Source of the DNA: Bradymonadia bacterium
GTDB taxonomy: Bacteria; Myxococcota_A; Bradymonadia; REDH01
DNA: 50,699 nt
Direction of reading: 5' to 3'
Assembly (NCBI GenBank): GCA_047610025.1
Contig: JBLFZA010000002.1
Span: 1 to 50,699, forward strand
Of this stretch, positions 1 through 50,699 are shown piece after piece (the first letter of the stretch is position 1; every line of letters begins with the position of its first letter). Below the pieces are notes generated by a model that ran no database searches, was not told the DNA's origin, and was given only the letters and a program-made list of their open reading frames with translations. Position numbers and translations under genes: made by a program.

Positions 1-488
1 GCCGCATGACACATCGCCATCGCCTCCGCCGCGGCCGTCCCTTCGTCGAGCAAGCTCGCGCCGGCGAGCGGGAGCCCTGTCAGGTCAGAGACGACGGTCT
101 GAAAGTTGATCAGCGCTTCGAGGCGACCCTGCGAGATCTCGGCCTGGTATGGGGTGTATTGCGTGTACCAGCCCGGATTCTCCAAGATCGAGCGCTGGAT
201 CACGGCGGGAGTGATGCAGTCGTGGTAGCCCATTCCGATGAGCGAGCGAGCCACGATGTTCTCGCTGGCGAGCTCCGCCATGTGCGTGAGTGCATCCGCC
301 TCGGTCAGCGCCTCTGGCAGCTGAAGGGCTGAGGCCATGCGGATCGGTGCCGGAACGGTCGCATCGATCAGGGCATCGACACTCGCTGACCCAATAGTCG
401 ACAGCATGTCAGCGACCTGTTCGTCGCGGGGTCCAATGTGCCGATCCACGAAGCGATCGGAGCGTTCCAGTGTGGCTCGAACAGACAT
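1..488 (-). CDS. gcvP: Glycine dehydrogenase (decarboxylating), P-protein; 5' part, runs off the window edge
   Basis: Manual translation of the minus strand gives [20 protein letters not shown]...SLIGMGY...[31 protein letters not shown]...[24 protein letters not shown] lies upstream of the ATG at 488. Confidence 0.95.
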
Positions 489-650
489 CGTCGTCTCCTG
501 CTGAATGCGGCTCGGACCTGCGCCGAGCAGCGCGCGTCGCCGCGCGCGAGGCTCCTGTAGCGCCGGAACTGCGATTCCGCCACCGAGAAGCGCGCATTCT
601 AAGGGCGCTCGTGCTACGCGAGCCACTCCCTCTTCGATTCGAGCCCCGAT

Positions 651-1031
651 ATGTTTTCGTTTCAGTTCTACAAAGTCGTTCACATCCTAGGCGTGCTGCT
701 CATGTTTATGGCGCTCGGCGGCGCCGCATTTCACAGCGCGACGGGCGGCGACAAGACAACAAACCCGCTTCGCAAGATGGTGGCCTCGACTCATGGCACC
801 GCACTGCTGGTGATCTTCATCGCAGGATTCGGCGCGGCTGGCGTCGGTGGCTTCATGGGCGGGGAGAACGGGTTCCCATTGTGGATCGCGGCGAAGATCG
901 TTCTCTGGCTGGTTTTTGGCGCGCTGATTGTGCCGCTCAACAAGGCCAAAGGCTCAGGCAAGATACTCTGGTACGCGATGCCCGTGCTCGGCGCGATCAG
1001 CGCGTGGCTGGCGATCTATAAGCCCTTCTAA
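651..1031 (+). CDS. Small 4-TM membrane protein (SirB2/DUF-like)
   Basis: 126 aa with four hydrophobic segments; motifs [10 protein letters not shown] and C-terminal KPF. Confidence 0.75.
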
Positions 1032-1118
1032 GAGCAAGAGCGCTGCACAGCGCGTTCCCAGTCGCTGAACGCAGCACTCCATGCGAGACTCTTCACGCAA
1101 CCGCGGCGGTGCTTCGCG

Positions 1119-3197
1119 CTACGCCGCGAGAAAGCTCGACACTCCGAGCGTGGCTTGCGCCTCTGCACCCTGCGCGCAGTGCATGACCGTCCCTGCCGGG
1201 AATCGGAAGACAAACGTGGTCCCTGTGCCGCGAGTACTTGAGACATCAACGGTACCGCCCAGACGCTCGACCGCGGTTCGCACCGCGCTCAAGCCCACCC
1301 CACGGCCACTCGTCTCGGTCACGTCCACCACGGTCGATAAGCCGGACGTGAACAACGCCGTTGTGCGCGCGTCGCTTGAACTCACGTCGACGCCCCGGTT
1401 CACAGCCGAGTCGCGTACCGCCTGCCAGTCGATCCCGCGGCCGTCGTCCGCAAAAGTGAGCACGAACTCAGCGTCGTTGAGCTCGCCAAACAACCTCAGC
1501 GTCGCCAGGCTTGGCTTGCCTGATGCGGAGCGCTCGGCTGCCGCCTCCACGCCGTGATCAAGCGCGTTCCGTGCGAGGTGTACCGACGCCGCCCAGAATT
1601 CGTCCCACCCTTCGGCGACGAAGCGGTAAGGACCAGAATCCGCGTGTACTCGAACGTTCGGCTTCTGCAGCTGCGTTGCGGCGCGTACACACATCTTCCG
1701 CCAGCGCGCAAACACCGTCGCTGACGTCTCGTACGTCCAAGCCCGAAGCACGCCCGCGGCGTCTGGAGCGCGCTCGTCGACGCTGTCGGCGAGCGCACGG
1801 AGGCATCCGCGTTTTACGTCCACATGATCGCTCCCTAGTGTCATCACGACCGGCCGAACATGACCGATCGCTCGGCTCCACGATGCCCGCAGTTTGACGA
1901 GGTTGCCGTACAGAAGCTGGCCACCGGAGCGCTGCATATGCTCCTCCACGCGATGGCAGACCGTCGCGACCGACGGCAACCCGAATACGCTCACATTTCC
2001 CTTGAGGGTGTGCAGCATCGACGCGCGCTCGCTATCGTATTCCGGTCGACCAAGCGCGACCAACATCGCCTCAACATCCTCGATGAAACGGAGCGTTCCG
2101 CGGCGGTCTTCGGCGAGATGGGTGAACAGGGAGATCCGCTCTTCTTGCGCGGCGCGCTCGCGTCGGCCTGCGAGCTCCGCGCTCACATCACTCGCGATTA
2201 ACAACAGGTGTTTTTCGCCGCCCACAATGAGCGGCACCCAGCTCAGTGCGAGTTGCCAAGTATCCAGCGTCAACTCTCGCGGGAGCTGATCAACGATGAG
2301 TTCGACCGGTAGCTCGTCGTCACGCAGCGCGTCGAGGCCGAGTGCCAGCTCCGCTGCGCGCAGCTCATCGTGCTCGTCCAGCAGCTCCAGAAACGACGCC
2401 GACACGTCAATGTCTCCAAACCACGTCGTCGCGGCCCGTGACGCGGCTCCGCGCACAATTCCGTGGATATCGATCAAGACGAGCCCGTCATCGAGATGAT
2501 CGAACATCGCCTGCTGCAGCAACGCTTGTTGCTCAAGCGACGCAGACGCGACGTCGAGCGACTGTGTTCGCTCATCGACGTTCGCTTCCAATTCCCGATA
2601 CGCCCGTCGTAATCGAAAGCCGAGCGCGCACGCGCCGAGCAGAGCGAAGGTGGCAATGACGGAGGTCGCGATATGTCGATGCGCCCGGCTGGAGCTTGTG
2701 ATTGTTAGTCGGTCGTCCAGCGCCTCAATCAACGCGATCGCCGGCGAGTCGCTCGTTCGGCGCGCGGTGAGCCCGACGACCCTATCGAGCTCTCGAAGCT
2801 CTTCCGTTCCACCGCCGGCTCCCTGTGCAGCGCGGAGGCGATCGCCGAGTAGAGCAAGCTCCGCGGTGTCGAGCCGGTACGCGCGTTCGACCTCTTCGAC
2901 AAGCGCGTGCAGTGCGAAGTCGCTAGGCCAGTGACCATCGACCGCGCGCGCAATTTGTTCGAGCGCCACGTGTCGAGACAGCGCTTTCGCCTCCACCTCC
3001 GCGAGGTCGGTCGCGAGGTCCAGCCGTGCTTCGAGGATCGAGCGGCGTAGGGCCTCATCTGTGGCCTGAAGCTCCCGCGCATTGACCGCGACGATCGCTT
3101 CGCTCTCCGCGGAGAGCGAAGCCTCGCCAGGCGCGGACGCAAGCAGGGTCGCTACGGCGGCAAGAACGGCGATGATGAGCAGAACAGTGCTGCGCAC
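1119..3197 (-). CDS. Membrane-anchored CheA-like histidine kinase (sensor, PAS-like, Hpt, HATPase; no CheW domain)
   Basis: Two TM segments flank a helical region. Hpt motif LHTLKGN; N-box HLARNALDHG; G1 DDGRGID; F/G2 boxes LFTSGLST and SGRGVGL. Start set at GTG 3197 (uncertain) because the longer ORF overlaps the next gene. Confidence 0.85.
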   Translation of the reverse strand: MRSTVLLIIAVLAAVATLLASAPGEASLSAESEAIVAVNARELQATDEALRRSILEARLDLATDLAEVEAKALSRHVALEQIARAVDGHWPSDFALHALVEEVERAYRLDTAELALLGDRLRAAQGAGGGTEELRELDRVVGLTARRTSDSPAIALIEALDDRLTITSSSRAHRHIATSVIATFALLGACALGFRLRRAYRELEANVDERTQSLDVASASLEQQALLQQAMFDHLDDGLVLIDIHGIVRGAASRAATTWFGDIDVSASFLELLDEHDELRAAELALGLDALRDDELPVELIVDQLPRELTLDTWQLALSWVPLIVGGEKHLLLIASDVSAELAGRRERAAQEERISLFTHLAEDRRGTLRFIEDVEAMLVALGRPEYDSERASMLHTLKGNVSVFGLPSVATVCHRVEEHMQRSGGQLLYGNLVKLRASWSRAIGHVRPVVMTLGSDHVDVKRGCLRALADSVDERAPDAAGVLRAWTYETSATVFARWRKMCVRAATQLQKPNVRVHADSGPYRFVAEGWDEFWAASVHLARNALDHGVEAAAERSASGKPSLATLRLFGELNDAEFVLTFADDGRGIDWQAVRDSAVNRGVDVSSSDARTTALFTSGLSTVVDVTETSGRGVGLSAVRTAVERLGGTVDVSSTRGTGTTFVFRFPAGTVMHCAQGAEAQATLGVSSFLAA

Positions 3198-3336
3198 GGG
3201 GACTCGGGGGAGACGGATAGACCTGCTCTTTGCTATCGTCCCAATCCTACGCTGCCTTGAGCCCCAGCGCCGATCGCTGAGCTCACGGCACGCATCACGC
3301 TCGCTCCCTTCAAAGCGGATTGGATGCCCGCAATGG

Positions 3337-5124
3337 CTAGGAGGCGGCCTCTTGCTGCTGCAGTCGCCACATTTCGGCGTACTGCCCATCGCGCTCAAGT
3401 AACGCTCCGTGGGTCCCGCGCTCCACGACAACACCGTGTTCGAGAACCACGATCTCGTCCGCGTCGACCACCGTCGACAGACGGTGAGCGATCACCAGGC
3501 TCGTCCGCGTTCCAGCGAGACGATTGATCGCACCCAAAATGGCCTGCTCGCTGATCGAGTCGAGGGAGGACGTTGCCTCATCGAAGATCATTATCCGTGG
3601 GTTCTTCAGCACCGCGCGCGCGATCGCGACGCGTTGCTTCTCCCCGCCCGAGAGCTTGAGGCCTCTCTCTCCAACGACCGTGTCGTATCCGTCCGGCAGG
3701 CGTTCGATGAAGGACGAGAGCTGCGCCAAATCGGCGGCCGCGCGCACTTCCTCGTCGGTCGCATCGAGCCGTCCATAACGGATGTTGTAGCCCAAGGTGT
3801 CGTTGAACAGCACCGTGTCTTGAGGCACGATCCCGATCGCGGAGCGGAGCGAGCCTTGGTCAACCTCGCGAATGTCTTGGCCGTCGATCCGGATCTCGCC
3901 AGAGGAGATGTCGTAGAAGCGGTAGAGCAAACGCGCGAGCGTGGATTTGCCGGAGCCGCTGGGCCCGACAATCGCGAGCTTGGACCCCGCGGGCACGTTC
4001 AACGTTACCCCGTGCAGGATTTGGCGTTCAGGGTCGTAAGAGAAGTCCACGTCTTCGAAGACGACGGCGGCGTCCCCCACGACCAACGGCCCCGCGTCAG
4101 GGATGTCCACAACCTCCGACTTGCGCTCCAACAGACCGAAGAGGCGCTCCATGTCGGTCAGCGCATGCTTAAGCATCGAGTAAATCGTACCCAAGAACCC
4201 CAGCGGCAGAAAGAGCTGCAGCAAGTAGGCGTGGACAGCGACGAGGTCGCCAATACTCATGCTGCCGTCCGCAACGCCGCTCGCCGCGAGATACATCGTT
4301 CCGGTCACGCCTAGCGCGATCAGCAGGCCCTGGATTCCGTTTAGCAGTGAGAGGGAGGCCTGTGACTGCACGGCGACATCTTCCCAATTCTGCAACGCAC
4401 CTTGGTATCGCTTGAGTTCGTACTCTTCGTTCCCGAAGTACTTCACGGTCTCGTAGTTGAGGAGTCCGTCGATGGCGTACGAGTTCGCCTCGGAGTCCCA
4501 CCGATTCATCTCCGCGCGGAACTTGATGCGCCAGCGCGTGATACTGAGTGTTGCCACCGCGTAGAGGACAACCGTGACCACGGTCACCGACGCGAATCCC
4601 GCGTTATACTGCGTCAGAAGAATGAGGGCGACGAGCGTCACCTCGATCAGTGTCGGGAGAATGGTGAAGAGCAGGTAATTGAGCAGCGTAGAAACGCTGG
4701 CCGTGCCGCGCCCAATGTCTCTGGCGACCTCGCCGGTTTTGCGTTCAAGATGAAAGCGCAACGACAGGTCATGCAGGTGCCCCACGACCTGCATGGAGAC
4801 TCGCCGTTCGATGCCGTGCCGCACGCGAGCGAACAACGTTGACTGCAGCTCTTTGAACGCTGTGCCAGAGAGGCGCAGAGCGCCGTACGCCAGCACCAGC
4901 GCGACAGGAATGATGGCAAGTGCGCCCGGTTGCACGTCCAGCGAATCGACGACGCGCTTCAGCACCATCGGTACGGTCACCGTGGCGCACTTTGCGACGA
5001 TCAGCAGCACGATCGCAACAGCTGCCCGCCCTCGATACGCGTTTAAGAAGGGCACAAGAGAGCTGAGCATCGTCCAGTCGAGGGGTTTCTCTGCGACCGT
5101 GGTCTGTGGGGCGTGTCTTCTCAT
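3337..5124 (-). CDS. atm1: Atm1/ABCB7-type ABC exporter (fused permease and ATPase)
   Basis: LSLRFHLERKTG, LLNYETVKYFGNE, Walker A GPSGSGKS, VGERGLKLSGGEKQ, IFDEATS. Start taken at ATG 5124. Confidence 0.9.
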   Translation of the reverse strand: MRRHAPQTTVAEKPLDWTMLSSLVPFLNAYRGRAAVAIVLLIVAKCATVTVPMVLKRVVDSLDVQPGALAIIPVALVLAYGALRLSGTAFKELQSTLFARVRHGIERRVSMQVVGHLHDLSLRFHLERKTGEVARDIGRGTASVSTLLNYLLFTILPTLIEVTLVALILLTQYNAGFASVTVVTVVLYAVATLSITRWRIKFRAEMNRWDSEANSYAIDGLLNYETVKYFGNEEYELKRYQGALQNWEDVAVQSQASLSLLNGIQGLLIALGVTGTMYLAASGVADGSMSIGDLVAVHAYLLQLFLPLGFLGTIYSMLKHALTDMERLFGLLERKSEVVDIPDAGPLVVGDAAVVFEDVDFSYDPERQILHGVTLNVPAGSKLAIVGPSGSGKSTLARLLYRFYDISSGEIRIDGQDIREVDQGSLRSAIGIVPQDTVLFNDTLGYNIRYGRLDATDEEVRAAADLAQLSSFIERLPDGYDTVVGERGLKLSGGEKQRVAIARAVLKNPRIMIFDEATSSLDSISEQAILGAINRLAGTRTSLVIAHRLSTVVDADEIVVLEHGVVVERGTHGALLERDGQYAEMWRLQQQEAAS

Positions 5125-5240
5125 CGAGTCGTTGTTTCTCCAGAGTCCGTGCGCTACGGCATGGGCGCGCATACGCGCTGCGGGCGCCAACGGCTAGGGC
5201 CGGGGCTCACGCCACGCCATTCTTTAAGCTCCATAGGCGA

Positions 5241-6224
5241 ATGTCGACGTACTTGGTGACCGGAGCGACGGGCTTTCTCGGACGGGCTCTCGTCAAGTGT
5301 TTGCTGGCGCAGGGCCACGGCGTGCGAGGCTTCGCGCGGAGCGTCGCCGCTGGCTCTGCCGATGTGGAGTGGCGCTCCGGATCCGTACTCGACGAACACG
5401 CGGTGGCCGATGCCTGCGCTGGCGTCGACGGCGTGTTCCACCTTGCGGGACAGGTGGAACACACCCGCCGGCAAGGCTACGCGGCAATGCGTGCCCTCAA
5501 CGTGAGAGGCACCCTCAACGTGCTGCGCGCGACAGACGCGCCTATCGTCGCGGCGAGTACCTCCGGTGTTGTGGCCGTCAGCGCTCACCCCGGTCGTATC
5601 GCCGATGACCAGTCGCCCTACGCCAGCCGGCTGACGATCGATTGGCCTTACTACGCCACGAAGATCGAAGCGGAACGGGCCGCGCGCGACTGGGCCGGTT
5701 CACGCGGAAGAGACGTCACGTTCATTCGGCCGTCGCTGCTTCTTGGCCCTGACGATACGGGCGGAGAATCGACCGCGCTGGTTCATCGCCTATTGGGTTC
5801 TAGGGTCCCCGTAGCGCCAAGTGGCGGGCTGAGTTGGGTGGACGTGCGAGACGTTGCTCTCGTGATGCGCGAGGCCATGCTGAAGACTGACGGAGTGACA
5901 ACGGCCATCGTCACCACGACGAACGAGACCTTTATCGCCTTCTTCGAACGTGTGGCGGCGCTCTCAGGCGTGCCCGCTCCTACTCGACGCCTGCCCTATT
6001 GGCTCGCTCACACCGGAGCCCGACTTGTGACCGCTGTCGGTGGCCTCGTCGGACGGGCCGATCCAGCAATGGACCCGGTAGTCGTCGAGATGACGCGTCA
6101 CTACTGGTACGCAGACGCCGGTGTCGCGTCTGCGTCGTTCGGCTTTCAGCCGCGGCCGGCGGATGACACCCTTCGAGAAACGATCGACTGGCTGAGAGAA
6201 CATGCCGACATTCCAAGAATTTGA
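5241..6224 (+). CDS. NAD-dependent epimerase/dehydratase (extended SDR, HpnA/dihydroflavonol reductase-like)
   Basis: VTGATGFLG, VFHLAG, NVRGT, YxxxK (YYATK), VDVRDVA. Confidence 0.9.
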   Translation: MSTYLVTGATGFLGRALVKCLLAQGHGVRGFARSVAAGSADVEWRSGSVLDEHAVADACAGVDGVFHLAGQVEHTRRQGYAAMRALNVRGTLNVLRATDAPIVAASTSGVVAVSAHPGRIADDQSPYASRLTIDWPYYATKIEAERAARDWAGSRGRDVTFIRPSLLLGPDDTGGESTALVHRLLGSRVPVAPSGGLSWVDVRDVALVMREAMLKTDGVTTAIVTTTNETFIAFFERVAALSGVPAPTRRLPYWLAHTGARLVTAVGGLVGRADPAMDPVVVEMTRHYWYADAGVASASFGFQPRPADDTLRETIDWLREHADIPRI

Positions 6225-6573
6225 GCTCGCTGTAGAGCAGCTGGACCGGGCTTCACGGGCGCTTCGTGAGCGTATGTCGCTCCTCAAGGACGGCTTCGTC
6301 GTCACGCCCATCGTGCGCGCTAGCCTGCTGAGCGCGGCCGACGACGTAGAAGCCGCGTGCGAAGGCCACGTTTGGAGCAAGAAGCCCATCGACATGCTGC
6401 AAGACGAATGGGACGTCGACGCGCTGCGACTGCTGCGAGCCGCCTCGGCAACTGTCTACGGCCGAGCGACAATGCGCGCGAAGGACTTTGGGGATTGGTG
6501 CCGAGATCTCGAGCTCGCGTTGGCGGAGTACACCGTCGCGAAAGAGCGCTTCGACCGGGACGTCGAGCGATGA
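6202..6573 (+). CDS. Hypothetical helical protein
   Basis: 123 aa; overlaps the upstream stop and has an ATGA overlap with the downstream gene, which fits operon coupling. Confidence 0.65.
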   Translation: MPTFQEFELAVEQLDRASRALRERMSLLKDGFVVTPIVRASLLSAADDVEAACEGHVWSKKPIDMLQDEWDVDALRLLRAASATVYGRATMRAKDFGDWCRDLELALAEYTVAKERFDRDVER

Positions 6574-8285
6574 CGGCGCGCCATCTGCGTGTGCTCCGCG
6601 CGTTCGGCACGCAGGCACAGATGGGAGCGCAGCTCGGCGAACAATCTCGGGAGTTCGGCAACGGCCGCTCGCTTGTGGAGTACTACAAGAACCTCCCCCA
6701 GAACCTCACACTCGGTGCCGGCGGCGGGAACTGGGAGGAGCGACTGATCGTCGCCGCTCTCGAGCCCTGGCTGACGCATGCCTGTGGGCGCTTGGAGCAA
6801 GCTCGGCCCGCGGAATACCGTGCACGCTCTCGTGCGTTCCTCGACGTGCTGGACGGCGACGCCGATGGATCGCGATACGCCAACGTCATGGACTTGTTTC
6901 AGAACCTCGTGGGCGTCGCTGGACGGCTGAACCTCGTGCCAAACGGACACCCGCTCGACGGTCTGGCCAAGCGTCGCCAACCACTCCTCTGGCGCACTTC
7001 CCCGCCGCCGGCCTGCACGTCAGCGGTCGTCTGGGGAGATGCCACCGACGACGGACGAATGCTGCACGCGAGGAACTTCGATTTTCCCGGCATCGGCGTC
7101 TGGGACACAGAGCCGACCGTCACATTCTGCTCGCCCAACACCGGGCTCAAGTACGGTTACGTCGGCACACGAGGCGCCGACGTGCCTGGAGTTACGGCAT
7201 TCAATGAGGCGGGCATCGTCGTCACGGCGCACACGAGATTGCACAAGCACGTGCGCTTCGATGGACGGACCCTCGTGGACCTTGGCCACGAGGTCGTGCG
7301 CACCTGCGACGCCATCGACGCGGCCATCGCACTGATCACGTCCACACCGGTCGCGTCGGCTTGGGGCATCTGCATTAGCTCCGCGCGAGAACGACGCGCG
7401 GTTGTGATCGAAACCACAGGCCGCGCCAGCGCCGTGGTTTCACCGGAGCGCTATGGCGTGCTCACCTGCAGCAACTTGAACCGAGATACCGCGCTGCAAC
7501 GAGACGAGATCTGCTTCTGCGCGGGATGGACCGCCAGCTCGAATGGTCGCGAACGTGTCATGCGCCGAGGAATTGAGCGCGAGTGGGGAAGCGTCACTCC
7601 GCAAACGCTCTCTGCGTTGTTGGGAAGTCAGGAGGACCCTGACGTTGAAGGCTACACGCGAACGGCCGGGCCGATTCCGGCGCAAGCCTGCTCCGTGCAG
7701 AGTGTCGTTGTGGACGCTCAAAACCAGCGCATCTGGGTCTCGGTCGGCGCTTGCCCCACCGGGCTGGGGGGCTGGGTGCCTGTGCCCTGGGAATGGGACA
7801 CTGGGGCGACCGCGATCGCGTCGAGTGGTGCTGAAGCAGCGTGCGCACGGGAGGCAGGCGTCATCGCGTACACAGAGGCGACTCGGCTTGCCCAGCTCGC
7901 GTCTCCGGTGTCGAAGATCGCGGACGCGTTAGAAGTCGGCACCTTGCACAACCCGGACGACCCCAGCTTGCTCTTCATGCTCGGAGGAGCAGCGCTGTCA
8001 GCAGGCGAACCGAGTCGAGCCCTTGCGTTCTTCGAACGCGCGCTTGGATCGGAGCGCAACCCCGGCGCAAGGGTCCGACTGCACGCGTGGGCCGCCCGAG
8101 CCGCCGTTCACGTCTCGAGGGACGCCGACGCACGGCGGCATCGCGATGCCGTCGCTGCTGATACCAGCGTCGCCCTCTCCCGCGTACGACACGACGTCCG
8201 ACGAGAACAACGTGCACCGCTCTCGATGTCGAAGCTTCGTCGCACGAAGCTCGCCCTTGAGCTTCTGGATCTGGTCGTCGGCTAG
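6570..8285 (+). CDS. C45-family Ntn hydrolase/acyltransferase with C-terminal TPR-like region
   Basis: Autocleavage motif ACTSAVVWGDATDDGRMLHARNFDF and AFNEAG; TPR-like NPDDPSLLFMLGGAAL...ALAFFERAL. ATGA start at 6570. Confidence 0.85.
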   Translation: MTARHLRVLRAFGTQAQMGAQLGEQSREFGNGRSLVEYYKNLPQNLTLGAGGGNWEERLIVAALEPWLTHACGRLEQARPAEYRARSRAFLDVLDGDADGSRYANVMDLFQNLVGVAGRLNLVPNGHPLDGLAKRRQPLLWRTSPPPACTSAVVWGDATDDGRMLHARNFDFPGIGVWDTEPTVTFCSPNTGLKYGYVGTRGADVPGVTAFNEAGIVVTAHTRLHKHVRFDGRTLVDLGHEVVRTCDAIDAAIALITSTPVASAWGICISSARERRAVVIETTGRASAVVSPERYGVLTCSNLNRDTALQRDEICFCAGWTASSNGRERVMRRGIEREWGSVTPQTLSALLGSQEDPDVEGYTRTAGPIPAQACSVQSVVVDAQNQRIWVSVGACPTGLGGWVPVPWEWDTGATAIASSGAEAACAREAGVIAYTEATRLAQLASPVSKIADALEVGTLHNPDDPSLLFMLGGAALSAGEPSRALAFFERALGSERNPGARVRLHAWAARAAVHVSRDADARRHRDAVAADTSVALSRVRHDVRREQRAPLSMSKLRRTKLALELLDLVVG

Positions 8286-9952
8286 GCGGAGCGCGTCTTG
8301 CGGCGACGAAGAACCATCAGCGCGAGAACGGCGAACCACTGACCTGCCAACACCGGCGCCGCTGCACAGCTACTCGAAGTCCCCGTGGCGGAGACCCCGG
8401 GCTGACGAGTCGGCTCCTCAGAACCCGCGTCTGCTCCCTCGCCTGTACCCTCCGCCGCTCCCGAGCCCTCTGGAGCCTCCGGAGCGCCTGAGAGTTCGCC
8501 ACATTCATACGCCGCCGGGCAGAGACCGCCGCCCGCATCTGGGTTCAGGCAAACATTCTGACCGCTGACCTCGAAGCATCGCGAATCACCGGGGCAGCCC
8601 GCCTCCGAGCAATCGGCTGTACACACCCCACCCTGGCCGAAGTTCAAGCACAGACCTTCGAGGCAGTCGTCATCCACTTCGCAGCTGTTGCACACGTCGC
8701 ATGTGAGCTCCGGCATGATAACTTCTTCTCCGCAGACGAAGGATTCTGCGCAGACGCCGGCTTCTCCCGCGTCATCGTTGAGGCAGAGCCCTCGCGTCGT
8801 TCCTCCGACGGGGATGTCGAAGCATAGAGTGTTCCCTGGGCAGTCCTCTGCCGTCTCACATCCCTGCGTGCAAACGCCACCATCGCCAAAGTTCAGGCAC
8901 TCCAGCGCCACGCCACAATGGGCGTCGTCAGAGCAGCCATTACAGACGGAACAGCTGCCACCGCGGTCGCGATCGTCTTGTGGGTCGCAGACATCTCCGA
9001 GGCCGTCTTCGTCTGCGTCTTCTTGGCTCTCGTTCGCGACGTCCGGGCAGTTGTCGACGGAATCGTCGACGAGGTCGTCGTCGCGATCATTAAGTAGTTC
9101 ACTGACTCCCGATGTGACCCAGAACGGCGCCGTGTAGCCGCCGCGATCTGCGGCCTGCTCTCCGATTGAGCGCATCCAGTCCGAGTTGAAAGAGACATCG
9201 GTGTACGTCGACGACGTGCAGCCTTGGCCCCCACGGGACAGGACGCCAAAGACGCGCAGCTGCGGGTCGAGCGCGGGCCCTCCGGAATCGCCTTGGCACG
9301 TGCCGTCAGAGCCGACGAACTCGCCGTCTTGTACTTGGCCACCGAATTGGTCGCAGTCCGAGCCGTAGCACCGCACTTCGCGGTCAACGAGGATGCGCCG
9401 CGTTCCCGAGCCACCAGCGTCGGAGGTGTTCCCGTAGCCGACCGCGACGTAATCCTCCCCTCGCGTTGCCGGAATATCGATTCGAGGAATGTAGGGCACG
9501 GTTTCCGACGCCGGCACGTTTTGGCTCAAGATGATGAGCGCGATGTCCTCGCTGCAAAGATCGCGGTTCCCTGGCGGAACGAAGACCTCTTCGCCTTGAT
9601 AGAAGTCTCGGCTGCCAAACAGCTGCACGTTGCTCGTCGCAAGGAACCCGTCCGGCGCGTCAATATCGCCGAACTGCGTCTGACCGCAGATGACGAACTG
9701 GGTCGGCACGTCCGCGATGCAATGTTGGGCGGTCAAGACCAGGTTAGGGGCGATCAACGTGCCGGTGCACGATCCGCCGCTGTTCTGGTTGAAGAGACCG
9801 AACACGCTCGTGTTGTTCCGATCGGTCTCACCGCCCGCGATCGGCCCAAGCGCGCGACGCAACACCTGCGCTTCGGGGTCTTCACCAGCGCAGCCGGAGA
9901 ACAAACTGAGGCCGATAACGGCGAGAGAAGCACGGATCAGTGCTGAGTTCAT
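8282..9952 (-). CDS. Secreted trypsin-like (S1) serine protease with TSP3 repeat, Cys-rich repeats and MYXO-CTERM-like anchor
   Basis: Lipobox LFSGC; triad LTAQHC / DIALI / GDSGGP; TSP3-like DNCPDVANESQEDADEDGLGDVCD; C-terminus SSSCAAAP-hydrophobic-RRRK. Confidence 0.9.
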   Translation of the reverse strand: MNSALIRASLAVIGLSLFSGCAGEDPEAQVLRRALGPIAGGETDRNNTSVFGLFNQNSGGSCTGTLIAPNLVLTAQHCIADVPTQFVICGQTQFGDIDAPDGFLATSNVQLFGSRDFYQGEEVFVPPGNRDLCSEDIALIILSQNVPASETVPYIPRIDIPATRGEDYVAVGYGNTSDAGGSGTRRILVDREVRCYGSDCDQFGGQVQDGEFVGSDGTCQGDSGGPALDPQLRVFGVLSRGGQGCTSSTYTDVSFNSDWMRSIGEQAADRGGYTAPFWVTSGVSELLNDRDDDLVDDSVDNCPDVANESQEDADEDGLGDVCDPQDDRDRGGSCSVCNGCSDDAHCGVALECLNFGDGGVCTQGCETAEDCPGNTLCFDIPVGGTTRGLCLNDDAGEAGVCAESFVCGEEVIMPELTCDVCNSCEVDDDCLEGLCLNFGQGGVCTADCSEAGCPGDSRCFEVSGQNVCLNPDAGGGLCPAAYECGELSGAPEAPEGSGAAEGTGEGADAGSEEPTRQPGVSATGTSSSCAAAPVLAGQWFAVLALMVLRRRKTRSA

Positions 9953-10126
9953 AGACGATTCAAGCATGCGGGCGGAGCGGCCCAAGAGGAGCGCGCGAAT
10001 GGACTAGCAGAAGAGCCAATCCGGCGAAAGCGATGGGCCATTTGAGGCAAAGTCACCGCAAGCTAGCGAAGCTCTGGTCTGCCGAAACGCTGACGACAGC
10101 GGCGACTTTGAGCAGCGACACGCCAA

Positions 10127-10723
10127 CTACGATGCGGGATCGCCCGATTTCGATTCATCGGCCAGCTCACTTCGCAGGACTTGCGGCGTCTCATTTTGGG
10201 GATACTTGCCGCGTTTGTCGGCGTAGAACGCACGAAAAACCTCCATATCCACAGCGAGGTCGCCCGTGAGCGTGATTTCAGCCCCGAACCCCGCGCGCTT
10301 GCCCTCGTAGTCGAGGAATCCTGGCACCACCGGGACGCCGGCGCCGAGCGCCATATGATAGAAGCCACTCTTCCAGTGATCTCGACGACTGCGCGTCCCT
10401 GAAGGCGGCACGATCAGCATCAGCCTGTCGGACTTCTCGAAGCGTTCGACGATTTGATCGACCAAGCTGTTGTTCTTGGAACGATCCACCGGAACGCCAC
10501 CGAGCCAACGCATCACTCGCCCGAATGGAGCGTTGAAGATCTCCCGTTTGCCGAGCCAGCGAAAGTCGATCTCGTACACCCACGCCGCCGCGATCATGTA
10601 GAGCAGATCCCAATTCGAGGTGTGCGGAGACGCGATCACGATGCACTTCGGCGACCGTGGCGTTTCACCCTCGGTGCGCCAGCCAGCGAGCTTGAAGTAG
10701 AGTTGGCCGAGCGCCTTTCGCAT
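10127..10723 (-). CDS. PlsC-like phospholipid/glycerol acyltransferase
   Basis: HxxxxD motif PHTSNWD; GGVPVDR; PSGTR; WKSGFYH. Confidence 0.9.
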   Translation of the reverse strand: MRKALGQLYFKLAGWRTEGETPRSPKCIVIASPHTSNWDLLYMIAAAWVYEIDFRWLGKREIFNAPFGRVMRWLGGVPVDRSKNNSLVDQIVERFEKSDRLMLIVPPSGTRSRRDHWKSGFYHMALGAGVPVVPGFLDYEGKRAGFGAEITLTGDLAVDMEVFRAFYADKRGKYPQNETPQVLRSELADESKSGDPAS

Positions 10724-10800
10724 TCGCAGACTCCAAAGCGATAAAACGGGTACGCCGGCAATCTACCGCGCTCAACGCTCGGCCACAACTCCGCGCTGCC

Positions 10801-11895
10801 CTAGGCGTTACCCTGCGCTTCGGCCTGCGCTTCGCTGATGCGAACGTACTCTTGCTGATACGTGAGCAAAGTGTCCTCGACGACACCGAGATTCTGAGCG
10901 TTCATGGTGTTGTCGAGCGACGACGCGATGCTGCGCATCTGAATATGAAGCTCGTAGAGTCGGTCGGAGATATCCGCCAGCATGCCGACATCGCGCGTCT
11001 TGCGATCCTGTCCTGCGAAGTTCGCGGCGTACAACTCGAACTCCTTGTTCGCAGACAGGCCAAGGGCATCGATGAGCTCGAAGACGCTCGCCCGGGAGCG
11101 CGCATCGTCCACCGCGTCCGCCTCTGTGCGGTAGGCGCCCAGACGGTCGCGCACGATGTTGAGATTGCCACTGTTCGTCTCAAGGGCCTCCCCGTCCGCG
11201 ATCGCGCGCTCCATCTGCTGCTCGATGATGGCGAGCTGAGAGTTGATCCGCGTCAGCAGCTGCGGCCGGCGCGACGTCCGCGCCTGGCCTGCAAAATTAC
11301 GCCGATAGTTCGTGAACTGGTCGTTGGCGGTATTGGCGAGCATGCCCGCCTTCTCCTCGTCGGAGAGCGTGCCCTTCGCCGCCACGATCGCCTCGTGCTC
11401 GCTGACGTAGGTCTCGATCGAGCGGTCGACAGTGCCGAGATGTTCTTCGGCGAGTGGGCCACCGGGCGTGCTGAGCAGACTGCGCAGCTCAGACGACACG
11501 GCGCGCAGCTCTTCGATGATCTCATCGAGCAGCGCAAGATCGCGGGTGGAACGGCCCTTGCCCGCGAAGTGACGTCGGTAGAGGCCGAACGCGAGGTTCG
11601 CTCGTGCGCCAAGTCGGGCGGCCGTCACCAGTGTCGGGCCCTGACCCTGTACTTCGACGATCTTCGCGCGTTCGCTTTTGTACAGGTCCACGCGCTCCTT
11701 CGCGGCCGTGACGACGACTCCGAAGCTCGCGCCCAGCTTGCTCGCCTCCACGCGCACCTTCTCCGCTTCCGCGGCAATCTGCTCGATCTCCGTAACGCTA
11801 CGAGTCGCTCGCGACTTCCCGGCGAAACGGAATGTGTAGCGGGCGTGCACCTCATCAAGGCGGCGCTGCAGAAGGGCAATCGTCGTATCGGTCAT
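10801..11895 (-). CDS. Hypothetical alpha-helical protein with four ~90-aa internal repeats
   Basis: The motif Y-x3-FAG-x2-R-x2-R occurs with FAG at aa 24, 110, 201 and 293; no signal peptide. Confidence 0.8.
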   Translation of the reverse strand: MTDTTIALLQRRLDEVHARYTFRFAGKSRATRSVTEIEQIAAEAEKVRVEASKLGASFGVVVTAAKERVDLYKSERAKIVEVQGQGPTLVTAARLGARANLAFGLYRRHFAGKGRSTRDLALLDEIIEELRAVSSELRSLLSTPGGPLAEEHLGTVDRSIETYVSEHEAIVAAKGTLSDEEKAGMLANTANDQFTNYRRNFAGQARTSRRPQLLTRINSQLAIIEQQMERAIADGEALETNSGNLNIVRDRLGAYRTEADAVDDARSRASVFELIDALGLSANKEFELYAANFAGQDRKTRDVGMLADISDRLYELHIQMRSIASSLDNTMNAQNLGVVEDTLLTYQQEYVRISEAQAEAQGNA

Positions 11896-12068
11896 CGTGC
11901 TCTGGGGCAGGCTAACGAGAATGGAGGGCGCAACCTACCCGCGTTTCTGCTCGGCGCAACTGCTGGGGCCAGTTTTGCGGCGGAGAAGTGGCGAGCTGTG
12001 GAGGCTCACTGGGAGACCCGGAGTGGCGCTGGGGTAGTCGGCGCGGGCTGCCTGGGGCTGGCTCGCAG

Positions 12069-13733
12069 CTAGGGCGCGATGAACAGCGTGCCCTGCTGGC
12101 CAGACGTCGCGTCGCTCTGAGGGCCAGTAGCCCCACGTCCGCCGCGAATGTCGATCGCTGCGATGTTCGACAAGGACACCGTCGCGCGGATCTTCACGCG
12201 GCCGCCGCCGCCGCCGCCGCCGCCGTTCCCGATGCATTGGTCGTTCGGTTCGTTGCCTGCGCCAACCGGGCGGTAAGTCGAGCCGGTACCGCCTCGCCCA
12301 CCGGCAACCCAAATCTGAGCAGAACGCGTGAGGCGTAGGCGCTCGCCGTCGAGCGCGATCCCTCCCCCTGAGCCGCCGGCAGCGCCATCGACGATTCCGA
12401 GTTCTGCACCGTCTCGCGCCGCTTCGCCATCTGCCCCGGTCGCGAAAATCCCACCATCGATGAGGATGTCTGGCGCGGACAATGAGATGCACCCGCCACC
12501 GCGACCGCCCGCGGACGCGAAGCCCACCAGGTCGTCGCACGCCGCCCCATCGAACCCTGGTTGCTCGATGGTGAAGCCACCGCCGCCGCTGCCCATGCGC
12601 ACTTCGAGGCCGTCTGGCTGCCCGTGCGTGGCGCCCCCAAGAAGCCCAGGCCCAGCGCCGCCGCGACCCCCGTAGCCGCCGCCTGCTGGCCCCGTGTTGC
12701 GCAAGCTCGGGCCAAATCCGGCTTCGACCCCGCGGCCTGCAGCGCAGTCCCCGGAGCCATTGGCGGTGATGCGGCTGCCAACCAACACTTCGATGATCCT
12801 GGCGGTGATGACCAAGCATCCCGGCCCATCTGGCGTGCACGCGTTCGTCGGCTCGCCATCGAAGGAATCCACCACAATCTCTCCACCATTGCGCACAATC
12901 ACGTGGTCGTAGAGCTGTTGACCAGACAATGAAATCGACTCGTCGTCCACGATCAGATCGGGTGGACAGACCTCGTCATTGAGTTCGTTGCAGTTGTTAT
13001 CGATGTCGTCGCAGACCTCGATCGCGCCAGGGTTGATGGCAGCGCTCGACTCGTCGCAATCGAGGCCTAGGCAATCCAAGCCAACGCCGTAGCCATCACC
13101 GTCAGGATCGAAGCAGCCGGCGCAGACGTCGAGCAGAGGCAGGCACTGCTGCACGCGTTCCCCTTCGGTCGTGCGCACGCTGTCGCAACTCAGCCCGTCC
13201 GGGCAGCCGCCCTCGCACCCGAGCACGCAGAATTGTCCATCCGTTAGGACTGCGCAGCGGTCGGCCAACCGACCGCACTGGTTACTATCTTCGCACTCCG
13301 TGCACACCACGGCCGGAAGCCGACACTCTTCAGAGCACGTGTCCGGTTGCAGTAACGGGTCACACTGTTCATCGCTATCCAGCACGCCGTCACCGCACCC
13401 CGCTGGCTCGCAATCTGTTCGGCACGCATCGGGCGCCTCATCCGAGTTCAGCTCGCCCTCGTCGCACCCCTCATCGACACCGACCACGCCGTCGCCGCAG
13501 ACCGATGGCGCAACGTCCATGACAGCATCGATCCCGATATCTACGGATGCGTCCGACTCCAAGGCATCCAGAACGTCAGCATCCTCCGCCAGCTCCGGCT
13601 CGCCAAAAAATCCCTCGCCGAGCCCACTTCTCGCACAGCCCGATGCGACGAATGACGCGCCGGATAAGAGGAGCGCGAACAGTCTCACCGTCCCCCAGAA
13701 GGAAGGCGATGAGGCGATTGAGTTTCGGGACAT
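12069..13733 (-). CDS. Cys-rich / Gly-rich surface lipoprotein (myxobacterial CGDG repeats, MopE-like metal-binding repeat, Gly-rich domain)
   Basis: Lipobox ASGC; two CGDGV repeats; DCDESSAAINPGAIEVCDDIDNNCN; GGGYGGRGG...GSGGG...GGGGGGR region. Start at ATG 13733 is uncertain. Confidence 0.8.
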   Translation of the reverse strand: MSRNSIASSPSFWGTVRLFALLLSGASFVASGCARSGLGEGFFGEPELAEDADVLDALESDASVDIGIDAVMDVAPSVCGDGVVGVDEGCDEGELNSDEAPDACRTDCEPAGCGDGVLDSDEQCDPLLQPDTCSEECRLPAVVCTECEDSNQCGRLADRCAVLTDGQFCVLGCEGGCPDGLSCDSVRTTEGERVQQCLPLLDVCAGCFDPDGDGYGVGLDCLGLDCDESSAAINPGAIEVCDDIDNNCNELNDEVCPPDLIVDDESISLSGQQLYDHVIVRNGGEIVVDSFDGEPTNACTPDGPGCLVITARIIEVLVGSRITANGSGDCAAGRGVEAGFGPSLRNTGPAGGGYGGRGGAGPGLLGGATHGQPDGLEVRMGSGGGGFTIEQPGFDGAACDDLVGFASAGGRGGGCISLSAPDILIDGGIFATGADGEAARDGAELGIVDGAAGGSGGGIALDGERLRLTRSAQIWVAGGRGGTGSTYRPVGAGNEPNDQCIGNGGGGGGGGRVKIRATVSLSNIAAIDIRGGRGATGPQSDATSGQQGTLFIAP

Positions 13734-13976
13734 CGAGAGTGAGGCGAGAGGTCGAGCGCGCTGTGAGCATAGCGAGTTCCCGCCTAGACGCAACGCACAC
13801 GCCTGTGGGCAGGCGTGTGCAGGGCGCGTTTCGACTAACCAGCTCCCGAGAGTGCGACATAGGATGCCAAGGCTGACCCCGCGCCGCTCGACAACCCTTG
13901 CACCGGCGGGACTTGGCCGTAGGCTAAGCCGCCATGGATAAACGCTCGACACGAGCCCGCCTCCCCGACGTTCCTC

Positions 13977-14960
13977 ATGACTCAGTCCCTGACACTCGAC
14001 AGCATGAGGCAAGCCCTCGGTACCGCTCTGATTCACTCGGCGCTCGGAGGCTTCGCGCGTGCGCAGTCGCTCCGTCCGAGGAATCGGCCTTCGAAGTGGG
14101 GCGTGGAGAGAATCCGCAGAGTTGAATATGGCGGCGCCGGACAACCAGCGCAAACGCTTGACGTCTATCGCCCTCTTGAGTCGGAGGGCCTGCTGCCCGT
14201 CGTGCTCTATGTGCACGGTGGCGGGTTCTCAATTCTCTCAAAAGAGTCCCATTTCCAGTTCGGACTGCGCTTCGCTCAGGCGGGCGCGTTGGTGTTCAAC
14301 ATCGACTATCGGCTAGCGCCCAAACACCCGTATCCTGCAGGGTTCGAGGATGTGTGCGCCGCATGGCTGTGGGTGCTCGACAACGCCGAGCGCTATGGTG
14401 GCGACCCGTCCAGAATCGTGCTCGCCGGCGAATCGGCAGGCGGCGGGCTGATCACCTCGCTCGCCCTGGCGACGTCGGCCTCGTTCGACAACGCGTGGGC
14501 GACGGAGGTCTTCCAGCGCGATGCTCAGCCGGTGGGCGTGATCCCGGCATGTCCGATGTCTCAGGTGAGCGAACCAGAGCGCTATGGCGCCCGCCGTCCG
14601 CTACCGACCTGGATCGCGGATCGTATTGACGTCATCGGCAAGCGCTACCTGCGAGATGCGGCGGAGCTCTCGTCGATCGACTTGGCCAACCCGCTCCTGT
14701 GGCTGGAGTCCAACGCGACCCTGGCCCGCGAGCTGCCGCCATTCATGATTCCGTGTGGCAGCCGAGACGCGATACGGAGTGACTCCGACGACCTACACGC
14801 AGCCCTTGTCGCGCGCGGGCAGCGAAGTTCACTGCATCTCTATGCTGGGGAACCCCACGCGTTCCACGCGTTCCCCGGTCGACCTCACACAGCGACCTGC
14901 TGGTCAGATATGCTCTCGTTTCTCCGAACGCACACGACCCTCGCTCAGCGCGCCGCATGA
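13977..14960 (+). CDS. Alpha/beta hydrolase, HSL-family esterase/lipase
   Basis: HGGGF oxyanion motif, DYRLAP, GESAGG nucleophile elbow, C-terminal HAF. Confidence 0.92.
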   Translation: MTQSLTLDSMRQALGTALIHSALGGFARAQSLRPRNRPSKWGVERIRRVEYGGAGQPAQTLDVYRPLESEGLLPVVLYVHGGGFSILSKESHFQFGLRFAQAGALVFNIDYRLAPKHPYPAGFEDVCAAWLWVLDNAERYGGDPSRIVLAGESAGGGLITSLALATSASFDNAWATEVFQRDAQPVGVIPACPMSQVSEPERYGARRPLPTWIADRIDVIGKRYLRDAAELSSIDLANPLLWLESNATLARELPPFMIPCGSRDAIRSDSDDLHAALVARGQRSSLHLYAGEPHAFHAFPGRPHTATCWSDMLSFLRTHTTLAQRAA

Positions 14961-15736
14961 AAATTGTCTCTTGGAACGTGAATGGTCTTCGCTCGGCGAC
15001 GCGAAAGGGGTTCGGCGACTGGCTCGCTACGACCGATGCGGACGTCGTGTGCCTACAAGAGGTACGGGCGCTGCCCGAGCAGCTGGACGAGGACATCCGT
15101 GCGCCGGAGGGCTGGCATGTGGAGTTCGTCGCCGCACAAAAAAAAGGCTACAGCGGCGTCGCTCTCTACTCGCGGGCGCCGATCGACCAGCACACCGCCG
15201 GACTCGGGGAGGAGCGCTTTGACAGCGAGGGGCGTTTGCAAACGGCCCAGATTGGCGAGTGGTGCGTGGTCAATGGGTACTTCCCCAACGGAAGCGGGAA
15301 GAACCGCGACCTGTCCCGCATTCCGTACAAGCTCGACTTCTACGATGCCGTGCGAAGCGCCGTTGAGGCGAAGCGTGCCGCGGGGGACAAGGTCGTCGTC
15401 GTTGGCGATTGGAACACCGCACACCGCGCCATTGACCTCGCGCGCCCGCAGGACAACCAGAAGACCAGTGGCTTCCGACCGGAAGAGCGCGCGTCGTTTG
15501 ACACGTGGTTCGACGAGGGCTGGCGGGACACCTTCCGTGCGCGTCACCCGCAGCGCGAAGGAGCGTATTCGTGGTGGAGCAACCGAGTCGGCGTTCGCGA
15601 GCGGAACGTCGGCTGGCGTATCGACTACATCGTCGCCGCACCAAGTGCCTTCGCCTTGCTCGATGATGCGGGTATTGATGCCTACGTGCTCGGCTCCGAC
15701 CACTGCCCTGTTTGGGCGTCGTTCCGCTCCTCGTAG
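14957..15736 (+). CDS. xth: Exodeoxyribonuclease III / AP endonuclease
   Basis: SWNVNGLR, LQE, GYSGVA, YFPNG, GDWN, GWRIDY, GSDHCP; ATGA overlap with the upstream gene. Confidence 0.95.
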   Translation: MKIVSWNVNGLRSATRKGFGDWLATTDADVVCLQEVRALPEQLDEDIRAPEGWHVEFVAAQKKGYSGVALYSRAPIDQHTAGLGEERFDSEGRLQTAQIGEWCVVNGYFPNGSGKNRDLSRIPYKLDFYDAVRSAVEAKRAAGDKVVVVGDWNTAHRAIDLARPQDNQKTSGFRPEERASFDTWFDEGWRDTFRARHPQREGAYSWWSNRVGVRERNVGWRIDYIVAAPSAFALLDDAGIDAYVLGSDHCPVWASFRSS

Positions 15737-15775
15737 TCCCCACGGCGCGCTGCGCCGGTCACCACGGCCCCCTCG

Positions 15776-17236
15776 ATGCCAGTCTCGTCCACCGGCGTGC
15801 TTCCTGATCCACTCAACTGCTCCGCCGTCGAGCTCGCCCGGCGAGTGCGAGATGGAGACACGACCAGCGCGGCGCTTGTGGAGGCGTTTATTGCTCGGAT
15901 CGAACATGTGAATCCGGCCATCAATGCGATGGTCGCAGACCGTTTCAGCGAGGCAAGAGAAGAGGCGGCGGAGGCCGATCGTGTACGCGCCAGCGCGAAG
16001 CCAGGCACGCTGGGACCTCTTCACGGAGTGCCGTGTTCGATCAAAGAGTGCTTCGCTCTCACCGGCATGCCGCAGTGCGCCGGGCTCGAGAGCCTCGCGC
16101 ACCGCCGCGCGACGACGGACGCCACGGCCGTGCGACGCCTTCGGCAGGCGGGAGCCATCCCCCTTGGCGTCACAAATCTGTCCGAGCTCTGCATGTGGAT
16201 GGAGTCGAATAATCGCGTGTACGGGCGCACGAACAACCCACACGCGCTGGACCGCATCGTCGGTGGCAGCTCCGGTGGTGAGGGCGCAATCGTCGCTGCG
16301 CGTGGGGCACCTTTTGGGCTCGGTTCGGACATTGGCGGCTCGATTCGACTGCCTGCCTTCTTCAACGGTGTCTTCGGCCACAAGCCTACCGGCGGGCTTG
16401 TGCCGTCTACCGGGCAGTTTCCGGCGTCATCAGGCACCGCGCTTCGCTATTTGTGCTCCGGCCCCATCAGCCACAGCGCAGACGACCTGATGCCGCTGCT
16501 CCGCATTCTCGCAGGCCCTGATGGCGAAGACCCGAGCGTCGAGAGCGTAGAGCTCGGCGACACAGACACTGTCAGCGTCGACGGCATGCGCGTGCTCAAC
16601 GTCCGCGGTAATGGGTTTCGCGGGGTCGCTCCGTCCCTCCGAGCAGCACAACAGGCAGCAGCTGACGCGCTCGCGGCTCGCGGTGCTGAGGTAATCGACC
16701 TCGAAGTGCCTGCCCTCAAGAAGAGCCTGATTTACTGGGCGACTCTTCTCGGCGATGCGGACCAAGAGTCCTTCCGTTCGATGTTAGAAAACGGCGAACC
16801 GAAGTCGATGACGATGGAGCTCTGCCGCTGGGCCGTTCGACGGTCTCCACACACGCTCCCCGCCATTTTGCTCGCAGCCATCGAGGGACCCGCAGCGAAA
16901 ATCTCTGGGGACGTCGACAAGATCCGTAGAGAGCTAGAGAATGTGAAGACTGAGCTCAGCGAGCGCATCGGAGACGGCGTCATGCTTTACCCATCGTATA
17001 CCCGACCAGCCCCGCGCCACGCCGTGCCGATGGCGCTGGCCGTCGACTGGGTTTACACCGCGGTCATTAACGTGCTCGAGATGCCGGCGACGCAGGTTCC
17101 GACGGGGCTGACCACTCGCGGACTTCCCACCGGCATTCAGGTTGTGGGTCGGCACTTCCAAGACCACCGCACGATCGCGGTCGCTTCTGCGCTTGAAGAG
17201 GCCCTCGGCGGCTCCCCGATTCCCACGGCCGTCTAG
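15776..17236 (+). CDS. Amidase-signature family enzyme (FAAH2-like)
   Basis: LHGVPCSIKE, GGSSGGEG, GSDIGGSIRLPA. Confidence 0.92.
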   Translation: MPVSSTGVLPDPLNCSAVELARRVRDGDTTSAALVEAFIARIEHVNPAINAMVADRFSEAREEAAEADRVRASAKPGTLGPLHGVPCSIKECFALTGMPQCAGLESLAHRRATTDATAVRRLRQAGAIPLGVTNLSELCMWMESNNRVYGRTNNPHALDRIVGGSSGGEGAIVAARGAPFGLGSDIGGSIRLPAFFNGVFGHKPTGGLVPSTGQFPASSGTALRYLCSGPISHSADDLMPLLRILAGPDGEDPSVESVELGDTDTVSVDGMRVLNVRGNGFRGVAPSLRAAQQAAADALAARGAEVIDLEVPALKKSLIYWATLLGDADQESFRSMLENGEPKSMTMELCRWAVRRSPHTLPAILLAAIEGPAAKISGDVDKIRRELENVKTELSERIGDGVMLYPSYTRPAPRHAVPMALAVDWVYTAVINVLEMPATQVPTGLTTRGLPTGIQVVGRHFQDHRTIAVASALEEALGGSPIPTAV

Positions 17237-17323
17237 TCCGCGCGCCGATTTGTGCGCCCGTCGCACGCCCAACCGCGTCGTGGTTCGCGCGGTCTTTCGC
17301 ACTGCCCCTCCAATGAGCGCATC

Positions 17324-17683
17324 ATGACGTTGACCGTTTTTCATCTTCCTACGTGCAGCACCTGCAAGAAGGCGCTGAAGTGGCTCGAGGCGAACGGCGT
17401 CAAGGCGACCTTGATCGATATACGGGAAGCGCCGCCAAGCGCCGAAATCCTCCGGTCGGTGCAAGAGCGCGCGGAGGTGGCCTCGCAGAAGCTGTTCAAC
17501 ACCTCCGGTCAGGTCTACCGGGGTGGCGGATGGAAGGAGCAGCTGCCGGAGTTGAGCGACGGAGAGCGTTTCGCCGCGCTCGCGAGCAATGGCATGCTCA
17601 TCAAGCGACCGCTCGCGCTGGGCGCGACACAGGCGGCGGTTGGCTTCAAGGAAGCGGAGTGGGCGGAGAAGTTCGGGATCTAG
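17324..17683 (+). CDS. ArsC/Spx/MgsR family protein
   Basis: CSTCKKA, FNTSGQVYR, MLIKRP, VGFKE. Confidence 0.88.
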   Translation: MTLTVFHLPTCSTCKKALKWLEANGVKATLIDIREAPPSAEILRSVQERAEVASQKLFNTSGQVYRGGGWKEQLPELSDGERFAALASNGMLIKRPLALGATQAAVGFKEAEWAEKFGI

Positions 17684-17732
17684 CGCGGGTCGGTTCAGCG
17701 ACCCGTTTCACGCCCCAAAAGACACCGGGCAA

Positions 17733-18374
17733 CTAGGGTGCCAGCCGCATCGTGCTCCACCCTCCGTCATTCAGCGAATAGCACAAGCGGTCGTGCAGTC
17801 TCGAAGGCCGACCCTGCCAGAACTCAACGCGGTCAGGAACCACGCGAAATCCGCCCCAGTGAGGGGGGCGGGTGATGGCTCGTCCATCGAACTCAGCCTT
17901 CACCGCTGCTTCGCGAAGCTCCAGCTCCTCGCGATCGCTGATCGGCTGGCTCTGAGGCGATGCGCACGCGCCAATCTGACTCGCTCGAGGACGCGACGCG
18001 AAGTACGCATCGGACTCCTCGCCAGAGATGCGCTCGATGCGACCCTCAATGCGCACCTGTCGCTCGAAGTCTCGCCAGTAGAAGGTCAGCGCGGCGAAGG
18101 GCGTCGCCTCTAACTCGGCGCCCTTCTCGCTCTGTCCATTGGTGTAGAAGACGAAGCCGCGCTCATCGACAGCTTTCAGCAACACGTAGCGCCCTCGCGG
18201 CCGGCCGGCCGCAACGGTAGACAGCACCATGGCGTTCGCCTCGAGCGGATCGCCAGTGAGTGCGTCTTCTAGCCACGTCGTGAACTGCACCACGGGGTCG
18301 TCCGGGAGTCGCGCCTCGTCTAGGGTGTCGCGATCGTAGGTCTTGCGGACGTCTGCAATTGGCTTGCTCATCAT
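17733..18374 (-). CDS. pdxH: Pyridoxamine 5'-phosphate oxidase
   Basis: RYVLLK, FYTN, RQVRIEG, YFASRP, EFWQGRPSRLHDR. Confidence 0.96.
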   Translation of the reverse strand: MMSKPIADVRKTYDRDTLDEARLPDDPVVQFTTWLEDALTGDPLEANAMVLSTVAAGRPRGRYVLLKAVDERGFVFYTNGQSEKGAELEATPFAALTFYWRDFERQVRIEGRIERISGEESDAYFASRPRASQIGACASPQSQPISDREELELREAAVKAEFDGRAITRPPHWGGFRVVPDRVEFWQGRPSRLHDRLCYSLNDGGWSTMRLAP

Positions 18375-19030
18375 GTCTCATCCATCGTTAGGGGACCCTC
18401 TGTAGGCGCGATCAGCCTAGCGGAGGGAACGCCGTCCGGGTACGTCGCTTCAAGAAGCATGAGCCGGTCGTTTCCGAAGAACATTTGGTCTTGCACGAAG
18501 AGCGTCGGGGCACCGAATACGCCCCTCGCGACCGCCTGCTCCGTCGCGGCGCGCAGGTGTAGTTTGACGACAGGTAGCGCGGCGCGCTCTAGCAACGCGT
18601 CAACATCGAGCGACGTCGTGGCAAGCGCAGCTCCTATGTCTTCGGCGTTAGAGATATCCTCCCCTTCATCCCAATGCCGTCGGAACAACGCGTGTGCGGC
18701 AGCGCGCAACGCGGCGTGGTCCCCCCGCTCTTGTAACGCCGAGAGCACGCGCATCGCGAGCAGCGAGTTCGCGGGGAACGACGACGGCATGTGGAAGGGG
18801 ACACCGTAAACCGCTGCCCACCGCGTGAGGTCCTGAATCAGGTGGCTTGCCTTGGCCGAAAGCGCGATAGGCGAGCGGTTCCCAGAGGCCTTGAACACAC
18901 CCTCGAGCAGCATCGGACGCCAAGTAGCGGCACAGCCTAGTCTCTCGCAGAGGTCCCCTATCTGGGTCGACGCGAGGTAGCTGTAGGGGCTGGCGACGTC
19001 GAAGTAGAACTCGACATTGGGGGTATCCAT
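18371..19030 (-). CDS. 2-hydroxychromene-2-carboxylate isomerase / GST-kappa (DsbA-like)
   Basis: FYFDVASPYSYL, GVFGAPT, FFGNDRL. Confidence 0.9.
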   Translation of the reverse strand: MDTPNVEFYFDVASPYSYLASTQIGDLCERLGCAATWRPMLLEGVFKASGNRSPIALSAKASHLIQDLTRWAAVYGVPFHMPSSFPANSLLAMRVLSALQERGDHAALRAAAHALFRRHWDEGEDISNAEDIGAALATTSLDVDALLERAALPVVKLHLRAATEQAVARGVFGAPTLFVQDQMFFGNDRLMLLEATYPDGVPSARLIAPTEGPLTMDET

Positions 19031-19340
19031 GGGGCTCCATTCGGGGGTACAGCGCCTATCTAGCGCGCTTCACGTGCGAGATGAAGCGACCAGCGGTATA
19101 GAGCGGGCGCTAACGACACTTGTGGTCGTGCGCCAGTGCCGGAACGTCACCGTTGGGCATTAGCGATGTCGATGCTGCGGCTCGCGACGCTCTCAGGAGC
19201 TTGTTGTCGGGACCGCTCGACCTATAACGACTGCGGCGGAGTTCCCAATGGTACACGCTGAATTGCGGATATCCTGCTGACGAATTGACCGACGCTTAGG
19301 GTCGAGAGTACAACGAATATCCCTCCACTCCACATCGACA

Positions 19341-22013
19341 ATGGCTACCGGCCCTGGCGGAATTTCTGAGATGCGACCGGCCTCTAGTGGTCCCCATACG
19401 GGGATGACCGCAGGGGACGGATGGCTATGCACCGCGCTTGTGGGACGCCGTGGGCAATGTCTGCATTACCTCGCGCGCGACGAGCGCGGAAAAATCGCCG
19501 ACCTCGTCGTGCTTGCCCCTTCAGACGACGTCGCAATCAGCGAACGCGGGCTGCTCGATGAAATCGCAATGGCGGGCAGGCTACCCATCAACGTGTCGCC
19601 TGCGCTCATCGACCACGGTAAGCTGCAGGACGGCACGCCCTACTTTCTCCATAAGCGTCTTGTCGGATGTTGGCTTTCGGATTTGTTTGGCGCCTCCGGA
19701 GAACCGCTGGATCTCCCGACGGGTCTCGATGTCGCGATTCAACTCGCAGACGCACTCGACGTCTGCCACCGACGCGACCTTGTTCACCGGTGGGTCAAGC
19801 CGACGACACTCTTCATCACGCGGGACGGCGAAGTGCGCTTGCCCCCCGTAGGAGACGCGAGTGTTGTTGCCTCAGCGTGGGATGACACAGCGTTCACAGC
19901 CCCGGAGCTGCTGAGGAACGACGAATCTGCGACGGGGCCCGGCGTCGATGTGTATTCAGTCGGCGCTACACTCTTCATGGTGCTCTCCGGTGTACCCCCG
20001 CTCTCAGCAGACCCAAACGCGCCCGAGACCTATGATGATCCGGCTCGTTCGGTCGCGTTCGCTGCCCCTTGGCTACCCCTTGGACTCATCGAGACGATCG
20101 ATCGAGCATTGCGTGGCGCACCCACACAGCGATTCAAGTCCGCCGGTGAGCTGGCGGCCGCTCTGCGCGAGCTGCTCGATGAAGTGGACGATGCGGTCGA
20201 TGCACCGCAAGACCCGCATGGGACTCGCCGCTCACAGCTGGGCGCGCGCGTTCGAGACACCGCGGAGGGAGTGGACCCGTTCGAGCGCGAGCACAAGTCC
20301 ATGGCCATGTCCGCAGTGTTTCAGCATCTGGCCAGCGCGTGGTCGAGCAGCATGCCCGGCGCAGAGCTCGGCAGCCGACGGGAGAACCTCGACCAAGCGT
20401 GGGCATACGTCGCGCCACTGCTAGACGAGTACACGGAAGGCGTGACCGTGGAGGTTCGCCCCTACGGACTGTACCGGCGCGGCCTACCGATTTGGCAGCC
20501 CGACCGCTCGCTTCGCACAATCACCAACGCCCTGTTTTCGGCCGGTTTCCGCACCGTCACGCTGCGACCGAAGCTCTCCCCAGAGGAATTCGAGCGATTC
20601 GTTGGATACCTGCAGGCGGTCGGAGAGCACGGCGCGAGCAGTCCGCACAGCGTTGCGCTCGCCTTCGACGACGCTAGGTTTGCCGGTGTGCAGGCGGATA
20701 TTCGCGTTAGCCTAGACCGCACGCGAGTGTTGCGAGATCCCACCGTTGAGCAGGAGCTTGAAGAGCTGCGAAGCGAAGTGGACGAAGAACTCCAAGACGA
20801 CCGTTGGTGTCGCGGCCAAGTAGCGGCCCGACTGGTGCGCATTCGCGCTCTCGACACCCGCGAGTCTTGGAGCGCCAACGATTCGCGTTCTCCATTGATT
20901 CGGGGGGCTCGCTCCGCCTACGCGCAGCTTGGTCCGCCCCCGGGCATTGGAATCACATCGCGGTCCCTTGCCGACGTCAAGACCTGCGTCGACAGCGACG
21001 ACTTCTTAGACCGCCAGGGCGTCACGGCGGCGGCTGCGCTACTTCAAGGGTCGACCGAAGGCGGAAGCGCATCCGTTGAAATGTCGTGGCGCGCAGCGGT
21101 ACACAATACGACGGATGATGACGAAGCGCTCGCGTACGTGCTGGACTGCATCGACGCGATTCCGGGCGCGCTGGCACCCGGGTTGCTGAGTCGGCTTTTG
21201 GACCCGGTAACGAGCCGGCGGCTCTTGGTCGCGCTGACCAATACGTACGACGGACGGCTCGTCGAGCAGCGCATAAAGACGCTTGTGGCCGCTCTGTCTC
21301 CGGGGGCGTTCGACGCGATGCTAACCGCCTACGAGCAGTGCTTTGAGACCAGCTTGGGAGCCGAACTCCGGCAGCACCTGCAGCGACAGGTTTACCCAGA
21401 GCAGATCATGGTCGCGCAGCGAATCGCCTCGATGGCTGCGCCCGTAGCCCTCGACATCCTCGATATGTGTCGTTCGAAGACGTCCGACCTGTCACGAATC
21501 TCGCTCGGGGCGCTCCAGCATCAGGATACCGGCGCCAAGGTGCACGCCGTGCGGGACAGCTTCGAGGAGCATCCCGCTGAGGTCCTGCCTCACGTCATCT
21601 CGCTGTTGGACTGTGAGGACGCGAGCGTTCGCTCGAGTGCGCTTGAGGTCTTCGAACAACACCGCCCGGCGAGCGCGTCGCGAGCGATTTACGCACGACT
21701 GCAGCCTACAGATGCCGTCGCGCGCTCCCCCGGCGAGCACAAACGCCTCCTCATGTTGCTCTTTGAAATCTCGCCTGCTGAGGGAGAGCGTCACGCGAAC
21801 GCTCTGGTCCGTACCCACGGCGCTCTGCCCGACGCCGAGCTTGATGCGCGCAGACGAGTGGCCGTTCAGCTACTGGGCTCGCATGCGTCCTCCCCAGAAG
21901 CACTAGAAGCTGCCGAACTGGCGAGCGGACGATGGTGGTGGAATACGCCGGAGCTTCGGGACGCCGCACGCTCCGCTGTGGCGGCCATCAAGCGACGGGG
22001 GGGAGTCTCATGA
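19341..22013 (+). CDS. Ser/Thr pseudokinase with C-terminal HEAT-like repeats
   Basis: The kinase fold is recognisable (APE, DVYSVGATLF, R of subdomain XI), but VAIK is ADLV, HRD is HRW and DFG is PVG. HEAT-like LLDCEDASVRSSALEVF near the C-terminus. Confidence 0.85.
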   Translation: MATGPGGISEMRPASSGPHTGMTAGDGWLCTALVGRRGQCLHYLARDERGKIADLVVLAPSDDVAISERGLLDEIAMAGRLPINVSPALIDHGKLQDGTPYFLHKRLVGCWLSDLFGASGEPLDLPTGLDVAIQLADALDVCHRRDLVHRWVKPTTLFITRDGEVRLPPVGDASVVASAWDDTAFTAPELLRNDESATGPGVDVYSVGATLFMVLSGVPPLSADPNAPETYDDPARSVAFAAPWLPLGLIETIDRALRGAPTQRFKSAGELAAALRELLDEVDDAVDAPQDPHGTRRSQLGARVRDTAEGVDPFEREHKSMAMSAVFQHLASAWSSSMPGAELGSRRENLDQAWAYVAPLLDEYTEGVTVEVRPYGLYRRGLPIWQPDRSLRTITNALFSAGFRTVTLRPKLSPEEFERFVGYLQAVGEHGASSPHSVALAFDDARFAGVQADIRVSLDRTRVLRDPTVEQELEELRSEVDEELQDDRWCRGQVAARLVRIRALDTRESWSANDSRSPLIRGARSAYAQLGPPPGIGITSRSLADVKTCVDSDDFLDRQGVTAAAALLQGSTEGGSASVEMSWRAAVHNTTDDDEALAYVLDCIDAIPGALAPGLLSRLLDPVTSRRLLVALTNTYDGRLVEQRIKTLVAALSPGAFDAMLTAYEQCFETSLGAELRQHLQRQVYPEQIMVAQRIASMAAPVALDILDMCRSKTSDLSRISLGALQHQDTGAKVHAVRDSFEEHPAEVLPHVISLLDCEDASVRSSALEVFEQHRPASASRAIYARLQPTDAVARSPGEHKRLLMLLFEISPAEGERHANALVRTHGALPDAELDARRRVAVQLLGSHASSPEALEAAELASGRWWWNTPELRDAARSAVAAIKRRGGVS

Positions 22014-24184
22014 TCCCCGAGCCACTCGTTCTCTCGCGACTCGTAACCTCTGTCACGCGCCTGCTTTGGTGCGCATTCGCAGGAGGAACCGACCAGGCGC
22101 TGCAGCTCGAGCTGTCGAAGACGGAAAGTGCGGCGAAAGACCTGACCGCCACTTCGATGCCGAGCGCGACCATTCTGTATTGCGAGCGCGGCATCTACGT
22201 CAACGAGGCGCTTTGGGACGCCGACGAAGCCGCCTACAGGCTCGCCCTGCGCATCGGAAGTCGACTTCGGAGGAGCGGCTTTAACCTCGTCTCGATTGGC
22301 TCCGATGTCACAGTGGACGACCTGCGCCTCATGCTGCACGCGCTCAATGGCGACGCCACGGAGGCCGTGCAGGATTCGACGCGCGCGACGTACTCTGCGG
22401 CGGCGCGGCTGCGCTCGGTGGCTCATTCCCTCGTTGACGACGACCATCGCCCGACAGCCCACTCGCGCGGAAACGCATCCTACTTGTATGCAAGCGCGGT
22501 CGTGCAATGTCGCACGGCGCTGCGCGCGCTCAATCGTGATGCGCAGTTCGAAGGCGCTGCGCTTGAAGTTGTGGGACATCGCATCGTGCAGTTGGTTCTG
22601 GAGACGCCCGATACAGCTCTGGCGTTGACTCGCATACAAATCGATGAGGTCGCTACTCGAGCTGTCAATACAGCGCTGCTGGCGGTGAGCGCTTGCCGGC
22701 AAGTCACCACCGATGTTGTCTCGTTGCGACGCGTTGCCCTCGCGTCGCTCATGCTGGAGAGCGGTGTCGCGCGCGTCGCCGCGACATACCGCGGCGGTGA
22801 GCAGCCGGACCTTCATCGGCTCTCTGACGAGCAGGCCGGGCAGGTGCCCGCCGCGACGGCAGCCGCGGTCGCGTTACTCGGTTGGCTGGAACCAAAGTTA
22901 GTGGGTCGCGCTGTTTGTGCGTTCGAGGCTGCGTGGCGTATTGTCTTTGGCCACACGGATGACATCTATCGCGATGGAGAGCCGCCTCGATTTGAGTCGC
23001 TGCTGATTTGGGCGGCCTGGCGCTTCAATCTCATTGTGAGCAGTGTGTCGATCGATGGTCGGCGTTGCACACCGGATGCCGCAGCAGCCGCGCTGAACAG
23101 CGCGACCAACAATTCGACGGAGCGGCGCGCTGTCCTGCTCCTTCTGCGAGCGCTTGGGTTGGTCCCCCGAGGCACAGTGGTGCGCTTGGCCAGTGGCGCG
23201 CTCGGGCTCGTCGTGGCGAACGCCGTCAGCGCGGAGCACTTCGGCCTTCCCGTCGTCGAACTCTATGAAACCGCGAACGCCGAACCCGTAAACGACGTCG
23301 TTCTGGACTTCTCCAGACCCGATGAGACACTGGCAGAGTGGGGGGGCATCGCTGCCGTGCTCCGCTCGGCCGTCGCTCCCGAGAGCAAACTAGAGTCGTT
23401 GCGTGCGTTGGACGCGTCGGACGCCGCGGCGGCTCCGGCGTTCATCGTCGCGAGGCGCCCCGCCTACACGCCTCTCGACCTCCACGCGGTAACTGATGCA
23501 GGGCCTAGCAAGCAGAAAGCACACGACGAAGCATCGGCGATTGCCGTGCGCGAACGAGCAGAAGACGACCTCGACACAATCTTGGCGAGCTACTTCGATT
23601 CACCGAGCGCGTCTCGCCCCGTCTTGTCCCAAGACTCGGTCAAACGAGCAGAGCACCGCCTCATCGGACGTCGAGAGGCAAGCGACGCCACTGAGCAATT
23701 GACGGACCTGCTCTCGGACTACCTCGATCAGACGGGCGCCCAAACTGACCCTTCGGACGATTCTCAATCGGGAGTCACGACGAATCCACACCCTGACGCG
23801 CTCAACTCTGTCGGCCCATCCGGCATGCGAGATACGCTGCCCGAAATGGGCGTCTCGGCGGCGGAGATTCTTCACGCTCACTTATCTTCCGTGTCGCAGG
23901 CTGGCGCTGCCGATGATTTGATGGACACTGGCGAGCTCCCCAAAGCGCACTCGAACGAATCAGAATTAACGCAAGACGTACCAGCGCTCAGTCGAGAAAT
24001 CGCCGACCAGCGCCTTCTCGATGCCGCGAGAGAGTCGGCAAACGCGAAGCGAGCCGACTCCGGAGCAGAGTCGAACCGCCACCTCGACCCTGCCCAGGCA
24101 CCGGCACCGGCACAGACGCCCGCTAACAGAGACTCATCGGCGCAGGCCAACAACGAAGCAGCTCCCCCCATCGAAGAGGAATAG
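22010..24184 (+). CDS. Degenerate HD-GYP-like protein with long acidic disordered tail
   Basis: RAVNTALLAV aligns to HD-GYP HSxNVA; LMLESG stands where LLHDIG is expected; C-terminal LGLVPRGTVVRLASGALGLVV...PVV is typical of HD-GYP tails. ATGA overlap with the upstream gene. Confidence 0.7.
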   Translation: MIPEPLVLSRLVTSVTRLLWCAFAGGTDQALQLELSKTESAAKDLTATSMPSATILYCERGIYVNEALWDADEAAYRLALRIGSRLRRSGFNLVSIGSDVTVDDLRLMLHALNGDATEAVQDSTRATYSAAARLRSVAHSLVDDDHRPTAHSRGNASYLYASAVVQCRTALRALNRDAQFEGAALEVVGHRIVQLVLETPDTALALTRIQIDEVATRAVNTALLAVSACRQVTTDVVSLRRVALASLMLESGVARVAATYRGGEQPDLHRLSDEQAGQVPAATAAAVALLGWLEPKLVGRAVCAFEAAWRIVFGHTDDIYRDGEPPRFESLLIWAAWRFNLIVSSVSIDGRRCTPDAAAAALNSATNNSTERRAVLLLLRALGLVPRGTVVRLASGALGLVVANAVSAEHFGLPVVELYETANAEPVNDVVLDFSRPDETLAEWGGIAAVLRSAVAPESKLESLRALDASDAAAAPAFIVARRPAYTPLDLHAVTDAGPSKQKAHDEASAIAVRERAEDDLDTILASYFDSPSASRPVLSQDSVKRAEHRLIGRREASDATEQLTDLLSDYLDQTGAQTDPSDDSQSGVTTNPHPDALNSVGPSGMRDTLPEMGVSAAEILHAHLSSVSQAGAADDLMDTGELPKAHSNESELTQDVPALSREIADQRLLDAARESANAKRADSGAESNRHLDPAQAPAPAQTPANRDSSAQANNEAAPPIEEE

Positions 24185-24186
24185 CA

Positions 24187-24951
24187 GTGTTTGGATTACG
24201 CATCATCAGAGCTCCGAAACGTGGCCTCGTCTTTCGCCTTGGGAAGCCCAACCGTGTGCTCGGGCCTGGCGTGCACTGGGTAAGCCCGATTATCGAGCGA
24301 CTGCTACAGGTGTCGACGTCTCTGGTCACGGCCGAGGTCGACATCGACGTCATCACCCGCGGCGGCACACCCACAACAATCAAGATCGGCTACACGGCGC
24401 GAGTGACCGATGTAGAAGCGGCGCTTATCAACGTCAGCAATGCGTTCGCCACACTGCGGGCAAACGTCATCGCCGTCGTCTCGGGCGCTGCCAACAGCTA
24501 CACCATCGATGAGCTCGCACAGCGCAAGACCGAGATCGCTGCAGCGGCGGAACAGGAGCTGCTCGATCTGAGCAATCTTAACGGATGGGGACTTGGAGGG
24601 ATGCAAATCGCCATCGGCGACCCCTCGATGACCGACGAACTGAAGCGCCTGCTGATGCGCGAGGAAGCCGTGCGCCGCGAGAATGCAGCGAATCTGCAGC
24701 GCGCGCGAAACCACATGCGCGTCGGCGAGCAGCTGCTCCAGGTCGCCACAATGCTGGAGGACTCGCCATTTGCGCGAGAGCTGCTACGGCTGCAAATGCT
24801 GTCCGATATGGGTTCGGGTGGGAAGATCATCGTGGTCGACAGCCAGTCCATGTCCGGGCAGGCGGCGTTGAAGCAAGAGGCCACCGACGAAATGTCGCGG
24901 GCCAAACATCAGCCAACCCTCAACGCATTGCCGCCGGCCCCTGCCCAGTAG
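24187..24951 (+). CDS. SPFH / band-7 (stomatin-like) protein
   Basis: GLVFRLGK...GPGVHWVSPIIE; coiled coil; ELLRLQML tail. GTG start 2 nt after the upstream stop. Confidence 0.88.
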   Translation: MFGLRIIRAPKRGLVFRLGKPNRVLGPGVHWVSPIIERLLQVSTSLVTAEVDIDVITRGGTPTTIKIGYTARVTDVEAALINVSNAFATLRANVIAVVSGAANSYTIDELAQRKTEIAAAAEQELLDLSNLNGWGLGGMQIAIGDPSMTDELKRLLMREEAVRRENAANLQRARNHMRVGEQLLQVATMLEDSPFARELLRLQMLSDMGSGGKIIVVDSQSMSGQAALKQEATDEMSRAKHQPTLNALPPAPAQ

Positions 24952-24980
24952 GCGCGCAAGTCATACAGCGTGCGACTGCG

Positions 24981-25622
24981 TCAGCCGTCGAAGCGGAACG
25001 AACCGACGAAGCGCGACAGCGCCTCGGCCTGCGCGCCGATCGAGATCCGCGACCCCGTGCACTTCAGAAAGTGGGGCGCATCGGGCGTCTCGAAGACGGC
25101 GGCGAAGAGCGCGTGTTCATCGAAGCGCTCTGGAGGCCCCTGCATCGTTGGCCCCTGTGAGGTAAACGTGCCCGTCACCTGCAAGAGCGTCGCTTCTACC
25201 CCGCCGACTTGCATCGTCATGCGCTGCGCTCGTTCTTCGCTCGAGCTGCCATCGGGCTGTTCAAACTGACCGACCCAACGGGAGATGTTGGCGTCCGTCG
25301 ACCCTCCGCCAGGGAACCGAAACAACGCGCACTCGATCGCCCCAAGCTCGTCGGTCGCCGGCATCACGAACTGGGCAACACGCATGCTGCTCGACGGCGG
25401 CTCCGACCGCCAGCCGGGCGGGAGAGTCCACTGCGCTTCTCCGGCCACGCTTGTGGGCGCTTCGCCGGGCGCCGGCGCCGTCCCCCCGGCTAGGGGAGCT
25501 GTCGTCGCGACGTATGGCGCGTTCCCGTCCGCCTCTGAGCCCGCCCCCACCGTGGGCGGCGCCACACAGGCCGCCAACAAACTTGAGAAGACCACAACGC
25601 GGACCATGAACAACCGAGGCAT
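24981..25622 (-). CDS. Hypothetical lipoprotein
   Basis: Lipobox LLAAC; motifs PPGW, SSMRVAQF, ANISRWVGQF, FLKCTG. Confidence 0.75.
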   Translation of the reverse strand: MPRLFMVRVVVFSSLLAACVAPPTVGAGSEADGNAPYVATTAPLAGGTAPAPGEAPTSVAGEAQWTLPPGWRSEPPSSSMRVAQFVMPATDELGAIECALFRFPGGGSTDANISRWVGQFEQPDGSSSEERAQRMTMQVGGVEATLLQVTGTFTSQGPTMQGPPERFDEHALFAAVFETPDAPHFLKCTGSRISIGAQAEALSRFVGSFRFDG

Positions 25623-26387
25623 CTATTCTCCGAGGATTCCGGTAATGACCGGCATTGCGACCTGCAGACGTTCCGCGGCGCGCAACGCGCGCGCGACCCT
25701 CTGCTGGGCCGTTCGTCCCCTGGTGGGTAGGGCCGCAAACCCGGCAAGTCCAGCGTTCACGGCTATCGCAATCTCAGGCGTTGCCCTTGGGTGTCCCGCC
25801 ATCACGGCGCTCAACAAAACGGCCTCGTTTACCACTGCCTCAGCGAGCTCCGGCTCCGCGGCGAGCCACTGACCAACAGGTCTCGCCTCGCGAACGCCGA
25901 GCGCGTTGATTGCGACGACGAACGCATATTTCGCGGCCGCCTCTACGCCGAGCTTGGACGGCTCGACGATCTGGCAAGGCAGGTCGAGGCAGGCGTGCCA
26001 CTGAGCGACGGCGCCAGCGTGCCGTCCACCGACCGCTGTCGCTCGGCTGACAATCAACGGGAGCTTTGGCTTGCAGAGCGTCCACACGACGGCGAGAGTC
26101 GCGGCCGAGGCCTTCCAATCCTCTAGCTGGCTTGAGAAAAGCTCGTTCTGAACGAAGATAAGATCGTCGCGCCTCTCAATCGGCACTTGCTCCACAACGG
26201 CGTCGATCGCGTCCTCTCCAACGGCGCACAGAATCGGTGTCCCTTCAGGGTGCGCGAGCAGCGCCGGCAGCGGGTCGGTACTCCGGGTGATCGGCGTCAC
26301 CGAGTATCCCGCTCGCAGGGCACCGCCGGCGTACAATCGGCCGAGTTGCCCAACACCCCACAGAACGAGCTGAGGCGGCGCGCTCAA
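25623..26387 (-). CDS. Rossmann-fold protein (ketopantoate reductase-like)
   Basis: GVGQLG dinucleotide motif; FVQNE resembling PanE LQNG; AKY...N. Coupled to both neighbours. Confidence 0.65.
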   Translation of the reverse strand: MSAPPQLVLWGVGQLGRLYAGGALRAGYSVTPITRSTDPLPALLAHPEGTPILCAVGEDAIDAVVEQVPIERRDDLIFVQNELFSSQLEDWKASAATLAVVWTLCKPKLPLIVSRATAVGGRHAGAVAQWHACLDLPCQIVEPSKLGVEAAAKYAFVVAINALGVREARPVGQWLAAEPELAEAVVNEAVLLSAVMAGHPRATPEIAIAVNAGLAGFAALPTRGRTAQQRVARALRAAERLQVAMPVITGILGE

Positions 26388-27757
26388 AGCGACCCTCCGA
26401 ACTCTGCTCCTGGAATGAGCGCGATCGCTTGACGAAGCTCAGAAATGGCGTGCTCGACGTCGTCTGCGGCACCCACCTCGTACATCACGCGGAAGTTCTC
26501 CACGTGCAAACGGCCCGTCGTCCCCTTCGCGCTTAGAAACGCAACGATCTCGCCACATGACGAGAACCGGTCAGCCGGATCCTTTTTCATGCACTTATCG
26601 ATGAGCTCGAGCAAATCGGTGGGAACCGAGTCGACCATTGAGCGTGGATCCGGCGGCGCGTCCTCCACATGACGGCGCTGAACTTCCGACTTGCTCTGAC
26701 CTGCGAAGGGGCGTTCCCCGGTGAGCATCTCGAAGGCCAGAACGCCGAAATTATAGATATCGGTGCGGTGATCGAGTTCGAGCCCCTGCGCTTGCTCAGG
26801 AGACATGTAGTACGGCGTGCCGAGCACGATGTCCTCATCCTCGACAAGCGAGTTCTCAAAGCGCTGAACCCACGCCAGCCCAAAATCCATCAGCTTGCTA
26901 GAGCCGTCTGGCAGCACGCGGACGTTGGAGGGCTTGAGGTCACGGTGAATGACGCCCAGGGAGTGGGCGTATTCAAGGGCCCTCGCCACCTGTCCCAGGA
27001 TCCGACGCACTTCTGCTGGCGCCATCGGCTTGTGCTTGATGATGCGAGAGAGGTCCTCTCCCTCCAGCATCTCCATCACGATGAAGAACGTGGCGTAGGC
27101 TTCGACCATGTCGAACACCTGCACGATGTGCGGATGGCGAAGTCCAGCGATGATCTTTGCTTCGTTCCGGAAGCGTTCCGCAAAGTTCCTTCGGTAAACC
27201 AACTGGTGGGAGAGCATTTTCACCGCGACCGGACGATCGAGGCTGCGCTGACGTCCCTCAAAAACGAGCGACATGCCGCCGCGACCAATGCGGCGGAACA
27301 GGCTGTACTGCCCGACGGTGCGGATACCGTCGTTCTCGAGCAGCCGGTCCCCGAGCAGCTCCGTCAAGTAGGCCGCCACGTGGGGCGCAGAGTCGAGCAG
27401 CGCCAGAACGGCGTCGCGAGGGACCGCGAGCAGCATGCACTGCGTCGACGCAAACGCATCAGCCGAGCGCGGTGAGCCGGTCAACAGAGCGAGCTCTCCC
27501 AGGCACTGCCCTGGAGGCAGGTGCGCCTCGAACTTCAACGTCCCACTGTTCTCACGAACCGGCACCGAGACATGCCCGGAGGCGATAATGTACATCTCGT
27601 GCCCGGGCGCCCCGCGCCGCAGAATCTGATCGCCCTCTGCGAATCGGTCGATTCGGATACTGCGCGACAGCGCGCGTAACTGCAGCGGAGACAAGGTGTC
27701 GAATGGCGCGACACGTGCGAGGTGAGCGGCTATTTTGTCCGCGTGCGGGTTGGTCAT
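26384..27757 (-). CDS. Cyclic-nucleotide-binding domain fused to an intact Ser/Thr protein kinase
   Basis: cNMP motif GELALLTGSPRSA; kinase GRGGMS, VAVK, HRDLKPSN, DFG, GTPYYMSPEQ. Confidence 0.93.
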   Translation of the reverse strand: MTNPHADKIAAHLARVAPFDTLSPLQLRALSRSIRIDRFAEGDQILRRGAPGHEMYIIASGHVSVPVRENSGTLKFEAHLPPGQCLGELALLTGSPRSADAFASTQCMLLAVPRDAVLALLDSAPHVAAYLTELLGDRLLENDGIRTVGQYSLFRRIGRGGMSLVFEGRQRSLDRPVAVKMLSHQLVYRRNFAERFRNEAKIIAGLRHPHIVQVFDMVEAYATFFIVMEMLEGEDLSRIIKHKPMAPAEVRRILGQVARALEYAHSLGVIHRDLKPSNVRVLPDGSSKLMDFGLAWVQRFENSLVEDEDIVLGTPYYMSPEQAQGLELDHRTDIYNFGVLAFEMLTGERPFAGQSKSEVQRRHVEDAPPDPRSMVDSVPTDLLELIDKCMKKDPADRFSSCGEIVAFLSAKGTTGRLHVENFRVMYEVGAADDVEHAISELRQAIALIPGAEFGGSL

Positions 27758-27850
27758 TGCGTGGGGGACTCGTCATACGGGCCAAACAGGCAGTAATGTG
27801 CATTCTAGCCTTAGCACAGCTGTGCTGCACCGACCGCCCCCGAAGAGACA

Positions 27851-30154
27851 ATGACCTCGCCTTCGCTCGTGTTCCACCGGATCATTCGACACCGCTGGGC
27901 TGTGCTCTTTCTCAGCGTCGCCTTCGCCGTCGGGCTTGGGTCCTTCACGAAACCAGAGATCGACACGTCACTGCGGATTTGGTTCCTCGACGATGACCCC
28001 GATGTGACGACCTACGATCGCTTCGTCGAGCGCTTCGAAGGGGACGAATTCGTGGTCTTCGCGATGACGTCGGACGATGTCTTCACAATCGAGGCCCTCA
28101 CCCGGGTGGAACGACTCGCCGGCGCGCTGGATGACCTCCCCGACGTTCTCCGCGTGAACAGCCTCACCCGAGCTGAGCACATGGTTCGGACCGACGGCGG
28201 CCTGTCTGTCACCGCCGTGGTCGACCTCGACGGCGCGACACCAGAGTCCCTCGCGCGCGCCCGCGAGGTCGTCCGCGCGGACCCGCTGCTTCGCACTTTG
28301 CTGACCAATGACGGGCGGACCACCGTTGTCGTAGCGGAGCATCGGCCGTTCGAAGACTTGGCGGACAAGGCGCGATTCGCTGCGAACGCGAGAGCCGCCG
28401 CGGAGATGGCGCTCGACGGTCAGCCCTTTCGTGCGGCCGGCAACGCGTTCATTGAAGAAGCCGTCCAGCGCTACACGTTTCGCGACCTTGGGATTCTTGC
28501 GCCGCTGACGGTCGTTGTCCTGGTGCTTGTGACGTTCGCGCTCTTTCGCAACTTCTGGTGCACCGTCGTCCCCTGCGCGGTCGTGCTGCTGACCTTGATC
28601 TCCGCTGTTGGACTCGCCGGCGTCTTCGGCGTGAAACTCAACATGATCACCACCATTGTGATTCCACTGACGATGGCCGTCGGGATTGCGGACAGCGTAC
28701 ATGTCATCGCCGGGTATCGGGAACGACTCGCCGCAGGTTCAGCCCGTGAACAAGCGCTGCATGACGCTTGGGTAGAACTCCTCTTCCCCTGCGTGGTCAC
28801 AACCGCGACGACCGCGATTGGGCTCTTTTCCCTGCTGGCAGCCTCTCTGCAACCGCTGCGGGAGTTCGGCTGGATGGGCGCGTCCACCGTTATCTTCGCG
28901 CTTTTTTATACGCTGGCGGTCGTTCCTGCGGTGTTCAGCCTCGTCGATCCTCCGACGCCCAAGGCCGCCAAGAGCACTGGTGGCTGGTTCGAATACGCGC
29001 TCAACGTCGTGGCCCGACTGTCTTGGCGACACCATCGCGTTGTTCTCGTCGGCGTGGTGCTGGGCCTCATCATCAGCGTGTTCGGTGCCCTCCGCATTTC
29101 GGTCGGCGCAGACTTCGGCGCATACTTCTTAGAGACGGACACGCTCTTTCAGGACATTCAGTTCATTGACCGGGAGCTTGGCGGCACCAGCTCGATCGAC
29201 GTCCTTGTAGAAGCCGATGATGTCCGAGAGCCGGAGGTCCTGCATCGCATCGAGCAGGCGGAACGTCTGCTGCTGCAGTTCGAGGCTATCGAAACCGTCG
29301 ACTCTCCCGCCACACTGGTCCGGACCCTTCACGAGCGTTGGACCGGCGATCCTAACCGCAACACAGTCCCCGAGACCCTGCCAGCGTGCGCACAGCTGCT
29401 GAGCCAGACCGAGGGCAACAGCTTCCACGAGCGACTCTTGGTCACCGACTATTCCGCAGGTCGGTTGAATGGGCGCGTGCGCTCTTCTCATATCCGAGAG
29501 CTCATCGATGGCCTACCCGCGCTCGAGCGGGAGCTCGACGAGCTCTTCGAGGGCGTCGGCACCGTCGCGGTCACCGGGGTGGGCAAGCTCATCGCGAACA
29601 TCGACGTCTACATCGTACAAAGCCAGATCCGTTCGTTCTTGATCGCGTTCATTTCTGTCGCGCTACTGCTCGGGTTCTTCTTTCGCTCCTCCCATATCGG
29701 CGCGTGGGCGCTGGTCCCGAATGCGCTGCCAATCGTCTTCGTGCTGGGGCTCATGGGCTGGGCGAAAATCCAGCTCGACATCGGCACCGTCATGGTCGCA
29801 TCGATTATGCTGGGGCTCATCGTCGATGACACCGTGCACTTTCTCGCTCGCTACCAACGGGAGTGGTTAGCAGCAGGCTGTCCTACCGACGAGGACGCGC
29901 GCGCGGAGGTCGCTCGGCGTACTGGAGTCGGCACGGGCCGCGCGCTGACGACGACATCGCTGATTCTCTCGTCCGCCTTCTTCCTCTCCCTCGCGGCGTC
30001 GTTTCAACCGAACGTAAACTTCGGTGTGATGTGCGGCATCGCTACTCTCATGGCGCTCACCTGCGACCTCGTCGCGCTACCGGCGGTTATTCGGGCGTTT
30101 CCTTTGAGGCCGCCACCTTCCGACGAAAGAGCCCGGCCGCCCGAGCGCTCGTGA
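27851..30154 (+). CDS. MMPL/RND-family lipid transporter
   Basis: Two repeats of TM bundle plus periplasmic loop; GIADSVH and GLIVDDTVHF motifs. Confidence 0.9.
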   Translation: MTSPSLVFHRIIRHRWAVLFLSVAFAVGLGSFTKPEIDTSLRIWFLDDDPDVTTYDRFVERFEGDEFVVFAMTSDDVFTIEALTRVERLAGALDDLPDVLRVNSLTRAEHMVRTDGGLSVTAVVDLDGATPESLARAREVVRADPLLRTLLTNDGRTTVVVAEHRPFEDLADKARFAANARAAAEMALDGQPFRAAGNAFIEEAVQRYTFRDLGILAPLTVVVLVLVTFALFRNFWCTVVPCAVVLLTLISAVGLAGVFGVKLNMITTIVIPLTMAVGIADSVHVIAGYRERLAAGSAREQALHDAWVELLFPCVVTTATTAIGLFSLLAASLQPLREFGWMGASTVIFALFYTLAVVPAVFSLVDPPTPKAAKSTGGWFEYALNVVARLSWRHHRVVLVGVVLGLIISVFGALRISVGADFGAYFLETDTLFQDIQFIDRELGGTSSIDVLVEADDVREPEVLHRIEQAERLLLQFEAIETVDSPATLVRTLHERWTGDPNRNTVPETLPACAQLLSQTEGNSFHERLLVTDYSAGRLNGRVRSSHIRELIDGLPALERELDELFEGVGTVAVTGVGKLIANIDVYIVQSQIRSFLIAFISVALLLGFFFRSSHIGAWALVPNALPIVFVLGLMGWAKIQLDIGTVMVASIMLGLIVDDTVHFLARYQREWLAAGCPTDEDARAEVARRTGVGTGRALTTTSLILSSAFFLSLAASFQPNVNFGVMCGIATLMALTCDLVALPAVIRAFPLRPPPSDERARPPERS

Positions 30155-30962
30155 GGGTTGTCCCACCCATGATGAGGACGGCTCCCAGCAGACTCATCGC
30201 ATGAACGGGCTCAGCGAAGAGCGCAACGCCCCACACGAAGCCAAGCACGATCTGAACGTACCCCACGGCCATCGCGACGCCCGCTGGAGCGAGGTGCAGC
30301 GCACGCGTCATCAGCACCTGCGCGGCCTGGGTCGAGACACCGATCCCCAACATCAGGGCCCACTCTAACGGCGTGGGCCACACCCAATAGTAGATGGCAA
30401 AGGGCAAGATGAGAGGGAAGCCGACGATGGGGAAAATCCCGACAATGACCAAGGGTTGATCGGTCGCTCGCAAGCGGCGGACGGTCACGTAGGCCACGGC
30501 TGCAGCGAGCGCGCCTACGACCGCGACACCCGTCGCGACGGGATCAAGTGGGTCGACCGAAGAGCCAAACAAGAAGGCCGGACGCGCGACGGCGACGACT
30601 CCAATGATGCTCAGAGCAATGCCGGCCGCCTCCGTGGGGCCGATGCGTTCGCGAAGCATCATGGCAGCAAGAAGCGCTGTAAAGACGGGGCTGGAGAACT
30701 GGATCGCCTTGGCGTCGGCGAGTGGCAAGTTGTCGAGAGCGTAGAAGAAGCAACCAAGCCCGAGCAGCCCCGATAGAGCGCGGAGGAGGAGCCGCCGCCG
30801 ATCGACCCCAAGGGGCGAAAGCCCCAGCCTGCGTATGGCGACGAGACTGAGCACGAGGGTGACGGCGAGCCGCGCGAACACCAACTGAACCACTGGCAGG
30901 CGCTCTCCCCCAGCCTTGACGCACACCGCCATAGCGCTGAACAACAGCGCGGCGCCAAGCAT
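30087..30962 (-). CDS. DMT/EamA family transporter
   Basis: About 10 TM segments in two EamA repeats; SPVFTALLAAMMLRERI. Confidence 0.9.
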   Translation of the reverse strand: MLGAALLFSAMAVCVKAGGERLPVVQLVFARLAVTLVLSLVAIRRLGLSPLGVDRRRLLLRALSGLLGLGCFFYALDNLPLADAKAIQFSSPVFTALLAAMMLRERIGPTEAAGIALSIIGVVAVARPAFLFGSSVDPLDPVATGVAVVGALAAAVAYVTVRRLRATDQPLVIVGIFPIVGFPLILPFAIYYWVWPTPLEWALMLGIGVSTQAAQVLMTRALHLAPAGVAMAVGYVQIVLGFVWGVALFAEPVHAMSLLGAVLIMGGTTLTSARAAGLFRRKVAASKETPE

Positions 30963-31046
30963 GAGCCGAAGACCGGTGCGAACATCGGAGACCGAGTTAC
31001 TTTGCAGGTTAGCGCTCAGCGAAGCTCACAGTTCAAAGAGAAAGAA

Positions 31047-31661
31047 ATGGAAGTGCCAACCAAGGCCCAGGAAATTCTAACTTACTGGTACGGACCACGC
31101 GATTCGCCGGAGTACCCGCGCAAGCAGTTCGGAGTTTGGTTCGGGCACGACCCGGCTGTTGATGTCGATCTGACGGAGCGATTCGGAGAGACGCTTCGAG
31201 ATGCGGCGGCGGCTCTGGACGATGGCAGCGCATGGACGGTGTCTCGTGAAGGCCGGCTCGCCAGAATCCTACTCTTCGACCAGCTGTCTCGGAACATCTA
31301 TCGGGGCAAAGCGCAGATGTACGGGATGGACGTGGAGGCGCTTGATCTTGCCATCGAAGGCATCTGGCTTGGAGAGGACAGCGACGCCTTAGCGATGGAG
31401 GCCATGTTCTTGTACATGCCGCTCATGCACGCCGAGTCGATCGCGATTCAGCGCTGGTGCGTGCGCCTCTTCGCGGCCCTGCTCGAGAAGGTACGAGGTA
31501 GCGCCGATGAGAAGACGATCGCCGGGAATGTCGCGTACGCGATCCAGCATCGGGACATCGTCGAGAAGTTCGGTCGATTTCCGCACCGCAATATCCTGTT
31601 GCAACGCGAAACGACCGCCGCTGAAGCGCGCTTCTTGATGACACCAGGTTCGTCGTTCTAG
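31047..31661 (+). CDS. DUF924 family protein
   Basis: LARILLFDQLSRNIYRG, FLYMPLMHAE, HRDIVEKFGRFPHRN. Confidence 0.92.
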   Translation: MEVPTKAQEILTYWYGPRDSPEYPRKQFGVWFGHDPAVDVDLTERFGETLRDAAAALDDGSAWTVSREGRLARILLFDQLSRNIYRGKAQMYGMDVEALDLAIEGIWLGEDSDALAMEAMFLYMPLMHAESIAIQRWCVRLFAALLEKVRGSADEKTIAGNVAYAIQHRDIVEKFGRFPHRNILLQRETTAAEARFLMTPGSSF

Positions 31662-31714
31662 GCGATGAAGGACCCGCCGTCGCGGGCTCTCCGCAGCGGT
31701 CGGCGCCGAAGGGC

Positions 31715-31753
31715 TGTCTCATTTCGCACAGCTGGGGTGTCTCAATGGAGACA
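31715..31753. promoter_or_regulatory. Tandem TGT-N10-ACA palindromes, candidate transcription-factor (sigma54 activator) binding sites
   Basis: TGTCTCATTTCGCACA (31715-31730) and TGTCTCAATGGAGACA (31738-31753); the starts are 23 bp apart. Confidence 0.5.
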
Positions 31754-31801
31754 GGGGGCCGGCGAGCGGAATCTAGCGTGGTTGTGTCGCGGGGATCGGT
31801 A

Positions 31802-31859
31802 CAAAAACTACGACAGCCCGTTCCATGCTCCCCCCCCGAGCAGCTCTGAAACGGGCCGT
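31802..31859 (-). terminator. Intrinsic terminator-like hairpin of candidate sRNA A
   Basis: Stem ACGGCCCGTTTCA / TGGAACGGGCTGT followed by CGTAGTTTTT. Confidence 0.6.
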
Positions 31860-31931
31860 TACGTCGAACTCCGCATCCCCCGACACGGAGAGGCTTGTTG
31901 GCGCGGTAAAACCGCTAGAAGCCGTCGACTA
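31802..31931 (-). ncRNA. Candidate sigma54-driven sRNA A (~130 nt, three stem-loops, G-rich loops)
   Basis: Lies downstream of the sigma54 motif. SL1 is 31892-31923. SL2 is a 9-bp stem with a GGGG loop (31869-31890). SL3 is 13+5 bp with a G7 loop, followed by U5. Four G-U pairs form only on the minus strand. Confidence 0.6.
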
Positions 31932-31941
31932 CCAACACTAC

Positions 31942-31957
31942 TGCGAGCACCGTGCCA
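31942..31957 (-). promoter_or_regulatory. Sigma54 (-24/-12) promoter motif
   Basis: Minus-strand TGGCACGGTGCTCGCA matches TGGCACG-N4-TTGCA with exact GG/GC spacing and one mismatch. Confidence 0.7.
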
Positions 31958-32224
31958 CCATTCAGTGGACTGGATCGTAAAGGCAGATTCGTCGGGTCTT
32001 CCTCAGTCGTCATCGTGGCATCTCCGCACGACGCGGGGGCCCAGCGTCATGTGGCCGTTACGTCCATGATGTGTTGGAGGTGACCACACCGGAGGTCGTC
32101 GCGCGTCTGCCGCCCTACCTCTCCAGAGTCTCTGACATCATGCGCGAATTGTACGCGGCAACAACTGCCGTAGGGCAGTTTGCGCCGGCGCCAATCGCCG
32201 AGCCCGCCGAGCAATCGGACGGAC

Positions 32225-32269
32225 AAAAAGGCAGAACCCGGCCGCGATGAATGATCGTGGCCGGGTCCT
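32225..32269 (-). terminator. Intrinsic terminator of candidate sRNA B
   Basis: AGGACCCGGCC-a-CGAT-cattc-ATCG-c-GGCCGGGTTCT followed by GCCTTTTT on the minus strand. Confidence 0.65.
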
Positions 32270-32512
32270 TGTTCGCTGAGAGTGGTTCCGCTAGCTGCCA
32301 ATCCCCCCCAGGGTCGGCGATAGCGATGCAGGTTGCCCTGCGTACGTACGGGCTTTTGCTCTTGTGGACGTACCCCCCAGTCCGTCCACTGTCGCTCTAG
32401 CTCGTTGTTTTGGAACTCGTTTAAAATCCCCCCTTTTAGTCGTACTCCATTCTCTCTCAGTCGCCTCGTGCCCTCTCCCCCCGGTGAGCGCATTCGGCAT
32501 CGTTGCGAACAA
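32225..32512 (-). ncRNA. Candidate sigma54-driven sRNA B (~290 nt, four G-loop hairpins plus terminator)
   Basis: G6/G6/G6/G7 runs (plus-strand C runs 32477-82, 32428-33, 32373-78, 32303-09) each sit at a hairpin apex. Bounded by a sigma54 motif and a terminator. Confidence 0.55.
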
Positions 32513-32522
32513 CCCTGCACTT

Positions 32523-32538
32523 TGCGACAGTTGTGCCA
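32523..32538 (-). promoter_or_regulatory. Sigma54 (-24/-12) promoter motif
   Basis: Minus-strand TGGCACAACTGTCGCA with exact spacing; it has the same TCGCA -12 variant as the promoter at 31942. Confidence 0.65.
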
Positions 32539-32790
32539 AGATCGGCATGACCAAAGATCTGGCCGCGATCTATCTCTCGCGACGGGTCGACTTAAGAGTT
32601 TACGAATCCCCAAGAGAGCGGCGACATCTGCAAATGCTGCGCACGTCGCCCTGTCGCTTATCTTTCGCTACGCTCGCCACGCATGGCCACTCACCACCGA
32701 CCCACGACGCCCGTGTCTTCGACCTACGCCTACCCATCGGCACTCACTACCCGGCATTCCTTTCCTAGTGACCGCGGCCACGCTGCACAC

Positions 32791-33690
32791 GTGACGGGAT
32801 TTGCGTCCTCCGCGATCGCGGCTTTGGCGCTGGTCGTGGCATCCCTGTTGATGGTTCCAAGCGCTACGGCTGGCCCGTGGGTCGCCGAACCCGGCCACGG
32901 GTATCTCCAACTCAGCGGGACATCCTTCCGCTCCGACGACGGCGTACGCGGCTCAACGGCTGGCGGCTTTCGATACAGCAAGACGACGCTCTCGCTGTAC
33001 TCCGAGCTCGGCCTCGTGGACGGCCTACAGTTCACCTTCGAGTTGCCCTTTGCGCTGGCCCGCAACGAACAGGTCGGCGGAGACGACGTGTACTTCGCAC
33101 GAGAGATTGGCGACGTACGACTCGCGCTCGATGGCCGAGTCACGAGGCGAGTCCCGCTCACCTTCGGTGTCGAAGCCCGACTTCCTGGCTACAGGGACCC
33201 GTCTCAGCAGTTGGGTGCCACTGGGGTGGATGACGATCAGTTCTTACTGATCCCGAGCAGCTGGTTTCCTGCCATCGGAGACAACTCGATCGACGTCATT
33301 CCTCGTGTTCAGATCGGCCACGGGTTCGCGCGAGTCCCGATGTGGGTGCAGGCGTCGGTTGGATACAGGTTCCGATCCTGTCAACGACACAACTTCGGAG
33401 CGGGATGCCGGGATCTCCGGGACAGCCTCAGCATCAACGCGGGCGCCGGCGTCTTCGTTGTCCAACGGCTGGTCTATACCGAGCTTTACGTGTCCGGCGA
33501 ACTGATCACCCAGCCAGAGTCGGACCGTACGATCGCGACGCCTCAGTTCATGTACGTGCAGGGCAAGGTCTCGTCGCTTCTTGGGTTCGACTCTCCGTTC
33601 GCGGTGACCGCCGGTGTCGGTGGCATCCCCCTGGGACAAGATACCCAAGGTGGCTGGGACGTGACCGGCGCAATCAGTCTCAAGTTCTAG
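32791..33690 (+). CDS. Putative outer-membrane beta-barrel protein
   Basis: Signal peptide ending ATA-GPW; alternating beta-strand pattern; C-terminal ISLKF. Start (GTG 32791) uncertain. Confidence 0.7.
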   Translation: MTGFASSAIAALALVVASLLMVPSATAGPWVAEPGHGYLQLSGTSFRSDDGVRGSTAGGFRYSKTTLSLYSELGLVDGLQFTFELPFALARNEQVGGDDVYFAREIGDVRLALDGRVTRRVPLTFGVEARLPGYRDPSQQLGATGVDDDQFLLIPSSWFPAIGDNSIDVIPRVQIGHGFARVPMWVQASVGYRFRSCQRHNFGAGCRDLRDSLSINAGAGVFVVQRLVYTELYVSGELITQPESDRTIATPQFMYVQGKVSSLLGFDSPFAVTAGVGGIPLGQDTQGGWDVTGAISLKF

Positions 33691-33734
33691 TCGACGCGCA
33701 GCCCTCTCTCTCCTCATCTCTCGCTCGAACTCGT

Positions 33735-34748
33735 ATGGCCCACATCAAGAAGACCCGCGGTTGGGAGATTCCCGAGTCGCAAGTCACCCCGAAGTCCGTC
33801 TACCTAAACCGCCGCGAGCTGCTGCGCTCGATGGGCCTGGCGAGCACCGCGCTCGGCACCTCCGTCGGAGTCAACGCGTGTGGGCTCGATACGAAGAACG
33901 TCGACATCGCCGTCGGCGAGAGTCCACTCCTGACTCCGAGGGCGTCCTCACTCCGCAACGCGTTCCCCGTGCCGCTCAACGACCTCTACGAGGTTCCGGA
34001 ACGTGCGATCAGCGAACAGTTCGATGCGTTGAGCTACAACAACTACTACGAGTTCATCGTCGCCAAGGAGCAGGTCTGGCAACGTGTAACGAACTTTGAG
34101 CCCGAGCCTTGGACGTTACGAATCCACGGCCAAGTGGAGCAAGAGATTACTCTAGGGCTCGAAGACATCATGCGGCGCTTCGCCTTCGAAGAGCGCATCT
34201 ATCGACACCGATGCGTCGAGCGATGGGCGATGACCGTGCCATGGAGTGGCATACCGCTGCGCGACGTGCTCGCCTTGGCCGCGCCACTATCGAGCGCCAC
34301 TCACGTGCGCTTTGTAACGCTCGACCGTCGCGAACAACAGCCTGGGCGCGACACTCGCCCCAATGACCCGTGGCCCTACTTTGAAGGTCTAACCATCGAA
34401 GAAGCGGATCTTGATCTGTGCTTCCTAGTGCTCGGCATGTACGGCGAACCTCTGCCGGCCCAAAACGGTGCACCTCTACGCCTCGCGGTACCTTGGAAGT
34501 ACGGCTACAAGAGCATCAAGGCGATCGTGGAGATTGAGCTGGTGAGCGAGCAACCTTCGACGTTCTGGAACACGCTCAACTCCCGCGAATACGGATTCTA
34601 CTCCAACGTCGACCCCGGCAAACCTCACCCCCGCTGGAGCCAGGCCGAGGAGTGGCTTATCCCGGACCGTGAAAACGTAGTGCCCACACAGCTGTACAAT
34701 GGGTATGAGGAGTACGTCGCCGACCTCTACACAGGTGACGAAGACTGA
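33735..34748 (+). CDS. msrP: Methionine-sulfoxide reductase molybdoenzyme catalytic subunit
   Basis: VTPKSVYLNRRELL Tat signal, YNNYYEF, RHRCVERW, QNGAPLRL, PWKYGYKSIK, HPRWSQA, YNGY. Confidence 0.95.
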   Translation: MAHIKKTRGWEIPESQVTPKSVYLNRRELLRSMGLASTALGTSVGVNACGLDTKNVDIAVGESPLLTPRASSLRNAFPVPLNDLYEVPERAISEQFDALSYNNYYEFIVAKEQVWQRVTNFEPEPWTLRIHGQVEQEITLGLEDIMRRFAFEERIYRHRCVERWAMTVPWSGIPLRDVLALAAPLSSATHVRFVTLDRREQQPGRDTRPNDPWPYFEGLTIEEADLDLCFLVLGMYGEPLPAQNGAPLRLAVPWKYGYKSIKAIVEIELVSEQPSTFWNTLNSREYGFYSNVDPGKPHPRWSQAEEWLIPDRENVVPTQLYNGYEEYVADLYTGDED

Positions 34749-34791
34749 CAGCGCCGGTCGTGCGCCCGCGCTGTCTCATCGGCAGACGGAC

Positions 34792-35856
34792 ATGACGAAG
34801 ACAGACGACACTCGAATCCAACGACTTCGGCCGCTGCTTCCTCCGGCGATACTGCTCGAAGAGCTGCCGTGCTCCGATGCGGCAGCGGACGTCGTACAAC
34901 TGGCGAGGACGCAAGCCGAGGCCATCATCACGGGCGACGATGACCGATTGCTGTGTGTGGTTGGCCCCTGCTCGATGCATGACCCCACCGCAGCACTCGA
35001 GTACGCCGCAAGACTGAAAACCGCCGCGTCTCAGTGGAGTGATGCTCTCCTCATCGTGATGCGTGTCTACTTCGAGAAGCCACGGACGACGGTCGGCTGG
35101 AAGGGTCACATCAACGACCCACATCTCGATGAGAGTTACGATATCAACCACGGGCTGCGAAGCGCTCGAGCGCTTTTGGTCGGGCTCGCAGGAATCGGCG
35201 TTCCTGTTGGCACGGAGTACCTCGACACGATCAGCCCGCAGTTCCTATCGGACCTTGTGGCTTGGGGGGCCATAGGGGCCCGCACAACGGAATCGCAGGT
35301 ACATCGAGAGCTCGCGAGCGGGCTCTCAATGCCCGTCGGGTTCAAAAATGGGACGGGGGGAAACATCAGAATCGCTGTCGACGCGATTCGGTCCGCGAAG
35401 CACCCGCACTGTTTCTTATCGGTGACCAAACAAGGAATCTCGGCGATTGTCGAGACGCGCGGCAACACCGCGTGCCACGTGATTCTGAGAGGTGGCTCGG
35501 AGGGGCCAAACTACGACGATGCGACGGTCGCACGTGCGACCTCGATGCTCGCTGAGTCAGGGCTGCCGGCGCACGTCATGATCGACTGCAGCCACGGCAA
35601 CAGCGGGAAAGACCCCGAACGACAGCCCGAAGTCGCCAAAGCGGTGGCGGCTCGCATTGCCAGGGGCGAGCGCGGCGTAATGGGGGTGATGTTGGAGAGC
35701 CATCTCGTCGGCGGACGTCAAGACTGCACCGATCCGGCGGAGCTCACCTATGGACAGAGTATTACAGACGGCTGTCTCGCGTGGGAGCAGACCGTTCCCG
35801 TGCTACAACACTTGGCCGACGCCGTTCGCGCCCGTCGTGCTCGGAGCGAAGTCTAA
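34792..35856 (+). CDS. aroG: 3-deoxy-7-phosphoheptulonate (DAHP) synthase, class I-alpha
   Basis: VVGPCS, MRVYFEKPRTTVGWKG, IGARTTESQVHRE, DCSHGNS, YGQSITDGC. The isoenzyme (aroG/F/H) cannot be determined from sequence here. Confidence 0.93.
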   Translation: MTKTDDTRIQRLRPLLPPAILLEELPCSDAAADVVQLARTQAEAIITGDDDRLLCVVGPCSMHDPTAALEYAARLKTAASQWSDALLIVMRVYFEKPRTTVGWKGHINDPHLDESYDINHGLRSARALLVGLAGIGVPVGTEYLDTISPQFLSDLVAWGAIGARTTESQVHRELASGLSMPVGFKNGTGGNIRIAVDAIRSAKHPHCFLSVTKQGISAIVETRGNTACHVILRGGSEGPNYDDATVARATSMLAESGLPAHVMIDCSHGNSGKDPERQPEVAKAVAARIARGERGVMGVMLESHLVGGRQDCTDPAELTYGQSITDGCLAWEQTVPVLQHLADAVRARRARSEV

Positions 35857-35961
35857 CGCGGCTGGTCGTCGCTGGGCGAGCCCGTGGTCGTCTCGGTGCG
35901 CACTCGTTCAATGAGCCTCGCGAGACCGCGCTTCCGGTCCGCAGACCCGACACTGCGAGCC

Positions 35962-36007
35962 AAAAACGACGAGAGGGGCCGCGCTTCAAAGCGCGACCCC
36001 TCTCATC
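35962..36007 (-). terminator. Intrinsic terminator downstream of the Cys-repeat genes
   Basis: GAGAGGGGTCGCGCTT / AAGCGCGGCCCCTCTC stem followed by GTCGTTTTT on the minus strand. Confidence 0.75.
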
Positions 36008-36020
36008 AGCCTTCGCAGAC

Positions 36021-36323
36021 CTAGCGCTGGCCGCAATCGTTGCAGTCCGAACCGAACTCGCAGATGTCGTACACCGAGCCGGGGCCGCCGTCGTCACACT
36101 CGTTGTCGTTCGACGAAACGCACGAGTTGTTGCAGATGCGCGTACCGCAATCGGCGCAATCTGTGCCGAGACCGCAGATGTCATACAGCGAGCCGGGGCC
36201 GCCGTCGTCACACTCGGTGTCGTTCGCCGAAGCGCACGAGTTATCACACTGTGCCGAAACCGGCGCTGCCACGAGAGCGAGAGCGCCCGTCATGGCGAAT
36301 GCAGCGAGGAGAGACTTAAACAT
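36021..36323 (-). CDS. Small secreted protein with two 37-aa six-Cys repeats
   Basis: Signal peptide MFKSLLAAFAMTGALALVAAPVSA, then two CxxxC...CDDGGPGS.Y..C..G.DC.DCG.R units. Confidence 0.85.
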   Translation of the reverse strand: MFKSLLAAFAMTGALALVAAPVSAQCDNSCASANDTECDDGGPGSLYDICGLGTDCADCGTRICNNSCVSSNDNECDDGGPGSVYDICEFGSDCNDCGQR

Positions 36324-36351
36324 AATGGAACCGTTGTTGTTGTTGATGCAC

Positions 36352-36378
36352 TGACGAGTCTCGAGAAGAGACTCGTCA
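36352..36378. repeat. Perfect 11-bp inverted repeat between the two Cys-repeat genes
   Basis: TGACGAGTCTC-gagaa-GAGACTCGTCA. Confidence 0.8.
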
Positions 36379-36412
36379 CCTTGCCCGAGATGCTCGGGCA
36401 AGGGAAAGTTGG

Positions 36413-37039
36413 CTAGTTACGCGGGCCGCAGTCGTTGCAGTCCGTGCCGAGGGCGCAGATCGAGTACATCGAGCCGGGGCCGCCATCGTCACACTCGTTG
36501 TCGTTCGACGACGAGCATGTGTTCGCGCAGCTCTGCGCAACCTGACGCATACCGCAGTCAGCACAGTCGGTGCCGAGCTCGCAGATGGAGTACAGCGAGT
36601 CTGGACCACCATCGTCACACTCGTTGTCGTTCGACGACGAGCAGGAGTTGTTGCACATCGAGCCAGCAGCAGCGGAGTTCTGTGCGGCGGCCGGAGGAGC
36701 AGCGGCAGCGGCAGCGCGCGGGCCGCAGTCGTCGCAGTCCGAACCGAGGTCGCAGATCGAGTAGAGCGAGCCGGGGCCGCCGTCGTCACACTCGTTGTCG
36801 CCTGAGGTGGAGCAGTTATTGTTGCAGATGCTTCCAGCGCTTGCACGCGGACCGCAGTCGTTGCAGTCCGAGCCGAGGTCGCAGATCGAGTAGAGCGAGC
36901 CAGGGCCGCCATCATCGCACTCGTTGTCGTTCGACGTGGAGCAGGAGTTTGTGCACTGCGCGTTAGCGGTCGTCGCGAATCCGAACGATGCGGCGGCGGT
37001 ACAGAAAAGCGAAGTGAGGAATAGATTCTTCAGGGACAT
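36413..37039 (-). CDS. Secreted protein with four 37-aa six-Cys repeats
   Basis: GGAG RBS; signal peptide ending ANA; four copies of the CDDGGP repeat with short Ala-rich linkers. Confidence 0.88.
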   Translation of the reverse strand: MSLKNLFLTSLFCTAAASFGFATTANAQCTNSCSTSNDNECDDGGPGSLYSICDLGSDCNDCGPRASAGSICNNNCSTSGDNECDDGGPGSLYSICDLGSDCDDCGPRAAAAAAPPAAAQNSAAAGSMCNNSCSSSNDNECDDGGPDSLYSICELGTDCADCGMRQVAQSCANTCSSSNDNECDDGGPGSMYSICALGTDCNDCGPRN

Positions 37040-37301
37040 AGTTTCTCCAGTTCTGAATAGTGAAGACTCGTCACGGTGACAGATCGTCAGAGTTGGACGA
37101 GACAAGTGCTCAAAGACAGACGCCTTCGTGATGAACATCTCAACCCGCTTGCTGCGGTAGTGACCGTTCACCAGTGGTGCGATGATGGATTCAGACGCGA
37201 ACGACTCGAATCAATTCAATCCTAGTCGCCCTTTTTTCGCCTCCGCAAGCATTGCGCAGCCGTGTAGGCAGCCTTAGCCCACGCGACCAGACATGTCTTC
37301 G

Positions 37302-38324
37302 TCACGCAACTGATTGATCTTTAAGGGCTTCCGCTAACCGAGCGACACTGGCGGGTGAGCTACCCTCCGCCTTATTATTCACAATCACGTACACCGGCCG
37401 GCCGCTGGAAACCGCCTCGACCGAGAGTCGAACGATGGCATCTCGCGTCGAGTCGTCCGTATCGACGATCTTGGAGAACGGTTCATACCGCCTCTTCGCT
37501 GCGTCGTATCGCAGCCCGCGCCGGAGCATCCACCGGACGACAAGAGCACCTCTCTGCGGCCCCCAACGATCAGCCTGTTCCTCAACGCTCGGCAACTGCG
37601 GATGGTGGCTGATGCTCGCGGTCGCGCCGTGCTCTCTTAACACGTCGGACACGTCACGCGTCAGGAGCGACGCGTTGCGGAGCTCGAACGCCACGTTGAT
37701 GTCGGCACGTATCCCCTCAAGGAATCGGTCGAGGAGCACCGCAAAACGCCCTGGGCCTCCAATCGCGAATACGTCTTGAGGAGGGGCTTGAAACAGAAGC
37801 ACCCCCAACTTGTCGCCTAAGCCCTCAACGGCAGGCCCGATCACCGCGTCACGGGCGTACGACGCGTCCAAGAAGCGGGGGTTTCGCTCCCCGCCGCGCG
37901 CGCCGTAACGAGGGTGCGTCGGAAACGTGTGGCACAGGCAGTCCTCATGCGCCTTCACCACGAATCGGAAGTCATCGTCGACCTGCTCCGCCATCGACGC
38001 GAAGACCTCGCTGCCAACGGGCGCGTAGTAGGTGCGGTCGACGCCTACCGTGTTCAACAAGGGGTGGCGCGCATACGCCGCGAGACCATCCTTCACCAGA
38101 GCAGCCGAGGAATACTCTCGATCGTACACTTGGCCAGCCCAGCCAGGGAAGGTCCAACTAGAAGTCCCAAAGCGGAGCCCCTTCGGCATCGCCGCTGCGA
38201 GTGGGCGGAGCTCCTCCGAGGCGGGAGCCGGCGCCACATGTAGCGCAGGAGCAGCCGATGAAAGGGCTGCAGGCGCAGGGGCTATTGGGCCCCCGAAGAG
38301 AGACAGCTGCGATGGGTCAGACAT
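37302..38324 (-). CDS. DUF72 domain protein
   Basis: FGTSSWTFPGW, VDRTYY, FVVKA, LGVLLFQ, AFELRN, NNKAEG. Confidence 0.9.
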   Translation of the reverse strand: MSDPSQLSLFGGPIAPAPAALSSAAPALHVAPAPASEELRPLAAAMPKGLRFGTSSWTFPGWAGQVYDREYSSAALVKDGLAAYARHPLLNTVGVDRTYYAPVGSEVFASMAEQVDDDFRFVVKAHEDCLCHTFPTHPRYGARGGERNPRFLDASYARDAVIGPAVEGLGDKLGVLLFQAPPQDVFAIGGPGRFAVLLDRFLEGIRADINVAFELRNASLLTRDVSDVLREHGATASISHHPQLPSVEEQADRWGPQRGALVVRWMLRRGLRYDAAKRRYEPFSKIVDTDDSTRDAIVRLSVEAVSSGRPVYVIVNNKAEGSSPASVARLAEALKDQSVA

Positions 38325-38333
38325 ATCGCCAGA

Positions 38334-39000
38334 CTACACCGCGAGCGGGCTCTCGCAAATCGATCTAGTTCGAGCCGCTGGTGAACGACGCCAGCGCCCG
38401 CCCTGTGCTCGCGATGTCGCAGGCAGCGCTTCGAGCTGGCCGATCGCGATGCCTACGTTCTCCAGAACGCGCGGTGCGTTGATGGCGTTGGGGCCTCTGA
38501 ATGCGCTGATCGCGTTTGAGGCGAGACCGGGGACTTCGATCGTCAGCTGAGTGACTGCGCTCGGCAGTGATGTCAGCGACTCCTGAGCGGCCGTCAGCTG
38601 CCCGGAGAGTGCGACCAAGGGCTCATGGCGTGTGAGGAGTTCGCCCCCCACGCTCTGCATTTGCGAGTCTGTGAGGTCGAGCCCACTCTGGCGGGCAAGG
38701 CCGAAGTTCCCCCATCATCGACCCAGCGAACACTGCCTGCCGGCTCTCGGGCGGCACGGCGACGGTCGTCCCAATCGTGTCCGTGAAGAAGGTGTCGAGT
38801 GGGTTGTCTTCATCAAGGCTCGCATACGCGCTGTGAACAGCCGACGGCAGCAGCGTCGCCTCTGTCACCTGCGGTGTCCCCGTGACGTTGCCCGAGGCGT
38901 TTCAGAATCCACGGCCCCGACGCTGATCGTCTGCGATCGACGGAACGGCCATGATGACCGCAAGCAACAGCGCGCAGCTGGGGCTAGTCTTTCTTTTCAT
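38334..39000 (-). pseudogene. Disrupted gene for a secreted protein
   Basis: Signal-like MKRKTSPSCALLLAVIMAVPS, an in-frame TGA at 38902-38904, protein-like continuation, then an apparent frameshift near 38700 into the helical 38334..38660 frame. Confidence 0.45.
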
Positions 39001-39304
39001 CTGAAATCTCGGCAGCAGCAGCGGGGAAACGAGCGCAAATGCTGCGCAACCGAGTCGGTTAAGAGGAGGACGACTGACATTCAAATGGCACCACGGGCAC
39101 TCGTTCGAGTCAAATCCGAGCCCGACGCGTATGCCACGCATTGAGCCTTTATACCGGCCCCAGACGCGGCCGTCGTTCGGCGATTCACGGCTCTCTCAGT
39201 TTTCGATGCGCCGAGGAGGTCAGAGAACCGCCTCTCGACGACGCGCGGCCTAGACAATCTTCGCCACGCGTCTACAACGACTCCCCTCCTGAGGACCCCG
39301 CACT

Positions 39305-41065
39305 TTGTCAGCTCGTCCCCCATCGCGACTGCGTCGCCTCGCAGTCTATGCCCGCCGATACACATGGTGGTTCGTCGGTGGCGCAATCGCGCTCGTGGCG
39401 ACGAACATTCTCGCTCTGAAGATCCCTGGGCAAATCGGTAGCGCAGTGGAGCTGCTTCATACCAGCGAAGGAAACGGTTCGACCGTTGACCTCACTGCGA
39501 TTGGAACGATTGCGCTCACAATCGCGGGGTTGGCTATCGGCGCGGCGCTCAGCCGGGTGCTCAGCCGCTCGTTCATCTTCGCGGCTGGACGACGAGTCGA
39601 ATACGACGTCCGCAATGACCTCTTCGCGCATCTGCTGCGACTCTCACCAGCCGACTACGAGAAGAGTTCTACCGGCGACTTGGTCAGCCGCATCATCAAC
39701 GACGTCACCCAGATTCGCTTGTTGTTCGGGGTTGGTGCTCTGAACCTCGTCAACACCACATTCGCCTATATCATCGTGCTCGGGTTCATGTTCGAGCTCA
39801 GCCCCAAGCTGACGCTGTGGGCCTTGGCGCCCTACCCGTTCGTGCTGTGGATCATGCGTTGGTTCACGCGACAGCTCTACCAACGGACCGTTAGCGCCCA
39901 AGAGGCGGTCAGCGACGTCACCTCTCAGGCGCAGGAAGCGCTCTCGGGAGCGGCCGTGGTGCAGAGTTTTGTGATGGAGAACCACACCTCGGACGCCTTC
40001 GGCCGAGCCAGTCACGCCTACGCCGAGCGTAACGTCGCGGTCGCGCGGATCCGTGGTGGCCTTATGCCGTTCATGCGGATGGTCGGCTCGCTGGGCACGC
40101 TCATCGTCATCGTATTCGGTGGCCGCGCCGTACTCGACGGAACACTGACGCTGGGCCAATTCGTGGAGTTCTCTGGGTATGTCGTCATGCTGGCTTGGCC
40201 GACGATGGCGTTGAGCTGGGTACTCTCGGTGTGGAGCCGCGGCACCGCGGCCTTCGAACGAAGCTGCCAAGTCCTCGACACCGAGCCAAGCGTAGGAGAG
40301 CCCCACACGGCAATCCCGCTGCCTCAGCACGGAGACATCTGCTTCGAAGATGTCTCTCTGACCTACCCGGACGGCACGGTAGCGCTGAGCGACATCAGCC
40401 TACGCATTCAGGCCGGCGCGACAGTCGCAGTCGTCGGGCCAACCGGATCAGGCAAGTCGAGTCTCGTCGAGCTGATTACGCGACTTCGAGACCCGAGCGC
40501 AGGCAGGATTACGTATGGGGACGTCGACCTCCGTGATGCCGCTCTCGACGATGTTCGCGCGCGCATGTCCTATGCCCCCCAAGAAGGTTTCCTGTTCTCT
40601 ATGTCGCTCGCGGACAACATCGCGCTCGGCTCAGAGCGGGACGACGAGGCCATCGCGCGCGCCACAAAGATCGCGCACCTCACGGGTGACCTCTCTGCCT
40701 TCTCCGAGGGGCTCGATACGTGGGTCGGCGAGCGTGGCGTGACGGTGAGCGGAGGACAGCGGCACCGTTCGACGATCGCACGCGCCGTGTACGCCGACGC
40801 GGACGTGCTACTGCTCGACGACGCGCTCGCCAGTGTCGACACGGAGACGGAGCGCGCCATCCTCGGCGAGCTCGGAGGCGTGCTCAAGGATCGCACGTCG
40901 GTACTCGTGACCCACCGCTTCAACGCGCTGGATCTGGTCGACGCCATCTATGTGTTAGAGGATGGCCGCTTGATCGAATCCGGCACCCACGACGAGCTCA
41001 CGGAGCGAGGCGGTCGCTACGCCGAGATGGTGGAGCGTCAGCAGCTGGAGGCCGGCCTTGAGTAG
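39305..41065 (+). CDS. Heterodimeric ABC exporter subunit 1 (MdlA/YheI-like, degenerate Walker B)
   Basis: TMD plus NBD; GPTGSGKS, VSGGQ, LLLDD (Asp in place of the catalytic Glu). Confidence 0.9.
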   Translation: MSARPPSRLRRLAVYARRYTWWFVGGAIALVATNILALKIPGQIGSAVELLHTSEGNGSTVDLTAIGTIALTIAGLAIGAALSRVLSRSFIFAAGRRVEYDVRNDLFAHLLRLSPADYEKSSTGDLVSRIINDVTQIRLLFGVGALNLVNTTFAYIIVLGFMFELSPKLTLWALAPYPFVLWIMRWFTRQLYQRTVSAQEAVSDVTSQAQEALSGAAVVQSFVMENHTSDAFGRASHAYAERNVAVARIRGGLMPFMRMVGSLGTLIVIVFGGRAVLDGTLTLGQFVEFSGYVVMLAWPTMALSWVLSVWSRGTAAFERSCQVLDTEPSVGEPHTAIPLPQHGDICFEDVSLTYPDGTVALSDISLRIQAGATVAVVGPTGSGKSSLVELITRLRDPSAGRITYGDVDLRDAALDDVRARMSYAPQEGFLFSMSLADNIALGSERDDEAIARATKIAHLTGDLSAFSEGLDTWVGERGVTVSGGQRHRSTIARAVYADADVLLLDDALASVDTETERAILGELGGVLKDRTSVLVTHRFNALDLVDAIYVLEDGRLIESGTHDELTERGGRYAEMVERQQLEAGLE

Positions 41066-42824
41066 CACCGATCAAAAGAGTGGCGCACGGCTCGACCTTC
41101 AAATCGTTCGCCGCCTGTGGCCCTTCGCCAAACCGTACCGCGTGCAATTGGGAATCGCGCTGCTCGTCATGCCGATCGCCTCGGTTCTGTCGCTCACGCA
41201 GCCCTACCTGCTGAAGCGCACCATCGATGATCACCTGGTGCCCGGACGCGCTGAAGGACTCATGACGCTGGCCGCGCTCTTCGCGCTCACGATGCTGGGC
41301 GAATACGCGCTGCGCTTCACTCAGTTCTATCTGACCGAACGCGCCGGCCAATCGGCACTGCGCGACTTGCGCGGCGCCATCTTTGACCATCTACAACGGC
41401 GGCCACTGCGGTACTTCCACCGCACGCCCATCGGTCGGCTTATGGCGAGGCTGACCACCGACGTCGACGCCCTACAAGAAGCGCTGTCGAGCGGGCTCGT
41501 GAGCGTCATTGGCGACCTGGTAACGTTGCTCGGCATCGTCGGACTCTTGGTCTACTACAGCCCCACGCTCGCGGGCGTCACGCTGTCGGCCGTTCCTCCG
41601 CTCATCGCGCTCACCTTCCTGTTCCGCATCCTCATGCGGCGCGCATACCGCGAAGTTCGGAAGCAGATCTCGCGGCTCAACGCGTATCTGAACGAAGCCG
41701 TCACAGGCATGAAGATCATCCAGATATTCCGTGCGCAACCTGGCAGCTACACGGGCTACAAGGACATCAACGCGGCTCATCGCGACGCGGCGTTGCAGGC
41801 GATTCGGTACGACGCCCTGCTCTTTGCCATCGTCGAGATGTTCTCGTCGTGCGCGGTGGCCGGCATCATCTGGTTCGGCGCAGGGGAGGCCATCGGAGAC
41901 GTGATCACCATCGGCGTGCTCATCGCCGTCATCGAGTACGCGCAGAAGTTCTTCATCCCCTTGCGTGACCTCTCTCAGACGTACACCGTTCTTCAATCCG
42001 CGATGGCGAGCTCAGAGCGCATCTTTGAGGTGCTCGACGAGCGAGGCGAAATCCCGGAAGCGCCCGAAGCGCGGCCTCTAACAAAGGTAACGACCGGCAT
42101 CGAGTTTCGCGACGTTTGGTTCGCCTACAACGATGAGAACTGGGTTCTGCGCGGTGTGAGCTTTCACGTAGAGGTCGGTGAGAAGCTGGCCCTTGTTGGG
42201 CACACCGGCGCCGGTAAGAGCACCGTCGTCACACTGCTGACGCGCCTCTACGACATTCAAAAGGGGCAAATCCTCATCGATGGCGTCGACATCCGAGAGT
42301 ACAGACTCGACGACCTCCGTCGCAGATTCGCGACCGTGCTGCAGGATGGCTTCTTATTCACAGGCACTCTCAGAAACAACATCACGCTCGGCGACGAACA
42401 GGTCACCGAAGCGACGATGCAACGGGCCATGGACATCGTAGGACTCGACCGCATCGTGTCCCGGCACGAGAACGGACTCGACCACGATGTCCGCGAGCGT
42501 GGTGGAAACCTCAGCGGAGGAGAGCGCCAACTGGTGACCTTCGCGCGAGCGTTGGCTCGGCGACCGGATGTGCTGGTGCTCGACGAAGCCACGGCCAACG
42601 TAGACACCGAGACAGAGTCAATGCTGCAGCAAGCGGTCGACGCGCTGCTGTCGCAGCAAACGTCCATCGTTGTCGCGCATCGGCTGTCGACCATTCAGCG
42701 CGTTGACCGGATCATCGTGCTCCACCAAGGCGAGGTCGACGAGATTGGAACGCACCGAGAGTTACTCGCGCACGGTGGACGCTACGCGCGCCTCGTGAAG
42801 CTTCAGTTTGGGGCCGTCAGCTAG
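41058..42824 (+). CDS. Heterodimeric ABC exporter subunit 2 (MdlB/YheH-like)
   Basis: GHTGAGKS, LSGGERQ, LVLDEAT, AHRLSTI; overlaps subunit 1. Confidence 0.92.
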   Translation: MSSTDQKSGARLDLQIVRRLWPFAKPYRVQLGIALLVMPIASVLSLTQPYLLKRTIDDHLVPGRAEGLMTLAALFALTMLGEYALRFTQFYLTERAGQSALRDLRGAIFDHLQRRPLRYFHRTPIGRLMARLTTDVDALQEALSSGLVSVIGDLVTLLGIVGLLVYYSPTLAGVTLSAVPPLIALTFLFRILMRRAYREVRKQISRLNAYLNEAVTGMKIIQIFRAQPGSYTGYKDINAAHRDAALQAIRYDALLFAIVEMFSSCAVAGIIWFGAGEAIGDVITIGVLIAVIEYAQKFFIPLRDLSQTYTVLQSAMASSERIFEVLDERGEIPEAPEARPLTKVTTGIEFRDVWFAYNDENWVLRGVSFHVEVGEKLALVGHTGAGKSTVVTLLTRLYDIQKGQILIDGVDIREYRLDDLRRRFATVLQDGFLFTGTLRNNITLGDEQVTEATMQRAMDIVGLDRIVSRHENGLDHDVRERGGNLSGGERQLVTFARALARRPDVLVLDEATANVDTETESMLQQAVDALLSQQTSIVVAHRLSTIQRVDRIIVLHQGEVDEIGTHRELLAHGGRYARLVKLQFGAVS

Positions 42825-42854
42825 ACGTGCTGTGCCGATTCGAATCGTCGAACG

Positions 42855-43094
42855 CTAATCCACTGTCAGCTCGCTGACCGGCGCAAACCAGGCGCGTGCT
42901 TCTGCGGCACCCCAGTCCAAGTTGTGCACGAGGACCGCGGACCAGCCAAGACCCTGAAACTCGACGGAATCGACCCGGTACAATCTCGACTGCCACCATA
43001 CGGAGGCGCCGGGCCCAATGGGTGGTCGGTCTAGACGCCGTGGCAAGGCGGACGAACGCTGAACAGCGGAGAGCTCCGTGACGGTTGCACTCAT
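42855..43094 (-). CDS. Possible small beta-rich (SH3-like) hypothetical protein
   Basis: Fills an intergenic gap; pattern IGPGASVWW...YRVDSV...APVSEL. Confidence 0.35.
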   Translation of the reverse strand: MSATVTELSAVQRSSALPRRLDRPPIGPGASVWWQSRLYRVDSVEFQGLGWSAVLVHNLDWGAAEARAWFAPVSELTVD

Positions 43095-43236
43095 GTGTGA
43101 CCTCGTGTGTGGCGGGGTATGTACTTATCGTACATGCTTGAGGCCACCTCGCAACTTTCTGCTGCGCATACGGGTCTTCTTGCGTAGACCTCGACTGGAA
43201 TCGACGCGCTTCCGCCACGACTCTCACGACGCCTGA

Positions 43237-44154
43237 ATGCCCCTCACACTCGATGCCGCGCGCCGAGCGCGAAGTCTCCTCACCCCTCACATTCGCTCCA
43301 CCCCCGTCCTGTCGCTGGCGGCGGGAGAACTCAGCGATGTCGGCTGCACGCTCAAGCTCGAGTGCTTGCAGCACACAGGCGCGTTCAAGGTACGCGGGGC
43401 ACTTGTAGCCGCACTCAAGGGCGATAGGCGCCGAGCGCTCGTTACGGCGTCTGGAGGCAACCATGGTCTCGGTGTTGCCTTCGCCGCGCAGGTGCTCGAC
43501 GTCCCGGCGACTGTCGTACTTCCTGAGAGTGCTCCAGAGTCCAAAGCAGAGAAGTTGCGGCGGCGCGGCGCTCTTGTGGTCAGACACGGCGCGGTTTGGG
43601 ACGACGCTTGGGAGCATGCTGTCCTCTTGTCACAGTCACAGAGCGCCCGTCTCATACACCCCTTCGCCGACGAAGATGTGCTGCTCGGGCAAGCGACGAT
43701 TGGCTTGGAGCTAGCAGAGCAAGCTCCCGACGTGGATACGTGGGTCATCCCCATTGGGGGCGGGGGGCTGATTGGAGGTGTTGCGTTTGCTCTCAAGTCC
43801 TTACGCCCCGACGTCCGCATTGTCGGCGTAGAGCCTACGGGCGCCCCGACTCTCTACGAGAGCGTCCGTGCAGGGAAGCTCGTCACGCTGCCGATCATTC
43901 AAACTGCCGCAGGCACGCTCGCACCGAGACGCAGCGCTGAGATCAATCTGCGCCTCGTCAGCGAGTTCGTCGACGACATCGTGCTGGTCAGCGACGAGCA
44001 AATGTTCGACGCGGCGCGCTGGCTTTGGAGTGAGTGCGCAGTTCCAGCCGAGTTGGCCGCTGCCGCCGCAACCGCCGCGATCCGGGCGGGCACCGTAGGC
44101 GGTCGTTCGCTAGGCGCAATCGTCTGCGGAACGGGCACCGCGGGGATGGCGTAA
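43237..44154 (+). CDS. PLP-dependent serine/threonine dehydratase
   Basis: KLECLQHTGAFKVRGA, SGGNHG, HPF, GGGGLI, GVEP. Confidence 0.92.
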   Translation: MPLTLDAARRARSLLTPHIRSTPVLSLAAGELSDVGCTLKLECLQHTGAFKVRGALVAALKGDRRRALVTASGGNHGLGVAFAAQVLDVPATVVLPESAPESKAEKLRRRGALVVRHGAVWDDAWEHAVLLSQSQSARLIHPFADEDVLLGQATIGLELAEQAPDVDTWVIPIGGGGLIGGVAFALKSLRPDVRIVGVEPTGAPTLYESVRAGKLVTLPIIQTAAGTLAPRRSAEINLRLVSEFVDDIVLVSDEQMFDAARWLWSECAVPAELAAAAATAAIRAGTVGGRSLGAIVCGTGTAGMA

Positions 44155-44163
44155 TCATACACG

Positions 44164-44704
44164 GTGAAGGAGAGGGCTCATCCAGCGAATCACATCGCTC
44201 ATGAAGGCGTCACGTGCACGGTCTGCCATCAGATTTCAGACCAAGGCTTGGGTACGCCTGCGAGGCGACGTCGGCGGCGAAGTCATCGGAGAAGACAGGC
44301 TCATTTGGGGGCCGCACGAAGCCCCCCGAACCCGATGCAGAACCGACTCGGCTCTACACCCACGCCCTCTAGCCACATCATGTAGAGTTCCTTCTGCGCA
44401 TGGCGCCGTGCCCTCCTCACCCAACCCATCGGAGCCGATGGCGAAGAGCTCGAGCAGGCCTTCCCCCGAGCAGGTGCCTTACTTGGAGGGGCTCAACTCC
44501 AAGGCGTACCCAACTCGCCGCGCGTGTCTTGAAGTCGTGTTCTTCGACGCAGCGGAGGAGGAGGTCTTTCGCTGGGGTGAAGTCGACGACGAAGGGTATC
44601 TCGCCGACGGTGCGGGGCGCCGACTGACGTCGACCCCCTTCGGCGAGCACATCGTTCGCCGAAGGGGTTCAGAACACGCCGCCTGCGCCACGGCTGATCT
44701 CTAG
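44164..44704 (+). pseudogene. Remnant of a multiheme cytochrome c gene
   Basis: EGVTCTVCHQI (CxxCH), then frameshifted IWGPHE / NPMQNRLG, a TAG at 44383-44385, CAWRR as a likely decayed second heme motif, and frameshifted PEQVPYLE. Confidence 0.65.
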
Positions 44705-44792
44705 GGTCGACCTATCGTTGTCGGTTGAGCGGCGCGGCGGCCTACCCCCGCTCACGAGGGCGACACTCGCCGGCTAACGTTGCGCTCGAGAA

Positions 44793-46856
44793 CTACGCCT
44801 CCAACCCGTTCTGGCGCAACAGCGCGTCGGGCGAGGCGTCTCTTCCGCGGAACGCTCGGTAGACCTCAGACGGGTGCTTGCTGCCACCAAGTCCCAAGAC
44901 GGTGTCACGGAAGCGACGACCGACCGCGGCCACCGCGTCCGTGTTGTCGAGACCGACCTCGAGGAACGCCTCAAATGCGTCCGCGCTGAGCACCTCTGCC
45001 CACTTGTAGCTGTAGTAGCCAGCGGAGTAGCCGCCTGCGAAGATGTGACCAAACGCACAAAGGAAGCGGTCGCCTTCAACGGGCGCATTGAGGAGTCGCT
45101 CAGTCGCGACACGCCGATAAACGTCTAAGGCACCTTCTGTGCGCGGATCAAAAGACGAGTGCAGCTCCAAGTCCGTGAGACCAAACACCACCTGTCGCAG
45201 CGTGACGTAGGCCTCGCCGAAGTGACGCATCTCGACGATGGTGCGGAAGTAGTCCTCCGGCAGCGGCTCTCCTGTCTCGAAGTGACGCGCCATGCCCATC
45301 AGAGTCTCGCGGTGGTAGCACCAGTTCTCCATGAACTGGCTCGGCAGTTCCACGGCGTCCCACTCGACGTTGTTGATACCCGCCGCCCCGGCCTCTTCAA
45401 CGTCCGTCAGCATGTGCTGGAGGCCGTGTCCGAACTCGTGGAACAACGTCTCGACCTCCGAGAACGTCATGAGTGATGGCTGAGTATCTGTCGGTGGTGT
45501 GCCGTTGCACACCAAGTAGGCGACGGGGTTAACGATGCCATCAACGGCGCGGCGCCGCCCGACGAACGCGTTCATCCATGCGCCACCCCGCTTGTCCGCC
45601 GGACGGGCGTAGGGGTCCAAGTAGAAGCCCGCACGGGTTTGGCCGCTCTCGTCGCGCATCTCAAAGTAGCGCACGTCCGGGTGCCAAACACGACGCTCGG
45701 TCTCGACCTCGACCGCTGTCATGCCAAAGAGGCGCTCAATCACGCCAAACAACCCCTGCAGGACAGCAGGAAGCGGGAAGTACGGGCGTAGGTCATCGTC
45801 GGTGAGGCCCGAGCGCTTCTCCCGCAACCGCTCTCCCCAATAGGCGAGATCCCAGTGCTGCAGTTCATCTTCACACCCCGCTGCGCTTGCGAGGCCTTGG
45901 ATGTCTTTGTGCTCCGCGGCGGCGTGCGGTGACGACGCCCCGTGCAGGCGCTCGAGTAGCTCCAACACTTGCTCGTGCTCCGCCATTTTGCCGGACAGGC
46001 TCAGCTCAGCGTAGTTGTCGTAACCCAGAAGCTGCGCGCGCTCTTGGCGCAGCGCCAAAATTTCTTCGAGTAGAGGGCCATTATCATTGGGCGTTCTCGA
46101 CGCTCGTGTCACGAACGCACGATAGACCTGTTCTCGTAGGTCTGTCCTGGAGGCGTGCTTCAAGAAAGCAGTAAACGAAGGCCCGTCGAGGCTGACTCGC
46201 CAAGGACCCTCACCTGGGTTCGCCTCCGTCTCGTTCGCGATGGCGTAACTACCGGCGAACATCCGTAGAGCTGCGTCTGGAAGACCGACCACATCCTCCG
46301 GCGACGTGAGGACGAGTTCGAATGCCTTGGTCGAATCGATGAGGTTGTTGCTGAACGTCGTGCCTAACTTCGACAGTCGCTGAGCGATCGCATTGAAACG
46401 TTCTTTCTGCTCGCCATCGAGCCCTACACCGTCGTGCTTTGCGCTGCGGACCTCGGACTCTAGTACGCGCTGGCGGGCGGGAGAGAGCGACGCGGAGTCG
46501 CTGCCCTCAAAGAGCGCGGTCATGGCGTCGAAGCGAGCACGGTTCTGCCCCAGTGACATGGAGAACTCGATAATCTTCGGCTGCATCTCCGCATGCGCAG
46601 CACGGAGCTCCTCGGTGTTTCGCACACTGAGCAAGTGGCCCACGACTCCCCAAGACTCGAAGAGCTCTCGACAGGCATCTTCATAGGCCGTGATCGCCGA
46701 GCCGTAGTCTGCCGCGAGCGTCTCATCGGCCCTGGTAACGGCCACCCGAGCGTCGTCCAGTCGTTGTGAAAGAGCCGGTACAACGTGCTGGACTTCAATC
46801 GCCGGGAAGTCCGGCAGCTCGCCGATTGCGTAGAGAGGATTTTCGTTCAAAGACAT
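44793..46856 (-). CDS. prlC: Oligopeptidase A (M3 family)
   Basis: KRGGAWM, TLFHEFGHGLQHML (HExxH), WDAVELPSQFMENW, HIFAGGYSAGYYSYKWAEV. Confidence 0.95.
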   Translation of the reverse strand: MSLNENPLYAIGELPDFPAIEVQHVVPALSQRLDDARVAVTRADETLAADYGSAITAYEDACRELFESWGVVGHLLSVRNTEELRAAHAEMQPKIIEFSMSLGQNRARFDAMTALFEGSDSASLSPARQRVLESEVRSAKHDGVGLDGEQKERFNAIAQRLSKLGTTFSNNLIDSTKAFELVLTSPEDVVGLPDAALRMFAGSYAIANETEANPGEGPWRVSLDGPSFTAFLKHASRTDLREQVYRAFVTRASRTPNDNGPLLEEILALRQERAQLLGYDNYAELSLSGKMAEHEQVLELLERLHGASSPHAAAEHKDIQGLASAAGCEDELQHWDLAYWGERLREKRSGLTDDDLRPYFPLPAVLQGLFGVIERLFGMTAVEVETERRVWHPDVRYFEMRDESGQTRAGFYLDPYARPADKRGGAWMNAFVGRRRAVDGIVNPVAYLVCNGTPPTDTQPSLMTFSEVETLFHEFGHGLQHMLTDVEEAGAAGINNVEWDAVELPSQFMENWCYHRETLMGMARHFETGEPLPEDYFRTIVEMRHFGEAYVTLRQVVFGLTDLELHSSFDPRTEGALDVYRRVATERLLNAPVEGDRFLCAFGHIFAGGYSAGYYSYKWAEVLSADAFEAFLEVGLDNTDAVAAVGRRFRDTVLGLGGSKHPSEVYRAFRGRDASPDALLRQNGLEA

Positions 46857-46890
46857 AAGTCGAGCCGTGCGGGTCAGGCAGCAAGGTCTC

Positions 46891-46929
46891 AAAAATCAGA
46901 AACCGGCCCGCATGGCAGTGCGGGCCGGT
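46891..46929 (-). terminator. Intrinsic terminator after the lipoprotein gene
   Basis: ACCGGCCCGCA / TGCGGGCCGGT 11-bp stem followed by TTCTGATTTTT on the minus strand. Confidence 0.75.
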
Positions 46930-46974
46930 CACTTTGTCAAAGGCTACGTGCCTCGCACGAGCGAGGCCGTCGTC

Positions 46975-47961
46975 TTAGAACGCTGCGTTGTACTCGTCGC
47001 AGCAGTTCGTCGCGATGCAGAGGTCCAAGTTCTCGTCAGCCTGTTCGCTGTCGTCCTCGATCCAGGCATCGGTGCATCCAGCACCGTCGTCGCAGGTGTT
47101 GAGCGCGTCATAGGCGGAGGAGCAAGCCGGGTCATCCAGCGCGCCGGAGTCCGTCACGCACTGTTCAAGACACTCTTCGCACGCCGCGAACGGGTCCATC
47201 GGGTTCATGATGTCGATGCAGCCCGGTATGCAGTCGAATTGGCAGGTCGCGATCGCGTCGGCGTAAGGCTCGCACGCGCCGCCTGTCGTGTCGGGGCAGA
47301 TGTCGGCACCGCCGCCGTCGGTTCCCGCATCGGTGCCCGCATCGGTGCCCGCATCGGTGCCGGCGTCCGGCGTCGCCGCCACTGCACAGGTGATGCTGCC
47401 GTCGTCCGTGACGACCGTCGCTCGGAAGGTGCCGGTGAGGGTCGGAGTACCGCCGCCTACGACGTTCCGGAGCGTGATGTTGTCCCAACTGCCAGTGATG
47501 ACTGCGTCGGCACCCGGACACTGGTTGACCGAAATCGCTCCGCCGGTGCTGAGGAAGATACCGGCGACGCCGGTCACACCGACAAAGGTGCCATCTGGGC
47601 CTTCCCCGGTGATCGCGACGCTGCCAGGAAGCTGCTCGGCCACCGGCTCAACCGCAGCCAGCACGATCGTACCGTCACCGGCGATGAGGCTGACCGTGAG
47701 AACGCCATTGGCAACGGCTGCGTAGTTGCTGCCTTCGACCTCGCTGGACTCCTCGGAATCGCCGGCGATCGGCGTTGTCGTCCCGCCGTCGGTGATTTCG
47801 GCGTCAATCTCGTTGGCCGGGCCCGGTGCAGGCGCGCCGGTATCGGTGCCGGCTGTATCGGTGCCGCCGGCGTCTGTTGTGCCAACCACTCCGGCTCCGC
47901 TGTCGTCGCCACAAGCAGCGAAGGCGAGCATGCAGGTCGCCATCAATAAGAATCGCTTCAT
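46975..47961 (-). CDS. Acidic lipoprotein with DAGT linker repeats and Cys-rich C-terminal domain
   Basis: MKRFLLMATCMLAFAAC lipobox; DAGT tandem repeats (12-bp unit near 47324-47360); Cys-rich tail. Confidence 0.82.
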   Translation of the reverse strand: MKRFLLMATCMLAFAACGDDSGAGVVGTTDAGGTDTAGTDTGAPAPGPANEIDAEITDGGTTTPIAGDSEESSEVEGSNYAAVANGVLTVSLIAGDGTIVLAAVEPVAEQLPGSVAITGEGPDGTFVGVTGVAGIFLSTGGAISVNQCPGADAVITGSWDNITLRNVVGGGTPTLTGTFRATVVTDDGSITCAVAATPDAGTDAGTDAGTDAGTDGGGADICPDTTGGACEPYADAIATCQFDCIPGCIDIMNPMDPFAACEECLEQCVTDSGALDDPACSSAYDALNTCDDGAGCTDAWIEDDSEQADENLDLCIATNCCDEYNAAF

Positions 47962-48106
47962 AAGTCTTCTCAGTCGTTTAAAGGTGGACGGGGTTCGTTG
48001 CTGAACCGGCTTTGACGCCGCTACCGCGCGTCTATTCACAGCGTTAGAGCATTGGTGGAAACAAGCCGTTACAGTAATACGAGATACCCTTCACGCAATT
48101 CTCTTC

Positions 48107-49480
48107 ATGACCAAAGAAACAGACAGTGCCCCGCCGAGGAAGCGCGATCGTTTCTTGAAGCTCGCGGGAATGACCGCGTCCGTCGCCGGGCGTTACGCGG
48201 CGACGCGCGTGAAAGAAGCGTTTCAAAGCGAAGATGAGGCGAAAGAAGGCCGTCTCGAGGCCTACAAGCGCTCCGGCGAGCGGATCGCGGAGACGTTGGG
48301 CGAGTTGAAAGGCGCGGCCATGAAGATTGGCCAGATGGCCTCTATCGGGTCAGATATTCTGCCGCGAGAGCTGTCAGACGCGCTCACGAAGCTGCAGAAA
48401 AAAGCCCCGCCCATGCCCTATGAGGCGATCGCGGCGCAGATTGAGCGCGAACTCGGCTCTGCCCCCGAACTGCTCTTCGAGAGCTTCGAGCGCACGCCAT
48501 TCGCATCGGCCTCCATTGGGCAGGTACACCGCGCACGCGTCGACGATGGTCGTGAAGTCGTCGTGAAGGTCCAGTACCCTGGCGTCGATGAATCGGTGGA
48601 CTCCGACCTCGCGCACCTCAAGCTAGCGCTTCGGGCAAGCGGGCTCGTGAACAAGGCACACCGAGCGGGGCTGGGACGCGTCTTCGAGGAGCTGCGCGAA
48701 CGCCTTCACGAAGAGCTGGACTACACCCTAGAGGCCGCAAACGTGCGGCAGTTCCGCGCTTTCCATGCCGACCACGAGGGAATCGTCGTCCCCGATGTTG
48801 TTGGCGAGAGGAGCGCGCAACGCGTGCTCACGATGACCTACGAACCCGGCTACGCGATCTCCGAGTTGGACGAGCAGGGATTTGACCAGGACACACGAGA
48901 CCTGCTCGGACGCCGACTGCTTGACGCCGTCGCCGCCGAACTCTTCGAACTGCGCGCAATTCAGGCGGACCCCAACCCGGCGAACTACGCGTTCCGCAAA
49001 GACGGTACGGTCGTGCTCTACGATTTCGGCTGCGTACAGGCGATCCACGATGAGGTGATCACGCCGTACACACAGCTGATTCAGGCAAGCTGGGTCGAAG
49101 ATTATGACGCAGCAGAGAAGGCGCTCATCGAGCTTGGCGTGCGCAACCCCAACGGGCCACCCGTCGAGCATGAGTTCTACCGCCGCTGGAGAAACCTATT
49201 CCTTCAGCTCTACCTGGTCGACGAGCCCTTCGACTTCAGCGCTGCGACATTCCAACAACAGTTTATGAGGCTGCTGCCTGACGCGATGAAGCGACTGCAC
49301 TCCTTCGAGCCTCCGGCGAAGCTCGTGTTCATCGATCGAACGTTGGGCGGGCTCTACGGCAACCTCAAACGCATGGGCGCCCGAGTCCCGTTGGTTGACA
49401 CCATCCACCAACATATCGACCTCCCCGCGCGCCTGCCGGACATGACCAACTACGATGGCCCCGTAACGAGGGCACCGTAA
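48107..49480 (+). CDS. ABC1/UbiB/AarF atypical kinase (COQ8-like)
   Basis: LKGAAMKIGQ (KxGQ), FASASIGQVH, VKVQYPG, ELDY, DPNPAN, YDFG. Confidence 0.93.
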   Translation: MTKETDSAPPRKRDRFLKLAGMTASVAGRYAATRVKEAFQSEDEAKEGRLEAYKRSGERIAETLGELKGAAMKIGQMASIGSDILPRELSDALTKLQKKAPPMPYEAIAAQIERELGSAPELLFESFERTPFASASIGQVHRARVDDGREVVVKVQYPGVDESVDSDLAHLKLALRASGLVNKAHRAGLGRVFEELRERLHEELDYTLEAANVRQFRAFHADHEGIVVPDVVGERSAQRVLTMTYEPGYAISELDEQGFDQDTRDLLGRRLLDAVAAELFELRAIQADPNPANYAFRKDGTVVLYDFGCVQAIHDEVITPYTQLIQASWVEDYDAAEKALIELGVRNPNGPPVEHEFYRRWRNLFLQLYLVDEPFDFSAATFQQQFMRLLPDAMKRLHSFEPPAKLVFIDRTLGGLYGNLKRMGARVPLVDTIHQHIDLPARLPDMTNYDGPVTRAP

Positions 49481-49517
49481 CGAGGGCACCGTAACGAGGG
49501 CACCGTAACGAGGGCAC
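49461..49517 (+). repeat. Perfect tandem repeat, 4 x 14 bp (CCGTAACGAGGGCA)
   Basis: Copies start at 49461, 49475, 49489 and 49503. Confidence 0.95.
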
Positions 49518-49598
49518 AGGGCGAATCATCCCGTTTGGGGCGCTGGCTTCTCGCGGCAACAGCTCCCCGCCCCGAAGAACGTTGGGCGCACCACATCG

Positions 49599-50699
49599 CT
49601 ACGTGTCGAAGTCACCCGCCGGGACACCGACGACCTGCTCGATGGTCTCACCGTCCTCCAGCGCCAACTGCATCTCCGGGCGAGCAGCGCGACCCGCGAA
49701 TGGGACTGACCAGGCAGGAAACCGGGCGACTCGTCCAGCGCTGGTGAGCACAATCAGGTCGCCGTCGATGGGCACTCCGCACACTCCGGAGACCGGGTCG
49801 TCGGAGCTGGGCCGAGTAGACTGCAACCCATTGCCGCCTCGCTTTTGTGGGCGAAAGTCCGAGACGGCCATTCGCTTCAACAGACCTCTCTCGGTCGCCA
49901 GCACGAGCCAGTCGACGCCTTCCGTGTCAAATGCGCCGACGACACGTGCACCTGGGTCGAGCCCAATGGCCCTCACTCCGGTGGCCTTTCGACCCTGCGA
50001 ACGCACATCATCCGTGGAAAATATGATCGCCTTGCCGGCCGAACTCGCGACGAACACAGTCGTAGCCTTGCTGCCGGTGAACACCTCGAAGAGCGCGTCA
50101 CCGGACTTCAGCAGAAGAGCGGAGATAGCGTCTGCACTGAGGCGCCCGTAATCCGAGGTATCGGACGCCTTGATTTGGCCGAAGACGCTCACCGAATAGA
50201 AGCGCTCGGCGGTCCGAAGCGCGCGTCGCGGCAACCCGGTCGCGATGACTTCGTCCTCGGCGAGCCCTGAGAACTGATGGCGCGGCTGACGCGGCGACGC
50301 ATCGGATGCCCACTTCGCCAGCAAGCGGCTGTCGACCGACATGCCCTGACCCGCCGACGTGATGAGGAGCATGCTGGAATCTTCGCCGCCGGGCACGACC
50401 CAGACCGCACTGTGCTGCGCCGACGGCGCTTCGGGGATGTCGCGCAGGAGGGGGGTTCTCGACGCCGGGAGTTTGTCCAAGTCCCACTCGAGGATGGCTC
50501 CGGAGCGACTCACGAAGAAGAGGGGGGCGCGGGAGTTCGGCCCGACAACGCGATCAGGCAACGGCACATCCTCGGCCGCTGGCCCGTGGTCAGCGTCGCC
50601 CAAGGCCGCGTCGAAATTACGAAGGTAGACCAATGTCGAGGCAAGCGCTGCGTCCCAACTGCCAAAGATCTCGACCCCACGCTCATAGAGAGGGGGAGA
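49599..50699 (-). CDS. Protein with GyrA/ParC C-terminal beta-pinwheel repeats; N-terminus lies outside the window
   Basis: Blade motifs VRSQGRKATGVRAI, FRPQKRGGNG, VPFAGRAA. The frame is open to the window edge (SPPLYERGVEIFGSWDAAL...). Confidence 0.8.
   Translation of the reverse strand, partial: SPPLYERGVEIFGSWDAALASTLVYLRNFDAALGDADHGPAAEDVPLPDRVVGPNSRAPLFFVSRSGAILEWDLDKLPASRTPLLRDIPEAPSAQHSAVWVVPGGEDSSMLLITSAGQGMSVDSRLLAKWASDASPRQPRHQFSGLAEDEVIATGLPRRALRTAERFYSVSVFGQIKASDTSDYGRLSADAISALLLKSGDALFEVFTGSKATTVFVASSAGKAIIFSTDDVRSQGRKATGVRAIGLDPGARVVGAFDTEGVDWLVLATERGLLKRMAVSDFRPQKRGGNGLQSTRPSSDDPVSGVCGVPIDGDLIVLTSAGRVARFPAWSVPFAGRAARPEMQLALEDGETIEQVVGVPAGDFDT

What the first reader, a model, noticed from the sequence alone, without database searches (positions are those of the whole stretch)
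31802..32538. Two tandem sigma54-driven candidate sRNAs whose hairpins display poly-G loops
Seen in sequence: the gene-free gap between DUF924 and the beta-barrel gene holds two minus-strand units with the same layout. Each has a -24/-12 motif (TGGCACGGTGCTCGCA at 31942-57; TGGCACAACTGTCGCA at 32523-38), then hairpins with G5-G8 runs at their tips (two in unit A, four in unit B), then a GC stem with U5. The stems differ in sequence but the G-loop recurs six times. Promoters, U-tracts and the G-U pairs of unit A all agree on the minus strand. Established knowledge: sigma54 promoters have this fixed spacing, and sRNAs with a repeated loop motif (CsrB/RsmZ) act as protein sponges. Inference: this may be an undescribed family of G-loop RNAs. 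They could titrate a G-binding protein, or pair loop-to-loop with C-rich targets such as other sRNAs or mRNA leaders.
Basis: partly seen in the sequence, partly recalled or inferred. Interest (0 to 1): 0.85.

Follow-up and report, generated by a model that had tools for sequence, protein, structure and literature searches.

The report
Sigma54-driven RNAs with all-G hairpin loops
Two neighbouring non-coding genes, plus a third and larger one elsewhere in the same genome, appear to make RNAs built from hairpins tipped with runs of G, which may soak up a still unknown partner in a lineage where the usual CsrA system was not found.

Summary
The roughly 1 kb non-coding gap between DUF924 and the next gene carries two minus-strand units. 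Each has a TGGCAC-N5-TCGCA sigma54-type motif, then hairpins whose tips are G5-G8 runs, then a long GC stem followed by U5.

New here: the same genome has a third, larger locus on contig C72. It has a sigma54 motif and about 11 G-tipped hairpins, five of them 40-nt tandem repeats. It lies next to a histidine kinase and an NtrC-type sigma54 activator.

Genome-wide, only 6.2% of G5-9 runs cap a hairpin, against 13 of 16 in these three loci. There are only four same-strand clusters of such hairpins in the genome, and three of them are these loci.

Strand evidence is strong for C72 (minus z -3.2, plus z -0.2; 44 G.U pairs), good for unit A and neutral for unit B.

No Rfam family matches. CsrA was found in 0 of 13 genomes of the family, against 24 of 28 in sister families.

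No homologue or look-alike cluster was found in relatives, and no RNA data exist, so transcription and conservation remain unshown.

Best reading: lineage-restricted, sigma54-controlled multivalent decoy RNAs with an unknown ligand that is not CsrA.

The parts
32523..32538 (-). sigma54-type -24/-12 motif of unit B (TGGCAC-N5-TCGCA); predicted start near 32512
   Evidence: The motif is enriched about 2-fold in putative intergenic DNA of this genome. Function as a promoter is inferred.
32225..32512 (-). Candidate RNA B, about 288 nt
   Evidence: Fold -122.5 kcal/mol, z -4.7. No coding signal. No Rfam hit. Both ends are inferred.
32468..32491 (-). Hairpin B1, G6 run 32482-32477 at the tip (cuc.a.cc-GGGG-GG.a.gag)
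   Evidence: Local fold. Passes the strict criterion.
32423..32438 (-). Hairpin B2, G6 run 32433-32428 flanked by five A-U pairs; weak
   Evidence: Seen in sequence. Not formed in the minimum-energy folds.
32364..32389 (-). Hairpin B3, G6 run 32378-32373 at the tip of a 10-pair stem
32293..32325 (-). Hairpin B4, G7 run 32309-32303 at the tip
32225..32268 (-). Terminator-like element of unit B: GC stem 32268-32234, U5 at 32229-32225
   Evidence: Not canonical, because U5 starts 4 nt after the stem; the scan found none.
31942..31957 (-). sigma54-type -24/-12 motif of unit A (TGGCAC-N5-TCGCA); predicted start near 31931
   Evidence: Function as a promoter is inferred.
31803..31931 (-). Candidate RNA A, about 129 nt
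   Evidence: Fold -62.4 kcal/mol on minus against -47.0 on plus. 5 of 43 pairs are G.U.
31869..31890 (-). Hairpin A1, 9 pairs, GGGG loop from the G5 run 31881-31877
31803..31859 (-). Long terminal stem of unit A (31859-31813), capped by hairpin A2 with the G8 run 31837-31830, then U5 at 31807-31803
   Evidence: The terminator role is inferred; U5 starts 5 nt after the stem.

Best explanation
The gap holds two stand-alone non-coding RNA genes on the minus strand, RNA A (about 129 nt) and RNA B (about 288 nt). Together with a third RNA of about 650 nt on contig C72, they form a small set of sigma54-dependent RNAs in this genome.

The functional unit is a hairpin whose apex is a run of Gs. Typically this is YY-GGGG-GG(A): a GGGG loop closed by the run's last Gs pairing with two preceding pyrimidines. 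In about half the cases a purine.A 1x1 mismatch lies below it.

By analogy with other repeated-motif RNAs, each RNA would present 2, 3-4 or about 11 copies of this module to one ligand and titrate it. Enhancer-binding response regulators would switch on their synthesis; for the C72 RNA this is most likely the adjacent kinase and NtrC-type pair. I favour an RNA-binding protein other than CsrA as the ligand.

Shown: the sequence features, their non-randomness, the absence of coding signal, and the strand asymmetry.
Inferred: transcription, sigma54 dependence, the RNA ends, and the decoy mechanism.
For: 1. The module is specific.
- 296 of 4754 G5-9 runs genome-wide (6.2%) cap a hairpin, against 13 of 16 in the three loci.
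- There are only 4 same-strand clusters (gaps under 150 nt) in the genome: unit A (2 hairpins), unit B (3), C72 (8), and one unrelated pair on C114.
- From one search's numbers I reckon by hand about 1.5 chance pairs and about 0.007 chance triples.

2. The link to the sigma54 motif is specific.
- 9 of the 296 hairpins have a sigma54-like motif within 260 nt upstream, and 8 of those lie in these loci.
- The ninth lies inside an ORF.
- RpoN is present, and 26 PF00158 hits occur in the genome.

3. The third locus.
- G000:C72, minus strand, about 12092 to about 11450, with the motif TGGCATGGTCCATGCT.
- 10 G5-6 runs plus one GGAGGG variant, including 4.9 tandem copies of a 40-nt unit.
- It lies in a gene-free gap next to a HisKA/HATPase kinase and a receiver/Sigma54_activat/HTH_8 regulator.

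4. Strand.
- C72 minus strand: -280.7 kcal/mol, z -3.21, 0 of 20 shuffles as good. Plus strand: -184.7, z -0.22, 10 of 20.
- 44 of 233 pairs are G.U.
- The two stem positions that vary between repeat copies change A-U to G.U and G.U to G-C. Pairing is therefore kept only on the minus strand (read).
- Unit A: -62.4 on minus against -47.0 on plus.

5. The three RNAs share only 7-9 nt G-run words. The motif is therefore not inherited through a recent duplication, except within the tandem array.

6. Non-coding: flat GC by codon position and no Pfam hit.

7. Copy numbers of 2, 4 and 11 and a tandem amplification fit titration better than a single-seed antisense RNA. This step is inference.
Against: - No RNA run holds the stretch, so nothing shows that any of the three is transcribed.
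- No homologue or look-alike cluster was found in the following searches. No covariation test across species was therefore possible.
  - 40 relatives by BLAST.
  - 13 genomes of the order/family by pattern and synteny.
  - 113 genomes of the class, where hits equalled the reversed-pattern control.
  - About 0.7 Mb of fetched loci.
- The eight DNA holders are one near-clonal population. In the four runs laid, only 2 SNPs were seen.
- No candidate ligand was found. CsrA is missing.
- Unit B folds equally well on both strands.
- The -12 element is TCGC rather than the canonical TTGC in units A and B.
- No upstream activator site is shared by the three promoters.
- No activator gene lies on the window's contig.
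- U tracts are set 4-5 nt off the stems.
- The C72 RNA has no recognisable 3' end.
Confidence: 0.38

Rival explanations
1. RNA-RNA decoy or antisense regulators. The G runs pair with C-rich or CU-rich single strands. These could be the seed regions of other small RNAs (a sponge, as described for the G-rich part of S. aureus RsaI), C tracts just 5' of Shine-Dalgarno sites in mRNAs, or the anti-SD of 16S rRNA.
For: - There is a precedent: a G-rich sequence of RsaI binds CU-rich tracts of RsaD, RsaG, RsaH and RsaE (passage read in PMC8383071). C-rich seeds that target G-rich SDs are common (passage read in PMC12205990).
- Run length varies from 5 to 8, and one repeat copy has GGAGGG. This fits 'G-richness' better than a fixed protein site.
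- In 1474 crudely called genes, C5+ runs peak at -30 to -21 from the start codon, with 23 in that bin against 4 to 14 in the others.
- 40 of 4754 C5-9 runs (8.4 per 1000) are followed by an SD, a start codon and an ORF of at least 100 aa. Eight control words give 4.3-6.7 per 1000.
Against: - In 15 of 16 local folds only 3-4 Gs are unpaired, which is short for a kissing contact.
- The enrichment of C tracts before SDs is modest (1.3-1.9 fold) and rests on home-made gene calls.
- No cluster of C-tipped hairpins, that is no candidate partner RNA, was found in non-coding DNA other than the antisense of these same loci.
- Eleven sites in one RNA would be unusual for bacterial RNA sponges (recalled, not from a call).
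Confidence: 0.25
2. CsrB/RsmZ-type sponge for a CsrA-family protein. The GGA at the 3' end of most runs would be the binding motif.
For: - In the sequences listed, 12 of 16 G runs are followed by A, so they end in GGA, and the variant copy reads GGAGGGA.
- The RNAs have a multi-hairpin layout with variable copy number.
- Synthesis under a two-component system is analogous to GacA controlling RsmY/Z (recalled).
Against: - PF02599 was found in 0 of 13 genomes of the family, G000 included, five of them at least 93% complete. It was found in 24 of 28 genomes of other families of the class.
- No Csr/Rsm Rfam model scores even at E up to 10.
- The GGA is predicted to be partly paired.
- The promoter type is sigma54, and no sigma70-like site was found.
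Confidence: 0.05
3. Not independent RNA genes. The hairpins could be DNA-level or incidental features, such as protein-binding sites, remnants of repeats or composition effects. Alternatively they could be parts of very long leaders, or antisense transcripts of the convergent genes.
For: - There is no expression or conservation evidence.
- Unit B is strand-neutral.
- G-run clusters elsewhere turned out to be trivial. Those in G006 were coding and compositional. The four runs on C47 are Pro-rich codons of a sigma54-driven ATPase gene on the other strand.
- The sigma54 motifs of A and B deviate at -12.
Against: - The stems differ while the apical motif and the pairing are kept in 13 of 16 cases, against a 6.2% background.
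- The stretch is single-copy in the genome.
- The strong G.U-dependent strand asymmetry at C72 indicates RNA-level structure.
- All three loci pair the motif with a sigma54 site in the right orientation.
- All three point at the 3' end of a convergent gene, so no protein gene is served.
Confidence: 0.2

Closest known systems
CsrB/CsrC/RsmX/RsmY/RsmZ sponge RNAs (Csr/Rsm systems)
   Same: Non-coding RNAs made of many hairpins with different stems and one repeated purine-rich apical motif. Copy number varies between paralogs. Synthesis is presumably under a two-component regulator. Proposed action is titration.
   Different: The motif is a G5-8 run forming a GGGG loop, not ANGGA. The promoter type is sigma54. 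No Rfam match. CsrA was not found in the whole family.
Pxr sRNA of Myxococcus (with pxrR/nla19)
   Same: A predicted sigma54 promoter with an upstream enhancer region, and a sigma54 activator gene immediately upstream (passages read in PMC5684412). This resembles the C72 locus. Pxr paralogs are the subject of PMC5568312, of which I saw only the listing and the start of the abstract.
   Different: Pxr is described as three stem-loops, with function in the SL1 loop. 'G-rich' and 'GGGG' each occur 0 times in that paper. I had no Pxr sequence to compare, and no homology is shown.
Qrr1-5 (LuxO/sigma54) and GlmY/GlmZ (GlrR/sigma54)
   Same: Small RNAs transcribed from sigma54 promoters under NtrC-type response regulators, present as several paralogs. 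One qrr gene lies next to luxO, and GlmY acts as a protein decoy (recalled knowledge; Qrr and LuxO appear in abstracts listed).
   Different: There is no sequence or Rfam similarity. Those RNAs have no repeated G-loop modules.
RsaI of Staphylococcus aureus (G-rich tract)
   Same: A G-rich sequence in a small RNA binds CU-rich tracts of other small RNAs (PMC8383071, passage read).
   Different: RsaI has a single G-rich domain described in that passage, not 2-11 hairpin tips. The phylum and promoter differ, and there is no homology.

Membership tests
CsrB/Rsm-type sponge RNA | Cognate CsrA/RsmA protein encoded in the genome | tested here: not met
   PF02599: 0 hits in G000 (86% complete) and 0 of the 12 other genomes of the family, against 24 of 28 in other families of the class.
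CsrB/Rsm-type sponge RNA | Match to a curated Csr/Rsm covariance model | tested here: not met
   Rfam 15 gave no hit at gathering score in the window. No Csr/Rsm hit appeared at E up to 10 in 31650-32700 or in the C72 locus.
CsrB/Rsm-type sponge RNA | Repeated GGA in unpaired apical loops | tested here: inconclusive
   12 of 16 runs end in GGA. In the predicted folds the last Gs pair with preceding pyrimidines and only GGGG is unpaired.
sigma54-dependent small RNA (functional class: Qrr, GlmY/Z, Pxr) | -24 GG / -12 GC promoter with fixed spacing, and rpoN in the genome | tested here: met
   The motif is present at all three loci. RpoN lies on C370. This is met at the sequence level only; activity was not tested.
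sigma54-dependent small RNA (functional class: Qrr, GlmY/Z, Pxr) | Cognate enhancer-binding activator and its upstream binding site | tested here: inconclusive
   An NtrC-type regulator and a kinase flank the C72 RNA. None lies on the window's contig. Each promoter has its own upstream palindrome, or none, and no site is shared.
sigma54-dependent small RNA (functional class: Qrr, GlmY/Z, Pxr) | Transcript with a 5' end about 12 nt downstream of the -12 GC, dependent on rpoN | not testable with these tools
   No RNA run holds the stretch.
Qrr (RF00378) / GlmY / GlmZ | Match to the Rfam model | tested here: not met
   No such hit at E up to 10. The accession number is recalled.
Pxr | Conserved SL1/SL2 sequence and the 8-bp SL3 stem | not tested
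The papers' passages do not mention G-rich loops.

The most novel reading that the evidence does not exclude
A Csr-like global post-transcriptional switch that works without CsrA. NtrC-type regulators and sigma54 would drive a set of sponge RNAs (2, 4 and about 11 modules). Their G-tetraloop hairpins would titrate an undiscovered RNA-binding regulator in a lineage where CsrA was not found. In the tandem 40-nt array the arms can also pair between neighbouring units, which would leave the G6 tracts single-stranded. The large RNA might therefore toggle between G-loop hairpins and an exposed G-tract or G-quadruplex state.
Probability: 0.25. Interest if true: 0.85.

Novelty: new variant of a known kind. 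Interest (0 to 1): 0.62.

Why it matters
Repeated-motif sponge RNAs are known almost only for CsrA/RsmA. Here the same architecture appears with another motif and another promoter class, in a bacterial family in which CsrA was not found. If the RNAs are made, they point to an unknown RNA-binding regulator or to a new RNA-RNA sponge logic. They also give a concrete handle for fishing it out: three loci, a defined module and an adjacent two-component system. If they are not made, the case is a useful warning that motif-plus-hairpin patterns can arise in one genome without conservation.

Tried and rejected
- **Homologues by DNA.** 40 relatives gave only a 66-nt hit (E 6.4e-4) in G007, inside coding-looking sequence. 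I treat it as chance.
- **Synteny.** The flanks of DUF924 homologues (5 of 12 family genomes) and of the C72 activator's best homologues (9 of 12) hold no G-hairpin clusters. The G runs in G006 are composition and coding.
- **Pattern scans.**
  - G6 x3 in the order (13 genomes): poly-G junk.
  - sigma54 motif plus two G5 runs in the class (113 genomes): hits roughly equal to the reversed-pattern control, and only G000 stands out at 6 against 0.
  - A relaxed pattern in 401 genomes of the phylum: 219 genomes hit, at control level, so uninformative.
- **Metagenome scan** with the C72 activator: only relatives at 44% identity or less.
- **Cluster re-scan** of all fetched loci except L160-L279, about 1.41 Mb counting both strands: only G000's own loci.
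- **Sequencing runs.** No RNA holder is listed. Eight DNA holders are ice metagenomes. Laid contigs of X5, X7, X8 and X9 gave 2 SNPs (31941 C>T, 32223 A>C) and no covariation. The small share in X9 was short unlike pieces plus one identical 84-nt piece.
- **Shared activator site** among the three promoters: none found.
- **Partner RNAs with C-tipped hairpins**: no clusters.
- **C47:2409-2644**, four G6-7 runs next to an activator gene: rejected. They are Pro-rich codons of a 491-aa ATPase ORF on the other strand.
- **C130**, a hairpin 28 nt after a sigma54-like word: it lies inside an ORF.
- **Taxonomy.** The Atlas look-up of the DAHP synthase named Cyanobacteriota, Pseudomonadota and Myxococcota clusters at equal score, so the phylum is not settled.
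- **Literature.**
  - 'GGGG tetraloop': 0 papers.
  - 'G-rich loops' + 'small RNA' + 'bacteria': 0 papers.
  - Of the 92 papers holding two of 'sRNA', 'G-rich loop' and 'sigma-54', none of the 15 listed describes such RNAs.
  - Supplements were not opened.
Full report
**1. Observation**

On the minus strand of the window I read two sigma54-type words: TGGCACGGTGCTCGCA at 31957-31942 and TGGCACAACTGTCGCA at 32538-32523. The pattern TGGCAYN5WYGCW occurs 3 times in the 50.7 kb window against 0.43 expected. None of 100 shuffles reached 3, and two of the three matches are these.

Downstream of each word lie G runs: 31881-77 (G5) and 31837-30 (G8) in unit A, and 32482-77, 32433-28, 32378-73 (G6 each) and 32309-03 (G7) in unit B. 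Runs of six or more occur at 0.21 per kb in this 63% GC genome. Here five lie in 653 nt, all on one strand.

Both units fold well:
- Unit A: -62.4 kcal/mol, z -4.0.
- Unit B: -122.5 kcal/mol, z -4.7.

Five of the six runs sit at a hairpin apex. The run at 32433-28 does not in the minimum-energy folds.

Each unit ends with a long GC stem (31859-31813 and 32268-32234) and a U5 tract. The U tract starts 4-5 nt after the stem, so the consensus terminator scan reports nothing.

The gap is non-coding. DUF924 ends at 31661. The ORFs inside the gap have flat GC by codon position, unlike the flanking genes, and no Pfam hit. The next gene (32683-33690) has no Pfam hit. Its translation shows a signal-peptide-like stretch and a C-terminal Phe by eye, so 'beta-barrel' is plausible but untested.

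**2. A third locus**

A scan of the whole MAG (4.5 Mb, 422 contigs, 86% complete) for hairpins with G-run loops found a much larger example on contig C72, minus strand.
- The word TGGCATGGTCCATGCT lies at 12118-12103.
- About 650 nt follow, with ten G5-6 runs and one GGAGGG variant, each at a hairpin tip.
- These include 4.9 tandem copies of a 40-nt unit at 94% identity.
- The locus fills a gene-free gap. On one side is a convergent 946-aa ORF without Pfam hit. On the other are a HisKA/HATPase kinase and a receiver/Sigma54_activat/HTH_8 response regulator.
- ORFs inside this gap are also flat in GC by codon position.

RpoN is present. The genome has 26 PF00158 hits, none on the window's contig.

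**3. Is the module more than chance?**

I folded 16 nt either side of every G5-9 run on both strands. Of 4754 runs, 296 (6.2%) form a hairpin of at least 5 pairs and -9 kcal/mol or better whose loop lies wholly inside the run. In the three loci 13 of 16 do: A 2 of 2, B 3 of 4, C72 8 of 10.

Same-strand clusters with gaps under 150 nt number four in the genome: unit A (2), unit B (3), C72 (8) and one unrelated pair on C114. From the density I reckon by hand about 1.5 chance pairs and about 0.007 chance triples. Unit A alone would therefore not be significant. It is convincing only together with unit B, which lies 580 nt away and has the same promoter word.

Of the 296 hairpins, nine have a sigma54-like word within 260 nt upstream. 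Eight of these belong to the three loci, and the ninth lies inside an ORF. The loose sigma54 word is twice as dense in putative intergenic DNA as in coding DNA (100.6 against 51.0 per Mb). Words with TCGC at -12 recur among the 66 intergenic hits listed.

The three RNAs share nothing but 7-9 nt G-run words. The stretch is single-copy in the genome.

**4. Anatomy of the module**

In 15 of 16 local folds the unpaired apex is 3-4 Gs. The last two or three Gs of the run pair with two or three pyrimidines just before it, and in 15 of 16 cases the base before the run is C or T.

By my reading of the listed folds, in about half the hairpins a 1x1 purine.A or G.G mismatch follows before the outer stem. 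Also by my count, the base after the run is A in 12 of 16.

The stems differ in sequence throughout, except within the tandem copies.

**5. Strand**

| Locus | Minus strand | Plus strand |
|---|---|---|
| C72 RNA | -280.7 kcal/mol, z -3.21, 0 of 20 shuffles as good | -184.7 kcal/mol, z -0.22, 10 of 20 |
| Unit A | -62.4 kcal/mol, z -4.0 | -47.0 kcal/mol, z -3.6 |
| Unit B | -122.5 kcal/mol, z -4.7 | -120.2 kcal/mol, z -6.2 |

- In the C72 RNA, 44 of 233 pairs are G.U and would be C.A on the other strand.
- Between the repeat copies the two variable stem positions change A-U to G.U and G.U to G-C. Pairing is therefore kept only on the minus strand (read).
- Unit B is neutral on energy. For it, the strand rests on the promoter word and the U tract alone.
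- All three loci point at the 3' end of a convergent gene, so none can be the leader of a nearby protein gene.

**6. Known families**

Rfam 15 gives nothing at gathering score in the window. In E-value mode the best hit in 31650-32700 is CrfA, at 20 bits against a cut-off of 38 (E 0.44), over the terminator region. Nothing at all is found for the C72 locus.

The CsrB/Rsm analogy fails its key test. CsrA (PF02599) was found in 0 of 13 genomes of the family, including five that are at least 93% complete. It was found in 24 of 28 genomes of the other families of the class.

The closest analogues in layout are sigma54-dependent small RNAs next to their activators.
- Pxr has a predicted sigma54 promoter and enhancer region with pxrR immediately upstream (passages of PMC5684412). 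That paper never mentions G-rich loops.
- Qrr and GlmY are recalled knowledge.
- For G-rich function, the precedent is the G-rich sequence of RsaI, which binds CU-rich tracts of other small RNAs (passage of PMC8383071).

Text searches for 'GGGG tetraloop' and for 'G-rich loops' with 'small RNA' and 'bacteria' found no paper.

**7. Conservation and expression**

None could be shown.
- BLAST of the gap against 40 relatives gave one chance-level 66-nt hit.
- The genus holds only this genome. The family is distant: DUF924 is at most 50% identical and the activator at most 57%.
- Flanks of those homologues, pattern scans of the order, class and phylum, a metagenome scan with the activator, and a pattern scan of 185,579 species' genomes yielded no cluster of different-stem G-tipped hairpins behind a sigma54 word.
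- Two different-stem look-alikes in unrelated phyla (L262, L277) were seen and not pursued.
- The stretch is held by eight ice-metagenome DNA runs and by no RNA run.
- Laid contigs from four runs show one near-clonal population with two SNPs, both outside the hairpins.

**8. Mechanism**

The design is one apical motif on varied stems, in 2, 3-4 and about 11 copies, amplified in tandem in the largest RNA, and placed under enhancer-dependent promoters. This is the design of a titrating RNA.

I therefore put a multivalent decoy first (0.38 for the whole chain). I lean to a protein ligand, because only about four Gs are predicted to be exposed and because eleven sites would be unusual for RNA sponges.

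The RNA-RNA alternative (0.25) has weak leads.
- C5+ runs peak just 5' of Shine-Dalgarno sites in crude gene calls, with 23 in the -30 to -21 bin against 4 to 14 elsewhere.
- 8.4 per 1000 C runs precede an SD and an ORF of at least 100 aa, against 4.3-6.7 for control words.
- However, no partner RNA with C-rich tips was found.

CsrA titration is nearly excluded (0.05). That the loci are not RNA genes at all remains possible (0.2) while no transcript is seen.

**9. Verdict**

- The function is inferred, not shown.
- It is a new variant of the repeated-motif regulatory RNA kind, so far confined to one uncultured lineage.

Noticed in passing
G000:C72 (L004) 11440-12118, minus strand: A third and largest G-loop RNA candidate. 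It has a sigma54 word at 12118-12103 and 10 G5-6 runs plus one GGAGGG variant at hairpin tips. A 40-nt tandem array of 4.9 copies lies at 11476-11672. Neighbours are a kinase (12258-13220, plus strand) and an NtrC-type regulator (13197-14579, minus strand).
   Followed up: yes
family f1 (13 genomes) against the rest of the class: CsrA (PF02599) was not found in any genome of the window's family, but was found in 24 of 28 genomes of the sister families. This suggests lineage-wide loss of CsrA.
   Followed up: partly
G000:C47 (L310) 687-3847: An NtrC-type activator gene (2090-687, minus strand) lies divergent from a 491-aa ATPase ORF with a Walker A motif (2372-3847, plus strand). A sigma54 word (TGGCACAGCCGTTGC, 2290-2304) precedes the ATPase ORF. 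Its N-terminal Pro-rich stretch explains four C6-7 runs at 2409-2644.
   Followed up: yes
window 32620-32650 and 32027-32051: Palindromes lie upstream of the two promoters. GGCGAC-N19-GTCGCC lies at about -138 to -108 of unit B. CATGACGC-N9-GCGTCGTG lies at about -119 of unit A. They may be activator binding sites but are not similar to each other. A different dyad (TGCACCATTTGG-N4-CCAATATGTGCCA) lies about 170-190 nt upstream of the C72 RNA.
   Followed up: partly
window 21172-21187, plus strand: A third sigma54-type word in the window (TGGCACCCGGGTTGCT). Its context was not examined.
   Followed up: no
genome-wide, -30 to -21 from crude start codons: C5-9 tracts sit 2-8 nt 5' of Shine-Dalgarno sequences in about 40 ORFs of at least 100 aa, for example the ORFs at window 23177-24184 and 24187-24951 (plus strand). 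The enrichment is modest. They are possible targets of G-rich RNAs.
   Followed up: partly
L262 minus strand 5769-5855 (Microthrixaceae MAG); L277 plus strand 3532-3723 (Akkermansiaceae MAG): Intergenic groups of three or four different-stem hairpins with GGGGG(G)A tips in unrelated phyla. One looks like a terminator with a U tract. No sigma54 word precedes them.
   Followed up: no
window 31941 and 32223: These are the only two variants among the four ice and seawater metagenome runs laid. 31941 C>T lies one base after the -12 element of unit A. 32223 A>C lies just past the U5 of unit B. The hairpins are invariant in this near-clonal population.
   Followed up: yes
L038 (G006:C18) about 1030-1332, minus strand: In the closest homologue of the C72 activator (57% identity), a perfect sigma54 word (TGGCACGAGCATTGCA) diverges from the activator gene. 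It precedes a small ORF of about 85 aa rather than an RNA with G loops.
   Followed up: partly
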